IMG/VR virus record: IMGVR_UViG_3300043331_000267
Location: 1-55,177 of that record
Length of the DNA stretch: 55,177 nucleotides
Reading direction: 5' to 3' (one strand)
Source: a virus
Shown: positions 1 to 55,177 of the stretch, one piece after another
Layout: each line of letters begins with the position of its first letter
Numbering within the stretch: the first letter of the stretch is position 1
The notes under the pieces: generated by a model
The model's input: only the letters and a program-made list of their open reading frames with translations
Database searches by the model: none
What the model was told of the DNA's origin: nothing
Position numbers and translations under genes: made by a program

Positions 1-97
1 GATCATGGCTTACGGTTTCGCTCCATGATCTCGTGCCATTGCACGATGCGCGCCGGCAAATCGTTTCGCAGGTCGTGCAGCGATTTCCGCAGCTGGC
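1..97. repeat. 97-bp terminal overlap identical to 55081-55177 (circular closure)
   Basis: Read directly: both strings are identical base for base. The minus-strand lysis operon continues across the junction. Confidence 0.95.
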
Positions 98-197
98 GGA
101 TTTCCCACAGGCAGATGCCCCACAGCACCCCAGCCAGCGCGGCAATGATCCCTAGCAGCCACTTAATCAGGTCAATGGCTGCCGAGATCTCGTTCAC
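3..197 (-). CDS. Small single-pass membrane protein (holin/antiholin-like candidate), 64 aa
   Basis: Same frame as track ORF 3..278. GTG at 197 follows the TGA (199-201) of the upstream 58-aa ORF. One hydrophobic helix (LIKWLLGIIAALAGVLWGICLW) and a basic tail. Lies just upstream of the endolysin across the junction. Confidence 0.5.
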   Translation of the reverse strand: MNEISAAIDLIKWLLGIIAALAGVLWGICLWEIRQLRKSLHDLRNDLPARIVQWHEIMERNRKP

Positions 198-198
198 G

Positions 199-375
199 TC
201 AGTCCTCGTCGTGATCCGCGCCCTCCAGGCGCCTGTATGCCTTGCGCACCATCTCGCCGACCTGGGCGGGGGTCGCATCGTGTGGGACGGGTATGGTGTA
301 TTCGTACGAAGGCTCAGTGCTCAGTGCTTCCGCTGGCGCGGCCGTTCGGCGAATGATGATCACAGCGTGCGTCAT
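199..375 (-). CDS. Hypothetical 58-aa protein (below the track cutoff)
   Basis: ATG at 375 and TGA at 199-201, translating to MTHAVIIIRR...GADHDED. GC-rich third positions. Fills the gap between flanking minus-strand genes. Confidence 0.4.
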   Translation of the reverse strand: MTHAVIIIRRTAAPAEALSTEPSYEYTIPVPHDATPAQVGEMVRKAYRRLEGADHDED

Positions 376-384
376 GCGTTAATC

Positions 385-696
385 CTAGTGGCTTTCTTTG
401 ATCAAACCCTTGGCTTCGAGCTTCGCGACGGCCTTCTCCACTCGGTCCAGAGCAAGCCGGCCATCTGTTGCGCCGGCATCGGCGACGGCTTTGGCTTGCT
501 CGACCTGCTGCTGTAAGTCGGCTCGCGCACGTTCAACGCCGGCCTGGATCTTGGCGTCGATGATCTGTGCCATGTCCTGCCGCTCCCTCTCCCGAGCCGC
601 GTTATCCGAGATGTTCTGCCCAATCGCAAATGACGCCAAGATCATCGCAAGAATCGTCAGGATGAGTTGCGACTTATCTTCGACGATCTGCTTCAC
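385..696 (-). CDS. Type-II membrane protein with coiled-coil ectodomain (spanin-like architecture), 103 aa
   Basis: Track ORF is 385..978, but third-position GC becomes coding-like only from GTG 696 (VKQIVEDKSQL). TM helix LILTILAMILASFAIG is followed by an Ala/Gln/Glu-rich helix. Confidence 0.55.
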   Translation of the reverse strand: MKQIVEDKSQLILTILAMILASFAIGQNISDNAARERERQDMAQIIDAKIQAGVERARADLQQQVEQAKAVADAGATDGRLALDRVEKAVAKLEAKGLIKESH

Positions 697-1036
697 GTAC
701 TGTAGTGGCCCGCCCTTCGAGTCGATCGACTCGCTCGTCGAGTCCTGTAACGCGGTTCTGGACGCTCTTGATGTTGGATTCGAATTCGTCTCTTCGGACA
801 TACGGCTGCTCCGTGAGCTTGTTGACCTGGCCGGCAAGGTACTCGACCTTGGTAGCGACTTCCACCAACGTCTTGGTGTTATCGTTATCGCTCGAAAACC
901 ACCGGTTAGAAAACGATACGCAGACCCCAACAATGAGGCCACCGACAATAGTCGCGACCCAGTCGTTACCTTTTGCATTCAATGGCTCATCCTCATCGCC
1001 TCTAAGCTCGGCGGCAAAATCGTCGTTTTGCGGCAT
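674..1036 (-). CDS. Type-II membrane protein with coiled-coil ectodomain, 120 aa
   Basis: Acidic N-terminus, TM helix WVATIVGGLIVGVCVSF, then a heptad-like helix. High GC3 until about 700. Confidence 0.6.
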   Translation of the reverse strand: MPQNDDFAAELRGDEDEPLNAKGNDWVATIVGGLIVGVCVSFSNRWFSSDNDNTKTLVEVATKVEYLAGQVNKLTEQPYVRRDEFESNIKSVQNRVTGLDERVDRLEGRATTVREADRRR

Positions 1037-1075
1037 ATCCGTTACGGATCGAAGTCATCGGGCAGCGGCTTGTCC

Positions 1076-2170
1076 ATGGCGGAAGCACGTGGTTACACTT
1101 TCGAGATGAGAACGGAACTCCGGCCATTGACCGGTCTGCGCGGCATCGCATCGCTGTGGGTACTCGCTCATCATTCCCTCAAACTCGCCGCGGATATCGA
1201 CCCCTTCGCCAGATTGCCGCTGACCGCCCTTGGCAAAGCTGGGTATCTCGGTGTTGACATATTCTTTACCCTGTCGGGTTTCGTGATAGCTCTCAGCTAC
1301 GCCCGCATGGATATATCCACATCCAGCTATGGTCGTTTCCTCTGGAAACGACTCGCGCGCATCTATCCGGTGCATCTCGCGACGCTGCTGATATTTGCAT
1401 CAACGCTCACGTTCCGCACCGTAGATGCCGATTTGTCCATGAGTGGTTTGCTTAGGACGCTGACCCTCACGCACGCGTGGGAATTGCCCATCGACAAGGT
1501 GTGGCACTCGATTTCGTGGTCGATCAGCGCCGAGTGGGCGGCGTATATGGCCTTTCCGGCCGTTGCACTCGCAACTCAAAATCTCAGACCGGCCGCGATA
1601 CTGACGTGCATATCCATCCTCTTTGCCGCATTACTCATCGTGCTGCTCGTTTCGCCATGGCCCGAAACGTTCGTGTATGGCATGCCTCGCATCGCCGTCG
1701 AGTTCACTGCCGGCGTGCTGTTGTACCGCCTGTGGTGCTACACGAAACACACGATCAACACGCTGACGATCACGGCCCTGCTGGTCATGATCTTCGGTGG
1801 CAACCTCATCGATCTCGTTGCCGGCATGGGCACAGCGATGTTCATCATGCCGATACTCGGGTGCGTGATCGTCTATGGACTCGCGTGTTCGACCGGACTG
1901 CTTTCGATGGTATTCACCCGCCTCGAATACCTTGGGCATATCTCCTATGCGCTGTACCTGTTCCACATGATCCCGTACGGCATTTCTCAATGGCTGCTTG
2001 CAGGTCAAGGCGATGACACCTCGGCCGTCTATGTCGCCATTCTTGCGAGCGCTGGAATCTCCTTGGTTGGCGCTCATCTGCTGTACCGATTTGTCGAGCA
2101 GCCAGCGCGGCAATGGCTGCTTAGCGCCATCAGCCCCGCCGAACGCGCTCAGACGATATCCAACCGGTAA
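1076..2170 (+). CDS. Acyltransferase-3 family integral membrane protein (OafA/Oac-like O-antigen acetylase), lysogenic-conversion moron
   Basis: Track ORF is 398..2170, and its first 226 codons are an antisense shadow of the 385..1036 genes. From ATG 1076 there are about 10 hydrophobic helices. The opening LRPLTGLRGIASLWVLAHH is typical of the family. Confidence 0.8.
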   Translation: MAEARGYTFEMRTELRPLTGLRGIASLWVLAHHSLKLAADIDPFARLPLTALGKAGYLGVDIFFTLSGFVIALSYARMDISTSSYGRFLWKRLARIYPVHLATLLIFASTLTFRTVDADLSMSGLLRTLTLTHAWELPIDKVWHSISWSISAEWAAYMAFPAVALATQNLRPAAILTCISILFAALLIVLLVSPWPETFVYGMPRIAVEFTAGVLLYRLWCYTKHTINTLTITALLVMIFGGNLIDLVAGMGTAMFIMPILGCVIVYGLACSTGLLSMVFTRLEYLGHISYALYLFHMIPYGISQWLLAGQGDDTSAVYVAILASAGISLVGAHLLYRFVEQPARQWLLSAISPAERAQTISNR

Positions 2171-2319
2171 CGGCATGGCTTGCCTTCAAGCACAAATGAA
2201 TCAGGAGATGACTCGATCTCATCTATCCGCATCGTAGCCTCTTGTTCGGTGGGGTACTCTGCGACCACAGATTCCTGACCATCCAATCCGCCGACGATTC
2301 TGATGATCTGATACGTCAT
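2149..2319 (-). CDS. Hypothetical 56-aa protein coupled to the tailspike (below the track cutoff)
   Basis: ATGA overlap with the stop of 2316..4334. Translates to MTYQIIRIVGG...CRYRLDIV. Overlaps the acyltransferase 3' end convergently by 22 nt. Confidence 0.35.
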   Translation of the reverse strand: MTYQIIRIVGGLDGQESVVAEYPTEQEATMRIDEIESSPDSFVLEGKPCRYRLDIV

Positions 2320-4334
2320 CGCAGATAGCCTCGTTCTCGCAAGTCGTTAATCAGCGTCCCGAGCACATCAGCGAGTTCGTCAGTCGTAGTCGCATTGGCA
2401 TCGTATGACCTGTCGGTACTGACATTGCTTGCTGTGTATGTCGGAGGCGTTCCGGAACCGGGATCGATAGCCCAGACGCCTGGTTTCTCTACGATATGCC
2501 AATAGCCAGCTTGTCGGCACTCAAGCACGAGGCGAGAGCCGCGCACAGATGACTTGATGCTCGTTCCAGCTGCGTACCCATCGGCCAGCGGCACGATCTT
2601 ATCGGCGCCGTTCGGAGCGATGCCCATTGTCTGCGCAGCCCAGACCTCGAAGGACAAGCGCCAACCAACACGAGCCGATGTTGCCTGAATCAACGTGATA
2701 GTGATTGCACCCGAAGCTCCATTGTTGGTGATGGTTCGTCCCAGATAGCGAGCATCAGAAATCGTGACGTTGCCCGTTTGATGCGAGAAAATCTCAGGGA
2801 CGCTGATAATGCGCGGAACGGCCGTTGCGTCAGCAGACCATGGATTCGTTCCTGCATACGCATACTTTGGGTTATGGATCTCTGTCGCCGCCCACGCACC
2901 AGAGAACCGAAATGGCGCCAAAGACGCAGCGTTCAGAAATCCGTCGTCATCTCGCACCATCGGATCGACGACGCGAATATTGCCAGGGGTTGAAGTATGC
3001 GAGCCTGAGTTGTGAAGGATGATTCCGCCATTGATCGTGCTCGTAGTGCCCTGCGCTTGGTTGGGATTGATAACTGTCGAGCGAATGAGTTCGACGAGAG
3101 GACCATTCACATCCCAGTCATACACGTGGATGCCAGCTTGCTGCTCATCCACCATGACCGCATCAACAACACGAATTCGGCCACGGCACGGGGTCGTCGA
3201 CGGAAGTCGATTGATGTCGATGCCGGGTCGTAACCGGCCTGACTGCGAGACTGTACCGTTGTCATTGGTGTACTGCTCAATGATCTCAATATCGGCGTAG
3301 TTTCCAGTCGCGTTCCACGCAGCAAGAAACACTTCAACGCCAGGACCATCATTGCCGACGCAGCGGCATCGGATCATCTTGATGTCTTCGAGAACGTCGG
3401 TAGTCGCGTTCGGTTCGATGTCATATCCAGCGCACGGGGCGGTCCCGTTCGTATTTTGGAACAGACAATCGACAGCTCGAAAGTGGCGAGCGTTTACAAC
3501 CGACAGCCCTTGCCTGCGGTTGTCATCGGCCACAACACCAATCAGCTTTATGCGAGTGGCGGGATCGCCGGCATCCCCGCCTACATAGTATCCGTCGCCA
3601 CCAGTGCTCGACGACTCAAGGCCCTCGATTGTGACGTTTTGTGCGCCATAGATACGCACTCCGTGCCGCTGCTCTCCGGAGGTGTAATCTGCGCGAACCA
3701 TCTGCACTTTCGCGCCCCACCCAACGATGTGGATGTTGTCGTTGGTGATGTTGACCAGTCGATCGTTCGCGCCCAGCGTCGAGACGGCCTTGATGACCGT
3801 TCCCGGCTCTAGGTATAGCAGTGTGTTCGCGGGCAGTGTAAACGGGCCAGTGCGATATGTGCCGCGCTTGATGAATATCGCCTGTCCCGCGATGGCACAC
3901 AGATTCGTGAATGCCGTGGTGTTGTCTGTTGAGTCGTCGCCATTCAGCCCATAGCGAAGCACCGCATCCGTCCATGGCCGCGTACTTCCCGCATAGTCCA
4001 CCGGCGTCACGCCCGCGGCGATCTCGGCGGCGGTGCGCGTGTAGGTTGCCGGTATCTGATCGTTGATCGGATCGACGGTGTATAAATCTACATCCGCACT
4101 GGTCCGAAGCGTCAGCTTGTGCCGTACCCCAGGATTCATGTAGATCGCCGGAAGGAAGCCGAGGAAGTCAGCCACAACCGGATTCGCATGCGGAATCGTC
4201 AGGTCGGCGTCCTGATAAACCGTCTGCAGCGTCGTCGTTCCCGTCTGGTAGAAATACGCCTTTGCACCCGGGACAGTCTGAAGGTTTCCGTTGTAGTTCA
4301 GCTGCCGAGGGAGCTTGAAAAGTTGATGTGACAT
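2316..4334 (-). CDS. Tailspike / receptor-binding protein 3 with pectate-lyase-like beta-helix (probable polysaccharide depolymerase)
   Basis: 672 aa. The N-terminal ~95 aa are shared with the two upstream RBPs (GAKAYFY..PHANPVVAD..KLTL). RYGLNGDDSTDNTTAFTN...IFIKRGTYRTG resembles the start of Pectate_lyase_3. Confidence 0.8.
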   Translation of the reverse strand: MSHQLFKLPRQLNYNGNLQTVPGAKAYFYQTGTTTLQTVYQDADLTIPHANPVVADFLGFLPAIYMNPGVRHKLTLRTSADVDLYTVDPINDQIPATYTRTAAEIAAGVTPVDYAGSTRPWTDAVLRYGLNGDDSTDNTTAFTNLCAIAGQAIFIKRGTYRTGPFTLPANTLLYLEPGTVIKAVSTLGANDRLVNITNDNIHIVGWGAKVQMVRADYTSGEQRHGVRIYGAQNVTIEGLESSSTGGDGYYVGGDAGDPATRIKLIGVVADDNRRQGLSVVNARHFRAVDCLFQNTNGTAPCAGYDIEPNATTDVLEDIKMIRCRCVGNDGPGVEVFLAAWNATGNYADIEIIEQYTNDNGTVSQSGRLRPGIDINRLPSTTPCRGRIRVVDAVMVDEQQAGIHVYDWDVNGPLVELIRSTVINPNQAQGTTSTINGGIILHNSGSHTSTPGNIRVVDPMVRDDDGFLNAASLAPFRFSGAWAATEIHNPKYAYAGTNPWSADATAVPRIISVPEIFSHQTGNVTISDARYLGRTITNNGASGAITITLIQATSARVGWRLSFEVWAAQTMGIAPNGADKIVPLADGYAAGTSIKSSVRGSRLVLECRQAGYWHIVEKPGVWAIDPGSGTPPTYTASNVSTDRSYDANATTTDELADVLGTLINDLRERGYLR

Positions 4335-6170
4335 CTAGATCACGCAGAGGCAAAGCTCGTCGAAGTCAATAACGTTTCCACCGCCTACGGCAGCGGCGTT
4401 TACCTGAGTTCGAATGGTGTTAGTGCCGGCTGGTGCAATTCCGATGATTGCCTTGTGAGCCCACGCGGTGTCCGTGCTCTCAATAGAGTCACTGCGATCT
4501 GATGCCGTGATCGCATTTCCGGCCTTGTCGAGGAATCGCAACTGGGGTGTCGCTACGGTCCCTGTTCCGGATGACACTCTCGCGGCATACGAGAAAACAA
4601 CGAGTCGTCCAACGGCGTGAGGGGCGTCAACATCCTGACGAAACACGATGTCGTCTGTGGCGTTTGGAGCCGTCAGTCGAAAACCATAACTTCCGTTCAA
4701 TAGAGCCGCAGCGCTCGCGACAGCTGTGCCAGTCGCGCCACCGCCGGCAACTTTCGTCCACCCGCTTTCGCTGTTGTACTCAGCGTCACCGTTCGTCAGC
4801 AAGTTCGCTGATTTTGCGAGTTGAAGATTGTTCGTCGGGCCATTCAGCGATGAGAGCGCATACGAGGCACAGCCGATCGCCGTTACACGGCCAGGACCAA
4901 CGGCGAAGTGTCTCAGGTTATAGGTTGCGTCATTCTGGAACAGCAGATAAGACCCGGACAGCGGAATGTGCGTTCCGTTGAACGTCAGCGATGAGTCGGC
5001 GCTCTCAAGCAAGAACGGCGCCATGGCGAAGTTCGCGCCAGAGTTGATAACGATCTGACCGCCCTGGACATTGCAATTGCTCGTGCCTGCAAGCCGAATC
5101 ATTCGGTAGCCCGTGTTGGCTTGCGCTTCGATATTGCACCCTGCGATGTCGATGCGGGCATCGGTGACGCCATAGATGGTTACAGACACTCCGAATGAGC
5201 AACCGTTAAACACGAAGTGGCCGGCATCCATGTAGAGATCAGCCGTGCCAATCACGAACCAGCAGTGATCGAACTGCATGACCTCTCCAGCGTTGCTGAT
5301 GCCAGCAGGAAACGACAGCACTCTCCCGCCGTCACGCGTGTACTCGAAGCAGCAATGATCGAACCGGGTACGCCAAGCGTTGTCCGTGAACGCGACCAAT
5401 GTATTGAACTTAAAGAATGTGCAGTTCTCAAACAGGATTTCACTGCTGTTGACATACGAGGCGCCAACACGGCCGACCGTGATCCCGGTGTGACCAGCGT
5501 CTAGATCCCCACGGAAGGCAATACCGCTGATCTTGTGCGTCCCGTTCCTTGGCGGTCCTGACGCGTCAAAGATGTGCGTTGAATACACCTGTAGTGTGCC
5601 GCCCGCAGACATGTCGAAAGTGACGCCAACCCCTTCCAACGAGGTAGTACGAATGTCGAGCAGCAGTGCCCCGTCGACCTTGTACGTCGTCTCTTCCCCG
5701 CACCAGATCCGTCCGCCCATGTTCAGAGCGTTTTGAATGATGCTTGTCGCGTTGACTGCGCCGGTCGGATCTGCTCCGTACCTTCGAAGATCGCCATATT
5801 CTCGGTAGTTGTTGACGACTGTCAGACCTGCAGCAGTTTCTGCGGCAAGCGTCGGGTATAGATATCCGCCAATGACTGTCTGCGACAGAATCACGTCGTT
5901 GACGGGATCGGCCGTGTACAGATCAACATCGGACGCCGTCTTCAGCGTGAGCTTGTAATTGCGTGAAGGGTCAAAGTAGATGACCGGGAGAACACCCGCC
6001 GAGTCGGCGACAACCGGGTTTGCATGCGGCGTGGTCCGAGCGGAATCCTGATACGTGTCGAGCGGCGTGGTCGTCCCACTCACGTAAAAGTACGCTTTCG
6101 CTCCCGACAGGAGCGTCATGTTCGAGCTGACACCTACCTGCTTAGGCAGTTGGAAGACTTGGTACGACAT
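4335..6170 (-). CDS. Tailspike / receptor-binding protein 2 (beta-helix, C-terminal jelly-roll-like domain)
   Basis: 611 aa with the same N-terminal anchor. YGADPTGAVNATSIIQNALN looks like a beta-helix start. The C-terminus (NGDAEYNSESGWTKV...) is CBM-like. Confidence 0.75.
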   Translation of the reverse strand: MSYQVFQLPKQVGVSSNMTLLSGAKAYFYVSGTTTPLDTYQDSARTTPHANPVVADSAGVLPVIYFDPSRNYKLTLKTASDVDLYTADPVNDVILSQTVIGGYLYPTLAAETAAGLTVVNNYREYGDLRRYGADPTGAVNATSIIQNALNMGGRIWCGEETTYKVDGALLLDIRTTSLEGVGVTFDMSAGGTLQVYSTHIFDASGPPRNGTHKISGIAFRGDLDAGHTGITVGRVGASYVNSSEILFENCTFFKFNTLVAFTDNAWRTRFDHCCFEYTRDGGRVLSFPAGISNAGEVMQFDHCWFVIGTADLYMDAGHFVFNGCSFGVSVTIYGVTDARIDIAGCNIEAQANTGYRMIRLAGTSNCNVQGGQIVINSGANFAMAPFLLESADSSLTFNGTHIPLSGSYLLFQNDATYNLRHFAVGPGRVTAIGCASYALSSLNGPTNNLQLAKSANLLTNGDAEYNSESGWTKVAGGGATGTAVASAAALLNGSYGFRLTAPNATDDIVFRQDVDAPHAVGRLVVFSYAARVSSGTGTVATPQLRFLDKAGNAITASDRSDSIESTDTAWAHKAIIGIAPAGTNTIRTQVNAAAVGGGNVIDFDELCLCVI

Positions 6171-7147
6171 TACGCGCTGATCCTGGCAATCGAAATCAGA
6201 CTTCCACTGAGCAAGCGCGTGATATCTGCATCAGAGGTCAGCTGAGCCCATTGAAGTTTTATAGTCATGGCGCCTGATGGGGTGAGAGTCGCATAGTCAA
6301 TGCGACGAATCAGCGCTTCTGTTACTGGTGCTGCGTAACCGATCAATGAGAGTGCGGTTCCTAAGCTGCTAATCGCTGCCGCACCAGCATTGATTTGCTC
6401 TAACCCGCAACCTCCAATCGCGTTTGCGCTTCCATTATCGAAAGAATAGTTAAATTTGAATCCGCCGGATCCGCCGGTAAGCCCAACAACGTTAAGCACA
6501 GTTTCAATTCGATAAGTACCGGCGACAGGAACAGATAGTGTTAGCTCTGGATCATCTGCCAAAGTTGTTGTGCTGCTGCGATCCGTATTTACTGTCTTAC
6601 GTACCGCAAGTGATCCGAGAGCTTCCAGGCTATTGACTTGTACTTGAGTCGCCAAAAGATTGATCAGGTCGACTGTTGATCCAGTTCGATCGATGATCGC
6701 TAGATCGGTTGCGACGCTTTCTGCATCGTTGAGCAGGGAGATGCGCATCTGCTCGGCGTTGACGCGGACGCGCCATTTCTTGTTGCCTGCCGAGGCATCC
6801 GTCTCTTCGAAGATCAACTCTGGTGCGGCCGACTTCAGCCTGAACGTTTGTCCAGTGTTTTGATTCGACGGGTAATCATCGATAGGATAGCCAGGCTGGG
6901 GCACGTCCGAACTGTCGGTGAGCAGCACGCGGTAGTTCGGGAGCGATGGGTCGAGGTAGATTTTTGAGAACACCCCCGCGCCATTGGCGACAACCGGATT
7001 CGCATGCGGCACGGTCAACGCCAGATCCTGATAGACGTTTTGCGGCGTGCTGGTGCCGGTCTGAGTAAAGGTCAACTTCGCGCCCGGTAGCGGCGTATTG
7101 AGCGCCGAGAGAGCAACGAATTGAGGCCCCGTGAATAGTTGCGGCAT
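6170..7147 (-). CDS. Tail fibre / receptor-binding protein 1
   Basis: 325 aa. The N-terminus (GAKLTFTQTGT..PHANPVVANGAG) is paralogous to the two tailspikes and the C-terminus is unrelated. Lies directly after the ejection proteins. Confidence 0.7.
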   Translation of the reverse strand: MPQLFTGPQFVALSALNTPLPGAKLTFTQTGTSTPQNVYQDLALTVPHANPVVANGAGVFSKIYLDPSLPNYRVLLTDSSDVPQPGYPIDDYPSNQNTGQTFRLKSAAPELIFEETDASAGNKKWRVRVNAEQMRISLLNDAESVATDLAIIDRTGSTVDLINLLATQVQVNSLEALGSLAVRKTVNTDRSSTTTLADDPELTLSVPVAGTYRIETVLNVVGLTGGSGGFKFNYSFDNGSANAIGGCGLEQINAGAAAISSLGTALSLIGYAAPVTEALIRRIDYATLTPSGAMTIKLQWAQLTSDADITRLLSGSLISIARISA

Positions 7148-7288
7148 CTAACTTGAGATCACTAGTTGAATGATCAGACCAACGGATGCAATTACGATCG
7201 CAAGCTGCGCAGCAGGCGCATTTGGATTACGTGTCGTGTATGCGAAGTGGTTCCAGGGGAACTTGCTCGGCTTCTTCGGCTTCTGCAC
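7148..7288 (-). CDS. Hypothetical 46-aa C-tail-anchored peptide (below the track cutoff)
   Basis: GTG at 7288 and TAG at 7148-7150, abutting the ATG of the RBP1 gene. Basic N-terminus and hydrophobic end (LAIVIASVGLIIQLVI). Confidence 0.35.
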   Translation of the reverse strand: MQKPKKPSKFPWNHFAYTTRNPNAPAAQLAIVIASVGLIIQLVISS

Positions 7289-7289
7289 G

Positions 7290-9764
7290 CTAGTTGTCAT
7301 CGCTTGCGTACTCATCCGTTACGCCGCCACCTACCGCCGCAGCCCCTAGAGCGGTTGGACGAGGGGTTAGCCCTTGAATCGCGCGTGTAGCCTGTCCACC
7401 GCGAACACCTCGTGTGACCATGTTGGCCGCACTCAGTGCGGCTGCAGTTTCAACGTTTCCGGTGGCCGCGCCGATAATTCCAAGACGACTGAGCAGCTGC
7501 TGAGCACCTTTGACGAGCACGTTCCCAGAGTTCGAGAAGTTTTCGACACCGCCCTGCGGAATCTTTGCGCGCGCAAGTCGCACGAACTCGTCGATGGCCC
7601 GCCGATCTGTTTCGGAGAAGATCGCTTCCATTTGCTCGCGGCCCGCTCCTCTAAACCATCGCTCGTGCGATGAGACGATGAGACGCGGGCTGATGCCTTC
7701 GCCCTTCAGCGCTGGTCGGAATACATATTCCAACGCACCTTGCTTGAGCGCCTGATGCGCCGGGCTGTTCTCTCCATTGATCTGCAAAATCCGCTGTGTG
7801 AGCGCTCGATTCTGAACTGCCTTTCGAATCACTTCCTCACCGGTGACGTTGTCCGAACGCAACCAGTTACGTACCTCACGACCAGCGAACTGCTCGGCTT
7901 GCCCAGCCTGCTTATCCACGCCATACAGCTGCTGGAATCGCCCAAATAGCTGCCGCCCCGCCCGCCACGCCTCCACCGCCGCTGGATCACCAGTAACACG
8001 ACCGGACTCAAGCGCGCCGTCCACCATTTCATCGAACTGATTGCGAAGGATGTCTAGCCCCATGCGATCGGTCGCATCGGCTGACTTCCACTGCGCATTG
8101 ATGAGCTTGCGCATGTTTTCAAGCTTCTCCAGCGGTATTCTTCGAGGTGCTTCTCGGCCGGCTTCCTCCATGAACACAAGACGACCTCGCAGGTTGTCCA
8201 GCATCTTGGCCGTCTGTGGATACAGATTCGGGTCGTAGTCGACCGCTTCCTTTAGAACGTCCTCTGATTGGCTGAGAAACTGGCGGTAATTACGCGCGTC
8301 GAGTGATGCGCCGAGCTCGCGAGCTGTGTGATATGCGCCTCGGTACGCGGACCTTGCCGCCGCTCCGCGCGCTTGGGTGGAAGTGATAACCGCCTGTCCA
8401 GACTGAGCTACATCCGCGGGCGCTTGACCACCAACCTGTCGGCGAAGCAATCCGAATCCACTTTCGCCGCCCTCGCCACGAAGCGCTGCGGTCGATTCTC
8501 GATCAGCAGTACGCATGATTTCGCCGGCCCGCGTCGTGATATCCATCTTGCGCAGGTTTTCCTCAAGACTCTGCTGGGCGTAGTCGTCGGTCAGCTCGCC
8601 GCGAGTCAACGGCACACGGAATCGCTGAGACAGCGCCTGGCGCTCTGTGGCCGTACCGAGCTGCTCATCCGGCAAGCCCGCCGCCGTCGCGCGACGCGCA
8701 GCTGATTCAAGCTGGCGCGCAAGCTCCGGCGTCATCTGATCAGGATCCAGGCCGGCCTGTTGTGCGAGCCTTCGTCCAACTTCAGTTAGCGTGCCATTCT
8801 GGACAGCGCCGGGCTGATTGCGAATCGCCTGCCACAGCTGCGCACCTCGTTGTGTTAGCCAGTTGATCGAAGGAGCAATAACGAGTTCGCCAGCTGCTTG
8901 GCCTGCTCCGCTAGCAATGCCTGTCGCCGCTGCTTTTTCAATGTCAACACCCTGCTCTGATCCCTGCGGAATAGCCGCTAGATCCTCGACAACACTCGTC
9001 GCAGCGCCACCTGCGGCAGCAAGACCTATGCGAGCAGCCAGATTGCTGCCCATCGTAGCTAGCCTGCCCGCTGGCAAATATTTTGCGACCTGAGCGAGCG
9101 AATCCATCACGCCGCTCATTGTCACGCCGGGCTTGTCGATATACCCGACCTCCCCTTTGTAACTGACGATCTCGCGCCCGGTGTTTGGATCCACATCGAT
9201 ACGCGCGCCTGGAAGCACCCTACGAATGATGTCCGCTCGTGCCTTGGCCGATGGAGTCGTCAGATAACCCAGCGCGAGACGCCATTGCTGGCCTTCTGTG
9301 GCTTTCTTGGCGTCGAATTCACCCAGAGTCGAGTAGTCGATGGGCTTTTCGTTGAAGCGATCAATAATCGGCTGCCCATCAGACGCAGTCGGTATGTCAA
9401 AACGGTCGACGAACTCAGGCTTCTTTGTAGAAGCTAGCTTTGACTGTGTCGCGCCGCCCTTCGCAGATCTGCTCTTTGCAGCAGATTCCGCCTTATCGAC
9501 CGATTGAAAACGCGGAAATGCGCGGCCCGATGATTGCTCATACGACAGTGCAAGCTCTGCTAACTCATCATCGGAATATGTACCGAGATCGACAGGACCA
9601 CGCTCACCCCACCAGAGACTTGGAACATTTGCCCATCCGGAAGGTGTCTGTACCGTCCTGGTCAGTTCGGTGCTAAACGAGCCATCGGCATTAGCGCGCG
9701 GCTTGTCCAGCTTTGGATCAAACGGGCGCAGCGATTGCGGGACTCGATCACTTGCCTGCGGCAT
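7290..9764 (-). CDS. Large internal virion / DNA-ejection protein (824 aa)
   Basis: Occupies the position of P22 gp16/gp20-class ejection proteins between the hub and the fibres. Long helical Ala/Gln/Arg-rich protein. Confidence 0.65.
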   Translation of the reverse strand: MPQASDRVPQSLRPFDPKLDKPRANADGSFSTELTRTVQTPSGWANVPSLWWGERGPVDLGTYSDDELAELALSYEQSSGRAFPRFQSVDKAESAAKSRSAKGGATQSKLASTKKPEFVDRFDIPTASDGQPIIDRFNEKPIDYSTLGEFDAKKATEGQQWRLALGYLTTPSAKARADIIRRVLPGARIDVDPNTGREIVSYKGEVGYIDKPGVTMSGVMDSLAQVAKYLPAGRLATMGSNLAARIGLAAAGGAATSVVEDLAAIPQGSEQGVDIEKAAATGIASGAGQAAGELVIAPSINWLTQRGAQLWQAIRNQPGAVQNGTLTEVGRRLAQQAGLDPDQMTPELARQLESAARRATAAGLPDEQLGTATERQALSQRFRVPLTRGELTDDYAQQSLEENLRKMDITTRAGEIMRTADRESTAALRGEGGESGFGLLRRQVGGQAPADVAQSGQAVITSTQARGAAARSAYRGAYHTARELGASLDARNYRQFLSQSEDVLKEAVDYDPNLYPQTAKMLDNLRGRLVFMEEAGREAPRRIPLEKLENMRKLINAQWKSADATDRMGLDILRNQFDEMVDGALESGRVTGDPAAVEAWRAGRQLFGRFQQLYGVDKQAGQAEQFAGREVRNWLRSDNVTGEEVIRKAVQNRALTQRILQINGENSPAHQALKQGALEYVFRPALKGEGISPRLIVSSHERWFRGAGREQMEAIFSETDRRAIDEFVRLARAKIPQGGVENFSNSGNVLVKGAQQLLSRLGIIGAATGNVETAAALSAANMVTRGVRGGQATRAIQGLTPRPTALGAAAVGGGVTDEYASDDN

Positions 9765-11019
9765 ATCGCTGCCTCCACTGCGCCATGATCTCGTCCTCGC
9801 TCATGCCGGGATTGTCTTCGCGCATGGCATCGGCGAACTCGTTCCAAAACACGAGGCGTCCGCTGTTCGGGTTCTTCGCTGCCAGCGGCGTGGAATTCAC
9901 ATAGTCGCGAATAATTGTGCGCCAGCCATCCATCTTTCCTTTCTCTTGGCGGTAATCCTCCGCAAGCTCCGCGAGCAGCGTGTTGCGATCGTTGATCGCA
10001 AGCTTGTATTTAAGGATAAGTTCGTTTGCTTCCTTGGTGTTCTTTGTGTTGCCGAACGTCTCTTGAATGGTCTTGCGATCCGTTTCCGTCTGCGGTCCTT
10101 TCTGCTTGAGCTGTTCCGACAAAACCGTCGACTGCTGCATGGCCTTGTATTGCGCAAGATTGCTAATCTGTGCGACCTTATCGGGAGCGATCGGCACGCC
10201 GAACTCAGAGAAGAACGAATTCGCAGCCGAACGGAAATCTTGCGTCGGTCCCGTAATTGCCGGGCTTGCCAGCATCGCGCGCAGTGTCGTATTTTGATCC
10301 TGCGAAGTCTGTCCAAGCTCCTGCAGCGCCGAGAATGCCTTGCCCTCAGCTGCCCCATATGATTTTTCTGCAGCTGATTCGAATTTTGCACCAGTGCTGA
10401 CCTCAACCAGCGGCTTCTGCGGCCGCGGGCTCACGCCTTCGAGCACGCGCGTACGCCCCGATGTCTTATCGGTCTGGAAGAAAACGTCCTGACCATTCTG
10501 CTGGCCGGCTTCGGGCGCAGAGAATTCAGGCAATAGACCAGCTTTAGCGCCTGCAACGGCTGCTGTCCGTTCAGCTATCGCTCTTGCCTCTTCGTCCGTG
10601 ATCTCATTGACACCCTTGCCTAATTGCTTTGCGACTCTCTCTGCTTCATCTGGCATCAGGATGCGAAAGTAATCAGCGGGTGCCTGTGACGCCAAGACGC
10701 CCTGCGCTTGACCGTAGGATTCCTTGGCCTTTGCAATCTCCTGTGCCTTTATCAGTTGATTTTGCTGTCCTTGGAACGCTTGTACTTGCATTGCACGCTC
10801 TGGATCAGTGGAATATAGCGTTGCAAGCTCATTCGTGCCGCCGCGAAGGTATGCGCCCAGAGCGCCGCGGAACTGCTCATCCCGCTGCATCTGGCCTTGA
10901 GCCTGTTGCATTTGCAGCTGACGCAACTCATTGGCCTGGCGTGCATCCTGCACCTGCTGTGCGCCTTGATATCCAGCAAGCATGTTGGCGCCAATCTGGA
11001 CTGGTCGAATCTCAGCCAT
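9748..11019 (-). CDS. Internal virion / ejection protein (423 aa)
   Basis: Gln/Ala-rich helical protein contiguous with its neighbours in the ejection-protein block. Confidence 0.65.
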   Translation of the reverse strand: MAEIRPVQIGANMLAGYQGAQQVQDARQANELRQLQMQQAQGQMQRDEQFRGALGAYLRGGTNELATLYSTDPERAMQVQAFQGQQNQLIKAQEIAKAKESYGQAQGVLASQAPADYFRILMPDEAERVAKQLGKGVNEITDEEARAIAERTAAVAGAKAGLLPEFSAPEAGQQNGQDVFFQTDKTSGRTRVLEGVSPRPQKPLVEVSTGAKFESAAEKSYGAAEGKAFSALQELGQTSQDQNTTLRAMLASPAITGPTQDFRSAANSFFSEFGVPIAPDKVAQISNLAQYKAMQQSTVLSEQLKQKGPQTETDRKTIQETFGNTKNTKEANELILKYKLAINDRNTLLAELAEDYRQEKGKMDGWRTIIRDYVNSTPLAAKNPNSGRLVFWNEFADAMREDNPGMSEDEIMAQWRQRYAAGK

Positions 11020-12012
11020 TTACGGGCCTCCAGCAAGCGCGTTGTCGAGCGCGCCCCAAGCATCCGGCGCTTGGATGTTGTATCCGCGGCCACCGCGGCC
11101 ATCGAAGTATCCGCCGCGCCACATTCCATACAGCGATGCAAGATCATTCACACCGCCGGTAATCGCGTTGGTCTGGTTGATGATTCCAGAGGCGCGCGCA
11201 TTGCCCTGGCCGAGCAGCAGGTTGCTGACGTTGGTCCCCGTCGTCATCGCAGCGTTACCAGCCTGCGTTGTCGCGGCTTGCCCCATGCCCGCAAGCGCGA
11301 GCTGGCGATTGACGTAGTTCCCGAACTCGCTGGCCGCGAGCCCTTGGCCGTAGTCAGTAATCCCGCGCAGAGCGTTGCCCGAGTACAGACCGCCACGAGC
11401 AGCGGCACTTCCCTGGACGGCGTTCAAGCCTTCATTGAGGCGGAACGTATAGTCGGGCGACTTGTAGAATTCGGAGTAATCCGGACCAGCCAGTTGATTT
11501 CCCCCGCCAGATGCTTCGCGCGCGGCCGCCAATTCATTCATCCGGCCTTGTTCCCAATTTCCCCACAGCGCATTGATGTCCGCGCCCGTATCGTTGATGA
11601 ATCGACCGTTCGGGCCACCGGGCCGCAACGTGCCGATACGCTGGCCACCGTAGTGGACTTCGTACCAGCCGCCGCCAACGTCTTTCGTCGTCGTGCCCGG
11701 CGGTAGCTCGGTATCGCCGATCAGTACCGGCTCCTGTGACCGCATACCGCCGCGCAGGCCACCGTACAGCGGATATTCCTCGTTGGAATAGCCCGGTGCA
11801 GGCTCGTATCCGTAGATGCTACCGAGTGCATTCAGTGCCTGATTGCCGATCTGGCGCTGATTCGCAGTGAGGTTGAGCAGCGTATCGAACTGACGGCGCT
11901 GTTCACCTATCGCGGCATCACCGGCGCGGCCCTGAGCGCGAGCAGCATCTTTCGCGCCCTGGTTTGCCATGTATCCAGCGCCAACAGTTCCAACAAGTGT
12001 CGCGCCGGCCAC
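11020..12012 (-). CDS. Internal virion / ejection protein (330 aa, Gly/Asn/Ala-rich)
   Basis: Motif FYKSPDYTFRLNEGLNAVQGSAAARGGLYSGNALRG...YGQGLAASEF resembles podophage internal proteins (from recollection). Confidence 0.6.
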   Translation of the reverse strand: MAGATLVGTVGAGYMANQGAKDAARAQGRAGDAAIGEQRRQFDTLLNLTANQRQIGNQALNALGSIYGYEPAPGYSNEEYPLYGGLRGGMRSQEPVLIGDTELPPGTTTKDVGGGWYEVHYGGQRIGTLRPGGPNGRFINDTGADINALWGNWEQGRMNELAAAREASGGGNQLAGPDYSEFYKSPDYTFRLNEGLNAVQGSAAARGGLYSGNALRGITDYGQGLAASEFGNYVNRQLALAGMGQAATTQAGNAAMTTGTNVSNLLLGQGNARASGIINQTNAITGGVNDLASLYGMWRGGYFDGRGGRGYNIQAPDAWGALDNALAGGP

Positions 12013-12077
12013 CCAGAAGGACGTAAGTCACCCAACAAGGCGCAGGTTATTGGCCTGCACTTTGTCCATGTTGATTG

Positions 12078-12575
12078 CTAACCCAAATGGCATACGCGCC
12101 TCGCTTGATCGATCATCTCGGGGTCATTCGAAACCAGTTCCGCTTCCGCTTCTTCAACGGTCTTCGCTGTCGTCGCATGCACCGTGATCCATACGGTCTC
12201 CTCACGTGCATACAACACGCGCTTCGTCCCTGGTTTGGTCGTTAGAATGCAAGGCGCCTTGATGCGCTGGAAATCCTGGTCGGTCCACACATCGATTTCA
12301 CCAGTCAGGATGAACGCGAAGTGTTCCTTCAAATGAATCTTGCTCGTGAGCAAGCATCCTTTCTTGATCGTCACCTGCCGCGCATACAGGCCATCGGCGA
12401 AGCGATTGATGAGCGAGAAATCAGCCTGTGGAAGCTTCTTCAGCTGATCCTCGATCTGATACATCTGCCGCTGTGTAGGCAGGGTCTCACCCAGGCCCGA
12501 GATAACCGATGTGGCTTCCGGTCGGAACTCCGCTTGCAGCGGAAGGTTCTCGACGGTGAGCGAATACAACTGCAT
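12078..12575 (-). CDS. Cupin-like beta-barrel protein in the tail/ejection module
   Basis: 165 aa. GLYARQVTIKKGCLLTSKIHLKEHFAFILTGEIDVW...TKPGTKRVLYAREETVWITVH has a cupin-type strand pattern. Confidence 0.5.
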   Translation of the reverse strand: MQLYSLTVENLPLQAEFRPEATSVISGLGETLPTQRQMYQIEDQLKKLPQADFSLINRFADGLYARQVTIKKGCLLTSKIHLKEHFAFILTGEIDVWTDQDFQRIKAPCILTTKPGTKRVLYAREETVWITVHATTAKTVEEAEAELVSNDPEMIDQARRVCHLG

Positions 12576-12898
12576 CAGGCTGGCTCCACGATCATCCAGG
12601 CCACTTGTCTGGTGTCGGCTGCATTAGAACTTGTGATTACGAAACTCGTACCAGCCGTCCGCGCACTCACGGTCAATTCCCCGTGCGTACCGCTGGAGTT
12701 TTGGCCCGATAGAAAGATGCGGCTGTTCGCCTGCACTTTCGTGTTGCTCACCGTGACCGTGCCAGCGACGAGCGTTGCGACACCCATGTATCGATTCGCG
12801 CCGTCCTCGATCTTTAGGAACTCATGCACCAGATTGCGCAGATACCGCGTCCAGTCGCGAATATCGGTCGGTACGGCAACGAAGACGCGCAGACCCAC
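12575..12898 (-). CDS. Small beta-rich tail protein (107 aa)
   Basis: Coupled (1-nt overlaps) between the gp10-like and cupin-like genes. Function is unknown. Confidence 0.55.
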   Translation of the reverse strand: MGLRVFVAVPTDIRDWTRYLRNLVHEFLKIEDGANRYMGVATLVAGTVTVSNTKVQANSRIFLSGQNSSGTHGELTVSARTAGTSFVITSSNAADTRQVAWMIVEPA

Positions 12899-14307
12899 TA
12901 TGCTGCCCGCCTTGTGAACGGACGCGCCCCACGCGCCTCTAATTGCGTGTCGATGATCGTCGCCTTGACCGGGTCGGAGATCGCCCCGCGGTAGACACGG
13001 TCATAGGACGAGCCCAGCTGGTTCCAGAAGACGCGCTGGTTGTGCTCACCGATGCGACCGATCTTCTTGTTCGGCAGCGCCTGCCATGTCCGGCCGCCGT
13101 CGTCCGACACGTCCATCATGATTTCCGGGTCAGAGCCCTGGCCAGATGTCAGCCCGACGCCCGTTTCCATGACGACCTCAAGCCGGTCATGGAAGGCTCG
13201 ATTCGCTTCCGCGTACACCGGCTGATACGTCCATTCCATGCGCTGGGTCGTGCCCCAGTCGGCATAGGTCGTCGGTGACACGTAGCCGATGCGATTGCTG
13301 GACACATCACCGACGAGCTCCAATCCAGCAAACTGCGCATTGCTCCAGGCCAGCCAGTAGGGGTAACCGTACGTCTCGCGCTCGTGCCACTCCTTCGTGG
13401 TGGCGTCATAGACGAATGTTCCTTCGGCGAACTGGAGCACATAGAACAGGTGCCCTTCCTGGGAGTACGAGAATCCGCGGCCACTACCGACCGTGACCGA
13501 TCCAAGCGCTTGCTCAATGCCTGTTTGGCTCACCCGTACCGGTGTTATTCCATCCAAGCGCCTGACGGTGTAATCCGGGGCCAGCCAGAAAACAGTGTTA
13601 TCCTGCCTCGCCGCTGTACGGCCATTGAAGCAGCCCTGCTCGATGTATCCATTGGCAGCCCGGACGAACGGGAACCCGCCGCCGCCCGCCAGTTCCCACA
13701 CCTCAATCGTTTCTTCGCCGAGCAGCAGCACCTGGCGATGATCGACCTTAAGGCCAACGAGGTTATCCGGTGAGCCTTCCGCCGTGGCGAAGTTCAGCGA
13801 GTCGAAGGACGTTGCAGACCCTACGTCCGAACCGAAGAACCGGCCTGAATTGGGCTCTGTGAACAGCAGGTAGTTGTCCAGGAACTCAACATCAGACGCG
13901 CCTCGAGCCGTAAAGTCTGGATCAGAGATCGGCCCAAACGTTGATGTGGTGGTGTCGTAGTAGTACGCGTTCGGCTGATTCACCACGACAATCGTCGTGA
14001 TATTGTTGGCGATGTCCACACGGCTCGACAGCCCAACGTTGCCAATGAGAGTCGACGTTGCGTTGGAGTCGACACGATACAACTCGCTGCCTGAGACGAC
14101 CCACAGATAGCCCAGCGCCTTATGCATGGCAACGATAGGGCCGTTCCCCACTGTGGTCCACGCAGCAATCCCGGGTGCTCTGACGAGCGCGTACGGGGCT
14201 TTTGCGCCAGTGGGTAATTGCTCCGGAAAGCAATTGACCAAGCGTGTAGGACTAGCTGGTCGTGATCTCAAACGATAGCTATGGAATGGCAAATTTAACC
14301 GAGCCAT
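12898..14307 (-). CDS. P22 gp10-like tail hub protein
   Basis: 469 aa (P22 gp10 is 472 aa). The C-terminal pattern (DRLEVVMETGVG...DDGGRTW...RVFWNQLG...VYRG) parallels the gp10 tail end, and the gene order is the same. Confidence 0.75.
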   Translation of the reverse strand: MARLNLPFHSYRLRSRPASPTRLVNCFPEQLPTGAKAPYALVRAPGIAAWTTVGNGPIVAMHKALGYLWVVSGSELYRVDSNATSTLIGNVGLSSRVDIANNITTIVVVNQPNAYYYDTTTSTFGPISDPDFTARGASDVEFLDNYLLFTEPNSGRFFGSDVGSATSFDSLNFATAEGSPDNLVGLKVDHRQVLLLGEETIEVWELAGGGGFPFVRAANGYIEQGCFNGRTAARQDNTVFWLAPDYTVRRLDGITPVRVSQTGIEQALGSVTVGSGRGFSYSQEGHLFYVLQFAEGTFVYDATTKEWHERETYGYPYWLAWSNAQFAGLELVGDVSSNRIGYVSPTTYADWGTTQRMEWTYQPVYAEANRAFHDRLEVVMETGVGLTSGQGSDPEIMMDVSDDGGRTWQALPNKKIGRIGEHNQRVFWNQLGSSYDRVYRGAISDPVKATIIDTQLEARGARPFTRRAA

Positions 14308-14309
14308 CG

Positions 14310-14723
14310 CTAACCCGTGTTCACGTTGAACGGCTCGTCATCGGCGGCCGAGCGCTGTAGGTCCATGTCCATGATCACTTCCTTCGCCGTCAGCTTGTCG
14401 ATGGTCTGCAATCCCATCATGGCCAACGCCACGGTCTCCGCCGGGACAGACGCGCCATAGGACGGCGCGATATGAATCGCGAGGTTATTGACGATACCTA
14501 GGATCGCGGCGTCGGGAACCGTGAGCACATCAGTCACCGTGCCGATCGGGATGTAACCGAGATTGCGACCCTCGCCCTCCCACAACGCCATCATCTGATT
14601 CATCCTGCGGATGCAGAAGTTTTGATCGGCCGCGCTTGGAGTCTCGTTCGCTCTGATGACGTTTATTGCCACGAGCGCGTCGGCAATGATCTGCGACGCG
14701 GCTTGGGAGGTGGGAGTCGCCAC
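14310..14723 (-). CDS. P22 gp4-like head-to-tail adaptor
   Basis: 137 aa. The pattern MNQMMALWEGEGRNLGYIP...NNLAIHIAPSYG parallels P22 gp4 (MMAEWYQDGKGIITGY...LACRIAPDY). Confidence 0.7.
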   Translation of the reverse strand: MATPTSQAASQIIADALVAINVIRANETPSAADQNFCIRRMNQMMALWEGEGRNLGYIPIGTVTDVLTVPDAAILGIVNNLAIHIAPSYGASVPAETVALAMMGLQTIDKLTAKEVIMDMDLQRSAADDEPFNVNTG

Positions 14724-14726
14724 GGA

Positions 14727-14984
14727 TTAAGCGCTCGCCAGAATCCCCAGCGATTCCAGCTTCGCGAGCAGATCGTTGAATTTCGATCGCAGCGAGTCGA
14801 GATCCGTCGTCAGTGCCGTGGTCGTAGATGTGGTCGTCGTGGTATTCGTCGCATCCGCGATCGTGGCCGGTTGTGTCGCTGGCGTAGTGCCGAAGAATCC
14901 AACCGTGCCACCAGACGTGTGCTTGATGACATCCGCATCGATATGCGAAGTCGCAACACCTAAAACTCGTTCACCTGCTGCCAT
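14727..14984 (-). CDS. Thr/Ser-tract mini-protein B (head decoration/fibre-like), paralogue of 16820..17056
   Basis: 85 aa ending GFFGTTPATQPATIADATNTTTTTSTTTALTTDLDSLRSKFNDLLAKLESLGILASA. Confidence 0.75.
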   Translation of the reverse strand: MAAGERVLGVATSHIDADVIKHTSGGTVGFFGTTPATQPATIADATNTTTTTSTTTALTTDLDSLRSKFNDLLAKLESLGILASA

Positions 14985-15576
14985 CGTCGTCGCTCCTATA
15001 GTTACCGCGCCATTCTTTCAGGCCGGTGTGAGTAATCGTGATATCTGGATAGGCCCATACTTGGCCGCCGAGCCGACGCCATTCACGGCAAAACCAAGCG
15101 TCCTCGCCAATCTTTCGCCCGTTCTCGTACGCTGTATCGAAACAACGCTCCATCTGCTCAATTACTCGACGACGGATGCGCATGACGCCAGTCCCCACGT
15201 AAGCGCACTCAAGCATTCCGTCTTGCTCAATACGCTTGCCATCGACACTCAGCAGGTTGACGTTCCATTCCAGCGGATCACAGCGCCGCGGACAGATGGC
15301 GCCAACCACATCAGCATCCAGGCACAGCATCCTGAGCAGGCCGCCGACATCCCATCCCATGTCATCGTCGATAAACATGAGGTCGGTGCAATCGGAGTCG
15401 AGAAACGCCTTAACTTGGGCATTTCTTGCCGCATCAACGAAATTGCTGAACGATAGCGCGTGCCACTGCACCTCAATGCCGGCGAGCGTCAATGCCTTCA
15501 CCGTGTCAATCATCGACTGCACGAACCGAACGCAGACCGAGCCGGTCAGCGAGGGTGTGCAAATCATCAACTTCAT
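14971..15576 (-). CDS. GT-A-type glycosyltransferase (201 aa)
   Basis: Track start is 15603. ATG 15576 gives an ATGA overlap with the upstream stop. DxD motif FIDDDM. Paralogous to the N-terminal half of 15573..16823. Confidence 0.7.
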   Translation of the reverse strand: MKLMICTPSLTGSVCVRFVQSMIDTVKALTLAGIEVQWHALSFSNFVDAARNAQVKAFLDSDCTDLMFIDDDMGWDVGGLLRMLCLDADVVGAICPRRCDPLEWNVNLLSVDGKRIEQDGMLECAYVGTGVMRIRRRVIEQMERCFDTAYENGRKIGEDAWFCREWRRLGGQVWAYPDITITHTGLKEWRGNYRSDDDGSR

Positions 15577-16823
15577 TGGATCAGCGCGAACGACTTCGAA
15601 CACTCGAAGATTTCGAAGCGTCGCCCGCTCTTGCTGCAGTAGTCCTCTACCGCGACACGAGAGGATCGTCGCGCGATGTCATCGACGATGATGGGAGCGC
15701 CCGCAATCTCATCACTCATTAGATCGAACAGGCCGCCACGCTTATCATCGCCTGATGGGCCATCACAGATTGCTAGCGCGTACTTATCCCGCGGAGGATT
15801 GTCATACCACGTCCATCGATCGGCCTGTACCAGCTGCCTTTGATGCACGTGAAGATTGTCGAGTCCATTCTCACGGGCCAGCCGTTCGATTCGGGCCGCC
15901 CATTCCGGGGACTGCTCAAGGCTATGCACGGGTTGATCAGTCGATGCCGCGAGCACGAGGCTGGACAGTCCGGAACCACAATCGAGAATTGGACCCTGTG
16001 CTTTACGAGCCAGCAGTGAACAGGTGAATAACCCCTCTGGCGACATCGCCCAGGTGTTACCCCAGACGTTGTAAAGCTCTAGATATGTCGCGGCGTCTGC
16101 GGTGCCAGCGCGAATCGCCTGTAGCCCTTCCGGGATCGCAACATCTTTGCGCCAAAAATGGCCCACACAGCCGGTCCACAATTTGTCTCCAATGTGGCCG
16201 AGCTGCATCAACGGATCGACATGAACCTTAAAACCAGCAGCACGCGCCTTTCGACAAAACTCGATGTCTCCGCCGCGCCGTGACATCCCATTCAATGTGC
16301 GTTCGAAGATGATTGGGATCATCTTGCGCCCATACCCATCTTCTTTACTGCGATGTTGCTGCACGGTCGGGTAAAGCGCCTCCAGTACACGACGCTTTAT
16401 CTTGAGAAATCCGGTTGGCACACCCTCAACCTCAACCAATCCATGTGCATCCGCCCAGCGCTCGCCTGGAAGTGGCTTAACCGGATAATCCTCATCATCG
16501 TTCTTCAGCGGATAGATGCCGGCGACGATGTCCGCATCGTGTTCGATGAGCTTTCTCAGTTCAGCATCGAGCCAGAAAACATCGGCATCCAAGAAAACCA
16601 ACTGTTCGCAGTCAGTCTCGAGGAAATCGCGAACGAGCCTATTTCTGGAGTCGTCTATGTGGCAATTGCCAGCAAATATTTCCAGATCAAGCCGATGTGG
16701 AATACGCTCTTGTGACGCGAACAGCGAATGAACGAACGGTGCCGACAATCCATTGTAAGCAGGCACCGCAATGAAAGTACCCGGTCCCGTCCGCTGGGAC
16801 CGGAAGTATTGAACGAAGCTCAC
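15573..16823 (-). CDS. Fusion protein: GT-A glycosyltransferase (N) plus class I SAM-dependent methyltransferase (C)
   Basis: 416 aa with a GTG start in a GTGA overlap. DxD motif FLDADV. The C-terminal half carries motif I ILDCGSGLSSLVLAA. Confidence 0.7.
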   Translation of the reverse strand: MSFVQYFRSQRTGPGTFIAVPAYNGLSAPFVHSLFASQERIPHRLDLEIFAGNCHIDDSRNRLVRDFLETDCEQLVFLDADVFWLDAELRKLIEHDADIVAGIYPLKNDDEDYPVKPLPGERWADAHGLVEVEGVPTGFLKIKRRVLEALYPTVQQHRSKEDGYGRKMIPIIFERTLNGMSRRGGDIEFCRKARAAGFKVHVDPLMQLGHIGDKLWTGCVGHFWRKDVAIPEGLQAIRAGTADAATYLELYNVWGNTWAMSPEGLFTCSLLARKAQGPILDCGSGLSSLVLAASTDQPVHSLEQSPEWAARIERLARENGLDNLHVHQRQLVQADRWTWYDNPPRDKYALAICDGPSGDDKRGGLFDLMSDEIAGAPIIVDDIARRSSRVAVEDYCSKSGRRFEIFECSKSFALIQ

Positions 16824-17056
16824 GCGCTAGCCAGCAGTCCGAGCGTTTCGAGCTTCGACAACAGATCGTTGAATTTGGACCGGAGCGAATCCAGATCCGT
16901 GGTCAATGCCGTTGTGGTCGACGTGGTGGTGGTCGTATTGGTTGCATCGGCAATGGTGGCCTGCTGAGCCGCCGGAGTGACACCGAAGAATCCAATCTTT
17001 GTGTCGGCAAACTGCACGCCATCCGCATGCCCGTCACCAACCTGTTGAGCTGCCAT
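16820..17056 (-). CDS. Thr/Ser-tract mini-protein A (head decoration/fibre-like)
   Basis: 78 aa. SD GAGGAG precedes ATG 17056. Ends GFFGVTPAAQQATIADATNTTTTTSTTTALTTDLDSLRSKFNDLLSKLETLGLLASA. Confidence 0.75.
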   Translation of the reverse strand: MAAQQVGDGHADGVQFADTKIGFFGVTPAAQQATIADATNTTTTTSTTTALTTDLDSLRSKFNDLLSKLETLGLLASA

Positions 17057-17069
17057 ATCGAGATCTCCT

Positions 17070-17099
17070 CAAAAGAAAAGCGCCGTGTCAGTCCGGCGC
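17070..17099 (-). terminator. Intrinsic terminator just after the coat gene
   Basis: On the minus strand: GCGCCG-8 nt loop-CGGCGC followed by TTTTCTTTTG, 13 nt after the coat stop. Confidence 0.7.
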
Positions 17100-17111
17100 A
17101 GAGTTGATGAC

Positions 17112-18329
17112 TTATCCGTCTGCGTGAATGCGGGACGCCAACTGCGGATACTGCGCGACGTAGCCGAAGATGATGTCCAACCGGCACGGGAACTGATCGT
17201 TGTTGATGTCGTAAGCACGCACGATGCGCATGCTCACACCGTCATAGACCTCACGTGCCGCAAAGTCGACACCGGTCGGCATGATCAGATCCGCAGTCGC
17301 CACGGTGAACGCCGACTTGTGATACGTCAGAGATCCATTCAACCGCTCACCATTGCCCGCACCCACCTTGGTGATCGCGCCAGTATCGGTCGGCGAAGCA
17401 GACACGTTTTGAAGCGCGCCGCTCGTAACAATCGCAGGAGAGATGGCCAGTGTGGTTGCGTTCGCACCGCTGTTCGCAGTGATGACGAACTGCTGCGGTA
17501 CGCCCGTGTCCACCTTAGTTTCCGGATGCACGCGATTGCATCCTGCAATCGTGATGACATCACCGGCCAGGAAGGTTGTCGTGCCGGTGTTCACAGTCAG
17601 GCTCGCGCCGGTCTGGTTCGCGCCGTTGACGTTGTACAGCGTATCGCCCTTGACGGCCGTCCCGGTGACGTGATCGGTCACGTGGGTGCTCGACATGAAG
17701 TCGAAGCCCTGCGTACGTCCCATAACACCCTCGCGATACTGCTGCTCGATCTGAGTGGACTGATGGAACAGGCCCTTCAGTGCATCGACCAGCTTGACCT
17801 CGTGGGTGGTGGACAACAGAGCGCTGCGCTGACCATCGTCAGGCGCCAGATTGTCCTGCAGCTTCTGCCGGCCGAGACCGAACGACAGCAACGACACCGC
17901 CGTCGCATCCTGATCGACGAGGTTGTAGACCTGCTTCGTCAACCCAGTCAGACACGTTGCTTCCATATAGGAGGCAACCGTAGCCATCGCAGGTTCGATG
18001 ATGCGCTTGGAGAAGTCTTCCAGGTCGAGCGTCAGTTCTTTTGATGTGAAGTTCATGTCCACGCCGGCCTGATTCGTCACTTCCAGTGTGACGGACTGCT
18101 CCTGCGTGTCCTGCGCTGACATCGTACGACCGGTACGAATCACATACCGATTCGGCAGCCGGATGCGCAGAGAACTGCCGTTTCGTGAGCCCTCGCGAGC
18201 TCGAGCGCCGCCCTCCTTGAATGAATCGTCATACTGCTTGTCGACGCTACCGAGGAACGTTGCTTTCTGATGCAGAATCCGCAGCGCTTCGCGCAGGATC
18301 ACATCAGAGGTGAGAATGGTCTGAGTCAT
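17112..18329 (-). CDS. Major capsid protein, P22 coat (gp5) family
   Basis: 405 aa with SD AGGAG. The C-terminal end (FPCRLDIIFGYVAQYPQLASRI) parallels the P22 coat end (CRIALWYGVNATRPEAIGV). Follows the scaffold gene. Confidence 0.85.
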   Translation of the reverse strand: MTQTILTSDVILREALRILHQKATFLGSVDKQYDDSFKEGGARAREGSRNGSSLRIRLPNRYVIRTGRTMSAQDTQEQSVTLEVTNQAGVDMNFTSKELTLDLEDFSKRIIEPAMATVASYMEATCLTGLTKQVYNLVDQDATAVSLLSFGLGRQKLQDNLAPDDGQRSALLSTTHEVKLVDALKGLFHQSTQIEQQYREGVMGRTQGFDFMSSTHVTDHVTGTAVKGDTLYNVNGANQTGASLTVNTGTTTFLAGDVITIAGCNRVHPETKVDTGVPQQFVITANSGANATTLAISPAIVTSGALQNVSASPTDTGAITKVGAGNGERLNGSLTYHKSAFTVATADLIMPTGVDFAAREVYDGVSMRIVRAYDINNDQFPCRLDIIFGYVAQYPQLASRIHADG

Positions 18330-18358
18330 GTACAGCTCCTAGAAGCTGCGCATGCCCT

Positions 18359-19228
18359 CTACCGAGCAGTGCGTTTTTCGCGAATCTGCTTGGTACGCCA
18401 GGTCATCCAATCGCTGATGGACATCTTCGACGGATCAACTTCTCCGCCTTGCCCACCACCGATCGGCGTCGGCGGGGCCGGCGCAGCGGTGACTTTCGGG
18501 GGAGGAGCTGGACGCGAGAGTTCGGCTTCAATACGGCCGAGTTCGGCGAGGCGCTGAGGAACCGATTTGCCCGCCAGTTTCGCCACGAGTTGCGGCGACT
18601 TGGCGATGTGAAACGCAATCTGCGGACCCATCTCGCTGCCTTTGACGGCGTCGAGAAAGTCACCGTTGAAGAACGTCAACGCGGGATTTCGAATCGCGTC
18701 CCAGTAGCCCGGATTTTTCTCCGCGAACTCCTGTTGACGCAACCCGAAGCCATCGTTGAGCGCTTTGAGGCGCTGCTCTTCCGCGGCTTTCGCAAGTTTC
18801 CTTTCGGCGGCAGTCTCAGCATCTTTCTGCGCCTTCTCTGCGATCGTCAGGATGCGTTTCTCGGCCCGCTTGTCATACCAGGCGGTGTATGCCTTGGTGT
18901 ACTGCTTCGGGTCGTCGAACTCATCAGGATCAGGCTCTGGGTCAGGTGTTTCCTGAACCGGAGCCGGAGCGGGTGCAGCCGTTTGCTGTTTCTGCAGTTC
19001 CTCGAATCGCTGACGGTAGAACTCGCCGTACTCTTGTGCGGCCTTAGCTCGTGCGCTCAGTTCCTCGATTCGCTCCTGGGCCCGGCTGGGCCTTGCGCCG
19101 TCTGGAGCGTCGGCGATTGCGCCACCTGTCGGAGTGGCACCCGAAGTCACCTGATCGGAAGCTGGGGAAGCTGCCGCGGCCGGTGTGGCCGTGCCCTCTT
19201 GCGCTGGGGCGAGCGATTCGTCGGACAT
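18359..19228 (-). CDS. Scaffolding protein
   Basis: 289 aa, Ala/Glu/Lys/Pro-rich and helical, immediately upstream of the coat gene. Confidence 0.7.
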   Translation of the reverse strand: MSDESLAPAQEGTATPAAAASPASDQVTSGATPTGGAIADAPDGARPSRAQERIEELSARAKAAQEYGEFYRQRFEELQKQQTAAPAPAPVQETPDPEPDPDEFDDPKQYTKAYTAWYDKRAEKRILTIAEKAQKDAETAAERKLAKAAEEQRLKALNDGFGLRQQEFAEKNPGYWDAIRNPALTFFNGDFLDAVKGSEMGPQIAFHIAKSPQLVAKLAGKSVPQRLAELGRIEAELSRPAPPPKVTAAPAPPTPIGGGQGGEVDPSKMSISDWMTWRTKQIREKRTAR

Positions 19229-19294
19229 AGATTACTCAAGTGATGCACTGAACGCCAGTGCGGGCGGAATTTGGTTGCTGCTCACTGGCAGCTA

Positions 19295-19323
19295 GAAAAC
19301 AAAAACCCGCCACTTGGGCGGGT
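19295..19323 (-). terminator. Strong intrinsic terminator between the peptidase and scaffold genes
   Basis: On the minus strand: ACCCGCC-caagt-GGCGGGT followed by TTTTTGTTTTC. Confidence 0.75.
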
Positions 19324-19348
19324 CTGTTGGTTCGATGATGTGGACTTG

Positions 19349-19816
19349 CTAAGCGCGCTTGATCTGCTTCCACTGGATCACATCGCCTGGAACCAGTTCG
19401 AAGGCGTCAACACCCAGTCCGCACGTGTGCACGTGCTTGCTCGCGATCTCCACGGCGCGTCGCGCATCGGCGCCCATGGCCAATGCCCCCAGTGCAACCT
19501 CGCGGCCCGATCCCCATGCGCCATAGGCGTCCTCACAGGGTTGAGGCTCGGGAACCTTCTCGTAGAACACGACGCCGGAACTGCTCGCAACCACTAGCCG
19601 CGTCCAATCGTCCGTTTTCTGGAATGCGGGGTACTTGTCCTTGTCGGCACCAGCAAGGTACCACTCAAGCAATGCGATCCCTTCACCGAGACCGCCGCAC
19701 CATGCGAACACCTTGTCGTCAACGCGACGGATCTTCGTGCATGTGACGGCAGTGTCGCCGCAGCAGGCCATCTTGTCGGCGGCAAGCGTGTGGCCGTCCC
19801 AGGCAATTATCGTCAT
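19349..19816 (-). CDS. HslV / proteasome-beta-like Ntn peptidase (candidate prohead protease)
   Basis: 155 aa. MTIIAWDG places Thr2 as the nucleophile. TKIRRV matches the HslV K33 motif (KKVRRL), and AWGSGREVALGA matches the GSG motif. Confidence 0.65.
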   Translation of the reverse strand: MTIIAWDGHTLAADKMACCGDTAVTCTKIRRVDDKVFAWCGGLGEGIALLEWYLAGADKDKYPAFQKTDDWTRLVVASSSGVVFYEKVPEPQPCEDAYGAWGSGREVALGALAMGADARRAVEIASKHVHTCGLGVDAFELVPGDVIQWKQIKRA

Positions 19817-20175
19817 GCTCGGCGCTTCTTCTCGCTTTCCAGCGCCTCGTTGAACGCCTCGCGCCGCAGTTCGTTGCGTTCCTTCGCCGTCACAGGCTCG
19901 GCACTCTCGACACCCATCTCCTGCAACTGAATCTCGACGTTGCGGCTATCGTTGTTCTTGCTCTCGTGCTGGCTGACTGAGGTGATAACGCCCATCGCGT
20001 GAACCATCACCTTGGCGCCCACCTTCGGCAGCTTGGACATGCCCAGTTTGTCGAGCGAGCCGCTGTCGAGCCTGAGCGTCAAACCGTAGGGGTATTCCGG
20101 TGAATCCGCAGCGACGGCCGTAGGCGCCATTTCCTTCTTCTGCGCCTTGGTCATCTTTAGATCCGCCATCTTCAT
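19813..20175 (-). CDS. Head-morphogenesis-module protein (120 aa), function unknown
   Basis: ATGA-coupled on both sides. Contains YPYGLTLRLDSGSLDKLG...VEIQLQEMGV and a Lys/Glu-rich C-terminal tail. Confidence 0.6.
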   Translation of the reverse strand: MKMADLKMTKAQKKEMAPTAVAADSPEYPYGLTLRLDSGSLDKLGMSKLPKVGAKVMVHAMGVITSVSQHESKNNDSRNVEIQLQEMGVESAEPVTAKERNELRREAFNEALESEKKRRA

Positions 20176-20318
20176 CGAGATGTCCTCGGCTTGCGGCCTT
20201 TGTTCTCAGCCTCTACACGCTTGGCGAAGTCAGCGCGCATCGCCTCACGGCGCTCGCGAGGGGACATCGGCTGCATTGGCGTCGGCGACTTCGGTTGGGC
20301 GTACTTCTTCGATTTCAT
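20172..20318 (-). CDS. Basic 48-aa protein (below the track cutoff)
   Basis: ATGA overlap with the portal stop and with the next start. Translates to MKSKKYAQPKSPTPMQPMSPRERRE... Confidence 0.45.
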   Translation of the reverse strand: MKSKKYAQPKSPTPMQPMSPRERREAMRADFAKRVEAENKGRKPRTSR

Positions 20319-22366
20319 TGCTGCATCACCTGCTGGCTTTCTCGCATGTACTTCATGAGCCCCATCTTGCCCGTCCGCTGATCGATTCCGACCTCACCCG
20401 ACTTAATCAAGTTGTCCAACTGCACGCTGATCGTGTCCTGGATGAGCTTCTGCAACTGCTGCGGTTTCATCTGAGCGTCGATCGCGGCATTGGCCGTGTC
20501 GATCTGCGCCTTCTGAGCCTGAGCCTGGGATCGCTGCGCATCGGCTCCCAGCTTCGCCAACAGCGCCTGCTGCGTCGGATCGGGCGGCGGCGGGCCTTGC
20601 GGCAGCATGGCCTTTTCGTCTTCCGTCAGCTGATCCGGCGGGATGACACCCTGCTGGATGAGCGGAATACGCAAACGACGCTCGAGTTCGTCCGCACCCT
20701 GGAAATCCAGCGACTTGGCGATCAGGTCGGACGCGATCTGCTTCACCGGCTCCGAGGTGGACGCGAACTTCAGCAGGAAGTCTGCCGCTTGCTGGCGCTG
20801 CGTGGTGTAGGCCGGCCCCACATCCACCGTCACGTCATATCGCCCCTGTGACAGATCGTTGATGAGCTTGCCATCCGGTCCCGTCTGGTTGATGGTCTCG
20901 AACGCCTCTTTTCCATCAATCCCCAGGATTCGTACCACGCGCTCACCGTCGTATACCTTCGGGATCATGTCCACCAGGATCTCGCCGGTGTACTTGATCG
21001 ATTCGGCGAGGTTATCGATGAACTCGTACGAGCTGACATCGCCTTCCGTGTTTCGCTGGCGGATCGCGCCGGGCAACTCACCCGCGGTTGGCTCGCCGAG
21101 ACTTGGCCCGAACTTGCCGGTGGACGCCTTGATGTCGTCGGCCGCCTGAGCGCTAAGCGCGATAAGCGCCTGCGGAATATCCGGCATGGACTCGCGCGAC
21201 GGCTTGCCACCATTCGGCAGCTTTGCGTCGGCGTTGAAGTACAGGAACAGCGGATTCTTGGCGTTCGCCTCGCGCCACTGGTTCTCGAAGCCCTTGATCT
21301 GGCCCGGTGTGATGATGTACGGCGAACGCGGCACCATCGCCACCGCTTCGATTTCCGCCGTCCGGGCACCGTTATAAGCCCGCTGCGGGTCCTTGGCCTT
21401 GCGCACCAGCCCGCGGTACTTGCGCTTGCCCTCGATGTTCGTGACGCGGCCGTAGATCGGCACGATGGGAATGTACTTCCACTCGTAGTCAATCGGGCCT
21501 TCGATCACACCCGCGCCGGAGAGCTTCCACCAGCGCACATAGGTCGAGTCGGACTCGCGCTTGCGGAGCACGCGGATCGGCTTGATGCCAGAGCCCGGCG
21601 GCGGATCGCGCAACTCTTCCTCAATCGCCTTGATCGTGTCGTAGTCGATGACACGACCGTCGTCCAGCAGCGCAATCGTCTTCTTCCGACGCATGCGCTT
21701 GTAGAACTCGGCAACGCGCACTTCCTTATCATTCACCCAGTCGTGATCGTGCTGAGACAGATCCAGATCAGACGCTGGGAAATCCGGGTACTGCTTGTCG
21801 TACGCGCCCTTGTCGATGCGCTCGGTGATCAGCGCCCACTCGGCGTCGCGCTTCAAAAAATCCTTGGCCGATGGATCGAAATGCACCGTAAACGGGTTCT
21901 CGATGCGCCCAATGCACAGTTCCTGGTCGAAGCTATCCTCAACATACTTCGGGTATACACGCCACGCCCCGAACCCGCCCTTGAGCGCGAAGTCGAAGCC
22001 GGTGTTATATGCAGTCTTAGCCGATGAATTGCGCTCGATCGCGCGGATCAGGCCCTCGAATATCGTCGCCTTCGCCCGATCCGACTTGTTGTCGATCGGC
22101 AGCACCTTGATCTGCGGCGTATTCTGGCGTTGATCGCCCTTGACCTGATCGATGCTGCCCGACGTGCGATCGAACGTGTAGCACGGACGCGATCCACGAT
22201 TCTTGCGCGTCTCACGATCCCACTGCGCGCCCTCTTCGTCGACGAACCGAATGTCATCAAGCGCGAGCTCGCGATTCTCTGACTCAGCCGACACCGACCG
22301 GCGATAGCATTCCTTGACCTCGCCGAGCAGCGCCTGCTCTTTCTCAGCGTTCGTGGGGCGCGGCAT
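20315..22366 (-). CDS. Portal protein (P22 gp1-like)
   Basis: 683 aa. The N-terminal pattern (DDIRFVDEEGAQWD...QNTPQIKVLP...KGGFGAWRV) parallels the P22 portal. Follows terL. Confidence 0.85.
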   Translation of the reverse strand: MPRPTNAEKEQALLGEVKECYRRSVSAESENRELALDDIRFVDEEGAQWDRETRKNRGSRPCYTFDRTSGSIDQVKGDQRQNTPQIKVLPIDNKSDRAKATIFEGLIRAIERNSSAKTAYNTGFDFALKGGFGAWRVYPKYVEDSFDQELCIGRIENPFTVHFDPSAKDFLKRDAEWALITERIDKGAYDKQYPDFPASDLDLSQHDHDWVNDKEVRVAEFYKRMRRKKTIALLDDGRVIDYDTIKAIEEELRDPPPGSGIKPIRVLRKRESDSTYVRWWKLSGAGVIEGPIDYEWKYIPIVPIYGRVTNIEGKRKYRGLVRKAKDPQRAYNGARTAEIEAVAMVPRSPYIITPGQIKGFENQWREANAKNPLFLYFNADAKLPNGGKPSRESMPDIPQALIALSAQAADDIKASTGKFGPSLGEPTAGELPGAIRQRNTEGDVSSYEFIDNLAESIKYTGEILVDMIPKVYDGERVVRILGIDGKEAFETINQTGPDGKLINDLSQGRYDVTVDVGPAYTTQRQQAADFLLKFASTSEPVKQIASDLIAKSLDFQGADELERRLRIPLIQQGVIPPDQLTEDEKAMLPQGPPPPDPTQQALLAKLGADAQRSQAQAQKAQIDTANAAIDAQMKPQQLQKLIQDTISVQLDNLIKSGEVGIDQRTGKMGLMKYMRESQQVMQQ

Positions 22367-22367
22367 G

Positions 22368-23804
22368 TTAGGCGAAGTCGCTCACGTTGCTGAAGTCGCC
22401 ATGAATGCGGTGAGCAACGGCCACATGCGCCTCATCGATCACACGGCCCATCATTCCACACATATCCACGTCGTCATCCTGTTTGGCTCCTGGAAACGCA
22501 AGCATCTGGTGCAGTATTCGATGACCGGTCTCGTTATCGGGCAGATGCACCTTACCCATGGACGCGCGCCCCTGGAGCGCCCGAGCACGAGCTGGCTTGT
22601 CTGTTATCGACGCCACCCACTCGACGCGAACATTGCAGTTACGCTCATCCATACGCTTTATCAGGAACGGCTCCACCGCTCGCCGGATCACACCAGCCTC
22701 GCCAAAGAACGCTTCCGGTGAGTGCGTCAGCATCAGATTGCAACACTCATCGATCCAGATATCCGGCGTGGTCTGACCGCCCCAGTAATCGAGCGCAAGA
22801 TACAAGTCGCCGTCCTGATCCCAGCCGTGCACGCCAAGCGAGGTGTAATCACCCGCGGCTGCGGTCACTGCAAAGTCAGACGTCATCCACTTGCTGAGAT
22901 CGCCGGTTAGTTTCTTCGGGTCGTACCAATTCGGCTCGAACCACTCGCGGCGAAAGTACGTTCCTTCCTCTGGCGCTGGATTCTGTTGGTACAAAGCGGA
23001 CCACTGCATCGGTGTTGAATTAGCCTTGATTCGCTCAAGCGCTGCACGGTCATACCGCTCAGGCCAAGGTGGATCATCCAGGTGTGCCGGGAGCGAAACG
23101 ATTTCCCATTGATCGCCACCGGCCTTCATGCGTTCAATCAGCCGGCCAGCAATATCGTCTTCGTGCATGCGGTGCTGGATCAGGATGATCGCGCCACCCG
23201 GTCGCACCCGGTTGTACAGTGTGCCCTGATACCAGTCCCAGACCCGATCACGGGACGACTTGCTCTGCGCGTCTTCCCACGTAGCGAACGGATCATCGAT
23301 CAACGCCAACTCGCCGCCTCGGCCCATCAGCGCGCCGCCCATACCGACCGCGTAGTAGCCGCCGCCGTGCTCCGTGTTCCAGCGGCCTTTTGCTTGCGAA
23401 TCTTCGGCCAGTCGTGTCTCTGGAAACAGCTTCTGGTATTCCATAGAGGCGATGCAGTTGCGCACATCGCGGCCGAACTCTTCCGCCAGCTGTGCCGTCG
23501 CACTCGCTGATATCACTTCACGCTGCGGGTTCTTGCCCAGCAGGTAGGCCGGATACCGTCTCGATGCCGCCGTGCTCTTACCGTGCTGGGGCGGACACAA
23601 CAGCATGAGCCGGTCGATCTCTCGGCGATCAACCCTATCCAGCTGCTCGCATATGACCCGGTGAATCTTGCCAGCCTGCCATCCGAGCGTCGTGTACTCA
23701 GTGAACGCTTGAAGGTTCCGGCGTGCTATCCGTCGCCTCAACAGTTCCTGTGCTGCGTCCTGTGGCGATAGCTGCAAGTTCTTCGTCGCTAAGTTCGCTG
23801 ACAT
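22368..23804 (-). CDS. terL: Terminase large subunit
   Basis: Walker-A-like CPPQHGKS and a nuclease half with acidic motifs. The track start is TTG 23834, ATG 23804 is chosen here, and either start overlaps terS by more than 100 nt. Confidence 0.85.
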   Translation of the reverse strand: MSANLATKNLQLSPQDAAQELLRRRIARRNLQAFTEYTTLGWQAGKIHRVICEQLDRVDRREIDRLMLLCPPQHGKSTAASRRYPAYLLGKNPQREVISASATAQLAEEFGRDVRNCIASMEYQKLFPETRLAEDSQAKGRWNTEHGGGYYAVGMGGALMGRGGELALIDDPFATWEDAQSKSSRDRVWDWYQGTLYNRVRPGGAIILIQHRMHEDDIAGRLIERMKAGGDQWEIVSLPAHLDDPPWPERYDRAALERIKANSTPMQWSALYQQNPAPEEGTYFRREWFEPNWYDPKKLTGDLSKWMTSDFAVTAAAGDYTSLGVHGWDQDGDLYLALDYWGGQTTPDIWIDECCNLMLTHSPEAFFGEAGVIRRAVEPFLIKRMDERNCNVRVEWVASITDKPARARALQGRASMGKVHLPDNETGHRILHQMLAFPGAKQDDDVDMCGMMGRVIDEAHVAVAHRIHGDFSNVSDFA

Positions 23805-24222
23805 GCCGATGCTTGATGGACCCTGAGTGCTCAACTGCCTTCACGTCCCGCCACTGATCCGGGCGCCTATTCTTCAGCCAGAAGATGCCGGCTGTCGTGT
23901 CTGGCGGGTAATGCTCAACGTACGGCACAACGACAGGCTCGCCGTTGTTCTGGAGGATCTTCACGGCATCGTGCGAGTACCCCAGCGCGCGCTGGTACAG
24001 AGATTTCTCAACACGATCGTCCGCCGCAGCCTTGCCAAGCTTTAGCGCCATGAAAAATTCTGGGTATTCGGCTGACCAATTCCTAAGCGTCGTTTCATGA
24101 ACGCCAAAGAATTCAGCCACTTCCCTATCAGTACACCCCTGCTCGAAGAGCTTCCTGGCTTTTTCAGGGTATTCGGGGTCGTACTTGGTTGGTCTACCGG
24201 CTTTGTTGGGCGCCTCAGCCAT
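23698..24222 (-). CDS. terS: Terminase small subunit (HTH type)
   Basis: 174 aa. GRPTKYDPEYPEKARKL...GCTDREVAEFFGVHETTLRNW is a typical terS N-terminal HTH. Lies directly upstream of terL. Confidence 0.8.
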   Translation of the reverse strand: MAEAPNKAGRPTKYDPEYPEKARKLFEQGCTDREVAEFFGVHETTLRNWSAEYPEFFMALKLGKAAADDRVEKSLYQRALGYSHDAVKILQNNGEPVVVPYVEHYPPDTTAGIFWLKNRRPDQWRDVKAVEHSGSIKHRHVSELSDEELAAIATGRSTGTVEATDSTPEPSSVH

Positions 24223-24496
24223 TTATCCCAACTCCGTGAAGTCTCGTGTCTTCCACCCATTCCATCCGGAAGCCGTACCAGCCATGCCATCGAAGCACTA
24301 ACTGGCACCACACCTCACGATCCTTGTCGATGACATAGTGATAGCCAAAAGACGGCAGCCTGATGACTAGCAGAATCGCCTCGTAGCACTGACGCCGGGT
24401 TGCTTCCGGCAGGATGGCTGGATACTCAATGATCCCAATCCATAGCCACGACTTCGGCAGCGCGTTGCCGGCTTGGATACGCGGCAGCAGTTTCAA
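24215..24496 (-). CDS. Hypothetical protein (93 aa), late leader block
   Basis: Overlap-coupled to terS (8 nt) and to the upstream gene (4 nt). Confidence 0.55.
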   Translation of the reverse strand: MKLLPRIQAGNALPKSWLWIGIIEYPAILPEATRRQCYEAILLVIRLPSFGYHYVIDKDREVWCQLVLRWHGWYGFRMEWVEDTRLHGVGING

Positions 24497-24678
24497 TTCG
24501 GCACCTCAACCCGCTGCTTGCTCACGATGCTCTGCCGGATGTCGACAAGCTGCTGCTTGGCATGCAGTTCGCGGATCAACTCGGACATGCTGATGCCCAG
24601 CGTGCCGCACATCTCCTCAAGCATCGCGTAGCTTTGGTCGATGACGTAGGCGTAGCGGTCGTCTTGCTTGGCGGTCAT
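24493..24678 (-). CDS. Hypothetical protein (61 aa), late leader block
   Basis: ATG 24678 sits in an ATGA overlap. The Arg-rich extension back to 24777 in the track ORF is rejected. Confidence 0.5.
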   Translation of the reverse strand: MTAKQDDRYAYVIDQSYAMLEEMCGTLGISMSELIRELHAKQQLVDIRQSIVSKQRVEVPN

Positions 24679-25037
24679 TGGATGCCCTGGATATTCTCGA
24701 TGTCGAACTCGATCGTCTTGCGGATCGGCCCGTCTGCGTCGGCGGCCTCGGCCACGAACTGACGGCGCTCGACACACATCCCGTTGCGAATGGCATTCTG
24801 GGAACTCGAGATAACGACGTTGACCGATGTGGCCGGCGTGAGGCTGGTCCAGTCCACGATAGCCGTGCCCTGGCTCAAATCGTCCAGGCGCCAGCGCATC
24901 GAGGTTGGGATCGTGGCGGCCAAGTCAGCGCTCAACGGGCGCAGCGTGATGCGCAAGGCCGATCCCTCGACGATCCGCGGTATCACGGCCTCGCCTACTG
25001 CGGGACCGAGCAACTGGACATCCAAACGCCCGAGCAT
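24675..25037 (-). CDS. Beta-rich protein (120 aa), late leader block
   Basis: Coupled to its neighbours. Sandwich-like sequence (MRWRLDDLSQGTAIVDWTSL...IEFDIENI). Confidence 0.6.
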   Translation of the reverse strand: MLGRLDVQLLGPAVGEAVIPRIVEGSALRITLRPLSADLAATIPTSMRWRLDDLSQGTAIVDWTSLTPATSVNVVISSSQNAIRNGMCVERRQFVAEAADADGPIRKTIEFDIENIQGIQ

Positions 25038-25297
25038 CAGCGCAGCAGCACGATGCTGGTGGCCGTGGTGCCGGTGCTCAGCACCTTGTCCACGCAGATG
25101 GAAATCATGGTGCCAGCCTGCACACCAACGAACGTTGGCGTGCTCTCATCGCCGGCCATCCGTACCGCGAGATTGCCCGCGCCGCCGACCCATACTGCCC
25201 GGCCGGGCGGGTCAAACACTGTCGTATCCGAAGCCGTCACACTGATGCTACCCGCCGCTGGACTGACTTCTCGACTGACCTTGGGGTTTCCGCTCAT
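25037..25297 (-). CDS. Small beta-rich protein (86 aa), late leader block
   Basis: Contains RAVWVGGAGNLAVRMAGDESTPTFVGVQAGTMISICVDKVLSTGTTATSIVLL. Coupled to its neighbours. Confidence 0.6.
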   Translation of the reverse strand: MSGNPKVSREVSPAAGSISVTASDTTVFDPPGRAVWVGGAGNLAVRMAGDESTPTFVGVQAGTMISICVDKVLSTGTTATSIVLLR

Positions 25298-25728
25298 AGT
25301 CCGAGTCCTAGTCCAACTGAGATTTTGTTCATGCCATATACCGCGTGAGGCTCTGACTGAGTTGTGATCGAGAACGTATCCGACACACCGCCGATCGTGA
25401 CTTCGACATCCACTGCGGTGAGGTACGATCCAGAGGACGTTCCTCGAGCTCGTACCGTATCACCGTTACTGACTGTGCCCTCGGTGCTGACGAAAGTACC
25501 CGAACCGTTGATGTCGTACGTGCCGCCCGTGATGGTGATGGCTGCTGCCGCATCGATGTCGGTGACCGTAATGGGGGCCGAGGTGTAGACCGTCGACAGT
25601 GCAGCGCCGCTGATGTCCGTGAACGAGAACGCATCGGGCGTGGTGTCGCTCGCTGCGGCCTGTGACCATATGGCGGTATTCCATATGGCTTCGTTCCAAA
25701 TCTCGCCCCAGATGGCGCCGATGGCCAT
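25294..25728 (-). CDS. Ig-like-domain protein with Trp-repeat N-terminus (144 aa)
   Basis: Contains AIWGEIWNEAIWNTAIW, then PDAFSFTDISGAALSTVYTSAPITVTDID...TIGGVSDTFSITT. Confidence 0.6.
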   Translation of the reverse strand: MAIGAIWGEIWNEAIWNTAIWSQAAASDTTPDAFSFTDISGAALSTVYTSAPITVTDIDAAAAITITGGTYDINGSGTFVSTEGTVSNGDTVRARGTSSGSYLTAVDVEVTIGGVSDTFSITTQSEPHAVYGMNKISVGLGLGL

Positions 25729-25731
25729 GGC

Positions 25732-26622
25732 TTACACCGAGAATTCTGTGCCGGTCTGTCCATCGCCGGTGACCGCCACGGTGTTGATCTGCTCAATGTT
25801 GGCGTCAATCGGGTCGGCAGCAGCAGCAGCAAGCACGGCGGTGGCAATCTCAGTCGCGGCATCTGCTGCCAGCTCTGACGCCCCAATGGCGTTGGCTGCG
25901 ATGGCCGCTGCATCAATGGCGCCCGCAGCGAACGTCGCCGAGGTGATCGCACCTGTTGCAATCTTCGCGGCCGTGATCCCGTTGTCTGCCAGCTGAGCCG
26001 TGACCGGTACGCTCGTCGAGCCGCCAGCGGGAACGACCGTCACCAGGTCCGTCGCGGCAATCGTGAAGATCGGCGCGGCCTCGAGCGTGACCGTTTTTGT
26101 CGATCCGGTGTAGTCGCTGGCAAAGGCAATGCCCTTCTGTGTGGCCGTGCTGACATCCGTGAAAATGAATGCTTGGCCGTTATAGGCATTGTCGTCGGCG
26201 CTGCCTGTAGTCAAGGTAAAACTGGTTTGCGTATCCAGTGTCGCAATTGTCGTGTCTGCCAGATAGGTGGCACGCGCGACTGGCTTCAGTGCAACGTTGG
26301 CCGCACTTCTGCCAATAGTGAAGTTCTCAATGACGTAGCCGACGGCGCTATTACCGTCCACCGTACCCGTGGTGATCACCAGAGAAACGTCTGTCCCATC
26401 TGCATATCCGTTGCCCGTCGTAGCCACCACGCGTACGTTATGCAGTCCGGTCACGCCATCGAAATCGACGCTCAGTGTGATGCCGGCCGTGATCTGCGTC
26501 GTGGAGTTCCCAACGTATGCAGAGACGACAGGCGTCCCCGCCAGCGTTGCTGGCGCGCCAGTGTCTGGCTCTGTCGTTGTGAACTTGACATCGAAGGTTT
26601 CGCCTATCGTGATATCTCTCAT
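25732..26622 (-). CDS. Fibre-like protein (296 aa)
   Basis: Thr/Ala/Gly-rich. The C-terminal repeats (AKIATGAITSATFAAGAIDAAAIAANAIGASELAADA) are typical of phage fibres. Confidence 0.6.
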   Translation of the reverse strand: MRDITIGETFDVKFTTTEPDTGAPATLAGTPVVSAYVGNSTTQITAGITLSVDFDGVTGLHNVRVVATTGNGYADGTDVSLVITTGTVDGNSAVGYVIENFTIGRSAANVALKPVARATYLADTTIATLDTQTSFTLTTGSADDNAYNGQAFIFTDVSTATQKGIAFASDYTGSTKTVTLEAAPIFTIAATDLVTVVPAGGSTSVPVTAQLADNGITAAKIATGAITSATFAAGAIDAAAIAANAIGASELAADAATEIATAVLAAAAADPIDANIEQINTVAVTGDGQTGTEFSV

Positions 26623-27305
26623 AGCCTTCGCACCAATAGGTTACCGCCAACAAGCTTTCCACCAACTAGTGGACCTCTCCCTGTAGCCGAACCGCCTGCC
26701 GAATCCACAACCTCAAGCGCGGCTATCCCCCAAGCCGCGGAACCCGACAGAGTCACATCAGCCGTCGTGTCGTTGCTGTCACGAAAGATGGTGTTGTCTT
26801 CGAAGTCGAACAACCCCGTACGCTGTGCGACTTCAGTGAAGTCTGTGCCTGCCGTCAGAGCGACAGCGTCCTGAGCAACGCAGTACCCCCAGGTTCCATT
26901 GGCCGCATCAGCAAACGCACCTAACGTAGCTAACGCGGTGGTGCCTGTGCCGCTTCCTGTAGCCGTGTTCGCATTTGTCGGCGTGCTGCTGATCGTTCCG
27001 GTGATGTTGTCCACCACCCAGGCCAGAAATGTTCCGTCATCGTACGTCAGGGTAATGGCGGCCGCAGATGGCGATCCATATCCGACGAACACCGAGATGT
27101 AATGATCAGTTGCATAACTGAAAGCATTGATCTTGGTTGTCCAGGTCAGGCCCAAACCAGACACAGCCATCGGTGCGCCATTGAAATGTACAACCGCAAC
27201 GATGATTGCCGAGTTCGCTCCGGGCGAGACCGAAGCGGTATTTACCGTTGTTCCACTGCCAGCGGACTCAATCCCCGCGGTCAGGCGCGTACAGCTCTTA
27301 GCCAT
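26619..27305 (-). CDS. Beta-rich protein (228 aa), unknown function
   Basis: Contains SVSPGANSAIIVAVVHFNGAPMAVSGLGLTWTT and a Gly-rich C-terminal tail. ATGA-coupled. Confidence 0.6.
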   Translation of the reverse strand: MAKSCTRLTAGIESAGSGTTVNTASVSPGANSAIIVAVVHFNGAPMAVSGLGLTWTTKINAFSYATDHYISVFVGYGSPSAAAITLTYDDGTFLAWVVDNITGTISSTPTNANTATGSGTGTTALATLGAFADAANGTWGYCVAQDAVALTAGTDFTEVAQRTGLFDFEDNTIFRDSNDTTADVTLSGSAAWGIAALEVVDSAGGSATGRGPLVGGKLVGGNLLVRRL

Positions 27306-28310
27306 TCAGGTCACAAACCCGGTGGGAGGTCCCATCCACGCACGGCCGACCGTGGGCTGCACATTAAACCCCATCGTGAATTTTCGGCCAGCCTTGGTCC
27401 AAAGGCTCGCTGAGCCGCTGTTCGCGCCGTTGTAGTAGCCGCCGCCGAACGTATCGATGTCGGCGATGTACAGGCCATCGACGGGATAGGCCGCATCCCA
27501 GGTAATCGAACAACCTCGCTCGACATACGTCCCATTACGCCGATGCAGGCGATAGCCGACGAAGCCGTCTGGCTCATCTACCGTGCTCATCATCTGCAAC
27601 CGGATCTCCATGCACAGATATTCGTCTGCATCAATGATGGGATTTCCCGCAGTATCGGTACCGGCGCTCGCCGCCACATACAGTGGCTGCGCCATGATGC
27701 AGTGAGTGCCGGGATCTGTGTCATCGCCTCCTGATCCGTTCATACGATCGATGTAGTCCGGCGCTGGAACCATGTTCGTCGATGAGAACATCCGCAGCGT
27801 GCCAATCGCAGGGGCGAAAACAATCGAATCCGCCGCACCGAGCGCCGCATCCTGATTGCCGTGCGCTATGAAGATCATGGGGCGGTAGTTCAACTCCGCC
27901 GATGGACTGAGCGCATTGGCGCAGCGAAAGATGAAGAACTTCGGATAGTTCGTCGCTTCCGCGCAAAAGAGATCTGAAACCTTGAGCTCGATGCGAAAGT
28001 TTAGCTGTCGAACCGCCTTTGTCCCGTTCTTCCAGAACGGCAGACCGCCAAATCCGCTTCCCTGTTCTCCCGACGTTGGCGGAAACATCGTCGCCACCGG
28101 CGCAGTCCCGCTCCACCATGCCTCATCGGCGAACGTGATGTTCGCACCGCCGTTGGTGCCCCAATTCGGGATCGTGCTGTTAACGTCCAGTGAAATGATC
28201 TGGGCATCGTCAGGGTCATAGTTGGCGTAGTCGCTAACAACTAAGCCATCGTTATCAGCACCGCCGTCAATACCGGCGACCACTGATGAGCGCGTAAGAA
28301 GGAAGCTCAT
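27306..28310 (-). CDS. Jelly-roll-like protein (334 aa), possible polysaccharide-acting enzyme
   Basis: No signal peptide. Gly/Asp/Asn-rich. The fold call is a guess from the strand pattern only. Confidence 0.55.
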   Translation of the reverse strand: MSFLLTRSSVVAGIDGGADNDGLVVSDYANYDPDDAQIISLDVNSTIPNWGTNGGANITFADEAWWSGTAPVATMFPPTSGEQGSGFGGLPFWKNGTKAVRQLNFRIELKVSDLFCAEATNYPKFFIFRCANALSPSAELNYRPMIFIAHGNQDAALGAADSIVFAPAIGTLRMFSSTNMVPAPDYIDRMNGSGGDDTDPGTHCIMAQPLYVAASAGTDTAGNPIIDADEYLCMEIRLQMMSTVDEPDGFVGYRLHRRNGTYVERGCSITWDAAYPVDGLYIADIDTFGGGYYNGANSGSASLWTKAGRKFTMGFNVQPTVGRAWMGPPTGFVT

Positions 28311-28535
28311 TCACGCGCGCCGCGGCCAGCGCTTGCTGTACGGCTGCACTCCGTTGAGCAAATACCAAAGCCCGTCAGGTGACGAGCCGCCAAACTTGTG
28401 CATCTCACACACGCGATCGGCCGACTGTAGACCGCGCACGATCATCTCGATGACCTGCTCGCGATCCATCGAATCAAGTATGGCAAAACGTGCCGACTGG
28501 TTAGCAGTGAGTAACTTGCCGTGGCCAGCGATCAC
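28311..28535 (-). CDS. Hypothetical protein (74 aa)
   Basis: ATGA-coupled to the upstream secreted protein gene. Confidence 0.55.
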   Translation of the reverse strand: MIAGHGKLLTANQSARFAILDSMDREQVIEMIVRGLQSADRVCEMHKFGGSSPDGLWYLLNGVQPYSKRWPRRA

Positions 28536-29296
28536 AAAATGACCTTCGAGCCTACATTCGAATTCGCGCTCTCAGTGCCGCCAGAGGTGTAGGCACGAAC
28601 CGCAAAGAAGTACGTGCCCGGCGAGAGATTACTGATCGTGTAACTTGACGCGCCTGGACTTGAGACCTGAACCGTCAAGATCAACTCTGTAGCTGATGCG
28701 CCATATGAGATCCGATAGCCGGCAAGATTTGTGAGCGCCGAGCCATCGGTGTTTTGTGTCGGCGGCGTCCATGACAGCGTTGCCGTTCCAGTGGCTGGCG
28801 GCGAATCTGTGTTTCGGAGCTCGCAGCGCTTGGCCACACCGACAAGCGGATCGCTGCCAAACGTCGCAATCCGGCATGGCACCGATCCGTTGACAGCCGT
28901 CAGGTCGCGCTCGACCCATGACGTATTCAGCCCAAACCTCACCCGGCGTGTGCCGGTGAACGAGCAAGTCTGATACTCGGCGGCGCAAAACTTCCATGCC
29001 GTAGTTGGCGGCGGAGGTGGGGGCGGCGGCGATGCGCTGTAAGTGACCGTCACGTACCGGTTCGGGTACCGAAGCTGATAGCGCGTAGTCGTCGACCGGC
29101 GCTCGGCATCCGCCTCGATACAAGCGAGCATCGCTGCCTCAGACGAGTTCGAGCACACCAGCGTCGTGAAGCCTGATCCGCGATACGCACGCCAGGTGCC
29201 AGTCGTCGGCTCCATGGTTCCCACGGTCGTCGCCGCGCCAGCAACCAGCGCGCACAGGCCAACCGCCACGACAGCGGCAGTCAGAGATAGGCGCAT
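28532..29296 (-). CDS. Secreted protein: signal peptide, Pro8 linker, 4-Cys domain, C-terminal fibronectin-III domain
   Basis: Signal peptide MRLSLTAAVVAVGLCALVAGAA, then PPPPPPPP. LSWTPPTQNTDGSALTNLAGYRISYG...GTYFFAVRAYTSGGTES is FN3-like. It is the first gene of the late operon, with SD GGAG. Confidence 0.7.
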   Translation of the reverse strand: MRLSLTAAVVAVGLCALVAGAATTVGTMEPTTGTWRAYRGSGFTTLVCSNSSEAAMLACIEADAERRSTTTRYQLRYPNRYVTVTYSASPPPPPPPPTTAWKFCAAEYQTCSFTGTRRVRFGLNTSWVERDLTAVNGSVPCRIATFGSDPLVGVAKRCELRNTDSPPATGTATLSWTPPTQNTDGSALTNLAGYRISYGASATELILTVQVSSPGASSYTISNLSPGTYFFAVRAYTSGGTESANSNVGSKVIL

Positions 29297-29380
29297 CGAC
29301 GCTCCAGGTTAGATGGCCCCGAACGCACCCCGGGCACCTAAGTGTGCGAGTGAGCGTCGTGCCGGGTGGTTGGGGGCCAG

Positions 29381-29410
29381 AGACAAGAAACCCCGCTCGG
29401 GGCGGGGCTT
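29381..29410 (-). terminator. Intrinsic terminator about 20-45 nt downstream of the late promoter (tR'-like)
   Basis: On the minus strand: CCCCGC-cccga-GCGGGG followed by TTTCTTGTCT. Confidence 0.65.
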
Positions 29411-29436
29411 TGGGACAAAACTTTGACGATGCGCGC

Positions 29437-29465
29437 TTTATATTAATTCCCCCGTCGCTTGTCAA
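29437..29465 (-). promoter_or_regulatory. Late promoter (PR'-like), near-consensus sigma70
   Basis: On the minus strand: TTGACA (29465-29460), an exact 17-nt spacer, then TATAAA (29442-29437). The -35 overlaps the Q-like gene stop. Confidence 0.65.
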
Positions 29466-29986
29466 ATCTCAAGCACCTTCCCAAGCTTGGCTCGAAGCCG
29501 TGCCTCTTCTCGAAAGTTAACAAGCATCCGACCAAGTGTTTTCCGGGCCCGGCGCAACCGCTCATCCATAGCCTCGGGCTTGATCCCGAGAACCGCCGCC
29601 TTTTCCGTCCTAGTGAATTCGCGGGCGTACACCGCACCCATGGCGTAGTTGACGGCAATCGCCTGAAACTGTGGCTCGGGCAACACGTTAACCGCTTTGT
29701 TCACGGCCAGCAGTGTCGGCGACACGTACCAGCATGATTCGGACAGGATCCGATGCCCGCCATAGTAGGGATTCTGTTTCCCCTGAGCTGTCAGCTGTGA
29801 AACCTGGAACCAATCGCGCGGCTCGTAGAGCTCCACCCGGCCGACTGTCATGGACTGCTGCGGGAACCCGCCCGACAGTCCAACGCGCCATCGGGCACGA
29901 CCCCAATACTCCAGCAGCGAGTTCAGATCACGCCAATGGAGCGACGGCAATTCTTCAGTCGTTTCTTCGGCCATGACTGCACTCAC
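29462..29986 (-). CDS. Q-like late antiterminator (Phage_antitermQ type)
   Basis: 174 aa. LLEYWGRARW resembles the LERWGAWA opening of the prophage Q family. C-terminal HTH-like LGIKPEAMDERLRRARKTLGRML. Sits immediately upstream of the promoter-terminator pair. Confidence 0.6.
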   Translation of the reverse strand: MSAVMAEETTEELPSLHWRDLNSLLEYWGRARWRVGLSGGFPQQSMTVGRVELYEPRDWFQVSQLTAQGKQNPYYGGHRILSESCWYVSPTLLAVNKAVNVLPEPQFQAIAVNYAMGAVYAREFTRTEKAAVLGIKPEAMDERLRRARKTLGRMLVNFREEARLRAKLGKVLEI

Positions 29987-30300
29987 GATTGAATCCTCAT
30001 CGCCTGGCTGAATCCAAGGGCGTCCAGCGCCTGCTCGGTGCTGGTGATATACGGAACGCTGTGGCGCGAGCAGAACTCGGCCTGCGCCTTCTGACGCTTG
30101 TCTAGCCGCGGATCGTTGCGCTTGTTCGCTGGCCGCTTCACCTCAAGCAGCATCCAGCTGTTCATTGGCCAACCTGGAGCACGCACGAGCAGGTCTACCG
30201 GGCGCCCGATCGGCTCAACATCGAAGTGCAGCGCTCGCAACTCATCGACGATCTTCTGCGTCGGAGCGTCTGGCTTGTCGGAGCGGCGCTTGAAGCTCAT
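29983..30300 (-). CDS. PD-(D/E)xK nuclease (VRR-NUC / resolvase-like)
   Basis: ATG 30300 in an ATGA overlap, 105 aa. GRPVDLLV...WMLLEVKRP gives the D...E-x-K motif. Confidence 0.55.
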   Translation of the reverse strand: MSFKRRSDKPDAPTQKIVDELRALHFDVEPIGRPVDLLVRAPGWPMNSWMLLEVKRPANKRNDPRLDKRQKAQAEFCSRHSVPYITSTEQALDALGFSQAMRIQS

Positions 30301-30758
30301 GGGCACCACAACACTGCGTCGGGTTTCAGGTCGCCCTTGTGTTCGCTCATCGGTTTGCCACATGCGGGACAGTCGACGGCGCGAACGTCTACTGGCGAGT
30401 CGCTACATCCATCGCTGTACCCTTCCGCATACCCGCGATCGAAGTCAGTCGCGAGTTGATCGCCTGTAACCTCGGAAGAGTCTCCATCGCCACCGAACAT
30501 CGCATAGAACGCCTGCGTTTCTGGACAGAGCCAGTCTCGCGGCGTGTCGGCGGGCATGTCAGCGCAGGTATTCTTTCCTCCACCGGGAGCCGCGATGGTC
30601 GCGCTAGCCGCCTTCATCAGTTCCTGAGCCACGTACAGGCACGCAAAGATCACATGCTCGCGGCACATCCCGCCGTCTGTCAGTTCCCAGCCGTCGATGT
30701 AGATCTGACCGCCTTTGAACAGCAGCGTGCCGACACGGGAAACGGAGTTATCCAGCAT
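30297..30758 (-). CDS. Hypothetical protein (153 aa)
   Basis: ATG 30758 (MLDNSVSRVG). C-terminal CPACGKPM zinc-ribbon-like element. Confidence 0.55.
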   Translation of the reverse strand: MLDNSVSRVGTLLFKGGQIYIDGWELTDGGMCREHVIFACLYVAQELMKAASATIAAPGGGKNTCADMPADTPRDWLCPETQAFYAMFGGDGDSSEVTGDQLATDFDRGYAEGYSDGCSDSPVDVRAVDCPACGKPMSEHKGDLKPDAVLWCP

Positions 30759-31056
30759 GGTCGTCCGCCCGATGCTGTTCGTTCCAATTGACCTCGGCCA
30801 TCGCCTTGCGTGCTTTAGCAAGCATCCGATGTCGTCTATTCATTTCTGCCTCCTCCTGATCCAGCATCGTGGCAAGGTCGTTCAGCGGCGCGCGTATCCA
30901 GCGTACCTCTATGCCATCCCGGTACCCCTCGCAAAGACAATGCCGGGCAGAGATCGTGTATGTCCGAACCTCCGGAACGTCCCATGTCTCAAGACTTCCG
31001 CAGCGGGGGCACTGCCACACAGCCATGCTATGGTTGACGCGATCAGGCATGGTCAT
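30748..31056 (-). CDS. Hypothetical Cys-containing protein (102 aa)
   Basis: WQCPRCGSLETW...CLCEG. Coupled within the early-left operon. Confidence 0.55.
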   Translation of the reverse strand: MTMPDRVNHSMAVWQCPRCGSLETWDVPEVRTYTISARHCLCEGYRDGIEVRWIRAPLNDLATMLDQEEAEMNRRHRMLAKARKAMAEVNWNEQHRADDHAG

Positions 31057-31498
31057 CTCCCGGAGGTTGGGCGGCTCGTACGTGCTCCTTCATTCCGATG
31101 CCAAGTCCGTTCGCTTCCAGTCGACTCAGCAGGAAATCACGGATCCATGTTTTCGTCCCGGTCGCACCGGCCTTTTGGAATGCGTCGTCAGCCTCCATCA
31201 CGGCGACCATGAATTTACGTTCAATGTGCCGCGCGAGTTCGCCCGGCATTGTTGGAACAGCCGCCGGCTCGGCGGCGGCTCTAGCTTGGTCAAGAGCAAG
31301 GCGCAGCTGATCTTCACGCTGCCTCAGTTCCTCGGTTAGATCCGCTACTCGCTGCTTGTAGTAAGTGTTCTCGGCGAGTATGGCAACGCGGGCGGATTCG
31401 ACTCTACGCAGATCTTCGCGCGCTGCCTGGCAGTCATGCCGCTGACACTGGATGGAGCTCAATATGGCGCACTCCTTCGACGGGACTTGCTCGGTCAC
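31043..31498 (-). CDS. Hypothetical coiled-coil protein (151 aa)
   Basis: GTG 31498 in a GTGA overlap with the SEC-C gene stop. Central heptad region. Confidence 0.5.
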   Translation of the reverse strand: MTEQVPSKECAILSSIQCQRHDCQAAREDLRRVESARVAILAENTYYKQRVADLTEELRQREDQLRLALDQARAAAEPAAVPTMPGELARHIERKFMVAVMEADDAFQKAGATGTKTWIRDFLLSRLEANGLGIGMKEHVRAAQPPGDDHA

Positions 31499-31680
31499 GA
31501 ACGCACCTTGCAGCAGAATTTGAACTTCTTCCCACTGCCACAACCGCAAGGAGAATACATCCGGATCTGCTGCTCCATTTTCTCGCGGTTGGTCAGGTCC
31601 CGCCGAACGGGCACGAGGCCGCGCTTGCGGGCCTCGGCCTCATCGGCAACGTGATAGATCTTCCCGGTGCCTGGGTCCAT
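31495..31680 (-). CDS. SEC-C-motif metal-binding small protein
   Basis: 61 aa ending SPCGCGSGKKFKFCC. Confidence 0.6.
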   Translation of the reverse strand: MDPGTGKIYHVADEAEARKRGLVPVRRDLTNREKMEQQIRMYSPCGCGSGKKFKFCCKVRS

Positions 31681-31683
31681 GAC

Positions 31684-32043
31684 TCAGGCCGCCAACTGCT
31701 GCTTGAGCAAGTAGCCTTCGAGCGGCCAGATCTTAGTGATGGCGTTCTGGCGCGCGATCTTCTGGCCAAGCTCGGCGTTGAAGTTCTCCGGCGACGCACA
31801 GGCCGACTCGCCAGTGACGGTGAAGCCGTTCTTCAGCACGATGACGCAGAAGGTCAGCAGGCCAAGTGCGCGGGCGTTCTTGACGCCTTGGGCCTCGGGG
31901 CCGCCTCGGTAGTGACCATCAACGCCGTCGAGCGCGGTGAAGTAGTGCTCGCTGTCGATGACTTCCTCGATCCGCTGCGGTGTCACGCGTGGTGCGGTCA
32001 GGCCCTTCGCCTGGATTTCGCTCTCAATTTCTTGATTGCTCAT
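31684..32043 (-). CDS. N4 gp49 / Sf6 gp66 family protein
   Basis: ATG 32043, 119 aa. LLTFCVIVLKNGFTVTGESACASPENFNAELGQKIA...WPLEGYLL matches the family signature. Confidence 0.65.
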   Translation of the reverse strand: MSNQEIESEIQAKGLTAPRVTPQRIEEVIDSEHYFTALDGVDGHYRGGPEAQGVKNARALGLLTFCVIVLKNGFTVTGESACASPENFNAELGQKIARQNAITKIWPLEGYLLKQQLAA

Positions 32044-32053
32044 GCTTCGATCC

Positions 32054-32326
32054 TCAGCCGTTGCCGGCGCGCTCGTGTTGAGGGGCTGTTTGCGGCCCGC
32101 CCCAGGTTGGCCGATATCCGGTGTTCTCTTCGATGATGTCGGCGACGATGTCACGCATCATCACCAGGAAAGCGTCTTTGCGCGCTTGGTTATTAACCAC
32201 CGCGCCCATGCGAATCGAACCAAGAGGAATCGCGCCTTCCATCGTGCCTGGCATCGCGTAGTACGCGTTCCAGTTCTCGCCTTCGTGGCGCATTGCCAAT
32301 CGGCCAACTTGTGCTACTTCTTTCAT
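32054..32326 (-). CDS. Hypothetical protein (90 aa)
   Basis: Intact ORF in operon orientation with good GC3. Confidence 0.55.
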   Translation of the reverse strand: MKEVAQVGRLAMRHEGENWNAYYAMPGTMEGAIPLGSIRMGAVVNNQARKDAFLVMMRDIVADIIEENTGYRPTWGGPQTAPQHERAGNG

Positions 32327-32360
32327 CGCGTGCCTCGCTCCTTTGTCGTGCCCGGCTCGC

Positions 32361-32564
32361 TCATCGCGCCTCCAGCATGCCCGGCGGAGCGCAGTACTCC
32401 TCGCCGTTCACCATCACCTTGTACGCAAGACGCTGGCCCTGCAGTTCACCGAAGTCGTCGTAGTAGTCCCGCATCTCCAGACCACCCGTTACGATGCCGC
32501 GGTGAAACGAGGCGCGCTTCACGCTCGTGCTTGGCTTGATGAAGCAGCGATCACCAACGTTCAT
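32361..32564 (-). CDS. Hypothetical protein (67 aa)
   Basis: ATG 32564 in an ATGA overlap with the upstream stop. Confidence 0.5.
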   Translation of the reverse strand: MNVGDRCFIKPSTSVKRASFHRGIVTGGLEMRDYYDDFGELQGQRLAYKVMVNGEEYCAPPGMLEAR

Positions 32565-32812
32565 CGCGCCTCCCGCTTCGGGCGCCACACACAAGCGGGA
32601 TCACTCCATCGACCGCGCTCGAACACCTTGCGTAAGGTGTTCTCCAGCACGATTCCGTAGAGACCGCTCGGAGTACTCACCCCGTATCGATGCTCTCCGT
32701 TGATCGGCAACATCATTGCGCGAATGCTGCAGACACTGCCGATCATTCTGCGGTCCGAAACATACGGGCCGATGCGCGCCACTTCACCCAGGTGGAAGAT
32801 TGGATGACTCAC
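32561..32812 (-). CDS. Hypothetical protein (83 aa)
   Basis: GTG start at 32812, in operon orientation. Confidence 0.5.
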   Translation of the reverse strand: MSHPIFHLGEVARIGPYVSDRRMIGSVCSIRAMMLPINGEHRYGVSTPSGLYGIVLENTLRKVFERGRWSDPACVWRPKREAR

Positions 32813-33005
32813 GCCACACCTCGATTGCCATGTCTACGCTGGCCAAGTTCACCGCTAGTTGCTCTCTGAATTTCCACAGTTCGAACCTCCAGCCGTCAGC
32901 TAAGCCGACACGGCAGATTGTGAAATCACCGTTTCGGATGGCAAAGTCGCTGAGCCGTTGCCAACCGTCTGGGATAAACATTTCTTGTACCGCCTCGAAG
33001 CCCAC
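32784..33005 (-). CDS. Hypothetical protein (73 aa; start uncertain)
   Basis: Overlaps the tail of 32900..33235 in another frame. Both frames look coding, so the boundary is unresolved. Confidence 0.4.
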   Translation of the reverse strand: MGFEAVQEMFIPDGWQRLSDFAIRNGDFTICRVGLADGWRFELWKFREQLAVNLASVDMAIEVWRESSNLPPG

Positions 33006-33235
33006 AGACGATGCATCCCGTGCTCAAGCATCGCTCTCAGCAAGGTGGCTCGACTGACTTTGAGTTGCAGGCAGATGTACCCGGCTCGCAAACCTTTCTC
33101 AGCGTATGGCCGCAGCTGCCTCGCAGTGATCTTGATCTGACGCAGGTTTGCGCACTTCTGTGAGCAGTAGCGGTAGCCCTTCTTCTTGGTGGGCCGCTCA
33201 AACTGCTGGGTGCATCGCTCGCAGGTGTAGATCAT
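32900..33235 (-). CDS. Zinc-ribbon plus HTH DNA-binding protein
   Basis: 111 aa. CERC...CSQKC followed by GYICLQLKVSRATLLRAMLEHG. Confidence 0.55.
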   Translation of the reverse strand: MIYTCERCTQQFERPTKKKGYRYCSQKCANLRQIKITARQLRPYAEKGLRAGYICLQLKVSRATLLRAMLEHGMHRLWASRRYKKCLSQTVGNGSATLPSETVISQSAVSA

Positions 33236-34194
33236 GCTGCACTCCTCAATGCGTCATTCCAATCCTTCGATACGGGTGTCTTGATCGATAGATTCACGCG
33301 ACCCTGCAACCGCTCCATCAGCCTCGATGCCGCATCTAGGCCGGCGACATCGCGGTCAGCAAAGATCACGACCTTGTTCACGTTGTGCGGCGGCTCCCAC
33401 TTCATCAGCAGCGAGGTATTGAGCGCGGCCCATACAGGAAGCTCGTGCATGCGCGCGGCAGAGAGTGCTGTTTCTATTCCTTCTGCGATCCCGAGCGTGT
33501 CACCGTGAGGCATGAGACGAACCGCGCAGCCCTCCCTCGCGGTCATCGCCGAGAGGATTTTCCTCGGTTCGTAGTTGGACAACTTCGCGCCCAGCGGCGT
33601 CAGGTACGTCACGTGCGCGGTGACGAGTTCGCCGGACACATCCCTGACTGCGGCTATCAATGCTGGGTAGCGGCCAATGCGCTTGCCTTCCTGCCAATAC
33701 TCGACCGAGGCGTGCGCTCTCAAGCCATGACCCTGCGGCAGCGGCCACAGTGCGCGGCTGTCCAGGTAGAACATCGCTGGCTCGCAATCCTCGATGGCGC
33801 AACTCTCGCGGATCAGTGCGCGAACCCGCTGTGTTGGTCTTGCTGGCTGCTCTGGCTCCACTGCGGCCGGCGCCATGAGTGCAATCGGCTGATGTTCCTC
33901 ATCACTCAAACCGGCCAGACTCATCACGCGGCGCCGCGCTTCGGCAAAGTCGATGCCCAGCGCGCCAACCAGCAGCTTGAATCCGTCGAGGTGTCCGCAA
34001 TTCCGGCAATAGGCATCGCCTCGGCCGTACTTGTTGCTGAAGTGGTAACGATCATTTCCGGTGCAGACCGGACAAGGGCCGTTCTTCTTGCTGAGCTGGC
34101 GTTCACTGAGTCCTGCGCTGAGCAGCACGTTGCGCCAACCATCCGGACCAAGCGTTGCGTGGATCGCGTGAGAGTCCCACTTCAGAGGTTTCAT
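33232..34194 (-). CDS. DNA primase (P4-type zinc ribbon plus Toprim)
   Basis: 320 aa. CPVCTGNDRYHFSNKYGRGDAYCRNCGHLDGFKLL, plus Toprim-like LGIAEGIETALSA...VIFADRD. Confidence 0.8.
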   Translation of the reverse strand: MKPLKWDSHAIHATLGPDGWRNVLLSAGLSERQLSKKNGPCPVCTGNDRYHFSNKYGRGDAYCRNCGHLDGFKLLVGALGIDFAEARRRVMSLAGLSDEEHQPIALMAPAAVEPEQPARPTQRVRALIRESCAIEDCEPAMFYLDSRALWPLPQGHGLRAHASVEYWQEGKRIGRYPALIAAVRDVSGELVTAHVTYLTPLGAKLSNYEPRKILSAMTAREGCAVRLMPHGDTLGIAEGIETALSAARMHELPVWAALNTSLLMKWEPPHNVNKVVIFADRDVAGLDAASRLMERLQGRVNLSIKTPVSKDWNDALRSAA

Positions 34195-35879
34195 GCTGCG
34201 ACCCTCGCCGCTTCCTTCGCCTTGCCCTTGGCGTAACGGATCATTTGCGACTTCAACCAGCCGGCAGTCTCGACGCTCGTCGGACGCAACTGCAGATCCC
34301 AGAACCTACGCGGGATAGCCTCATCCTCGGGACGCTTGAACTTCGTGCGCGTCTGTGACCATGCCCAGTACCGGCCCGAGTTAGGTTTCTCCTGCCAACG
34401 ATCCGGCCAACGATTGGCGTACCACTGGCACGCCTCGCGGAAAAACCTCTCCATCGCCTCCCGATCGAACGGCGCCTCTTTCGACTCCACAAGTTGCGCA
34501 TCGACCACCTGCACAGGCTTTGCGATAGGCGTCGGATGCCAACCACAGTTCGGACAGTTCGCACCTTCCTCGGTGATCAGCCACGAGCATTTACACTCCT
34601 TGCAGGTCCGCGGTTTTTCTTCGGCCGACTGGCGCTCCATGCGCTCGCGGGCTTCGGCGTTGACGTTGGATGCGCTGTCCAGCGACCAATCGCGGTCGTA
34701 CAGCGGGCGGCCCAGGCTATCGATCACACGGCCATGATCGATCAACGTGAAATATTCCTTGCCTGGCGCCGGCCTCATCCCCCGGCCAATCGACTGCAGG
34801 TACATCACCACCGAGCGCGTCGGACGGGCCAGCACCACGCAGTCGACCAGTGGGATATCGATCCCGTAGGACAGCAAGAAGCAGTTGATGACGACGGTCG
34901 TGGCGCCGGCCTCGAGCCGCGCAATCACTTCCTCGCGCGTGTCGTCGTCATCGTCGTCCGTCAGCTGCTCGGCCGCGATGCCGGCCTGTCGGAACTTCAG
35001 CAGCAGTTCGGCGCCATGGGCCTTGTCGCATGCAAACACCAGCGTGCGCTGCCCGTTCGCGATGGCCAGCCAGTTTTCCACCACGTCACCGATCAGCTTC
35101 GGCCGGCTCATCAGCGATGACAACTTGCCAGTTTTGTAGTCGCCGGTCTTGCCATCGGTCCCGACCGATTTCAGGTCCTTCGCGCTCACGATCGGCGTGT
35201 TAAAAATTCGCGGCCGAACCAACGTACCGGCCGCGACAAGATCGGCCGCAGAAGGGCCGAGGATCAGCGCATCGAACTGGTCCCGAAGGCTGGCGCCGCT
35301 GGTCTTGGCCGGCGTCGCGGTAAACCCAAACTGCCACGCATTCGGGTAGCGATTTAGAATCGCTTGGCGACTCGCACCGAGCGCCAAATGCGCCTCATCG
35401 AACACCACCACGTCGGCAAACGGCAACGGCATCTTGCTGCTCGCCACACACCGGCGGTACAGCGTATCCACGCTCGCTACCTGCACCAGCTGCGTCCAAG
35501 CCGTAAGCCCCGGCAGCGATGCAGCGATCACGCCATGGCGAATGCCGATCGAGTCGAGCCGGTCGTGAATCTGCCGCACCAGCCGCGTGCGCGTTGCCAG
35601 CACCAGCACACGCAGCCCTGCAGCCACAGCAGCAGCAATCAACACCGCGAACACCGTGGTCTTGCCGCTGCCCGTCGGGGCCTGCACGCAGATCCGGCGA
35701 TGGGTGCGCAGAGTGACGGCGATCCGGGCCAGCAGATCGGTCTGGTAATCCCTCAGTCGAACCTCCCCGGTCGACGGCAAAACGTCCAACCAGCCGTTTG
35801 AAATTTCGCGCGCGTCCGGACTAAGAGGCTGATCAGGAGGGAGGTCTAATCCAGACTGATACGGCGTGTTCAGACTCAT
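34191..35879 (-). CDS. SF2 DEAD/DEAH-box replicative helicase with C-terminal zinc finger
   Basis: 562 aa. VQAPTGSGKT, VVFDEAH, FGFTATP, QSIGRGMR, and C-terminal CKECKC...CPNCG. Confidence 0.85.
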   Translation of the reverse strand: MSLNTPYQSGLDLPPDQPLSPDAREISNGWLDVLPSTGEVRLRDYQTDLLARIAVTLRTHRRICVQAPTGSGKTTVFAVLIAAAVAAGLRVLVLATRTRLVRQIHDRLDSIGIRHGVIAASLPGLTAWTQLVQVASVDTLYRRCVASSKMPLPFADVVVFDEAHLALGASRQAILNRYPNAWQFGFTATPAKTSGASLRDQFDALILGPSAADLVAAGTLVRPRIFNTPIVSAKDLKSVGTDGKTGDYKTGKLSSLMSRPKLIGDVVENWLAIANGQRTLVFACDKAHGAELLLKFRQAGIAAEQLTDDDDDDTREEVIARLEAGATTVVINCFLLSYGIDIPLVDCVVLARPTRSVVMYLQSIGRGMRPAPGKEYFTLIDHGRVIDSLGRPLYDRDWSLDSASNVNAEARERMERQSAEEKPRTCKECKCSWLITEEGANCPNCGWHPTPIAKPVQVVDAQLVESKEAPFDREAMERFFREACQWYANRWPDRWQEKPNSGRYWAWSQTRTKFKRPEDEAIPRRFWDLQLRPTSVETAGWLKSQMIRYAKGKAKEAARVAA

Positions 35880-36382
35880 ACCTTCCCTCCTGAATAGCCT
35901 CTTAGGGATGGTATGGATTGGATGGTTGAAATTTGCTTACCCGTTTGGTTGACCTGCGGTTCACCGTCGGTTGAGCTATTGCTTGAGCTATTGCTTGCCG
36001 TTTGCTGCTCATTTGCTTGAACCTTTGCTTGAACCTTTGCTTGAGCTTTTGCTTGAGCGCTTGCTTTGCCGCCGCGACTGCCGATCTCGGCTCTGGTGGC
36101 AGCCAATTGGCGAGACTTTTCGCGATGCTCTTCGAGACGAAGATTCACCCAGCCGTCACTGGTCAGGCGGAACTTCTTCTGGACCGTCTCCCAGAGCTTG
36201 CGGAACTGCTTCTCATCATAGCGAACAGCGTCTGCGATCTCGGTCAGGTCCTTGGGTAACGGCCCGCTCGCCCATTGATGCATGAGTAGCAGTCCATACA
36301 GGGCTTGCGCCTCGCCCCTCCAGCGCATCGTGCCGCCGAAGAAGTCATCTACAAACATTGGCATGAAGGGGAGCTTTGTCAT
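35876..36382 (-). CDS. DUF1376 (YdaU-like) replication-associated protein
   Basis: 168 aa. MPMFVDDFFGGTMRWRGEAQALYGLLLMHQW...NLRLEEH matches the DUF1376 pattern. Carries the internal repeat array. Confidence 0.7.
   Translation of the reverse strand: MTKLPFMPMFVDDFFGGTMRWRGEAQALYGLLLMHQWASGPLPKDLTEIADAVRYDEKQFRKLWETVQKKFRLTSDGWVNLRLEEHREKSRQLAATRAEIGSRGGKASAQAKAQAKVQAKVQANEQQTASNSSSNSSTDGEPQVNQTGKQISTIQSIPSLRGYSGGKV
35971..36064. repeat. Eight tandem ~12-bp units (TTGAnCnnTTGC) - candidate origin iterons inside the DUF1376 gene
   Basis: Read directly: ttgagctattgc x2, ttgccgtttgc, tgctcatttgc, ttgaacctttgc x2, ttgagcttttgc, ttgagcgcttgc. Encodes AQAKAQAKVQAKVQA... Confidence 0.5.
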
Positions 36383-36576
36383 TTGCTGGCCAAGTACTCA
36401 TCGAGCGTCATTCCGTTGTGAACTCTCATCGCGTCGATCGTCTCGTCATGGCGGTCCCTGACGCGATTCAATTCATCCCAAACGGAATCAGCGACATCGC
36501 CGATGTGAGTCCATGTGTCGCCGTGCGAACAACGAGACGTGAGCACTTGCTGCTCCTGAGTCGTTTCGCAACTCAT
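36379..36576 (-). CDS. Hypothetical protein (65 aa)
   Basis: ATG 36576 with SD GGAG. ATGA-coupled to the DUF1376 gene. Confidence 0.5.
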   Translation of the reverse strand: MSCETTQEQQVLTSRCSHGDTWTHIGDVADSVWDELNRVRDRHDETIDAMRVHNGMTLDEYLASK

Positions 36577-36584
36577 GCTCCACT

Positions 36585-36617
36585 CCCAAAAAGAGAAGGC
36601 GCGACCGAAGCCGCGCC
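36585..36617 (-). terminator. Intrinsic terminator upstream of the replication genes (tR1-like)
   Basis: On the minus strand: GGCGCG-gcttcggt-CGCGCC followed by TTCTCTTTTTGGG. Confidence 0.6.
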
Positions 36618-36871
36618 GAGTTGGGGGATCAACGAGGAAACAAATCGACGCGCCACACAACGAACATTCGGCGCGAACCGTGAACTGCGTGGCGAAATAT
36701 ATCGGGGTAAATTTCGAGCCTGAGCGAATCCCTTAAGCCGTTGACCTGTCATCGCCGACAGCAGCGTAGACCGTGCGTAGAAGCCGCTAGTGGGAAACTC
36801 TTGCAGGGACGTTACGGCGGTATTACAACGTTGATCCACGTTAGTCAGCACGGATGAGCGGGCGGACGAAC

Positions 36872-37309
36872 TCATACAGTGCCCCGCGCTTCCACCAGCA
36901 ACTGGATGGTTCTCTTATGGGCGGCTATTTCCTTCTCTTTTTCCTCAAGCTGCCGCTCAAGATCGGAACGATGCTTGCGCATGGACAGGAAATCGTAACC
37001 CCGCTTCTCGGCAAGCCAGATCAGCGGATACTCGCTACCGACGACATCCATGAATTGAACGAATCGATGATCCGCTGGAGGGCTCGCATTGTTCTTAGCG
37101 ATCTTTCCCCAGTGCGATTGATCGATCTTCAATGGCCCGTAGATTTCTTTGTCCTGCAACCCCGAGTCAGCGCAGGCCATGTTCCACGCGTCCAGAAGCG
37201 TAGGCTTTCGCGCGATCGAGCGGATGAGCTGTGGCGTCACTTCCTCTACGTGCGGCTCACGTCCCCGCCCGCCTAGCAAATCCAACTGTTTCCTATCTTT
37301 GGAATCCAT
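36872..37309 (-). CDS. Early regulatory/DNA-binding-like protein (CII position), 145 aa
   Basis: ATG 37309 (MDSKDRKQLD). C-terminal coiled coil. Second gene of the leftward early operon. The function is inferred from position only. Confidence 0.5.
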   Translation of the reverse strand: MDSKDRKQLDLLGGRGREPHVEEVTPQLIRSIARKPTLLDAWNMACADSGLQDKEIYGPLKIDQSHWGKIAKNNASPPADHRFVQFMDVVGSEYPLIWLAEKRGYDFLSMRKHRSDLERQLEEKEKEIAAHKRTIQLLVEARGTV

Positions 37310-37370
37310 TTGTATATGCTGGTTATGGGCAAATAAAAATGTGAGGGCGATGATGACTGCGAGGAAACAC

Positions 37371-37387
37371 AACCCTCAGCGAGGGTT
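37371..37387 (-). terminator. Hairpin overlapping the cro-like stop (weak terminator/attenuator candidate)
   Basis: AACCCTC-gct-GAGGGTT, then GTGTTTCC. The U-tract is poor. Confidence 0.3.
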
Positions 37388-37601
37388 AGGCTGCACGACC
37401 GGGACGAACGCGCTTCTTGTGAAGGCGCACCAGAGCACTACCAATGTCAAAGCGAGTCCGCTTAATGAGTCCGTTCTTGATTCGGTTGATCGTGGGCAAG
37501 GACACCTCGACACCCTCGGCGTTGAGCGTGGTGACTATCTGGCTTTCATTCACGCCAGAGCCAATCAATTCCTGAATCACGGAAGCGAGATCTGTGGGCA
37601 T
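37386..37601 (-). CDS. Cro-like small HTH repressor (71 aa)
   Basis: ATG 37601. HTH ESQIVTTLNAEGVEVSLPTINRIKNG. Divergent from the repressor-like gene. Confidence 0.65.
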   Translation of the reverse strand: MPTDLASVIQELIGSGVNESQIVTTLNAEGVEVSLPTINRIKNGLIKRTRFDIGSALVRLHKKRVRPGRAA

Positions 37602-37644
37602 AAGCGCCAACTTATTACATCGACGCAAGGAGTGCAATACATCC
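37602..37644. promoter_or_regulatory. Divergent switch region with three CTTGCA(C/T/G)-type half-sites
   Basis: Read on the minus strand: CTTGCAT, ATTGCAC and CTTGCGT within about 30 bp. On the plus strand TGCAAT is a possible -10 just upstream of ATG 37645. Confidence 0.45.
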
Positions 37645-38139
37645 ATGCAAGATTGGTTGTCCGCGCTTCCGGACCCGACCACCATTTCGGCGATGGCCAA
37701 GCAACCACGATCCTTCAAAGACCTGATAGAGGCCGCCGCACAGCCTTACAAGGAGCTGTGGCGGAACGACGGCCGGCTGAACCTCGGGGCAGTATCTCGA
37801 CACTACAAGGCGAAAGGCCACCCCATCTCAGAAGCCACTCTGTCTCGTATTTTGAGAGGGCTCCAGGAGGTCGGGCCGGATACTGTCGATGCGACTCACC
37901 ATACCTTCGGGCTACCGAAGCCCCTTCTGCGAGGTGAGCCCATGTCATCGGACGCAGAAAAGGCATTAACTGACTACAAACTGTCCACCATCCTGCTTGC
38001 CCAGCGCCTGGAGAGCCTGCCAAAAGAGGATTACTACGCGATATCGGAGCAGATCGATCGCGCTCTAGAGCACAAGAGGCGGCTCGAAGAAGCCTACCGG
38101 ACTGGCAACGTCACATCGATTGAACGTGCAAAGCGGTAA
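37645..38139 (+). CDS. CI-position repressor-like HTH protein (164 aa; alternative start 37693)
   Basis: HTH LGAVSRHYKAKGHPISEATLSRILRG. No S24 peptidase domain is seen. GC3 is coding-like from 37645. Confidence 0.6.
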   Translation: MQDWLSALPDPTTISAMAKQPRSFKDLIEAAAQPYKELWRNDGRLNLGAVSRHYKAKGHPISEATLSRILRGLQEVGPDTVDATHHTFGLPKPLLRGEPMSSDAEKALTDYKLSTILLAQRLESLPKEDYYAISEQIDRALEHKRRLEEAYRTGNVTSIERAKR

Positions 38140-38229
38140 TTAGCCTACCGCTCCCACCCCTCCACCCCCTGCGTCCTGCCCACGGAATCGCTCCGTGCGC
38201 ACGTTCGCATAAAATCTTGCATTGACGTA

Positions 38230-38258
38230 TTGACATCCTTGCACGCGTGCAAGATGAT
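38230..38258 (+). promoter_or_regulatory. Moron promoter with an embedded perfect 16-bp palindrome (operator)
   Basis: TTGACA at 38230-38235 and GATGAT at 38253-38258 (17-nt spacer). The palindrome CTTGCACGCGTGCAAG at 38238-38253 fills the spacer. Confidence 0.5.
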
Positions 38259-38305
38259 GGGCCCACGGTAAACGAACGAGCGCCAGGCGCTCACCCGGGG
38301 AAGCA

Positions 38306-38596
38306 GTGAAACGCATCATCGCCATCTCAGCTCTCGCGCTCACCGGCTGCGGACTCGCGCCGACGAGCGTGAGCCTGGAGCACCAACACCTGAGCCACCC
38401 GCTGCTTGGGCCGCCGTTCGGCCCGAGCAACCAGGAGGATACGTTGGATGTCCTTGGCGTCCGCACTCGCTGGGCCCGCGGTCCCTACTACGTCGAAGCC
38501 GGCCTCGGCCAGCAGATGAAGGACAGCGGCTTCTACGGCGACGGAATCATTTTCACCTCGCGCGTCGGCGTCGAGCTCTGGAGCAAGCAGCGATGA
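38306..38596 (+). CDS. Lipoprotein (moron; superinfection-exclusion candidate)
   Basis: GTG start. MKRIIAISALALTGC contains lipobox LTGC. 96 aa. Confidence 0.7.
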   Translation: MKRIIAISALALTGCGLAPTSVSLEHQHLSHPLLGPPFGPSNQEDTLDVLGVRTRWARGPYYVEAGLGQQMKDSGFYGDGIIFTSRVGVELWSKQR

Positions 38597-38784
38597 GCAA
38601 ATCCGTCGTGATCAAGGTGGTACTCACCAGTGCCGAGGCGATGGCCTTCGCGCAGTTCCTGAAGCGCTCCACCTATAACGACTATCGGTCGAACTCGATC
38701 GATGATGCTGAGGCGTATCACATGATCGCCGCAGGTGGACAGATTCGTAAAGCGCTGGCCGAGTCCGGCTACGCGCCCCGCTAA
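38593..38784 (+). CDS. Hypothetical protein (63 aa)
   Basis: ATGA-coupled to the lipoprotein gene. Confidence 0.55.
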   Translation: MSKSVVIKVVLTSAEAMAFAQFLKRSTYNDYRSNSIDDAEAYHMIAAGGQIRKALAESGYAPR

Positions 38785-38792
38785 CAGATCGA

Positions 38793-38803
38793 GACCTGAG
38801 TAG
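38793..38803 (+). promoter_or_regulatory. GACCTGAGTAG box, copy 1 (5 nt before ATG 38809)
   Basis: Exact 11-mer shared with 40630-40640 and 51487-51497, each followed by (G)AAACA and a start codon. Confidence 0.5.
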
Positions 38804-38808
38804 CAAAC

Positions 38809-39546
38809 ATGAGAGTAAGTAACGAAATCCTTTCCGTGCTGAGTGCCGCCGAACTGAGCGGCAATTCCCTGGTGCTGCAGGGCCAGCTTGATCGCAACAC
38901 TTACGTGGCAGTCAACAAGGTGCTGGAGGCCGCCGGCTGGAAGTGGAACCGCAAGGCCAAAGCACATACGTGCGACGGCGAAGCCGTGGATGTGCTGGAG
39001 CAGGTGCTGCTCACCGGCGAGGTGACGATCGCCAAGGATGAATTCGAGTTCTTTCCGACTCCAAGAGCGATCGTAGCCGAACTAATGGAACTGGCCGCAA
39101 TTCAGCCTGGAATGAAGGTACTGGAGCCGAGCGCCGGCAAGGGCGCAATCGCTTATGCCATTGCGGAGATCGCGAAGCCGGATTGCATCGAGCTCATGGA
39201 GGCGAACTACGCCGCCCTGGCCGGCGATATGAAGCTGGGCACTGTGACTCGCGGCGACTTCCTGACCGTCGAGCCGAGTGGCGACTACGACCGCGTCGTG
39301 ATGAATCCGCCCTTCTCCCGGCAGAAGGACATCAAGCACGTCATGCACGCCTTCAAGTTCCTGAAGCCTGGCGGACGCCTCGTTTCTGTGATGAGCAACG
39401 GCGTGACCTTCCGCGGTGATCGCCTCACGAACGAATTCCGCGCGCTGGTCGAGTCCGCCGATGGAGTGATCGACGAGCTGCCAGAGGGTGCGTTCAAAGA
39501 TTCCGGGACGATGGTCCGCACCGTCGTCGTGACGCTGAACGCATAG
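38809..39546 (+). CDS. Orphan N6-adenine DNA methyltransferase
   Basis: 245 aa. Motif I VLEPSAGKGAIA and motif IV NPPF. No cognate nuclease nearby. Confidence 0.75.
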   Translation: MRVSNEILSVLSAAELSGNSLVLQGQLDRNTYVAVNKVLEAAGWKWNRKAKAHTCDGEAVDVLEQVLLTGEVTIAKDEFEFFPTPRAIVAELMELAAIQPGMKVLEPSAGKGAIAYAIAEIAKPDCIELMEANYAALAGDMKLGTVTRGDFLTVEPSGDYDRVVMNPPFSRQKDIKHVMHAFKFLKPGGRLVSVMSNGVTFRGDRLTNEFRALVESADGVIDELPEGAFKDSGTMVRTVVVTLNA

Positions 39547-39571
39547 CCAAGGCTCAAATCAGGAGTTCGAC

Positions 39572-39856
39572 GTGGCTGAGAAACAAATCCTCGTACTGCC
39601 GAAGAATCACGGCTTAACGAATGCCGACCGGAACGCGCTTCGTGAGGCCGGCGTGATCGTCGTCACGGTACGCACGCCGCACGAGGCTCGACTGATGAGC
39701 GCTGAGCGCTTGCCAATCGATAGCAACGAGATGCTCCGGCAGCTCACGAGGACAATCGCCTCACTGGGCGGACTCAACTCGGAAGGATTCAAGGCGCATT
39801 GCTTCATGGCAATAGCTAAAGCAATCGAAGCAAACAACGCGGCGAGCAAGTCCTAG
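39572..39856 (+). CDS. Hypothetical protein (94 aa)
   Basis: GTG start preceded by AGGAG. Confidence 0.55.
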   Translation: MAEKQILVLPKNHGLTNADRNALREAGVIVVTVRTPHEARLMSAERLPIDSNEMLRQLTRTIASLGGLNSEGFKAHCFMAIAKAIEANNAASKS

Positions 39857-39870
39857 AGCGAGACCGAACG

Positions 39871-40227
39871 ATGCAACTTTCAAAACATCACGAAGAACTG
39901 AACGAGCAAGGCGAGGGCAAGTGCTCTGTGCCCATGTGGAGCATGGGAGGGCCGGCGGGTTTCTGCGATCAGCCTGCATATGGCGTTCGCCCGCCGTGCC
40001 GAGAGTACTTCAACATCTACACGCAGGACATGCGCCGTGAAGACGGTCGCTATTCCGGGTTTGTGCCCGCCCTCGCCTGCCCCGCTCATGGTGGCCCGAC
40101 CGTGCGCACATTCATGGATGGCAACGCTTGGTGCGCGGTAAAGCCAGACTTCATAAACCTGCAGGAGAGCCCCGCAGGCTTTGGTGACACCCGTGAAGCA
40201 GCCATCGCGGCGTTGCAGGCTGCCTAG
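39871..40227 (+). CDS. Hypothetical Cys-containing protein (118 aa)
   Basis: Intact ORF in operon orientation. Confidence 0.55.
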   Translation: MQLSKHHEELNEQGEGKCSVPMWSMGGPAGFCDQPAYGVRPPCREYFNIYTQDMRREDGRYSGFVPALACPAHGGPTVRTFMDGNAWCAVKPDFINLQESPAGFGDTREAAIAALQAA

Positions 40228-40255
40228 TCATCGCACCCTCAGAGAGCGAACGAAC

Positions 40256-40615
40256 ATGAAAGAAGACATTTGGTTTTGCAAGATTGGTGGCATTGGCTGC
40301 GATCTTCCTGGCGGAGCCGACGCGCCGATGCGGAATGCAATCGCCGACGCCTTCCGTGAAGTCACAGGTGTTGAGGCGCAGTTCATCTTCAGTGGCTGGG
40401 GGCAGGAACTGACGGAATCGGAGCGCGCCGTTGTCGAGAACCGCGCGCCGAGCGCCGAGCACTACGCCAAGCTCAAGCTGGAAGCCGCCGCGCCGGAGCT
40501 GCTGGAGGCGGCGCGAGCCGTAGTGAAAGAGAACTTTGGCGGGCCGAGCGGAAGAATGGCAAAGGCTAAAGCATGGGATGCGCTCGAAGCTGCCATCGCT
40601 AAGGCCACCCAGTAG
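40256..40615 (+). CDS. Hypothetical protein (119 aa)
   Basis: ATG 40256 (MKEDIWFCKIGG). The track extension back to 40181 overlaps the previous gene. Confidence 0.55.
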   Translation: MKEDIWFCKIGGIGCDLPGGADAPMRNAIADAFREVTGVEAQFIFSGWGQELTESERAVVENRAPSAEHYAKLKLEAAAPELLEAARAVVKENFGGPSGRMAKAKAWDALEAAIAKATQ

Positions 40616-40629
40616 CACTCTCACGAACG

Positions 40630-40640
40630 GACCTGAGTAG
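40630..40640 (+). promoter_or_regulatory. GACCTGAGTAG box, copy 2 (9 nt before ATG 40650)
   Basis: Exact repeat of the 11-mer. Confidence 0.5.
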
Positions 40641-40649
40641 GAAACAGAT

Positions 40650-40940
40650 ATGAAAATCGCGCTATACAAGAACACGACTTACGCGCACTCCGGCGAGTTT
40701 CCATCGACCGTCTCTTACAACGAAGACGGCCAAGAATCCGACCATGGAGAGTATGCGCGGGTATCCGGCGTCATTGATGTGACGTTCCCGCCGCTGACTG
40801 ACGAGGCGGCGATCAAGTTGCAACTTGAGGCGCTGGACAAGACAGAGCGGACAATCCGCTTAGAGTTCCAGCAGAAATTGGACGCGATCATGAATCGACG
40901 ATCCGAGTTGCAGGCGCTGACATTCACGCCAGCCGCATAG
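40650..40940 (+). CDS. Hypothetical protein (96 aa)
   Basis: Intact ORF preceded by the conserved box. Confidence 0.55.
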   Translation: MKIALYKNTTYAHSGEFPSTVSYNEDGQESDHGEYARVSGVIDVTFPPLTDEAAIKLQLEALDKTERTIRLEFQQKLDAIMNRRSELQALTFTPAA

Positions 40941-40958
40941 TCAAGGTTGGAGAAAAAC

Positions 40959-41114
40959 GTGAGACATCGCCGCATACCCGCTCGCTATCGAACCTTCGGC
41001 CGGTTCATGCGGCATGTCCTGCGCGTGAACAACTACCGGTTCGATCACAAAGAGGCGGAGCGCATAGCGCGCTTGTCGTACTGGCGCTGCATTGGCCAGC
41101 CGTGGCTTGGGTGA
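40959..41114 (+). CDS. Basic 51-aa protein (below the track cutoff)
   Basis: GGAG followed by GTG 40959. Translates to VRHRRIPARYRTFGRF... with TGA at 41112-41114. Confidence 0.35.
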   Translation: MRHRRIPARYRTFGRFMRHVLRVNNYRFDHKEAERIARLSYWRCIGQPWLG

Positions 41115-41118
41115 ATGT

Positions 41119-41418
41119 ATGGACATCGAGGTTAGAGCTGATTTCCGGAACCGAGGCTTCTGCCTGTTCGTGAACGGCGAAGCAATCGGCAACGTGTTCA
41201 CAAGTTACAAGCTGCTCGCGATTACCCGCGACTGGCTGCTGTCGGAGGTTGAGCACATGAAGATGTATCCCGACCAGATGGACAACCGCAGCCCGCAGTG
41301 GCTGGAGTTCCTGGCGAGCATGGAAAGCGGCTGGCTGGATCGCGAGCCGCACCAGATCGTCGGCCGCGACTTCGCGAGCGGCGTGGCCGATGAGCCGAAG
41401 CTGGAGGATGTCGCGTGA
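41119..41418 (+). CDS. Hypothetical protein (99 aa)
   Basis: ATG 41119 (MDIEVRADF). Confidence 0.55.
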   Translation: MDIEVRADFRNRGFCLFVNGEAIGNVFTSYKLLAITRDWLLSEVEHMKMYPDQMDNRSPQWLEFLASMESGWLDREPHQIVGRDFASGVADEPKLEDVA

Positions 41419-41750
41419 ACGCCGTTGCACATCCGAAGTGGGCCCGTCTGCGCGCTGAGCTCGTCAGTGACGTGAAGCACGGGGCGCCCATCGAGTACAT
41501 CGAGCTAAACCCCGATGAGGCCCTGCGCTGGATCGCTCAGGAAGACCAGGTCGACATCGTCGAAGTGTTAGTGGACACGGTCACCGGCCTGGACGACAAG
41601 CAGAACGAGAAGCTCGAGGCGCTGCTGTCGGAGCTGATGATGGATGTCACCGCGGACCGCCTGATCGCTTTCCGTGACTTCGTGCGCAAGGTCATATGCG
41701 AGCGCTGCAGTCAACGCGCTCGGGATGCGGTGGAGGAAGACCTGTCATGA
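41415..41750 (+). CDS. Hypothetical acidic protein (111 aa)
   Basis: GTGA overlap start. Confidence 0.55.
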   Translation: MNAVAHPKWARLRAELVSDVKHGAPIEYIELNPDEALRWIAQEDQVDIVEVLVDTVTGLDDKQNEKLEALLSELMMDVTADRLIAFRDFVRKVICERCSQRARDAVEEDLS

Positions 41751-41839
41751 GCACAGCCGCGAAGATCGGAGTTGCTCTCATCGCCGCGGCCTTTGCGCTG
41801 TGGCTCGGATTCCAACTTGCTGAGTGGTACGTGTCATGA
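41747..41839 (+). CDS. 30-aa hydrophobic peptide (below the track cutoff)
   Basis: ATGA overlaps at both ends. Translates to MSTAAKIGVALIAAAFALWLGFQLAEWYVS. Confidence 0.4.
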   Translation: MSTAAKIGVALIAAAFALWLGFQLAEWYVS

Positions 41840-42012
41840 ACCCGACGATCATTCGATTCCCAACAGCGGCGAAGCTGGGCGAGCCCGTCGGCGTACCGAT
41901 GGCAAAGCCGGCTTCACTAGGTACGCGCTTGAAGCGCTGGCTGTTCGGCCCGCAGCGCAAGCGCACCTGGAACAGCGTGCTGTTCGACCATGCGCGACGA
42001 AGCAGAATTTAG
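41836..42012 (+). CDS. Basic 58-aa protein
   Basis: ATG 41836 inside track ORF 41824..42012. Confidence 0.45.
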   Translation: MNPTIIRFPTAAKLGEPVGVPMAKPASLGTRLKRWLFGPQRKRTWNSVLFDHARRSRI

Positions 42013-42021
42013 GAGAACGCA

Positions 42022-42774
42022 ATGAACGCAGTTGTTGAATCGACGGCAATCGAACCCGCCCAGACGCGGGCCGTAGCAACGCAACCCATGAATCCGATGC
42101 AAATGCTGGCGCATGCGGTCCAGCAGGGGGTACCGGTCGAGACTCTGCGCGAGCTTCGGCAACTGCAGAAGGAATGGGAAGCCGACGAGGCGCGTCGCCA
42201 ATTCAACGAGGCGTTCGCCGCCTTCAAAGCAGAGGCCATCGTTATCGTAAAGAACACCACGATCAAGGAAGGTCCGCTGAAAGGGAAGAAGCACGCGAAC
42301 CTGTTCGACGTGGTGGACGCAGTCACCCCCAAGTTGTCCGCCCATGGCCTGACCATCGCTTGGAAGCTTACCAAGGACGAGAAGGACTGGCTGGAAGTGA
42401 CATGCACGCTTCGTCATTCGGCGGGCCACTTCGAAACAGTGTCCATGGGTTCGGGGCCAGACAGCGGCCCAGGCCGCAACGCCATTCAGGCGCGCTGCAG
42501 TGCTAAGACGTATCTGGAACGATACACAGCCACTGCCATCCTCGGGCTCGCGGCCCAAGATGCCGACGATGACGGCAATAAAGCCGGCGGCGGTGGCCCT
42601 GAACTTATCACAGATAAGCAGGCCGCAGACCTCAACGCCAAGATCAGCGAGGTGGGCGCCAACAAGGCGCAGTTCCTCAAGTTCCTCAAGGTCGAGAAGC
42701 TGTCCGACCTTGAAGCAAAGCGCTACACGGCTGCGCTCCAGGCTCTCGAAGATAAAGCGCGGGGGAATCGCTAA
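42022..42774 (+). CDS. erf: ERF-family single-strand annealing protein
   Basis: 250 aa. KHANLFDVVDAVTPKLSAHGL and SAKTYLERYTATAILGLAAQDADDDG parallel P22 Erf motifs. Confidence 0.75.
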   Translation: MNAVVESTAIEPAQTRAVATQPMNPMQMLAHAVQQGVPVETLRELRQLQKEWEADEARRQFNEAFAAFKAEAIVIVKNTTIKEGPLKGKKHANLFDVVDAVTPKLSAHGLTIAWKLTKDEKDWLEVTCTLRHSAGHFETVSMGSGPDSGPGRNAIQARCSAKTYLERYTATAILGLAAQDADDDGNKAGGGGPELITDKQAADLNAKISEVGANKAQFLKFLKVEKLSDLEAKRYTAALQALEDKARGNR

Positions 42775-43394
42775 TGGAACTCAAGGTATTCAACTGCGAG
42801 CAGGGAACACCGGAGTGGTATCAAGCCCGCGCCGGCATCCCGACCGCGTCCGAGTTTGACACCGTCATGGCCAAAGGTCGCGGCGGTGCCGAGTCGAAGA
42901 CGCGCAGGACGTACATGCTCAAGCTGATCGGTGAACGGCTCACCAAAGAGCCCATGTGGAGCTACGGCAACGAGCACATGGTCCGCGGCAAAGAGATGGA
43001 AGCCGAAGCCCGCGATTTGTACCAGATGATCGCCGAGGTTGAGTGTCAGCAAGTGGGCTTCCTTCGCCGGGGCGACGCCGGTTGCAGCCCCGATAGTTTG
43101 ATCGGTGACGATGGGATGCTCGAGATCAAAACGAAGCTCCCGCATCTGCAGCTTGACTGCATTCTCTACGACGAACTGCCGGCCGAGCACCGCGCTCAAT
43201 GCCAGGGGCAGTTGTGGATCGCCGAACGCGAGTGGGTCGACTTCGTTTCCTATTGGCCCGGATTGCCACTTTTTGCAAAGCGTGTTTTCCGCGACGAAGC
43301 CTACATCGCGCGGCTCGCTGAGGCAGTCCGGGCCTTCAATGCCGAGATGGAAGAGACGATCGCAAAGGTTCAGCAGTATCGGAGAGCGGCATGA
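42774..43394 (+). CDS. YqaJ-type (lambda-Exo-like) recombination exonuclease
   Basis: 206 aa. [19 protein letters not shown]...[18 protein letters not shown] gives the PD-(D/E)xK pattern. Confidence 0.75.
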
Positions 43395-43813
43395 GCGGAT
43401 TGAACAAGGTTCAGATCATCGGGCACTTGGGCGCTGATCCCGATCAGCGCTACATGCCGAATGGCAAGGCCGTCACCAACATCCGTATCGCCACGTCGGA
43501 GACCTGGAAGGACAAGCAGACCGGCGATCGAAAGGAAAAAACCGAGTGGCACTCTGTCGTGGCCTTCGAAAAGCTGGCCGAGATCATGGGCGAGTACCTT
43601 CGGAAAGGCTCTAAGGTCTACGTCGAAGGCAAGCTGCAGACCCGCAAGTGGCAGGACAAGGAAGGCAAGGACCGATACACCACCGAGATCATTGCTGGTC
43701 AGATGCTGATGTTGGATGGCAAGCCTCAGGGGGAACGGCCAGCGAAGCAGCAGGAACGATCGGCACAACCGCCGGCCGATGACGGCGGTTTCGACGATGA
43801 CATCCCCTTCTGA
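43391..43813 (+). CDS. ssb: Single-stranded DNA-binding protein
   Basis: 140 aa. The opening [26 protein letters not shown] is OB-fold-like. Acidic tail DDDIPF. Confidence 0.9.
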
Positions 43814-43814
43814 T

Positions 43815-44231
43815 ATGGACATCTTCCTCACACGAACGCTCGCTGGCCTTGTCCCCGCTGATGAAGCGGCCAAACAAGCCGTGCGGCGCTGGAAGATGGG
43901 CGAGAGACTTAAGTGCTCGGTCAGAAAGCCGCGTGACTATAGGAACCACAAACGGTACTTCGCTTTGCTGAATCTCACCTTCGAGAATCAGGAGCGCTAC
44001 ACCAGTTTCGAGCACTTCCGGAAGGCGGTGCAGATCGCGGCCGGACACGTCGACGAGCTGATCACGTTGGATGGTGAAGTAACGCTCATCCCGAAGTCGA
44101 TCGCCTACGACGCCCTTGACGAGATGGAGTTCTCAAAGGTGTTCGGCGAGACGATGACGGTGTGCGCCAAGATCCTCGGCGATTTGGATCTGGACGACTT
44201 GCGAGTAGAGGTCGAACGATATGCCGCGTGA
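43815..44231 (+). CDS. DUF1367 family protein
   Basis: ATG 43815. Contains LVPADEAAKQAVRRWKMGE...RKPRDYRNHKRYFALLNLTF...DEMEFSKVF. Confidence 0.65.
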   Translation: MDIFLTRTLAGLVPADEAAKQAVRRWKMGERLKCSVRKPRDYRNHKRYFALLNLTFENQERYTSFEHFRKAVQIAAGHVDELITLDGEVTLIPKSIAYDALDEMEFSKVFGETMTVCAKILGDLDLDDLRVEVERYAA

Positions 44232-44526
44232 TCTTCGAAATCTTGCTAGGGGACAGCCTTGCTACCTACGTCTTGAGGGGTGCTCACATGATCGCGAACA
44301 GACGGTGCTTGCGCACATCCGCCGAGGGAATGTTGCTGGCATCGGCCAGAAGCCGGTCGATGTTTTCGCGATCCCCTGTTGCGACAGCTGTCATGGGAAG
44401 TTGGACGGTCGATACGGCGCTCACGGCTACTCACGCGCTGAGATGGATGCCGAAGTACTCAGAGCGCTGGGGCAATGGCTCGATTATTTGTGGAAGCGTG
44501 AATATCTGATTCTGGTGGCCGCCTGA
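44221..44526 (+). CDS. DUF1364 family Cys/His-rich protein
   Basis: Contains RNLARGQPCYLRLEGCSHDREQTVLAHIR...CCDSCHGKLDGR. Confidence 0.65.
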   Translation: MPRDLRNLARGQPCYLRLEGCSHDREQTVLAHIRRGNVAGIGQKPVDVFAIPCCDSCHGKLDGRYGAHGYSRAEMDAEVLRALGQWLDYLWKREYLILVAA

Positions 44527-44613
44527 CGATATCCGTTTTTTCTACCAAGCACACAAAAATGCCAATAGCAACAAATAATATGTGGTGTTTTAGCCCCCTA
44601 ATTCGTGCTGGTG

Positions 44614-45468
44614 ATGTTTCATGCTCAGCGCAAAACTGCGCGCATGGACACACCAACGGCCGTCACCGTCAACGACATCTTGGACCGCTTCGAAGCGGAT
44701 TACATACCGAACGAACTCAGCGAGCGCACACAGCGGGATTACAAGCGGCACGTTCGCGATCTACGGCGCTGGTTTGGGCAGCGCGTAGCCGACGAGATGA
44801 AGCCTCGGGACTTTGCGGAGTTCATGAACGTTCGCAAGGGTCGGATTCAGCGAAACAAGCAACTTGCGGTTCTCTCGTGCGCGTTCACTCAAGCGGTCGG
44901 CGTCTGGTACATGATCGATCGGAACGTCTGCCGGGATGTGAAGCGGCATCGCTCACGCCCCCGCGATCGCGAAGTGACCGACGAAGAGTTTGCCGGCTTC
45001 ATGGCGACGGTCCCGCCGCGAATGAAGCTTGCCATGCAACTGTCCGTGATCACCGGCCAACGACAAGGCGACATTCTCTCTTTGCTGTGGTCGCAGGTCG
45101 ACCGCGAACAGGGAAAGATTCGATTCAAGCAGGCCAAGACCGGCAAGCGCCTGGCTGTGCGAATCACACCGATGCTGGACGCCTTGCTCGCGCAGTGCGT
45201 GGATATGGCACCTCCGGGCGAGCATGTGATTCGTCGCCGCGACGGGCAGCGCTACACGTCCGATGGGTTCCGAGCTATCTGGCAGCGCTATCAGCGACGG
45301 TGGGCCAAAGCCGGTCACGAGCGTTTCACCTATCACGATCTTCGTGCCCGAGCAGCTGCGAAGTGCAAATCGGTCGAGGAAGCGATGCTGCTGCTCGGCC
45401 ATCAAAACATATCAATGACAAGGCGGGTCTATGATAGGTCCGAACGAATCGTCGAGCCGCCCGGCTAG
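44614..45468 (+). CDS. Tyrosine recombinase 1 (orphan; no arm-binding N-domain seen)
   Basis: R in ITGQRQGD, HDLRARA, LLGHQN, RRVY. Start candidates are 44605, 44614 and 44644. Preceded by an AT-rich gap. Confidence 0.75.
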   Translation: MFHAQRKTARMDTPTAVTVNDILDRFEADYIPNELSERTQRDYKRHVRDLRRWFGQRVADEMKPRDFAEFMNVRKGRIQRNKQLAVLSCAFTQAVGVWYMIDRNVCRDVKRHRSRPRDREVTDEEFAGFMATVPPRMKLAMQLSVITGQRQGDILSLLWSQVDREQGKIRFKQAKTGKRLAVRITPMLDALLAQCVDMAPPGEHVIRRRDGQRYTSDGFRAIWQRYQRRWAKAGHERFTYHDLRARAAAKCKSVEEAMLLLGHQNISMTRRVYDRSERIVEPPG

Positions 45469-45715
45469 CCAGGGCACACCCGATCATGTGGTCGATTCGG
45501 TCGCATACGACACGAGCAGCACGCCGTATCGCGGCTACAGCGTTCGTGCGTCATACCTGAAGGCGCCCAACGAGCAGGATGCGTGGATCGAGGTTTCCAA
45601 GGACGGTGCTGTGGTGAGGTCGTTCTACTACCCGGCGTACCGCATCTACAACATCACCGCTCACTTCTCGGAGATAGTGGACAACGAGATAGAAGAATCC
45701 GGGGTGCAATCATGA
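45431..45715 (+). CDS. Hypothetical protein (94 aa)
   Basis: ATG 45431 overlaps the recombinase end by 38 nt. GTG 45488 is an alternative start. Confidence 0.5.
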   Translation: MIGPNESSSRPASQGTPDHVVDSVAYDTSSTPYRGYSVRASYLKAPNEQDAWIEVSKDGAVVRSFYYPAYRIYNITAHFSEIVDNEIEESGVQS

Positions 45716-46005
45716 CCGACGCTCAAGTCCCTTCTGACGAGCTGTTTACAAACCCGGTAGCCCCGTGCTGCCTCGGTAACGGCTCAGATGAGTGTCAATA
45801 CTGCCCGAAGGAAGAGCGTGCGCTGAGATCAATCAGCGCCGGCCAGTATCGCCCGATGACGCCCGCCGAGCGGGATTGGTGTAAGCGTGAGATTGCACGC
45901 GTCGAAGGCTACAGCGAAGCCGACGCCGAAGGCACTGACTCGAACGTCGCAAGCACTGTGCTGCGCGCCTGGCAAGACTATTGCCGCGACAAGGGGCTGT
46001 TATGA
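45712..46005 (+). CDS. Hypothetical Cys-containing protein (97 aa)
   Basis: ATGA-coupled start at 45712. Confidence 0.55.
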   Translation: MTDAQVPSDELFTNPVAPCCLGNGSDECQYCPKEERALRSISAGQYRPMTPAERDWCKREIARVEGYSEADAEGTDSNVASTVLRAWQDYCRDKGLL

Positions 46006-46265
46006 GCGACTCACTTCCCTCGGAGAAGAGAGTCCCGAAGTGGCCAGCGCCGCCGCTAATTGAAACTCGGGAAGAGAAATGTCCAGAGTGCTTTCAGGAG
46101 TGTGGCTGGTGTTCAGCGAACCGGCTTATGTGCCGATCGGTTGGATGCGCGACGATCTTCCCCAAACGCGGGAAATGCGAGAAGGGCGAACAGGAGAAGG
46201 GGAAACAGTGCGGTACGTGTGATGGCTCCGGCAAGGTGACGGTCAGACGCGAGATCATCAAATGA
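46002..46265 (+). CDS. Cys-rich protein with DnaJ-type CxxCxGxG finger (87 aa)
   Basis: CPEC...CGWC...CGTCDGSGKV. ATGA-coupled. Confidence 0.55.
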   Translation: MSDSLPSEKRVPKWPAPPLIETREEKCPECFQECGWCSANRLMCRSVGCATIFPKRGKCEKGEQEKGKQCGTCDGSGKVTVRREIIK

Positions 46266-46438
46266 ACGAGCAACTACCCAAAGATACGAAGCTCGCGCCT
46301 CTGGCGTTCGAAACGATTAGAGCGTGCATTCAGCCGGAATACCGCTGCATCGAAATCAACGAAGGCCGCGAGATTGTGGTGCTTACATATGCAGAGGCTG
46401 GCGCACTGCGCGACTGGCTGACGAGGGTTCTCGCATGA
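46262..46438 (+). CDS. Hypothetical 58-aa protein (below the track cutoff)
   Basis: ATGA overlaps at both ends. Translates to MNEQLPKDTKLAPLAFE... Confidence 0.45.
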   Translation: MNEQLPKDTKLAPLAFETIRACIQPEYRCIEINEGREIVVLTYAEAGALRDWLTRVLA

Positions 46439-46602
46439 CAAAGAAGAAGCTCGCGATAGTTCGAACCGTGTCCGTATGGGCGTCCTACGATCCGGCCACT
46501 CGCGAGATCGACTGGCTCAGCAAGTACAAATATAACGTACCGGTGATCCGTGGCCGGCACGTCATTCAATTGAAGGGCTACTACGTCCCGGAGCGAAAAT
46601 GA
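46435..46602 (+). CDS. Hypothetical 55-aa protein
   Basis: ATG 46435 (MTKKKLAIVRT) inside track ORF 46324..46602. Confidence 0.45.
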   Translation: MTKKKLAIVRTVSVWASYDPATREIDWLSKYKYNVPVIRGRHVIQLKGYYVPERK

Positions 46603-47285
46603 GCGGCATCTGTAGCGCACACCAACACCACGAGATCGGCTGTCGCCAATGCGAAGCTCTGCCATCGAAAGAGTTGGACGTGTTGATTAGGCGCGTGAAC
46701 GCTCTGATCCCGTCAAGTGTCACGCCGGCCACTCGCATCGAAATTCATCCGTGCGACTGGCTGATGCTGGTAGATGCCCTGCAGTCCACTCCCGAACCGC
46801 CGGCTGAGTGCGACGGCTGCGAGCAGTACGCAGTGATGCACGCTGAGATCGCACTGGCACTCGACATCCACGACGAGACGGACGCGCATGGCCTTCAGGA
46901 ACTCATCCTGAAGAAGCTGAGAGCCATGGCTGAGCCCACATGGCCGCATCCGTATGGCTATATCCGCAGTCTGATTTCGGAAGCCGTAGAGCGTGCCGAA
47001 ATCGACCTAATGGCCATAGGCCACGGCCCAGATGGACAGGATCGCACGGCCGCCATGAAGGATCTGGAGAACTGGAAGGCGAAGTTACAAGACGCATGGA
47101 TACATGGTGATCTGGAGGTCCGCAGAGCTACGCAACCGCCGGCACTTGACCTCCGTACGTTGCTGGATCTGGCGCTCGGCCACATCGACATGCCGGCGCT
47201 GAAAATCTCACACCCGAAGGACCACGCACGACTCGCGTCGTTCGTGCCGGGACTCGGCATAACGAAGTGCGAGGGCCAATCATGA
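46599..47285 (+). CDS. Hypothetical protein (228 aa)
   Basis: ATGA-coupled. N-terminal CxxH...CxxC. Confidence 0.6.
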   Translation: MSGICSAHQHHEIGCRQCEALPSKELDVLIRRVNALIPSSVTPATRIEIHPCDWLMLVDALQSTPEPPAECDGCEQYAVMHAEIALALDIHDETDAHGLQELILKKLRAMAEPTWPHPYGYIRSLISEAVERAEIDLMAIGHGPDGQDRTAAMKDLENWKAKLQDAWIHGDLEVRRATQPPALDLRTLLDLALGHIDMPALKISHPKDHARLASFVPGLGITKCEGQS

Positions 47286-47860
47286 ACGTCGAAGCCACAC
47301 GCGAAGACATTCTCACAAGGTCCGGCCAGTACTTCGACTTCCTTCATCCCGAGCGGTATCGCATCGAGATCACGGACATCGCTCACGCGCTCGCGAATAC
47401 GTGCCGCTTCGCCGGTCAATGCAGTCAGTTCTATTCGGTCGCGCAACACAGCGTGTACGTGAGCCGCATTGTCCCGCCAGAGGACGCGTTCGCCGGCCTA
47501 ATGCACGACTGCGCCGAGGCGTTCATCGGCGACGTGTCACGTCCACTCAAGCGCATGCTGGCCGACTATCGAGCGATCGAGAAGCGCATCGAAGCCGCAC
47601 TGTTTGCGGGTCTCGGATTACCGGCCAAGCTGCCGGACTCTGTGAAGCTCGCCGATCGACAGATGCTATTCAGTGAGCAGGCCAAGCTTCTGCCGCCGCA
47701 TGACGATGAGTGGGCCGTGCTCGAAGGCATCGGCCCGGCACCCGGAATCATCGTCACGCCGCTGTGGCCGGACGAAGCGTACGCGGCATTCATGGAGCGT
47801 TACTACGAGCTTCGACCGCCGTTCGCCGGACTCGCTCTGGGAGAGGAATCAGCTCCATGA
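47282..47860 (+). CDS. HD-domain phosphohydrolase (YfbR-like)
   Basis: 192 aa. Contains IAHALANTCRFAG...YSVAQHSV...LMHDCAEAFIGD. Confidence 0.7.
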   Translation: MNVEATREDILTRSGQYFDFLHPERYRIEITDIAHALANTCRFAGQCSQFYSVAQHSVYVSRIVPPEDAFAGLMHDCAEAFIGDVSRPLKRMLADYRAIEKRIEAALFAGLGLPAKLPDSVKLADRQMLFSEQAKLLPPHDDEWAVLEGIGPAPGIIVTPLWPDEAYAAFMERYYELRPPFAGLALGEESAP

Positions 47861-48369
47861 AACCTCACGAGCAGATGCCGGATCGATGTCGCGAGTTCGT
47901 TTCCTGGCTCCACCGTAGCCGTGCCGAGCTTGGCTCCGAGCCCGTCACTGACGATGTCGCGGTAGAGGCGTTCGATATGATTTGGGAGTTCGCTGAAAAG
48001 TGGCGTGCCGGCCCTCTCCTGCAGATACCTGCGTTCCTTCGAAATCAGGACAATCTGTGCGCCGAGCAAGCAACTCCGGAAACGGGACGTGACGAGCGTT
48101 GCCCTCACGGCTACGTCATCAGTGACACAACGCACCAGTGCAAGAAGTGTGGGCCACTGGAAACGCCGGTGACTCTCTCGCTGAGCGAGGAACGGTCTTT
48201 CGCGAAAGTGTTCGAGCAGTCGCCCCGGCGTGTGCAGGAAACGCCGGATGGCCTGCTGCACGACAAGTGCCACGTCGACCTGCCTGGTGCGCGCGCCGGC
48301 CGAAGCGTGAAGGAAACGAGATCGGAATGCCCCGCCGACTGTGACTGTCACAAATGCACGTTTCCTTAA
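47857..48369 (+). CDS. Hypothetical Cys-rich protein (170 aa)
   Basis: ATGA-coupled start at 47857. Confidence 0.55.
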   Translation: MKPHEQMPDRCREFVSWLHRSRAELGSEPVTDDVAVEAFDMIWEFAEKWRAGPLLQIPAFLRNQDNLCAEQATPETGRDERCPHGYVISDTTHQCKKCGPLETPVTLSLSEERSFAKVFEQSPRRVQETPDGLLHDKCHVDLPGARAGRSVKETRSECPADCDCHKCTFP

Positions 48370-48395
48370 TCAACAGCGAACCGGGGAGGAAGTCT

Positions 48396-48578
48396 GTGAA
48401 GTGGCCGCGTGGCAGATACAACGGAAGGCGCATCGAAGGATTCCGAGTGCTGTTCAAGCTGCATCTTCTGTACTGGCAGTTCAGGCCGCTGCTGCACTGG
48501 AACCATGGCGAGCCGCGCGTGACATGGCTGTGCTTCACCTGGATGGCCGCAGCTGAATATTGCTATTGGGACATCTAA
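48396..48578 (+). CDS. Trp-rich hypothetical protein (60 aa)
   Basis: GGAGGA followed by GTG 48396, within track ORF 48354..48578. Confidence 0.4.
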   Translation: MKWPRGRYNGRRIEGFRVLFKLHLLYWQFRPLLHWNHGEPRVTWLCFTWMAAAEYCYWDI

Positions 48579-48593
48579 GAGAACCGGAGCTGA

Positions 48594-48767
48594 ATGATGG
48601 GCAACACCTGGGTCGTTGAACTGTGGGGATGCTGGGAGCCTGGCGAGAGTTATCGCTGGCGCGAGGAATATCGCGGCGAATCGCTGTGGCAGGCATTGCT
48701 CACGATGTGGCGCTTCCGCGGGTGGCCGTGTTCACGCATTTTTCACAGACCCGCGCAGCGTCGATGA
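48594..48767 (+). CDS. Trp-rich 57-aa protein (below the track cutoff)
   Basis: GGAG followed by ATG 48594. ATGA overlap with the methylase start. Confidence 0.4.
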   Translation: MMGNTWVVELWGCWEPGESYRWREEYRGESLWQALLTMWRFRGWPCSRIFHRPAQRR

Positions 48768-49615
48768 GAGTGTTGGATTTATTTAGTGGTATCGGAGGAT
48801 TCAGCCTTGGCCTCGAGCGAGCTGGAATGCAAACAATCGCTTTCTGCGAGCGTGATGAATACTGCCGAGCCGTCCTCCGAAAGCACTGGCCAGGCGTCCC
48901 CTGCTTCGACGACATTCACACCCTTGACGCAGACCGACTGGGTGGGCTTGGACGAATCGATCTCGTCTGCGGTGGCTTCCCCTGCCAACCCTTCTCTGTC
49001 GCCGGAAAGCAAAGAGCGCAGGAAGACGACCGCCACCTCTGGCCGGAAATGCGCCGTGTTATTGCACTCGCGCGACCCGCTTGGGTCGTTGGTGAAAACG
49101 TTGCTGGCCTCATCCCGCTGGCACTCGACGATGTGCTTGCTGACCTGGAAGCCGACGGCTACACCTCGCGGGCGCTTGTTATTCCGGCTTGTGCCGTCGA
49201 TGCGAAACACAGACGGGATCGAGTCTGGATCATTGCTCGCGACTCCGACATCAACCGCAAATCAGCTCGCGCCATCGATGGTGAAGAAGTGGCCCAGCTG
49301 CTCGGTACTACTGCCGACGCCTCGTCCTTGCAGTGGCGATCGATCCAGCGGGATGAATCGGACGGAGCTCTACCGCGCGATGGAGATGTTGCCCACGCCA
49401 ACGGCACGCGATTGGCGCTCAGGCAAGGCGAGCGAAGCGACGATGGAGCGCAACGCGCGACCGCTCTCGGAGCATGTCGGTGGGAGCCTGAACCCGCAGT
49501 GGGTCGAGTGGCTAATGGGGTTCCCCGTCGGGTGGACCGCCTTAGATGCCTCGGAAATGCCGTCGTCCCGCAGGTCGTCGAAGAAATCGGCCGAGCGATC
49601 ATGCTCAGCGTCTAG
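48764..49615 (+). CDS. DNA cytosine-5 methyltransferase (ORF intact, but the target-recognition region appears to be encoded in the +1 frame)
   Basis: Motif I DLFSGIGGF, IV GGFPCQPFS, VI ENV, VIII HRRDRVWI and X GNAVVPQV all lie in this frame. LPTPTARDW and NPQWVEWLMGFPVGWT lie in overlapping frame 48786..49619. Confidence 0.7.
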   Translation: MRVLDLFSGIGGFSLGLERAGMQTIAFCERDEYCRAVLRKHWPGVPCFDDIHTLDADRLGGLGRIDLVCGGFPCQPFSVAGKQRAQEDDRHLWPEMRRVIALARPAWVVGENVAGLIPLALDDVLADLEADGYTSRALVIPACAVDAKHRRDRVWIIARDSDINRKSARAIDGEEVAQLLGTTADASSLQWRSIQRDESDGALPRDGDVAHANGTRLALRQGERSDDGAQRATALGACRWEPEPAVGRVANGVPRRVDRLRCLGNAVVPQVVEEIGRAIMLSV

Positions 49616-49629
49616 TTGAAGAGAGAACC

Positions 49630-49890
49630 ATGCAGAAATACAGCACACCAGCGATCGTTCCAGGCGGCGGGAAGGATGCGCTGGCAATTGAAACGCTGCC
49701 GGATGTGCAATTCGGAAGCGTGGATGTCTACCTCGCCTCTGAGGTCGAGGCCCACATCGCCGAGATTGAGCAGCAGCTTGCTGGCGCCAACGCCAGCATA
49801 GCCATGTTCATGGGTCCTGATGGCGAGCAGCACATCGAGCGATTCGCCGCGGCGATCAAGTCCCTAATGGGCACTTGCTCTCATGACTGA
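49630..49890 (+). CDS. Small acidic protein (86 aa)
   Basis: ATG 49630 (MQKYSTPAIV). Directly upstream of a small HTH gene. Confidence 0.55.
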   Translation: MQKYSTPAIVPGGGKDALAIETLPDVQFGSVDVYLASEVEAHIAEIEQQLAGANASIAMFMGPDGEQHIERFAAAIKSLMGTCSHD

Positions 49891-50128
49891 ACATACATCC
49901 GATCAGGTGCGCGACATGCTATGGGGCGTCATTAAGTCCCAGCCCGGCCGACCGCTCACGCAGAAAGCTTTGGCCGCCAAGATCGGCGTATCGCTGCCAT
50001 TCCTGAATGACATTCTGCGAGGCTTTCGTGAGCCGAGCGGAAAGGTATTGACTTTCCTCGGCCTGGAGAGAGTTGTGACTTATAGATATCTGAAGAAGCG
50101 ACCCGGGATGGGCAAGCGCGATGAGTAG
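49883..50128 (+). CDS. XRE-type HTH protein (81 aa)
   Basis: HTH LTQKALAAKIGVSLPFLNDILRG. Confidence 0.65.
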   Translation: MTEHTSDQVRDMLWGVIKSQPGRPLTQKALAAKIGVSLPFLNDILRGFREPSGKVLTFLGLERVVTYRYLKKRPGMGKRDE

Positions 50129-50300
50129 GACGACGAGACGCAAGCGCCCTCGGTTTTATGGCACGGCTAAGGGCACCGTGCCTGATGGCAGCCCACAGCA
50201 CGCGGCTACCTCTTGCGAGCATCACGGCAGTTGCCCTTGGTGCGAGAACGGGCGACAGCACAAGCACCAACGGCGTGCGCCGATTCAGGAGAAGCCATGA
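50121..50300 (+). CDS. Basic Cys/His 59-aa protein (below the track cutoff)
   Basis: ATG 50121. Contains CEHHGSCPWC. ATGA overlap with the next start. Confidence 0.4.
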   Translation: MSRTTRRKRPRFYGTAKGTVPDGSPQHAATSCEHHGSCPWCENGRQHKHQRRAPIQEKP

Positions 50301-50515
50301 AGGTCAGTTGGATCAAGCCAACGTTGAGCGCTCGCGGAAGGGTCGTGTATCCGGCTGTGCAATGCCAGGATGATCGCGAGATCAGGTACATGAACGACAC
50401 GCCAGAGACATCGAAGCGATGTGCGCTGCCGGCGCGAGTGAACTACGGGAACAAAAAACTGTGTAAGCGACACGCTGCGCTTCGCGCGCTTGAAGACCTG
50501 ATCGGCTCTGAGTGA
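50297..50515 (+). CDS. Hypothetical protein (72 aa)
   Basis: ATG 50297 inside track ORF 50213..50515. Confidence 0.5.
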   Translation: MKVSWIKPTLSARGRVVYPAVQCQDDREIRYMNDTPETSKRCALPARVNYGNKKLCKRHAALRALEDLIGSE

Positions 50516-50526
50516 CGGAGTTGAGC

Positions 50527-50688
50527 ATGAACATTGACCTAAATGAAGTCCGGCGCGAGGCAACCGCTCAGCTCGCGAAGGAACGTTTCGATGAGTTAGT
50601 CGCCAAGGAGGTTACGCGCCTAAAGGCACACCGGCCTTGGTGGCGACGATTGTTTCCATGGGTTATCACAATCAGGAGAGTAAAATGA
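50527..50688 (+). CDS. Hypothetical 53-aa protein (below the track cutoff)
   Basis: ATG 50527. ATGA overlap with the next start. Confidence 0.4.
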   Translation: MNIDLNEVRREATAQLAKERFDELVAKEVTRLKAHRPWWRRLFPWVITIRRVK

Positions 50689-50882
50689 CTGAAGTTGCAA
50701 ACGTTGATGCGAAGGCCGCCATTGCACGCGCACGCCGAGAGATCCAAGAGGAAGCCATGAAGAAGGCCGTGGACAAGCTCAAGGCGAAGCTGCGCGAGCG
50801 CGAGGCCGCCGCCACTGTGCTGGCAAACGTGGATCGGGAAATCAAGGATCTTGAGCTGGCTATCGAACAAGGCAATGCCTAA
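50685..50882 (+). CDS. Coiled-coil 65-aa protein
   Basis: ATG 50685 (MTEVANVDAK). Confidence 0.5.
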   Translation: MTEVANVDAKAAIARARREIQEEAMKKAVDKLKAKLREREAAATVLANVDREIKDLELAIEQGNA

Positions 50883-51474
50883 CGTCAGCGACGAACGAAT
50901 CCTCAGCCGCCCTCTCGGAATTGAGTGGGCTGGCTGGCGCTCTGACACGCTGACATTGCAGCGTTGTGGCTGGCGTTTGGCTGTGAACTTTGAACCGTAC
51001 GATTATACGTATCAGCTGCTCATGAAGAACGAAACGCTTCGACTCTGCGGCATCACTACGGCTATGACGATCGAGAGCCGATCAATGCGATGGGATTCCG
51101 ATCTGTCGCGCCTCCCTGTGTTCCGGGTCGTGCAGGTCGCCCCAGACATCCATGTGCGCACTTGCACAAGCGTAGATCTGATGCCGGTCGGTAACTTCGA
51201 AGAGATCGACGCGACGCCTCAGTTTGTCAGCAGCAAGATCGAAAGCCTGTACGACTTAAACGTATTCGCCACGAAGTGGGCTGAGCAGGTGCTGGTGGAC
51301 AAGGCCGACATGACGGTCATCGAGCATCTGGAAGCCATCAAGCGATTGCAGTCGCCGAAGCAGCAGGAGATTCGTAAGCGGTTGCTTCGCGAGGGACCGA
51401 CGCCACGGCCGGAAGTTCGGGTTCCGCAACTACACCTTGTCGCGCAGTTGGTTCACTACGCCGAGGCTGCCTAA
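50875..51474 (+). CDS. Hypothetical protein (199 aa)
   Basis: ATG 50875 (MPNVSDERIL). Confidence 0.55.
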   Translation: MPNVSDERILSRPLGIEWAGWRSDTLTLQRCGWRLAVNFEPYDYTYQLLMKNETLRLCGITTAMTIESRSMRWDSDLSRLPVFRVVQVAPDIHVRTCTSVDLMPVGNFEEIDATPQFVSSKIESLYDLNVFATKWAEQVLVDKADMTVIEHLEAIKRLQSPKQQEIRKRLLREGPTPRPEVRVPQLHLVAQLVHYAEAA

Positions 51475-51486
51475 CTCTGAATTGCT

Positions 51487-51497
51487 GACCTGAGTAG
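51487..51497 (+). promoter_or_regulatory. GACCTGAGTAG box, copy 3 (8 nt before ATG 51506)
   Basis: Exact repeat of the 11-mer. Confidence 0.5.
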
Positions 51498-51505
51498 AGG
51501 AAACA

Positions 51506-52039
51506 ATGGGTAGAGAGATACGACGCGTACCGGCCAACTGGGAGCATCCAAAGAAGGAAGTTCCGGACCACAGATCCATGAGGATGGTAGAGCGATATCA
51601 GCCAATGTTTGATAGGCCATTCGCTCCAGCAATGCGCGAGTGGTACGCGAACTGGGAGGCGTGGGAGCGTGGCGAGCGGCCCGAGCATTGCGACGACGAG
51701 GAAAGCAGAAAACTCCCATTCTGGGAATGGGATGGTAGCCCGCCTGATCCTCACTACTATCGTCCGGATTGGAAGCCGGAAGACATGACTTGGTTTCAGG
51801 TCTACGAAACCGTGAGCGAAGGTACGCCAGTGTCCCCGCCGTTCGCCACCGAAGACGAATTGATTCAATACCTCGCTGACAACGGCGATTTTTGGGATCA
51901 ATTACGGGTGAATGAAGGGCGTCAGACAGGCCCGGCTGCATGGGGACGTGAAGCAGCTGAGCGCTTTGTCAAAAGACGATGGGCTCCGAGTGGAATGCTG
52001 GTGAATGGACAGTTCCTAACCGCGCGTGATGGCGCATAG
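51506..52039 (+). CDS. Trp/Glu-rich hypothetical protein (177 aa)
   Basis: Intact ORF preceded by the conserved box. Confidence 0.6.
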   Translation: MGREIRRVPANWEHPKKEVPDHRSMRMVERYQPMFDRPFAPAMREWYANWEAWERGERPEHCDDEESRKLPFWEWDGSPPDPHYYRPDWKPEDMTWFQVYETVSEGTPVSPPFATEDELIQYLADNGDFWDQLRVNEGRQTGPAAWGREAAERFVKRRWAPSGMLVNGQFLTARDGA

Positions 52040-52058
52040 TCATCGCAGACCTAGTTCG

Positions 52059-52433
52059 ATGATCGCCACGTTCGAAGAACTTGCGAAGCTTGCCGGCACA
52101 AAGAAGCCGAAGGCTGTCGCTGCCTGGTGCGCCAGGAATCGCATTTTGACGTGGCGCGACACGAAGGGCCGGCCGTGCACGACGTTGACAGCCCTCGACC
52201 GGGCGTTGCATCGTGGTACGACCGATAACGAACCAAACTACGAGCCTCCGGAATGGCCTACCTCCCATCCTGCGGCCTCTCAATCCCAGGCGTCACCGAA
52301 AAAGACGGCCGGTATTACAAGGTCATCAAGAACAAGTGGCATCCGCTCTCCCGGATCGACGAAGGCGCCAATGCTCTCTACCGCGCTCTCTACGAGCTCG
52401 ACCCGCTCCGGCCCGGAACGATCGGGGAGCTGA
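52059..52433 (+). CDS. DUF4224-like excisionase-position protein (functional part probably the first ~65 aa)
   Basis: Contains FEELAKLAGTKKPKAVAAWCARNRILTWRDTKGRPCTTLTALDRAL. The frame stays open for 181 nt into the integrase gene. Confidence 0.5.
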   Translation: MIATFEELAKLAGTKKPKAVAAWCARNRILTWRDTKGRPCTTLTALDRALHRGTTDNEPNYEPPEWPTSHPAASQSQASPKKTAGITRSSRTSGIRSPGSTKAPMLSTALSTSSTRSGPERSGS

Positions 52434-53176
52434 TCAACGTGTATCGCGCAGTCGGGATGGACGAGCTGAAGCCGGCGACGCGGGATGATTACCTCAACAT
52501 CCTGAAGCGCCTGGACCATCACTTCGGCAAGATGCGGATTGGCACGCTGAAACCGAACCAGATCGCCCATTTCCTCGAGACCAGAAAGAAGCGCGGCAGG
52601 GGCGGCACGCGCGCGAACCGCGAAGTGGCCGTGCTGAGCGCCATTCACAATTTCGGCATGCGCCAGATGTACGTCGAGACCAATCCGTGCCGCGAAGTGT
52701 CTCGCAACACAGAGCGCCCGAAATCCAAGGTGGTGAAGGATGCCGAATTCTTAGAGGTGTTCGAGCGCTCTAATGAGGCGTTCCAGGACCTGATCGCCGC
52801 GGCCTACCTATCTGGCGTACGGCAGACCGATGTCATCGCCTGGAAGCGCTCCGAGCACCTGAAGCCGGAAGGCATCGTGTACGTCCAGAGCAAGACCAAG
52901 AAGCCGCACACGGTCTACTGGTCTGATGCCCTGCGCTTCTTCGTACGGCGCGCTATGGAGCGATTTCCAGGGACTGAGCTTGTGTTCACCAATACGGAAG
53001 GCGAGGCATGGACAACGTCTGCAATCGCTTCGCAATTGGCCAGGCTAGAATCTGGATGGTGCTTCAAGGATCTGCGCGCGAAAGCGCAGACCGATTCGCC
53101 ACACTCGGTTCTCGGGCACGGCGCAGCGCTGGAAGCGATGTATCGGAAGGAACTTCGGACGCGCCCAGTACGGTAG
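52253..53176 (+). CDS. int: Integrase (tyrosine recombinase 2) with arm-binding-type N-terminus
   Basis: 307 aa. GVTEKDGRYYKV, R in LSGVRQTD, KDLRAK (Lys where its paralogue has His), LGHGA, EAMYRK. attP lies 67 nt downstream. Confidence 0.8.
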   Translation: MAYLPSCGLSIPGVTEKDGRYYKVIKNKWHPLSRIDEGANALYRALYELDPLRPGTIGELINVYRAVGMDELKPATRDDYLNILKRLDHHFGKMRIGTLKPNQIAHFLETRKKRGRGGTRANREVAVLSAIHNFGMRQMYVETNPCREVSRNTERPKSKVVKDAEFLEVFERSNEAFQDLIAAAYLSGVRQTDVIAWKRSEHLKPEGIVYVQSKTKKPHTVYWSDALRFFVRRAMERFPGTELVFTNTEGEAWTTSAIASQLARLESGWCFKDLRAKAQTDSPHSVLGHGAALEAMYRKELRTRPVR

Positions 53177-53208
53177 TTCTTAGAGAGCGGTGAGCGATTC
53201 TTAGAGGA
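53177..53208 (+). promoter_or_regulatory. Two direct TTCTTAGAG(A/G) repeats 21 bp apart (candidate arm-type Int sites, P arm)
   Basis: Located at 53177-53187 and 53198-53208. The same 9-10-mer also occurs at 52748-52758. Confidence 0.4.
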
Positions 53209-53242
53209 AAAATGCGATGTTTCACGGGAAACAATGTACATT

Positions 53243-53295
53243 CAGACGGACTGTTAATCCGTTGGTCGCTGGTTCGAGTCCGGCCCGGGGAGCCA
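53243..53295 (+). other. attP core: 3' ~53 nt of a tRNA-Asn(GUU) gene (anticodon arm, variable loop, T arm, acceptor 3' strand, CCA)
   Basis: ACGGA-CTGTTAA-TCCGT (anticodon GTT), GCTGG-TTCGAGT-CCGGC and CCGGGGAGCCA are present. No matching 5' acceptor or D arm lies upstream. Confidence 0.7.
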
Positions 53296-53311
53296 ACCTT
53301 GGCCACTTTCG

Positions 53312-53372
53312 TCTCTAAGACCGTGGCAAAAAACCTCCAAAAAATGCCGTGTTTTAGGAAGCCTCTTAGAGG
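53312..53372 (+). promoter_or_regulatory. TCTTAGAG repeats on the other side of the core (inverted at 53312-53320, direct at 53363-53372; P' arm candidates)
   Basis: Read directly. The second copy lies inside the near-palindrome GCCTCTTAGAGGC. Confidence 0.35.
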
Positions 53373-53397
53373 CTCAAATCCTGAACGGAGGTGAGCA

Positions 53398-53553
53398 GTG
53401 AAAGCGATCTCCATCAACATAGGCGCGCTGCTGCTATTTGGGCTCTCCTACGTGGCGACGTGGCATCACCGCCCATGGCTCGCTGCGGGATTGTTTTTGG
53501 CCAGCCTGCCGGTCTATAGACTCGGTCCTCAGGAGGGAGTTGGCCATGAATGA
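53398..53553 (+). CDS. 51-aa two-helix membrane peptide (below the track cutoff), attP-adjacent moron
   Basis: GGAGGTGA followed by GTG 53398. Translates to VKAISINIGALLLFGLSYVATWHHRPWLAAGLFLASLPVY... Confidence 0.4.
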   Translation: MKAISINIGALLLFGLSYVATWHHRPWLAAGLFLASLPVYRLGPQEGVGHE

Positions 53554-53737
53554 GACGTGCCCCCATTGTAGGCAACCACTGGAGGACTATTGGTGGGAGA
53601 CGCGCCTACCTCAAAGTCGATGGACCAAACAACAAGCAGCCGCATCCGCACAGCGACAACGAGCTGTTGAGGAGTGGGAACGCCTAGTACAAAGCGTGTA
53701 CTCATCGCACAACACACGAGATGCGCCCTCTACGTAG
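53546..53737 (+). CDS. 63-aa CxxC protein, attP-adjacent moron
   Basis: GGAGGG followed by ATG 53546 (MNETCPHCRQPLEDYWW), inside track ORF 53438..53737. Confidence 0.5.
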   Translation: MNETCPHCRQPLEDYWWETRLPQSRWTKQQAAASAQRQRAVEEWERLVQSVYSSHNTRDAPST

Positions 53738-53851
53738 TTGCTGACGCGCCGCGACTCAGGACAGGATCCGCACGCCACAGGCGAACCCGGATTGTTCCAT
53801 AAACCACAGAGGAGGTGTCCCTACGACTTTTGGCAGCTGATAAATCGTTGG

Positions 53852-53890
53852 GGATGCCGGCTCCCAACGGGTCGGCGTCCTTTATTCTAT
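53852..53890 (+). terminator. Intrinsic terminator ending the attP-adjacent moron unit
   Basis: GGATGCCG-13 nt-CGGCGTCC followed by TTTATTCTAT. Confidence 0.55.
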
Positions 53891-54106
53891 CCCGATAGCC
53901 GTCAGGCACTTTCGGTATTGGATGCCCTGCTCGGCAACCTTCTGGATGAAATCAGCGAACGTCTTTCCCGTCATCGGTACCGGCGGCGGGCAACTCGCCC
54001 GAACCAGTGGCGGGATTTCCTGTGATGGCTTCGTTGACTGTGTCGAGCACGCGCTGATCAGCAAAGCAGTCCCGATACACAGGCTTCTCGCGAATTTGAG
54101 TTTCAA
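53882..54106 (-). CDS. Rz1: o-spanin (Rz1-like outer-membrane lipoprotein)
   Basis: 74 aa. Lipobox LISAC and a Pro-rich mature part. Starts inside Rz in another frame and extends past the Rz stop. Confidence 0.8.
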   Translation of the reverse strand: MKLKFARSLCIGTALLISACSTQSTKPSQEIPPLVRASCPPPVPMTGKTFADFIQKVAEQGIQYRKCLTAIGIE

Positions 54107-54329
54107 GCTGTTGCCTCACGGTGACGTGTCTCACTTCGATGGCCGCAATCTTTTCTGCCGCCCCCGCCATTGCGGCCTCTCGCGCTGTCTTAGCCACTTC
54201 CTCGAGCGTCACGCGCTGGGCGATCTCCACCGCCCGACCATCTGCCCTGCCCTTTACGTACGCGCCGCTCACGATGCCGGCGAGACCGATACCAGCAACG
54301 AGCAATAGCCACGGGTTAAGCGCCAGCAT
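53952..54329 (-). CDS. Rz: i-spanin (Rz-like)
   Basis: 125 aa with N-terminal TM helix WLLLVAGIGLAGIVSGA and a coiled-coil periplasmic domain. Confidence 0.8.
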   Translation of the reverse strand: MLALNPWLLLVAGIGLAGIVSGAYVKGRADGRAVEIAQRVTLEEVAKTAREAAMAGAAEKIAAIEVRHVTVRQQLETQIREKPVYRDCFADQRVLDTVNEAITGNPATGSGELPAAGTDDGKDVR

Positions 54330-54522
54330 CCTGGTCCCGCTTCTGCAGTTCGGTGTTTATGAAGCCGCGCCAAAACGTCAGCAACGCGATCGCGGCCATG
54401 TAGTACTTCAGGTGCGACTCAGGAATAATCCCAGTCACGCCAGCAACCGCCGCAATCGTCCCTTGCAGAAAGCCGAGCACCTTGGTCCCGTGCGCGCGCA
54501 GAAACTCTACAAGCCAAAACAT
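54316..54522 (-). CDS. Holin (two-TMD type)
   Basis: 68 aa with two hydrophobic helices and a charged C-terminus (KRDQDAGA). Lies between the endolysin and spanin genes. Confidence 0.7.
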   Translation of the reverse strand: MFWLVEFLRAHGTKVLGFLQGTIAAVAGVTGIIPESHLKYYMAAIALLTFWRGFINTELQKRDQDAGA

Positions 54523-55049
54523 CGGCGTATCCTCAGCCAGTGAACAATTCGATCATCGAGCCCGTTGAATCCTCCGTTGATCCTGCGCGTCAAGGCGCCA
54601 AACAAATCCCCATCCGCGAACTGATTCAGATCGCGTGACTTCCAAAACCAGCCGGCCGATCGGCACGCACCGTCGGGCTGCTCAAGCAACTCGGGATGAC
54701 TCACCAGATCCAAGCCCAGCCCTGCTCCACAGTCTCGGTAGTTCGAGCGCCCCGTGATCTGCAGTAGCCCACGACCTTTGTATCGCGGGCCATCTCCTGG
54801 ATGCGTGTTGCCGAGATCGACGCGGCCGTTGTACGCAGTGCCGTCGGCAAGCTCTCTGGTGTATCGGAGCGATCCTGACTCGTGACAGATCTGGGCTAGG
54901 AATGCGGCCTGTCGGCGCGGGGTGTCGATTCCGAACTCCTGCATCGCTTGCGTCAGCAGGGGTGCATAGGTGACCGAACGAGGAGCCGCAGCGGGCATCA
55001 TTGCGGTCAGATCAGCTGGGGTCATGTCGATGGGTCCAGCCAAAGACAC
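54507..55049 (-). CDS. Endolysin, glycoside hydrolase family 19 (chitinase-like lysozyme)
   Basis: Contains FLAQICHESGSLRYTRE...YKGRGLLQITGRSNY...AGWFWK...INGGFNG. GTG start at 55049, with ATG 55025 as an alternative. Confidence 0.85.
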   Translation of the reverse strand: MSLAGPIDMTPADLTAMMPAAAPRSVTYAPLLTQAMQEFGIDTPRRQAAFLAQICHESGSLRYTRELADGTAYNGRVDLGNTHPGDGPRYKGRGLLQITGRSNYRDCGAGLGLDLVSHPELLEQPDGACRSAGWFWKSRDLNQFADGDLFGALTRRINGGFNGLDDRIVHWLRIRRCFGL

Positions 55050-55080
55050 AAAGCGCCACGAAGAACACGATGCCCTCGGC

Positions 55081-55177
55081 GATCATGGCTTACGGTTTCG
55101 CTCCATGATCTCGTGCCATTGCACGATGCGCGCCGGCAAATCGTTTCGCAGGTCGTGCAGCGATTTCCGCAGCTGGC
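55081..55177. repeat. Second copy of the 97-bp closure overlap
   Basis: Identical to 1-97. Confidence 0.95.

Follow-up and report, generated by a model that had tools for sequence, protein, structure and literature searches.

What do two glycosyltransferases and a methyltransferase modify when their genes are lodged in the head module of a phage? The question is raised by the window analysed here, IMG/VR record IMGVR_UViG_3300043331_000267 at its full length of 55,177 nucleotides, which is the complete genome of a P22-like phage. Directly after the coat gene, between P22-type coat and gp4/gp10-like genes, lie four coupled minus-strand genes (78, 416, 201 and 85 aa), the two outer ones encoding small proteins with a Thr-rich tract (hereafter mini-proteins). 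So far, phage-encoded virion glycosylation has been demonstrated only in a few mycobacteriophages, in which it alters antibody recognition and is relevant to phage therapy; our literature search found no published description of such a system in P22-like phages, and an Acinetobacter phage paper on 'RNA and sugars' proved to deal with LOS in the envelope of a cystovirus, which has no bearing here. The reading that we favor, at a probability of roughly 0.55, is that the mini-proteins are small capsid-surface fibres on whose Thr tract the neighbouring enzymes build an O-linked, methyl-capped glycan.

Results

Cassette layout and setting

The four open reading frames proposed by the first-pass annotation are all present, and their translational coupling is borne out by the junctions, which consist of a GTGA overlap, an ATGA overlap and a 14-nt overlap. 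The features are as follows (window coordinates; (-), minus strand):

17112..18329 (-): P22-type major coat gene, 405 aa (PF11651, E 5.9e-28; phrog_283 'major head protein', E 2e-67)
17070..17099 (-): terminator-like hairpin GCGCCG-loop-CGGCGC, six G-C pairs plus TTTTCTTTT; TTTTCTTTTG after the stem, then a GAGGAG ribosome-binding site
16820..17056 (-): mini-protein 1, 78 aa; canonical N-terminal module DG...KIGFFGxTPxxQ, Thr tract, C-terminal amphipathic helix
16910..16939 (-): NTTTTTSTTT codons of mini-protein 1 (residues 40-49), proposed O-glycosylation tract
15573..16823 (-): 416-aa enzyme; GT-A domain (~1-225), helical linker, SAM O-methyltransferase-like domain (~255-416)
16581..16589 (-): DxD of the 416-aa GT-A domain, D79-A-D81 within FLDADV
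15960..15989 (-): SAM-binding motif I ILDCGSGLSS, residues 279-288 of the 416-aa protein
14971..15576 (-): 201-aa stand-alone GT-A paralogue; FIDDDM, GEDAWFC, His183
15361..15369 (-): DDD (DxD) motif of the 201-aa glycosyltransferase
14727..14984 (-): mini-protein 2, 85 aa; own N-terminus, with GFFG motif, Thr tract and helix as in mini-protein 1
14817..14846 (-): NTTTTTSTTT codons of mini-protein 2 (residues 47-56)
14310..14723 (-): gp4-like head-tail adaptor gene (phrog_637, E 8e-12; weak PF11650), downstream cassette boundary

Upstream, the cassette is anchored in the head module by the coat gene. Portal, scaffold, coat and then gp4-/gp10-like genes follow one another in the order of a P22-like head module (PF16510, E 1e-166; PF11651, E 6e-28; phrog_8865; phrog_637; phrog_578). 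A terminator had been claimed after the coat gene, and a terminator-like hairpin indeed separates the coat stop from the first mini-gene (17099-17080); such sites are no more numerous in the region than shuffling predicts, and the position of this one fits. The 201-aa frame has an alternative GTG start at 15603. None of the four cassette proteins contains a transmembrane segment (max KD(19) 1.58 or lower). The single indication of a Gram-negative host is the assignment of related contigs to MAG bins.

The mini-proteins and their Thr tract

The C-terminal block shared by the two mini-proteins comprises 58 codons with 76.4% nucleotide identity; 22 codons are identical, 29 carry synonymous and 7 non-synonymous differences. 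With dN at 0.08 and dS at 1.43 (NG86; dN/dS ≈ 0.06) and differences that are mostly synonymous, both copies must be old and under purifying selection, in agreement with the earlier claim that selection maintains them. Among real genes of the window, runs of at least six Ser/Thr occur in the two mini-proteins only.

The tract is the best-conserved segment of the mini-proteins (top-residue fraction 0.86 versus 0.52 at the N-terminus). It is the same in both paralogues of one genome and differs between genomes, despite the dS of 1.43; among subfamilies its sequence and length diverge, yet it stays Thr-rich. Such a tract is no loose, mucin-like linker. Its near-invariance is not what mucin-like acceptor regions usually show and may point to a structural role, for which the status of the tract as the most conserved segment leaves room. 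No regular structure is predicted for it, and the AF2 model of the monomer, of moderate confidence (pLDDT 76), reveals only helix 49-72. Pfam and PHROG annotation of diverse mini-proteins returned no informative family.

The likeness that stands out is to gp45 of Shigella phage B2, a homotrimeric capsid decoration protein proven in the virion (PDB 9d82; PMC11654681) and for which no glycosylation is reported (PMC11654681). It was the best PDB match of the mini-protein profile (9d82_J, E 0.011), and HHalign gave 66.8% probability (E 5.3e-5) over just 26 C-terminal columns. Both proteins are small (99 aa versus 78-85 aa) and carry a stretch rich in Thr ahead of a C-terminal helix that ends in ...N.L..KL...G(I/L)(M/L)A, and trimeric capsid decoration is the role that we propose for the mini-proteins. 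In contrast, the N-terminal parts are unrelated, and the B2 gene is located after the lysis genes with no neighbouring glycosyltransferase. The 'head fiber protein' family phrog_4366 matched weakly (E 0.0076), and the profile of PF11133, the family annotation of B2 gp45 and its small 'head fiber' kin, matched one of 81 mini-proteins (E 0.053), which does not qualify them as members. The notion of head-associated, fibre-like proteins with a C-terminal helix thus gains a weak, convergent link to B2 gp45, while presence in the virion is suggested by genomic context.

Folds and motifs of the enzymes

The 201-aa protein is a paralogue of the N-terminal half of its 416-aa neighbour, a relationship noticed on first inspection and recovered by BLASTP (30% identity, E 1e-21). 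Both DxD motifs (D79-x-D81; D70-D-D72) and SAM motif I (G283-x-G285) could be located and do not vary among homologues, and the expected folds, GT-A and Rossmann SAM methyltransferase, were returned by AF2 (pLDDT 93), Foldseek and PDB-profile matches. Based on its model (pLDDT 93.3, pTM 0.84), the 416-aa protein is confidently predicted to combine a GT-A glycosyltransferase with a COMT-like SAM O-methyltransferase in a single fusion. Foldseek neighbours of the N-domain are phage GT-A proteins (E 1e-17 to 1e-12), the glycosyltransferase Q855A2 of mycobacteriophage Che8 (E 3.8e-9), a PBCV-1 protein, and the human collagen hydroxylysine galactosyltransferase COLGALT1, a protein O-glycosyltransferase; by PDB sequence profile the domain matches the STIV glycosyltransferase A197 (E 1.5e-4). 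The C-domain finds COMT/cation-dependent O-methyltransferases, 7cvu, 5x7f and mycobacterial MeT1 (6g80, which we take to be a sugar O-methyltransferase) at E about 1e-6, and 3cvo by PDB profile (E 2e-5). Small-molecule, RNA and protein methyltransferases are all among its fold neighbours. Across 39 homologues of the 416-aa protein, DxD, His210 and GxGxG are invariant, and E303, the acidic residue that follows strand 2, has a conservation of at least 90%.

In the homologue set of the 201-aa protein, D70, D72, D159 and H183 are invariant. The protein matches phrog_1574 (E 3e-23) and the NCBIfam HpsN glycosyltransferase (E 4.9e-5); since a PDB profile search with this set gave only GlfT2 at E 0.69, the assignment rests on paralogy, motifs and NCBIfam. 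The curated threshold of PF00535 (Glycos_transf_2) is missed by the 416-aa protein (14.3 bits versus the 23.3 cut-off), the 201-aa protein does not match this family, and only 4 of 39 homologues match it at E<0.01. Judged from sequence, the cassette glycosyltransferases are a divergent clade and by the curated test not PF00535 members. For the methyltransferase families, too, the window proteins fell below curated Pfam thresholds. As the GT-A superfamily also glycosylates DNA, lipids and polysaccharides, the fold by itself cannot name the substrate.

Distribution and gene linkage

A survey of related phages, as recommended by the first-pass annotation, revealed a near-obligate pairing of the Thr-tract protein with the GT-methyltransferase in P22-like head modules. 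A mini-family frame lies immediately upstream on the same strand in 79 of 82 related loci (96%), the denominator being the GT-methyltransferase loci with upstream sequence, and the apparent exceptions L044 and L047 do have a related-looking protein that combines a Thr-rich part with a helix. When mini-protein genes were sampled independently, by exact-protein look-ups of the mini-proteins, the GT-methyltransferase was next in four of four cases (L163, L164, L165, L170). The pairing persists in relatives down to 33-40% identity, and all units of the relatives reside in P22-like head modules, the slot being fixed between coat and gp4/gp10. Duplication of the mini-protein did not hold up as a core trait: most relatives have a single mini-protein and the GT-methyltransferase fusion only.

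The unit was found in hundreds of uncultured phages. Among 50,697 phage records, tblastn with the mini-proteins recovered only two uncultured Manatee Spring genomes and no cultured phage, a search of limited sensitivity because the low-complexity filter masks the Thr tract; a DNA-level search for the cassette in phages gave no match. No Thr/Ser-tract partner was found beside single-domain glycosyltransferase homologues in bacterial genomes.

In two relatives (L092, L099) the N-terminal module of the mini-protein is kept and four tandem domains, which match nothing in Pfam or PDB, take the place of the tract; L099 additionally keeps the C-terminal helix. In some others the mini-protein module is joined to the C-terminus of larger proteins. 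For one such fused protein (L064) we considered a DUF2190 cement-protein identity of the N-domain and rejected it, as neither Pfam nor PHROGs gave a match.

Discussion

A candidate capsid O-glycosylation system

From context we infer the acceptor, the O-linkage and a sugar as the target of methylation. The proposed mechanism would run as follows. The cassette genes lie downstream of the coat gene, with a probably leaky terminator-like hairpin in between, and are translationally coupled; by this arrangement acceptor and enzymes would be produced together, late in infection. The variable N-terminal module of each mini-protein may contact the capsid, the tract in the middle would be extended and exposed, and the amphipathic helix at the C-terminus, which may be related to the corresponding module of trimeric 'head fiber'/decoration proteins, would mediate trimerisation. 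The GT-A domain of the 416-aa enzyme would act in the cytoplasm, attaching sugar from a host nucleotide-sugar to Thr/Ser of the tract by O-linkage with the help of a DxD-bound metal; the 201-aa paralogue may add a second sugar or serve a second position; and the fused COMT-like SAM domain would O-methylate, and thereby cap, the sugar. Trimerisation and a virion location are both predicted, and the biological role would probably be surface shielding or adhesion.

The cassette is most likely a variant on the virion glycosylation known from mycobacteriophages and chloroviruses that has not been described for P22-like phages. Two secondary reports on mycobacteriophages (Che8, Corndog, Myrna) describe phage-encoded glycosyltransferases believed to act in the cytoplasm on surface proteins of the virion, with the glycans carried by C-terminal extensions of capsid and tail-tube subunits (PMC12363180, PMC12619734). 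Secondary sources name Che8 gp110 and Corndog gp38 as the enzymes. Our GT-A domain is structurally similar to the Che8 protein Q855A2, as given above. Here, however, what we propose as acceptor is a dedicated protein in its own right, of ~80 aa; the coat protein, which terminates in ...QLASRIHADG, lacks a Ser/Thr-rich C-terminal extension, the acceptor of the mycobacteriophage type. Also different are the single GT-methyltransferase fusion and the position of the genes inside the head module; Che8 gene 110 is presumably distant from the Che8 capsid gene, although the first-pass annotation placed the mycobacteriophage enzymes beside the capsid genes. The present phages, moreover, are of P22-like podovirus types known from environmental metagenomes, and not actinobacteriophages.

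The precedent for two glycosyltransferases plus a sugar methyltransferase acting on a capsid protein is A064R of chlorovirus PBCV-1, which combines GT, GT and 2-O-methyltransferase activities on the Vp54 capsid glycan (PMC7019647), and it supports our reading of the cassette. The likeness is one of enzymatic logic: both systems have viral GT-A domains and a SAM methyltransferase that caps, or here would cap, the glycan of a capsid protein with a methylated sugar. This precedent, together with the fusion to a glycosyltransferase, leads us to infer that the methylated group would be a sugar hydroxyl. A064R differs in joining three domains in one chain, as opposed to a GT-methyltransferase fusion and a separate glycosyltransferase, and in serving a giant eukaryotic virus, on whose major capsid protein it works on atypical N-linked glycans; in our phage the linkage is predicted to be O-, to the Thr tract of an accessory protein. 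Ser/Thr-rich segments are also O-glycosylated in the cytoplasm by soluble glycosyltransferases in bacterial serine-rich-repeat adhesins and flagellins, before assembly or export, and sequential glycosyltransferases lengthen the glycan. The cassette resembles these systems in the proposed use of soluble enzymes on the Ser/Thr-rich part of a surface-destined protein, and differs from them in its near-invariant tract of ~10-15 residues, in contrast to long variable repeats, and in its enzymes, which belong to the uncharacterised phage GT-A clade phrog_1574.

Alternative explanations

It is unlikely, in our judgement, that the mini-proteins are ordinary unglycosylated head-fibre or decoration proteins with a structural tract (e.g. 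beta-strand packing in a trimer), and that the enzymes modify the coat, another virion protein, or host envelope polysaccharide/LPS. A tract that is the most conserved segment and identical in paralogues is what one expects of a packing or assembly interface, yet this tract has no predicted regular structure, and its sequence is free to vary between subfamilies while remaining Thr-rich. The C-terminal module does resemble that of unglycosylated head-fibre proteins, whereas immediately adjacent, coupled pairing on one strand at 96% would be difficult to account for if the genes had no direct functional link. Glycosyltransferases that modify O-antigen are familiar from P22-like phages, and single-domain relatives of the cassette glycosyltransferases are found, with no Thr-tract partner, in bacterial genomes and in large phages; the present enzymes, however, are free of transmembrane segments, are accompanied by no GtrA/GtrB-type gene and do not lie beside an integrase (an integrase-like gene is far away, at 52253-53176), so that the arrangement of gtr-type O-antigen conversion, a membrane glycosyltransferase plus flippase by int/att, is not found. 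As for other virion targets, the coat is without a Ser/Thr-rich extension and Ser/Thr runs are confined to the mini-proteins.

Still lower is the likelihood that the product is a non-virion glycoprotein or glycopeptide, be it an assembly chaperone or scaffold-like factor, a glycan carrier or primer, or a released glycopeptide. This scenario draws on the fact that virion presence is deduced from synteny and a weak 26-residue similarity only, yet the slot between coat and head-completion genes is fixed in all relatives, in some of which the same termini flank large displayed repeat domains or the module is C-terminal on larger proteins. A size of ~80 aa with dedicated neighbouring tailoring enzymes is reminiscent of peptide-modification clusters, but there is no leader/core architecture, Cys pairs, signal peptide, or protease or transporter gene in the cassette. 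Glycosylation of phage DNA (hypermodified cytosine) by the GT-A enzymes, in concert with a C5-cytosine methylase encoded elsewhere in the genome, appears highly improbable. Such a methylase is encoded at 48623-49615 (PF00145, E 1e-41), and glycosylation of 5hmC by phage GT-A enzymes is on record. Documented hypermodification pathways, however, cluster with 5mYOX/TET or ThyS genes, and no 5mYOX/TET-type oxygenase is among the frames scanned at 42-52 kb; a DNA sugar-hypermodification cluster (GT by C5-methylase plus 5mYOX/TET, or ThyS) was not found. The GT cassette is 32 kb from the methylase, in the head module and coupled to Thr-tract genes, and its linkage to the mini-protein is kept across relatives.

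Implications

If the capsid-fibre reading is true, capsid glycosylation would be common among environmental phages of Gram-negative-type hosts and would follow a different design, with a small dedicated acceptor fibre and a fused GT-methyltransferase; the four genes (~2.3 kb) would constitute a portable module to place defined glycans on phage capsids. A farther-reaching version, which we put forward tentatively and at somewhat less than even odds, holds that a trimeric ~80-aa head-fibre with a short, near-invariant Thr tract is stoichiometrically O-glycosylated and methyl-capped by its cognate GT-methyltransferase, that tract and glycosyltransferase repertoire co-evolve, and that the resulting capsid 'glyco-code', defined in contrast to a loose mucin-like coat, is widespread in P22-like phages of diderm bacteria. 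If so, it would be the first tailed-phage virion glycosylation outside actinobacteriophages and the first with a separate acceptor protein. Extra stand-alone glycosyltransferase genes are present every time the tract is of the Ser-containing type, a correlation that is confounded by phylogeny. In metagenomes, the candidate system is represented by >1,000 protein clusters.

Results and Discussion

Cassette and genomic setting

The four ORFs of the first-pass annotation were recovered on the minus strand without any change of coordinates.

Genes of the cassette
16820-17056, minus strand: mini-protein 1, 78 aa
15573-16823, minus strand: 416-aa GT-MT protein (GT-A glycosyltransferase domain fused to a SAM methyltransferase domain)
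14971-15576, minus strand: 201-aa protein, stand-alone GT paralogue
14727-14984, minus strand: mini-protein 2, 85 aa

The claimed coupling of these genes is seen at their successive junctions, where the reading frames overlap by GTGA, by ATGA and by 14 nt. In the gap separating the coat stop from the first mini-gene, where a terminator had been placed, lies a terminator-like hairpin of six G-C pairs plus T-run. The cassette is flanked by a P22-type coat gene (PF11651, E 6e-28) on one side and by gp4-like and gp10-like head-completion genes on the other. No membrane-like segment was found in any of the four cassette proteins. Since the first 97 bases of the window (1-97) recur exactly at 55081-55177, it represents a complete phage genome, circularly assembled (or terminally redundant), with a unit length of 55,080 bp without the terminal repeat. 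It carries P22-type head and packaging genes (terminase, portal, scaffold, coat) together with genes for a beta-helix tailspike, a helicase, a primase, ERF/YqaJ recombination proteins and a C5 DNA methylase, and a weak integrase-like gene.

Mini-proteins

Both mini-proteins share a C-terminal block of 58 codons with 76% nucleotide identity, in which 22 codons are identical, 29 differ synonymously and 7 non-synonymously (dN 0.08, dS 1.43). It follows that the duplication is old and that strong purifying selection acts on the protein sequence of both copies, which bears out the earlier view that they are selectively maintained and do not stem from a recent duplication. A profile search retrieved 2,163 relatives, metagenomic without exception, and a functional name was found for none of them. 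Members of this family consist of an N-terminal module (DG..G.S.T.KIGFYG.TP..Q), a Thr-rich middle and an amphipathic C-terminal helix with an LGLI/LGLLA end. The middle differs among subfamilies yet is always Thr-rich (NTTTTTSTTTAL, TTTTTATTTAL, VTATITTT, TTVDTTAITTVD repeats), and the tract is the best-conserved segment in an 81-member alignment (mean top-residue fraction 0.86, versus 0.52 for the N-terminus and 0.59 for the helix). Paralogue pairs in one genome have identical Thr tracts, while tracts differ between genomes (the window and the related loci L025, L027, L164 and L165); given the high dS, the identity in the window does not result from recent gene conversion. An AF2 monomer model (pLDDT 76) contains the C-terminal helix (residues 49-72) only, the tract being without regular structure.

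The arrangement of paralogues varies. A second copy with a shorter or different N-terminus directly follows the first in L164 (5001-5456), L165 (2348-2835), L025 and L027; the window pair instead brackets the enzymes. Locus L076 (4715-5977) harbors three tandem paralogues of a divergent type (135-160 aa; GFYGETGVNQGT..., with a 'VFGFASSTVA' insert) upstream of GT-MT, and this array is a local expansion of putative acceptor genes.

Enzymes

Curated Pfam thresholds were not reached by the enzymes (GT2, E 0.039; Methyltransf_31, E 0.007). The AlphaFold2 model of the 416-aa protein (39 homologues as input; pLDDT 93.3, pTM 0.84), together with structure and profile matches, yields the anticipated GT-A plus SAM methyltransferase fold. 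In structure searches the N-domain resembles GT-A proteins from uncultured phages (E 1e-17 to 1e-12) and also matches the glycosyltransferase of mycobacteriophage Che8 (E 3.8e-9), a PBCV-1 protein, an SFV1 GT and human collagen hydroxylysine galactosyltransferase, a protein O-glycosyltransferase; the STIV A197 GT was matched by the sequence profile (E 1.5e-4). The C-domain resembles catechol/cation-dependent O-methyltransferases and the mycobacterial MeT1 entry 6g80 (E about 1e-6), which we take to be a sugar O-methyltransferase, and it matches the methyltransferase-like protein 3cvo (E 2e-5). Invariant among homologues are D79-x-D81, His210, G283-x-G285 and D354-G355.

As proposed, the 201-aa protein is a paralogue of the N-terminal half of the 416-aa protein (E 1e-21). 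It shares phrog_1574 with that GT domain, matches the NCBIfam HpsN glycosyltransferase model (E 4.9e-5) and retains DDD, GED and the C-terminal His. At E <= 1e-30 the fusion family has 1,227 representatives of clusters formed at 50% identity; of the best 150, nearly all are full length at about 420 aa.

Linkage of mini-protein and GT-MT genes

Linkage was surveyed with the GT-MT profile as seed, counting the 82 loci whose upstream sequence reached 350 nt or more. A mini-family ORF on the same strand ends at the GT-MT start in 79 of them. Two misses (L044 and L047, the same phage) possess a related-looking protein with a Thr-rich part and a helix, which leaves L087 as the sole real exception. 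Conversely, all four independently picked mini-protein genes (L163, L164, L165, L170) are followed by GT-MT within P22-like head modules. Thr-tract protein and GT genes thus co-occur in both directions in the survey that the first-pass annotation had suggested. The recurrent order is portal - scaffold - coat - mini - GT·MT - (0-2 extra GT) - (second mini) - gp4 - gp10, also in MW202691, an uncultured podovirus in GenBank. MAG binning of related contigs points to Gammaproteobacteria and Alphaproteobacteria, besides other diderm lineages, as candidate hosts. No Thr-tract partner was found beside single-domain GT relatives in Neisseria, Variovorax, Caballeronia and Snodgrassella genomes and large cultured phages; the coupling is therefore specific to this clade.

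Loci with the Ser-containing tract type (T[NK]TTT[TG]TSTTTALT) always include one or two further GT genes that stand alone (L163:5250-8296, L170:4253-6953, L021, L029, L061), and those with the TTTTTATTT type have the GT-MT fusion alone with no extra GT. This pattern may reflect co-evolution of tract and glycan, confounded by phylogeny.

Single-domain GT homologues (25-33% identity) are common in Variovorax, Caballeronia, Paraburkholderia, Neisseria and Snodgrassella genomes; among loci L091-L161 examples are L110 (Variovorax paradoxus), L132 (Neisseria mucosa), L140 (Snodgrassella alvi) and L098 (Caballeronia), and no P22-type coat was found near the bacterial homologues in this set. Two relatives carry homing-endonuclease-type genes beside the coat gene: an annotated endonuclease between coat and mini-protein in L001 (MW202691; 5146-5727), and a gene with weak HNH_3 and faint NUMOD3 matches in L171 (2055-2678).

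Putative capsid association

The slot of the mini-gene between coat and head-completion genes is invariant. The top PDB match of the mini-family profile is 'B2 Dec gp45' (9d82, E 0.011), with an alignment spanning the Thr-rich stretch and the C-terminal helix (...DLNALITKLKAAGIMA). B2 gp45 is a homotrimeric decoration protein of 99 aa from a Shigella N4-like phage; it was detected by mass spectrometry, and its model places it on the T=9 capsid (PMC11654681). Its C-terminal module is common to many 'head fiber' proteins, phi29 gp8.5 among them, which explains the weak mini-protein match to phrog_4366 'head fiber'. Profile-profile comparison with B2 gp45 gave 67% probability (E 5e-5) over 26 C-terminal columns only, and the mini-proteins do not match PF11133; the similarity therefore indicates a shared module and not family membership.

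In L092 (4056-5852) and L099 (3812-5212) the gene after coat encodes a protein of 463-567 aa with the mini-protein N-terminal module, in L099 also with the C-terminal helix; the place of the Thr tract is taken by four tandem repeats, each about 90 aa long. Larger proteins in L045, L064 and L093 bear the mini module as a C-terminal fusion. A capsid display protein would be expected to combine an anchor with a displayed middle part and a helix for oligomerisation. Gene position, the B2 gp45 module and the display-type relatives thus agree, as three indirect lines, on a putative capsid location. The L092/L099 repeats are beta-rich, each with a conserved N-x-T-A-A-x-[IV]-T-P-T, and had no Pfam or PDB match; a single-domain GT gene comes next. 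A tblastn search of 50,697 phage records, its sensitivity limited by the low-complexity filter masking the tract, revealed no cultured phage with a mini-protein gene.

Predicted function and alternatives

We consider it somewhat better than an even bet (roughly 55%) that the mini-proteins are capsid fibre or decoration subunits with an O-glycosylated Thr tract and a methyl-capped glycan. They would act as small subunits of the capsid exposing the tract, the GT-A domain(s) would O-glycosylate it in the cytoplasm, and the fused SAM domain would add the methyl cap. Beyond folds, conservation and linkage, this reading of the cassette is a prediction. The chlorovirus PBCV-1 protein A064R provides a biochemically verified precedent, combining two GTs with a sugar 2-O-methyltransferase acting on capsid glycan (PMC7019647); the combination of GT, GT and methyltransferase is the same in the cassette, where activity is predicted. 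Mycobacteriophages (PMC12363180, PMC12619734) offer a further precedent, that of virion glycosylation by phage-encoded enzymes.

The tract could instead be structural and the enzymes could modify some other target, which we regard as unlikely, since mini-protein and GT-MT genes are tightly coupled and the window offers no other Ser/Thr-rich candidate. A glycoprotein or glycopeptide acting outside the virion is more doubtful still in view of the synteny and the relatives of display type. DNA glycosylation by the cassette enzymes together with the distant C5 methylase appears highly improbable: no TET/ThyS partner was found, the oxygenase scan covering ORFs at 42-52 kb, and the enzymes are encoded in the head module.

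Glycosylation of virion proteins by virus-encoded enzymes is already known; the predicted capsid system is new in having a mini-protein as dedicated (putative) acceptor, in the GT-MT fusion, in its near-invariant tract and in its lineage. Our literature search, in line with the first-pass annotation, turned up no account of a system of this kind, either in P22-like phages or in any other phage of a Gram-negative host.

Other genes of the window

A 155-aa ORF (19349-19816, minus strand) between portal-proximal genes and the scaffold gene starts with MTIIAWDG, with Thr directly after the initiator Met; it has a weak NCBIfam match to an archaeal proteasome beta subunit (E 0.027) and no Pfam match. 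It may be an Ntn-hydrolase/HslV-like protease, which would be unusual in a P22-like head module because P22 is not known to have a prohead protease. The portal gene is immediately followed by a 120-aa ORF (19813-20175, minus strand) with a PF21628 'Gp10-like, major coat protein-like' match (E 4e-14). A stand-alone 107-aa protein (12575-12898, minus strand) corresponds to the K1 capsule-lyase C-terminal domain (PF24146, E 2e-29), elsewhere the C-terminal end of much longer tail proteins (PHROG profile positions 392-470, 471-544, 563-649); its gene has the gp10-like gene on one side and a gene for a 165-aa tail-fibre-like protein (phrog_12032) on the other. The C5-cytosine DNA methylase (48623-49615, plus strand; PF00145, E 1e-41) belongs to the early region; its neighbouring ORFs gave no match to a TET/5mYOX-type oxygenase, and a YfbR-like 5'-deoxynucleotidase (47267-47860, E 1.5e-5) is encoded just upstream.

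Follow-up and report, generated by a model that had tools for sequence, protein, structure and literature searches.

In this P22-like phage ten genes separate the late promoter from the terminase; what do they encode, and do they form a single module? The window analysed was the whole 55,177-nt stretch of IMG/VR record IMGVR_UViG_3300043331_000267, and the products are numbered P1 to P10 from the promoter towards terS. Ten minus-strand open reading frames with exactly the sizes given in an earlier note were confirmed, and an independent gene caller found all ten in the records of this contig at JGI and Logan. At least eight of the ten products have conserved homologues elsewhere (P4-P10 in L016 and L017, P1-P4 in other members of a comparison set of about 100 metagenomic loci), which indicates that the genes are real. 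The junctions from P1 to terS measure -4, 0, 0, -4, +3, -4, -1, -4, -4 and, at P10/terS, -8 nt, and most internal starts are not preceded by a Shine-Dalgarno motif; the overlaps and the missing motifs suggest that the block may be translationally coupled. The proposal that an accessory region heads the late operon was supported. Pfam, PHROG and NCBIfam searches of the products detected no lysis function within the block. On a circular map, which this placement presupposes, the lysis genes lie at the operon's far end as described, with a GH19 endolysin-like gene at 54507-55049 and small membrane-protein ORFs at 3-1036, all on the minus strand.

Direct reading and a hairpin scan agreed with the promoter and terminator proposed near 29.4 kb. 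The candidate promoter consists of TTGACA (29465-29460), a 17-nt spacer and TATAAA (29442-29437), and overlaps the stop codon of an upstream regulator gene; it was missed by a consensus scanner because its -10 hexamer ends in A. The hairpin and T tract (29410-29388) follow approximately 25 nt 3' of the promoter and 80 nt 5' of P1, and a promoter-like element followed by a hairpin with a T run also precedes the P1 analogues in L013 and L007. The expected Q gene could be only partly reconciled with these results, as the promoter-then-terminator layout fits Q-type antitermination but no recognisable Q homologue was found in Pfam, PHROG or PDB searches. The 170-aa upstream product, which itself had no Pfam, PHROG or PDB match, has a C-terminus resembling sigma region 4 (...MDERLRRARKTLGRML) and is 62% identical to a 162-aa L013 protein with faint recorded Sigma70_r4_2 matches.

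Table 1. Positions of the ten block genes and of flanking features in the window
Feature	Length	Position	Strand	Assignment or basis
Putative late regulator	170 aa	29462..29974	minus	outside the block described in the earlier note
Candidate late promoter		29437..29465	minus	sigma-70-type, read from sequence
Terminator-like element		29378..29410	minus	intrinsic-terminator-like GC hairpin AAGCCCCGCCCCGAGCGGGGTTT (9 pairs, 6 GC) and T-rich tail
P1	254 aa	28532-29296	minus	ORF call, domain searches
P2	74 aa	28311-28535	minus	ORF call, GTG start
P3	334 aa	27306-28310	minus	predicted ConA-like lectin/glucanase jelly roll
P4	228 aa	26619-27305	minus	Ala/Thr/Gly-rich, apparently beta-rich
P5	296 aa	25732-26622	minus	two Ig-like/beta domains
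P6	144 aa	25294-25728	minus	IW repeats, Ig-like domain, 'star' tail
P7	86 aa	25037-25297	minus	capsid-vertex spike base, RCAP_Rcc01079 family
P8	120 aa	24675-25037	minus	small protein, homologues follow P7 or precede terminase
P9	61 aa	24493-24678	minus	possible ribbon-helix-helix DNA-binding protein
P10	93 aa	24215-24496	minus	TTG start, overlaps terS by 8 nt
terS		23698-24222	minus	overlapped 8 nt by P10

The described architecture of P1 was recovered by a Kyte-Doolittle scan and a PF00041 match (35.5 bits, cutoff 25): a signal peptide (aa 1-21) with an AGA|A signal-peptidase-type site, an N-domain, a Pro8 linker, a 4-Cys domain (aa ~100-162, whose cysteines lie within residues 104-159) and a C-terminal FN3 domain (aa 171-245, nt 28562-28786). 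Among the ten products only P1 has a hydrophobic N-terminal segment (19-residue mean 2.26, versus less than 1.7 for the others). Its predicted export is further supported by five analogues (L003, L006, L007, L009 and L013), all of which keep the signal peptide, the FN3 domain and Cys-rich domains, the Cys-rich middle being variable. At 60-77% identity, the P1 FN3 domain matches the one that closes secreted chromosomal proteins of Steroidobacteraceae, the likely host; there this C-terminal domain is common to several secreted He_PIG-repeat proteins per genome. P1 thus appears to be an exported host mimic carrying a near-copy of a domain of host-type secreted proteins. That a periplasmic first late product is unusual was an overstatement, given that lambdoid phages carry Shiga toxin genes (stx) just downstream of PR'.

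The clearest family assignment in the block is that of P7, whose sequence places it clearly in the RcGTA family of head-spike bases. It matched NCBIfam NF048002.1 (E 7.4e-18, 64.6 bits, cutoff 28) and phrog_12296, in a family of 1971 cluster representatives, and a 70-sequence P7 profile matched PDB 6TB9 over its full length (E 6.8e-16) and 8CJZ_h (5.7e-10). In RcGTA, residues 2-10 (IALGLGLGL) of one head-fibre chain adopt a five-point star arrangement on the base pentamer (PMC7296036), and the fibre is lectin-like and binds capsule (PMC10218006). A star-like peptide frequently opens the product of the gene 3' of the base (14/50 versus an 11% background, p = 8e-4), also in the cultured Flavobacterium phage immuto. 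P6 carries the matching pattern, ISVGLGLGL (nt 25297-25323), at its C-terminus, in contrast to the N-terminal position in RcGTA and most family neighbours; among 5871 ORFs serving as background, no other C-terminus has it. An [LI]G[LI]G[LT] ending is present on P6-like proteins in 4/4 cases where P7 follows and in 0/4 loci without P7, and since the compared loci are related, such co-occurrence counts do not represent independent events. The N-terminal peptide of P8, MLGRLDVQLLGP (nt 25002-25037), was likewise found only in homologues following a P7 gene: MLGR[LIM]D..[LI]GP occurs in 5/5 P8 homologues with P7, P7-P8 pairs being present in L016-L019, and in 0/3 without it (L006, L009, L015), where P8 directly precedes terminase genes. 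The suggestion of an additional capsid appendage therefore holds for P7 at least, with P6 and P8 as likely partners.

The Trp-repeat N-terminus and Ig-like domain described for P6 were recovered as IW repeats (aa 2-21) and a domain at aa ~26-134, and the fibre-like repeats of P5 as Ala/Ile-rich C-terminal repeats. In P5 (AF2 pLDDT 85.6) an Ig-like domain conserved at the N-terminus (aa 1-110) is followed by another beta domain (aa 121-200), and the protein also has a C-terminal helix (aa 238-268); a structure search with the model returned no specific or informative relative, only a weak match to a tail-tip chain of phage Chi. The P5 N-domain recurs at 57-92% identity in more than 60 proteins of 370-820 aa, whose C-termini are unrelated, and P5-like genes are located 5' of terS or terL in L014, L015 and L016. 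The type of P5 C-terminus predicts the N-terminal repeat motif of the next protein (type A in 7/8 loci; types B and C have distinct motifs), and similar co-varying terminal peptides link P4-P5, P5-P6 and P7-P8.

P3 begins with a short peptide (MSFLLTRSS) and a Gly-rich linker, and the earlier jelly-roll reading of its body is consistent with the AF2 model (pLDDT 89.4). The model was searched with Foldseek and against BFVD; the Foldseek matches, with legume lectins and with lyases of PL14, PL7 and PL36 (E about 1e-5), reach only fold-level similarity (TM 0.25-0.45), and catalytic residues could not be assigned. The 46 homologues of P3 are all metagenomic, and some are fused to FN3, to a second beta domain or, in L013, to three P6-type Ig domains, the FN3 and Ig fusions having no signal peptide. 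P4-type genes follow P3 in L003, L004 and L007. The C-terminal tail of P4, GPLVGGKLVGGNLLVRRL (nt 26622-26675), reads as three LVGG-type repeats; in at least 10 loci the gene 5' of a P5-like gene closes with the same tail. Compared with L016, 17/18 aa and 39/54 nt (72%) are identical; the tail is under purifying selection.

Comparison across loci did not bear out a single ten-gene module. Instead, three independently mobile cassettes (P1-P4, P5-P8 and P9-P10, the last travelling with terS) were found separately in phages with different heads, and the promoter, terminator, P1, P2 and P3 form a unit shared across phage lineages. Phages whose packaging and head genes are lambda-like, SU10-like, T7-like or P22-like also carry P3-P4 and P5 in the absence of P7. 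Homologues of P1-P4, P5 and P8 were seen in loci with no P7 within 10 kb; therefore, the spike base is not required for them, and their attachment site may be a different one, if they attach at all. We read the block as an array of accessory late genes prone to recombination rather than as one machine; the conservation of peptides at its gene boundaries could in part reflect recombination junctions.

The best reading of these data, which we favor by a modest degree over doubt, is a plug-and-play capsid-vertex adhesin system together with a separately exported host mimic, P1. It builds on the P7 family, the P3 and P5 folds, the motif identities and the co-occurrence, from which we infer every physical contact, the capsid placement and the sugar binding. 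The array, placed behind a promoter-then-terminator unit at the head of the late transcript, would supply P7 as a pentameric base on the capsid pentons. One Ig-like P6 chain would insert its C-terminal star peptide into the five hydrophobic pockets of this base; the N-terminal peptide of P8 likewise tracks P7. The N-terminal aromatic repeats of P6 would hold the C-terminal end of P5, whose conserved N-domain would in turn hold the LVGG repeats of P4. Sugar binding would fall to the distal parts, P3, P4 and the Ig-like domains, through which the phage would first and reversibly touch host capsule, EPS or LPS. A short terminal peptide encoded beside the partner's gene would make each protein contact, so that recombination at gene boundaries could swap cassettes. 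P6 and P8 would compete for one site on the P7 pentamer, which is a point against the model, as are the C-terminal placement of the P6 star peptide and the loci that have P1-P4, P5 and P8 homologues with no P7 nearby. P1 would be exported via Sec late in infection, with an FN3 copied from Steroidobacteraceae secreted Ig-repeat proteins, probably to the destination to which this domain takes the host proteins. P1 cannot enter a particle assembled in the cytoplasm, and therefore the capsid adhesin leaves the first gene unexplained.

Alternatively, only P6-P8 may be on the capsid, with P3, P4 and P5 being tail side fibres or extra receptor-binding proteins that use their conserved terminal peptides to dock either on the tail itself or on the three tailspikes encoded downstream, in the manner of branched tailspike systems. 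The occurrence of P3-P4 and P5 without P7 in phages of various head types would fit such docking, as would the Chi match of P5 and the P3 analogue of L004, which shares its N-terminal motif with a neighbouring 548-aa protein and adjoins a 515-aa protein matching a PHROG 'baseplate protein' family. We nevertheless consider tail docking unlikely: the P5 C-terminus co-varies with the N-terminus of P6, which is tied to P7; none of the proteins concerned resembles in sequence an annotated tail protein from a cultured phage; and the block genes adjoin the head and packaging genes, distant from the tail module.

Less probable still is that P1-P5 are non-structural late proteins acting on the envelope or extracellular polysaccharide, with P1 in the periplasm and P3 and P4 as soluble lectins or lyases that, once released at lysis, would detach progeny from debris, capsule or biofilm. 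The site behind the promoter would then simply be a moron slot, as for stx. P1 is exported, Cys-rich and host-like by prediction, the nearest P3 folds include alginate and ulvan lyases, the promoter-to-P3 unit moves together across lineages, and annotated structural proteins include no homologue of any block product but P7. However, P3-P5 have no signal peptides, nor do the FN3/Ig fusions of P3, whose lack of assignable catalytic residues also counts against this reading, and P3 and P5 show the layout of virion fibres, with a conserved terminal peptide or domain and a variable body. A role for P1 alone, masking receptors or coating debris and neighbouring cells and so limiting superinfection or progeny loss, was the least probable of the readings considered. 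Its late expression, suggested by position, and its signal peptide are consistent with this role, and the resemblance of its FN3 to the host domain means that P1 could compete for the same cell-surface site. T5 Llp, the model for such masking, is an early lipoprotein, whereas P1 is a late gene product with no lipobox (Leu at -1).

The small products P2, P9 and P10 did not fit the earlier description of the proteins after P1 as Ala/Thr/Gly/Ser-rich beta proteins in a composition check. P2 is small, basic and not beta-rich, with no family match in Pfam, NCBIfam or PADLOC searches, and shares the motif HKFGGxSPDxLWxLLNG with its L013 analogue. P10 had no match in Pfam, PHROGs, NCBIfam, PADLOC or PDB. 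P9 fell just under the RHH_1 cutoff (E 6e-4, 20.1 bits, cutoff 20.5). In L016 and L017 a P10 homologue of 52-54% identity immediately precedes terS, and P9 is conserved alongside both genes in these loci; P9 and P10 belong with terS.

The ten minus-strand genes from the late promoter to terS (24215-29296), designated P1 to P10 in transcription order, were reproduced by ORF listing and a junction script exactly as claimed in the earlier note. The junctions from P1 through P10 measure -4, 0, 0, -4, +3, -4, -1, -4 and -4 nt, and that from P10 to terS measures -8 nt. Identical calls for all ten genes were found in public records of the contig (JGI 3300036858 and a Logan assembly), in which a P22-type portal and coat lie downstream of the block. 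A Shine-Dalgarno motif is missing before most of the internal starts, which would fit translational coupling across the block but is not proof of it.

Coordinates of the array and of other features in the window
Feature	Position	Strand	Description
P1	28532-29296	-	254 aa
P1 4-Cys domain	28811-28999		aa 100-162 of P1
P2	28311-28535	-	74 aa, GTG start
P3	27306-28310	-	334 aa
P4	26619-27305	-	228 aa
P5	25732-26622	-	296 aa
P6	25294-25728	-	144 aa
P7	25037-25297	-	86 aa
P8	24675-25037	-	120 aa
P9	24493-24678	-	61 aa
P10	24215-24496	-	93 aa, TTG start
terS	23698-24222
Promoter-like TTGACA	29465-29460		17-nt spacer to TATAAA
GC hairpin with T-rich tail	29410-29388		about 25 nt past TATAAA
Early-region gene	29983-30300	-	105 aa
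GH19 endolysin-like gene	54507-55049	-
Small ORFs	3-1036	-	single membrane segment each
Acyl_transf_3 gene	1100-2170	+	inside ORF 398-2170
Three successive large genes	2316-7147	-	672, 611 and 325 aa
Tail-region gene	12575-12898	-	107 aa

Judged by sequence, P7 is a bona fide member of the capsid-vertex spike base family. It matched the NCBIfam model NF048002 (spike base protein, RCAP_Rcc01079 family) over residues 12-83 of 86 with 64.6 bits against a cutoff of 28 (E 7.4e-18), and a PDB sequence search led to Rcc01079, the head spike base of the gene transfer agent RcGTA. A profile built from 70 P7 homologues matched 6TB9_E3 with an E value of 6.8e-16, positions 5-81 aligning with 6-80 of 84, and 8CJZ_h, a second 'Spike Base Protein', with an E value of 5.7e-10. 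The family comprises 1971 cluster representatives from metagenomes, nearly all of 80-115 aa, and P7, like the solved base protein, is a single domain of about 85 aa. In the Flavobacterium phage immuto, the P7 homologue directly follows the major capsid gene. The PHROGs label on the family is 'tail fiber protein'.

The RcGTA spike consists of a pentamer of the base protein (Rcc01079/GhsA) on the capsid penton and one fibre chain (Rcc01080/GhsB), whose residues 2-10, I-A-L-G-L-G-L-G-L, form a five-point star in which each base subunit offers a pocket to one aliphatic side chain (PMC7296036). This lectin-like fibre attaches to capsule (PMC10218006). P6, encoded directly upstream of P7 with a 4-nt overlap, ends in I-S-V-G-L-G-L-G-L, with aliphatic residues at 5/5 positions and small spacers at 4/4. 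When all fetched loci were searched for C-termini with five aliphatics in alternation and three or more small spacers, this tail was the sole match in a set of 5871 distinct ORF ends. Among related loci (metagenomic phage contigs, designated by L numbers), star-type tails on P6-like proteins were present in 4/4 cases with P7 downstream (ISVGLGLGL in the window, NRLGLGT in L016, TRLGIGT in L017 and LNIHLGIGL in L019) and in 0/4 cases without it (RMGGMMVFG in L158, GIRNYW in L159, RNRRLLH in L160 and SLNWWSH in L172).

The clear motif in the window is therefore placed differently from that of RcGTA, at the C-terminus of the upstream product rather than at the canonical N-terminus of the downstream product. 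The downstream product, P8, begins with MLGRLDVQLLGP, and its peptide MLGRLDVQL is a partial match, with 4/5 star positions and bulky spacers. The same N-terminal peptide was found in 5/5 homologues that follow P7 and in 0/3 from loci without P7 (L006, L009 and L015). In a survey of 80 IMG/VR loci with P7 homologues, from which 50 non-redundant cases were scored, the downstream gene matched at least four of the five star positions in 14/50 cases against a background of 11% (p = 8e-4), and all five in 4/50 against 1.3% (p = 0.004). Star-like N-termini downstream of P7 homologues included MFVGIGMNL, MISLGISIPM, MLIGLNIKL and GIGIGLGIGVG, as well as MYIGLGISL in phage immuto. Because the P6 C-terminal and P8 N-terminal peptides track P7, both neighbours of P7 carry P7-linked ends that face its gene. 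The P6 tail, the P8 N-terminus, or both may occupy a putative P7 pentamer.

Terminal peptides that co-vary with a neighbouring gene were also found further upstream. In the window, L158-L161, L172, L162/163, L014, L015 and L164, the gene that precedes a P5-like gene ends with a tail of the form GRGRL[VI]GGKL[VI]GGNL.., and variants of it occupy the same place in L170 and L171. Between the window and L016, 17/18 residues of the P4 tail are identical against 39/54 nucleotides, and the DNA around the P4-P5 junction is about 75% identical. The tail in L016 might be taken for a recent recombination scar, but this was rejected because the residues are kept at only 72% nucleotide identity, which argues that the peptide is under selection. 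The proteins of L016 in the P3 and P4 slots differ in their bodies from those of the window, while the N-terminal MSFFFIRS and the C-terminal tail are retained.

Over its first 110-130 residues, P5 is 57-92% identical to upwards of 60 proteins, which are 370-820 aa long and unrelated in their distal parts. The AF2 model of P5 contains two Ig-like sandwiches and a C-terminal helix; Foldseek returned generic two-Ig (Fab-like) matches for it and no specific structural relative. P5 ends of type A (..EQINTVA.TGDG..GTEFSV or ..GAGTSG..WR.A) are followed in 7/8 loci by a product starting with four to five aromatic repeats with a period of about 5, for example MAIGAIWGEIWNEAIWNTAIW, VAIGAFHEDAFDADAFSDVAFLF and LAAFSDGAFSQSAFGPAAFDF. 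Proteins with a YGSFAGK motif come after type B ends (..GDTF[KS][IV][VL]), and 68-69-aa proteins with two FW.GGLA-type repeats after type C ends.

These co-variation counts, which come from related loci, suggest that P4, P5, P6 and P7 could be chained through terminal peptides, with the P4 tail bound to the P5 N-terminal domain, the P5 tip to the P6 N-terminus, and the P6 tail to P7. For the neighbours of P7, the best explanation is that they are putative parts of sugar-binding appendages, which can be exchanged and are connected by docking peptides at their termini. It is possible, though rather doubtful, that the whole array follows a 'terminal-peptide docking code' in which gene order is assembly order and to which an exported mimic of a host FN3 domain is added. 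Under such a code, single fibre chains would attach to symmetric oligomers via tandem short hydrophobic terminal repeats, the contacts being a five-fold star on the P7 pentamer, LVGG x3 on P5, and IW/AF x4-5 on the P5 tip. Gene order along the array would mirror the order of assembly, so that recombination at gene boundaries would re-tip the vertex adhesin and leave the interfaces unchanged. The same late unit would export the mimic of the FN3 domain of host surface proteins.

The earlier interpretation of the block as one accessory module was borne out in part, since the array is accessory and includes a genuine capsid-vertex spike base; its unity did not hold. The order P4 tail-P5-P6-P7-P8-P9-P10-terS is kept solely in the close relatives L016 and L017, and a single co-inherited ten-gene module was rejected because subsets of the genes occur separately among the compared loci. 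The 46 P3 homologues, all metagenomic, led to loci with several head and packaging types: lambda-like with GpA terminase and portal_2 (L007), SU10-like (L004), P22-like (L006), and other types (L003, L009 and L013). These loci repeatedly contain P3 together with a P1 analogue and a small gene, often with a P4-type gene next, and P5-P10 do not recur in them. P5-like genes were found upstream of the terminase genes in L014, which has a T7-like portal, and in L015, another P22-like phage. The P7 profile had no match in the P3-homologue loci or in L014 and L015.

Homologues of P2, P8, P9 and P10 were drawn from the fetched loci only. A search of 5.8 billion proteins with P2, P4, P7, P8, P9 and P10 concatenated returned three P4-like matches and nothing else. 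Searches against cultured phages, with the block by megablast and with the joined protein sequences by tblastn, recovered only Ig/FN3 fragments and the P7 homologue. Neighbouring proteins in L003, L004, L015 and L016 had almost no matches in Pfam and PHROGs. Single-sequence PDB searches gave no match for P8 and nothing usable for P1, P4, P5, P10 or the 170-aa regulator encoded upstream of P1. In L016 (5549-7547), a 180-aa ORF seems to divide the large terminase gene into parts of 248 and 238 aa; from its HNH-like C-terminus, as seen by eye, this ORF would be an insertion of the homing-endonuclease type.

P3, described from the sequence as jelly-roll-like, does adopt a beta-sandwich jelly roll in its AF2 model (44-sequence alignment, pLDDT 89.4, pTM 0.89). 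Foldseek assigned the model to the ConA-like lectin/glucanase fold with a probability of 1.0 and E values of about 1e-5, at TM scores of only 0.25-0.45. The nearest structures, 5gmt and 6kcw among them, belong to a PL14 alginate lyase, to Aly36B, to PL7 lyases and to legume lectins; in BFVD the nearest matches were uncharacterised phage proteins. Some relatives of P3, all lacking a signal peptide, are fusions: the partner is an N-terminal FN3 domain, another beta-rich N-terminal region with no Pfam match or, in L013, the P6-type Ig domain in three copies. No relative was found by a GTDB scan with the P3 profile, and P3 therefore appears confined to phage contigs.

Both ends of P1 agreed with their earlier description. 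The C-terminal FN3 domain (residues 171-245) matched PF00041 with 35.5 bits against a gathering score of 25, and the N-terminus, under a rule-based prediction only, has the parts of a signal peptide: MR, an 18-residue hydrophobic stretch (Kyte-Doolittle mean 2.26) and AGA/A. P1 is predicted to be Sec-exported with a type I signal peptide. Five P1 analogues keep the signal peptide MRxxLTAxVVxVGLCLxVAG...AxA and the C-terminal FN3 domain, and all of their mature parts are Cys-rich, the middle varying from a 4-Cys domain to TSP1-type repeats. There is no Pfam model for the 4-Cys domain of P1, which shares 42% identity with a portion of a 'collagen triple helix repeat protein' from the Streptococcus phage phiST1; it may represent a kind of small, disulfide-rich binding domain not yet described.

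Scanning GTDB recovered 58 loci with this type of FN3 domain, the best matches being 60-77% identical to that of P1 and the distant ones lower. The named matches were mostly from Steroidobacter or Steroidobacteraceae, usually as two adjacent paralogues without nearby phage genes. The FN3 proteins of Steroidobacter agaridevorans are secreted and carry He_PIG Ig repeats with FN3 at the very C-terminus. This similarity leads to a host prediction of Steroidobacteraceae, and by sequence P1 is a carrier of a host-type FN3 domain, a predicted exported host mimic heading the array. Steroidobacteraceae genomes encode several secreted He_PIG-repeat paralogues, all ending in one highly conserved FN3 domain; in S. 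agaridevorans (L101, 8924-12932) they adjoin an HD-GYP response regulator and M16 peptidases.

The promoter-like TTGACA element overlaps the stop codon of the gene for the 170-aa regulator, and the hairpin is followed by GGAG ahead of the P1 start. A strong promoter with a closely spaced intrinsic terminator is the layout of lambdoid Q-dependent late control. L013 and L007, phages that differ from the window in other respects, have the same succession: a promoter-like element, a hairpin, a conserved Shine-Dalgarno region and then the P1 analogue. The 170-aa regulator had no relative in Pfam, PHROGs or PDB and matched no Q antiterminator family; its homologue in L013 is 62% identical and shows a faint sigma region 4 signal. 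Of the Q and late promoter proposed earlier, the layout thus fits Q-type antitermination, though the 170-aa protein is no known Q. The 105-aa early-region protein is 90% identical to the product of a gene in L006 (7847-8146), and since the flanks are unrelated or far more diverged, this marks a sharp mosaic boundary between the two.

Other roles for the block or its parts were weighed against these data. P1 alone among the ten products has a hydrophobic N-terminal segment. Neither a SAR endolysin in P1 nor a lysis cassette concealed in the block agrees with the family searches, which found no muralytic domain in P1-P10 and no membrane segment besides the P1 signal peptide, or with the GH19 endolysin encoded elsewhere. 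The placement of lysis at the far end of the late operon, asserted earlier, was upheld if the map is circular. The GH19 gene and the membrane ORFs lie on the same strand at opposite ends of the window, so that the lysis cassette looks split across the ends of a complete, circularly permuted genome. P1 was rejected as a lipoprotein because the residue preceding Cys15 is Leu and there is no lipobox. A type II toxin-antitoxin or defence pair formed by P9 and P10 was also rejected: P9 has a borderline RHH_1 match just under the cutoff, P10 has no match in Pfam, NCBIfam or PDB, and PADLOC found nothing for a defence role. In an IMG/VR scan P10 gave only spurious 14-residue matches, and its relatives in L016 and L017, the only ones, also abut terS. 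P2 is small and basic and has a conserved motif in common with L013.

The array resembles RcGTA in the full length of its base homologue, in the nine-residue peptide of a P7 neighbour with five alternating aliphatics and small spacers, and in attached parts that are Ig-like or lectin-like, as expected for binding of capsule or EPS. It differs in that the window is a P22-like temperate podophage and not a gene transfer agent, that P8 has an extra P7-linked terminal peptide, and that the fibre is apparently extended by P5 and P4 via other repeat peptides. T4 Hoc and T5 pb10 are accessory capsid proteins that bind hexamer centres directly. Like them, the window encodes non-essential-looking Ig-like/FN3 modules as putative virion-surface proteins beside head genes, but the anchor would be a separate pentameric vertex base, and there is no sequence relation. 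The branched tailspikes of CBA120 and G7C are carried on the tail and use folded adaptor domains. They share with the array the chaining of several receptor-binding proteins by short conserved terminal modules, permitting cassette exchange, whereas the connectors of the window would be tandem peptides with a 2- to 5-residue period, and one anchor or more would belong to the capsid.

In lambdoid phages, stxAB lies between PR'/tR' and the lysis genes. The window likewise has cargo directly behind a late promoter and terminator, and the protein encoded first carries a signal peptide and would leave the cell only when it lyses. The block has no toxin similarity, however, the regulator is no recognisable Q protein, and the lysis genes are at the other end of the operon. 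T5 Llp, an early lipoprotein that binds FhuA, was the analogy drawn in the earlier note, both being phage-encoded envelope-targeted proteins that could block a surface site; P1 differs in being late and without a lipobox.

Structural detail on head spikes comes mainly from one gene transfer agent, and the spike base family has about 2000 metagenomic cluster representatives, yet is annotated 'tail fiber protein' in phages. The window places a spike base in a P22-like temperate phage and suggests a route of adhesin exchange through short terminal peptides that track partner genes. If this is true, it would provide a simple sequence rule for recognising receptor-binding proteins on the capsids of uncultured phages, together with their partners, and a handle for engineering host adhesion with the tail untouched. 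The P1 family is a question separate from the spike array; with its conserved promoter-terminator unit, it is predicted to make an exported host mimic the first late product in several unrelated phage lineages.

The integrase, ERF/YqaJ recombination genes, two methylases and the opposite-strand Acyl_transf_3 gene of the window indicate a temperate phage. The Acyl_transf_3 gene (E 7e-24) has the last tailspike on one side and the small membrane-protein ORFs on the other, and its product resembles the acetylases of lysogenic conversion that modify O-antigen or EPS. The three successive large genes, whose products the earlier note took for receptor-binding proteins, close the tail module, and the 672-aa product reads, by eye, like a beta-helix tailspike. 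The 107-aa tail-region protein has a K1-lyase_C match on record and an alternating hydrophobic N-terminus, MGLRVFVAV. Small proteins encoded after fibre-like genes in L165 and L168 (there behind the P5-like gene), L014 (11388-11618) and L009 (4628-5278) carry a short motif twice in tandem (RRSHVxFWxGGLA, GYRGLLAxWxGGA, YGSFAGK or [YF][IV]SLFGR) and may be further repeat-peptide connectors. In the SU10-like L004 (4127-9489), KIG.P.PG..L.AE.G.Y...G is an N-terminal motif common to the P3 analogue and its 548-aa neighbour, and the P4 analogue has six GxYxLxGxD-type repeats at its end, which suggests another docking scheme.
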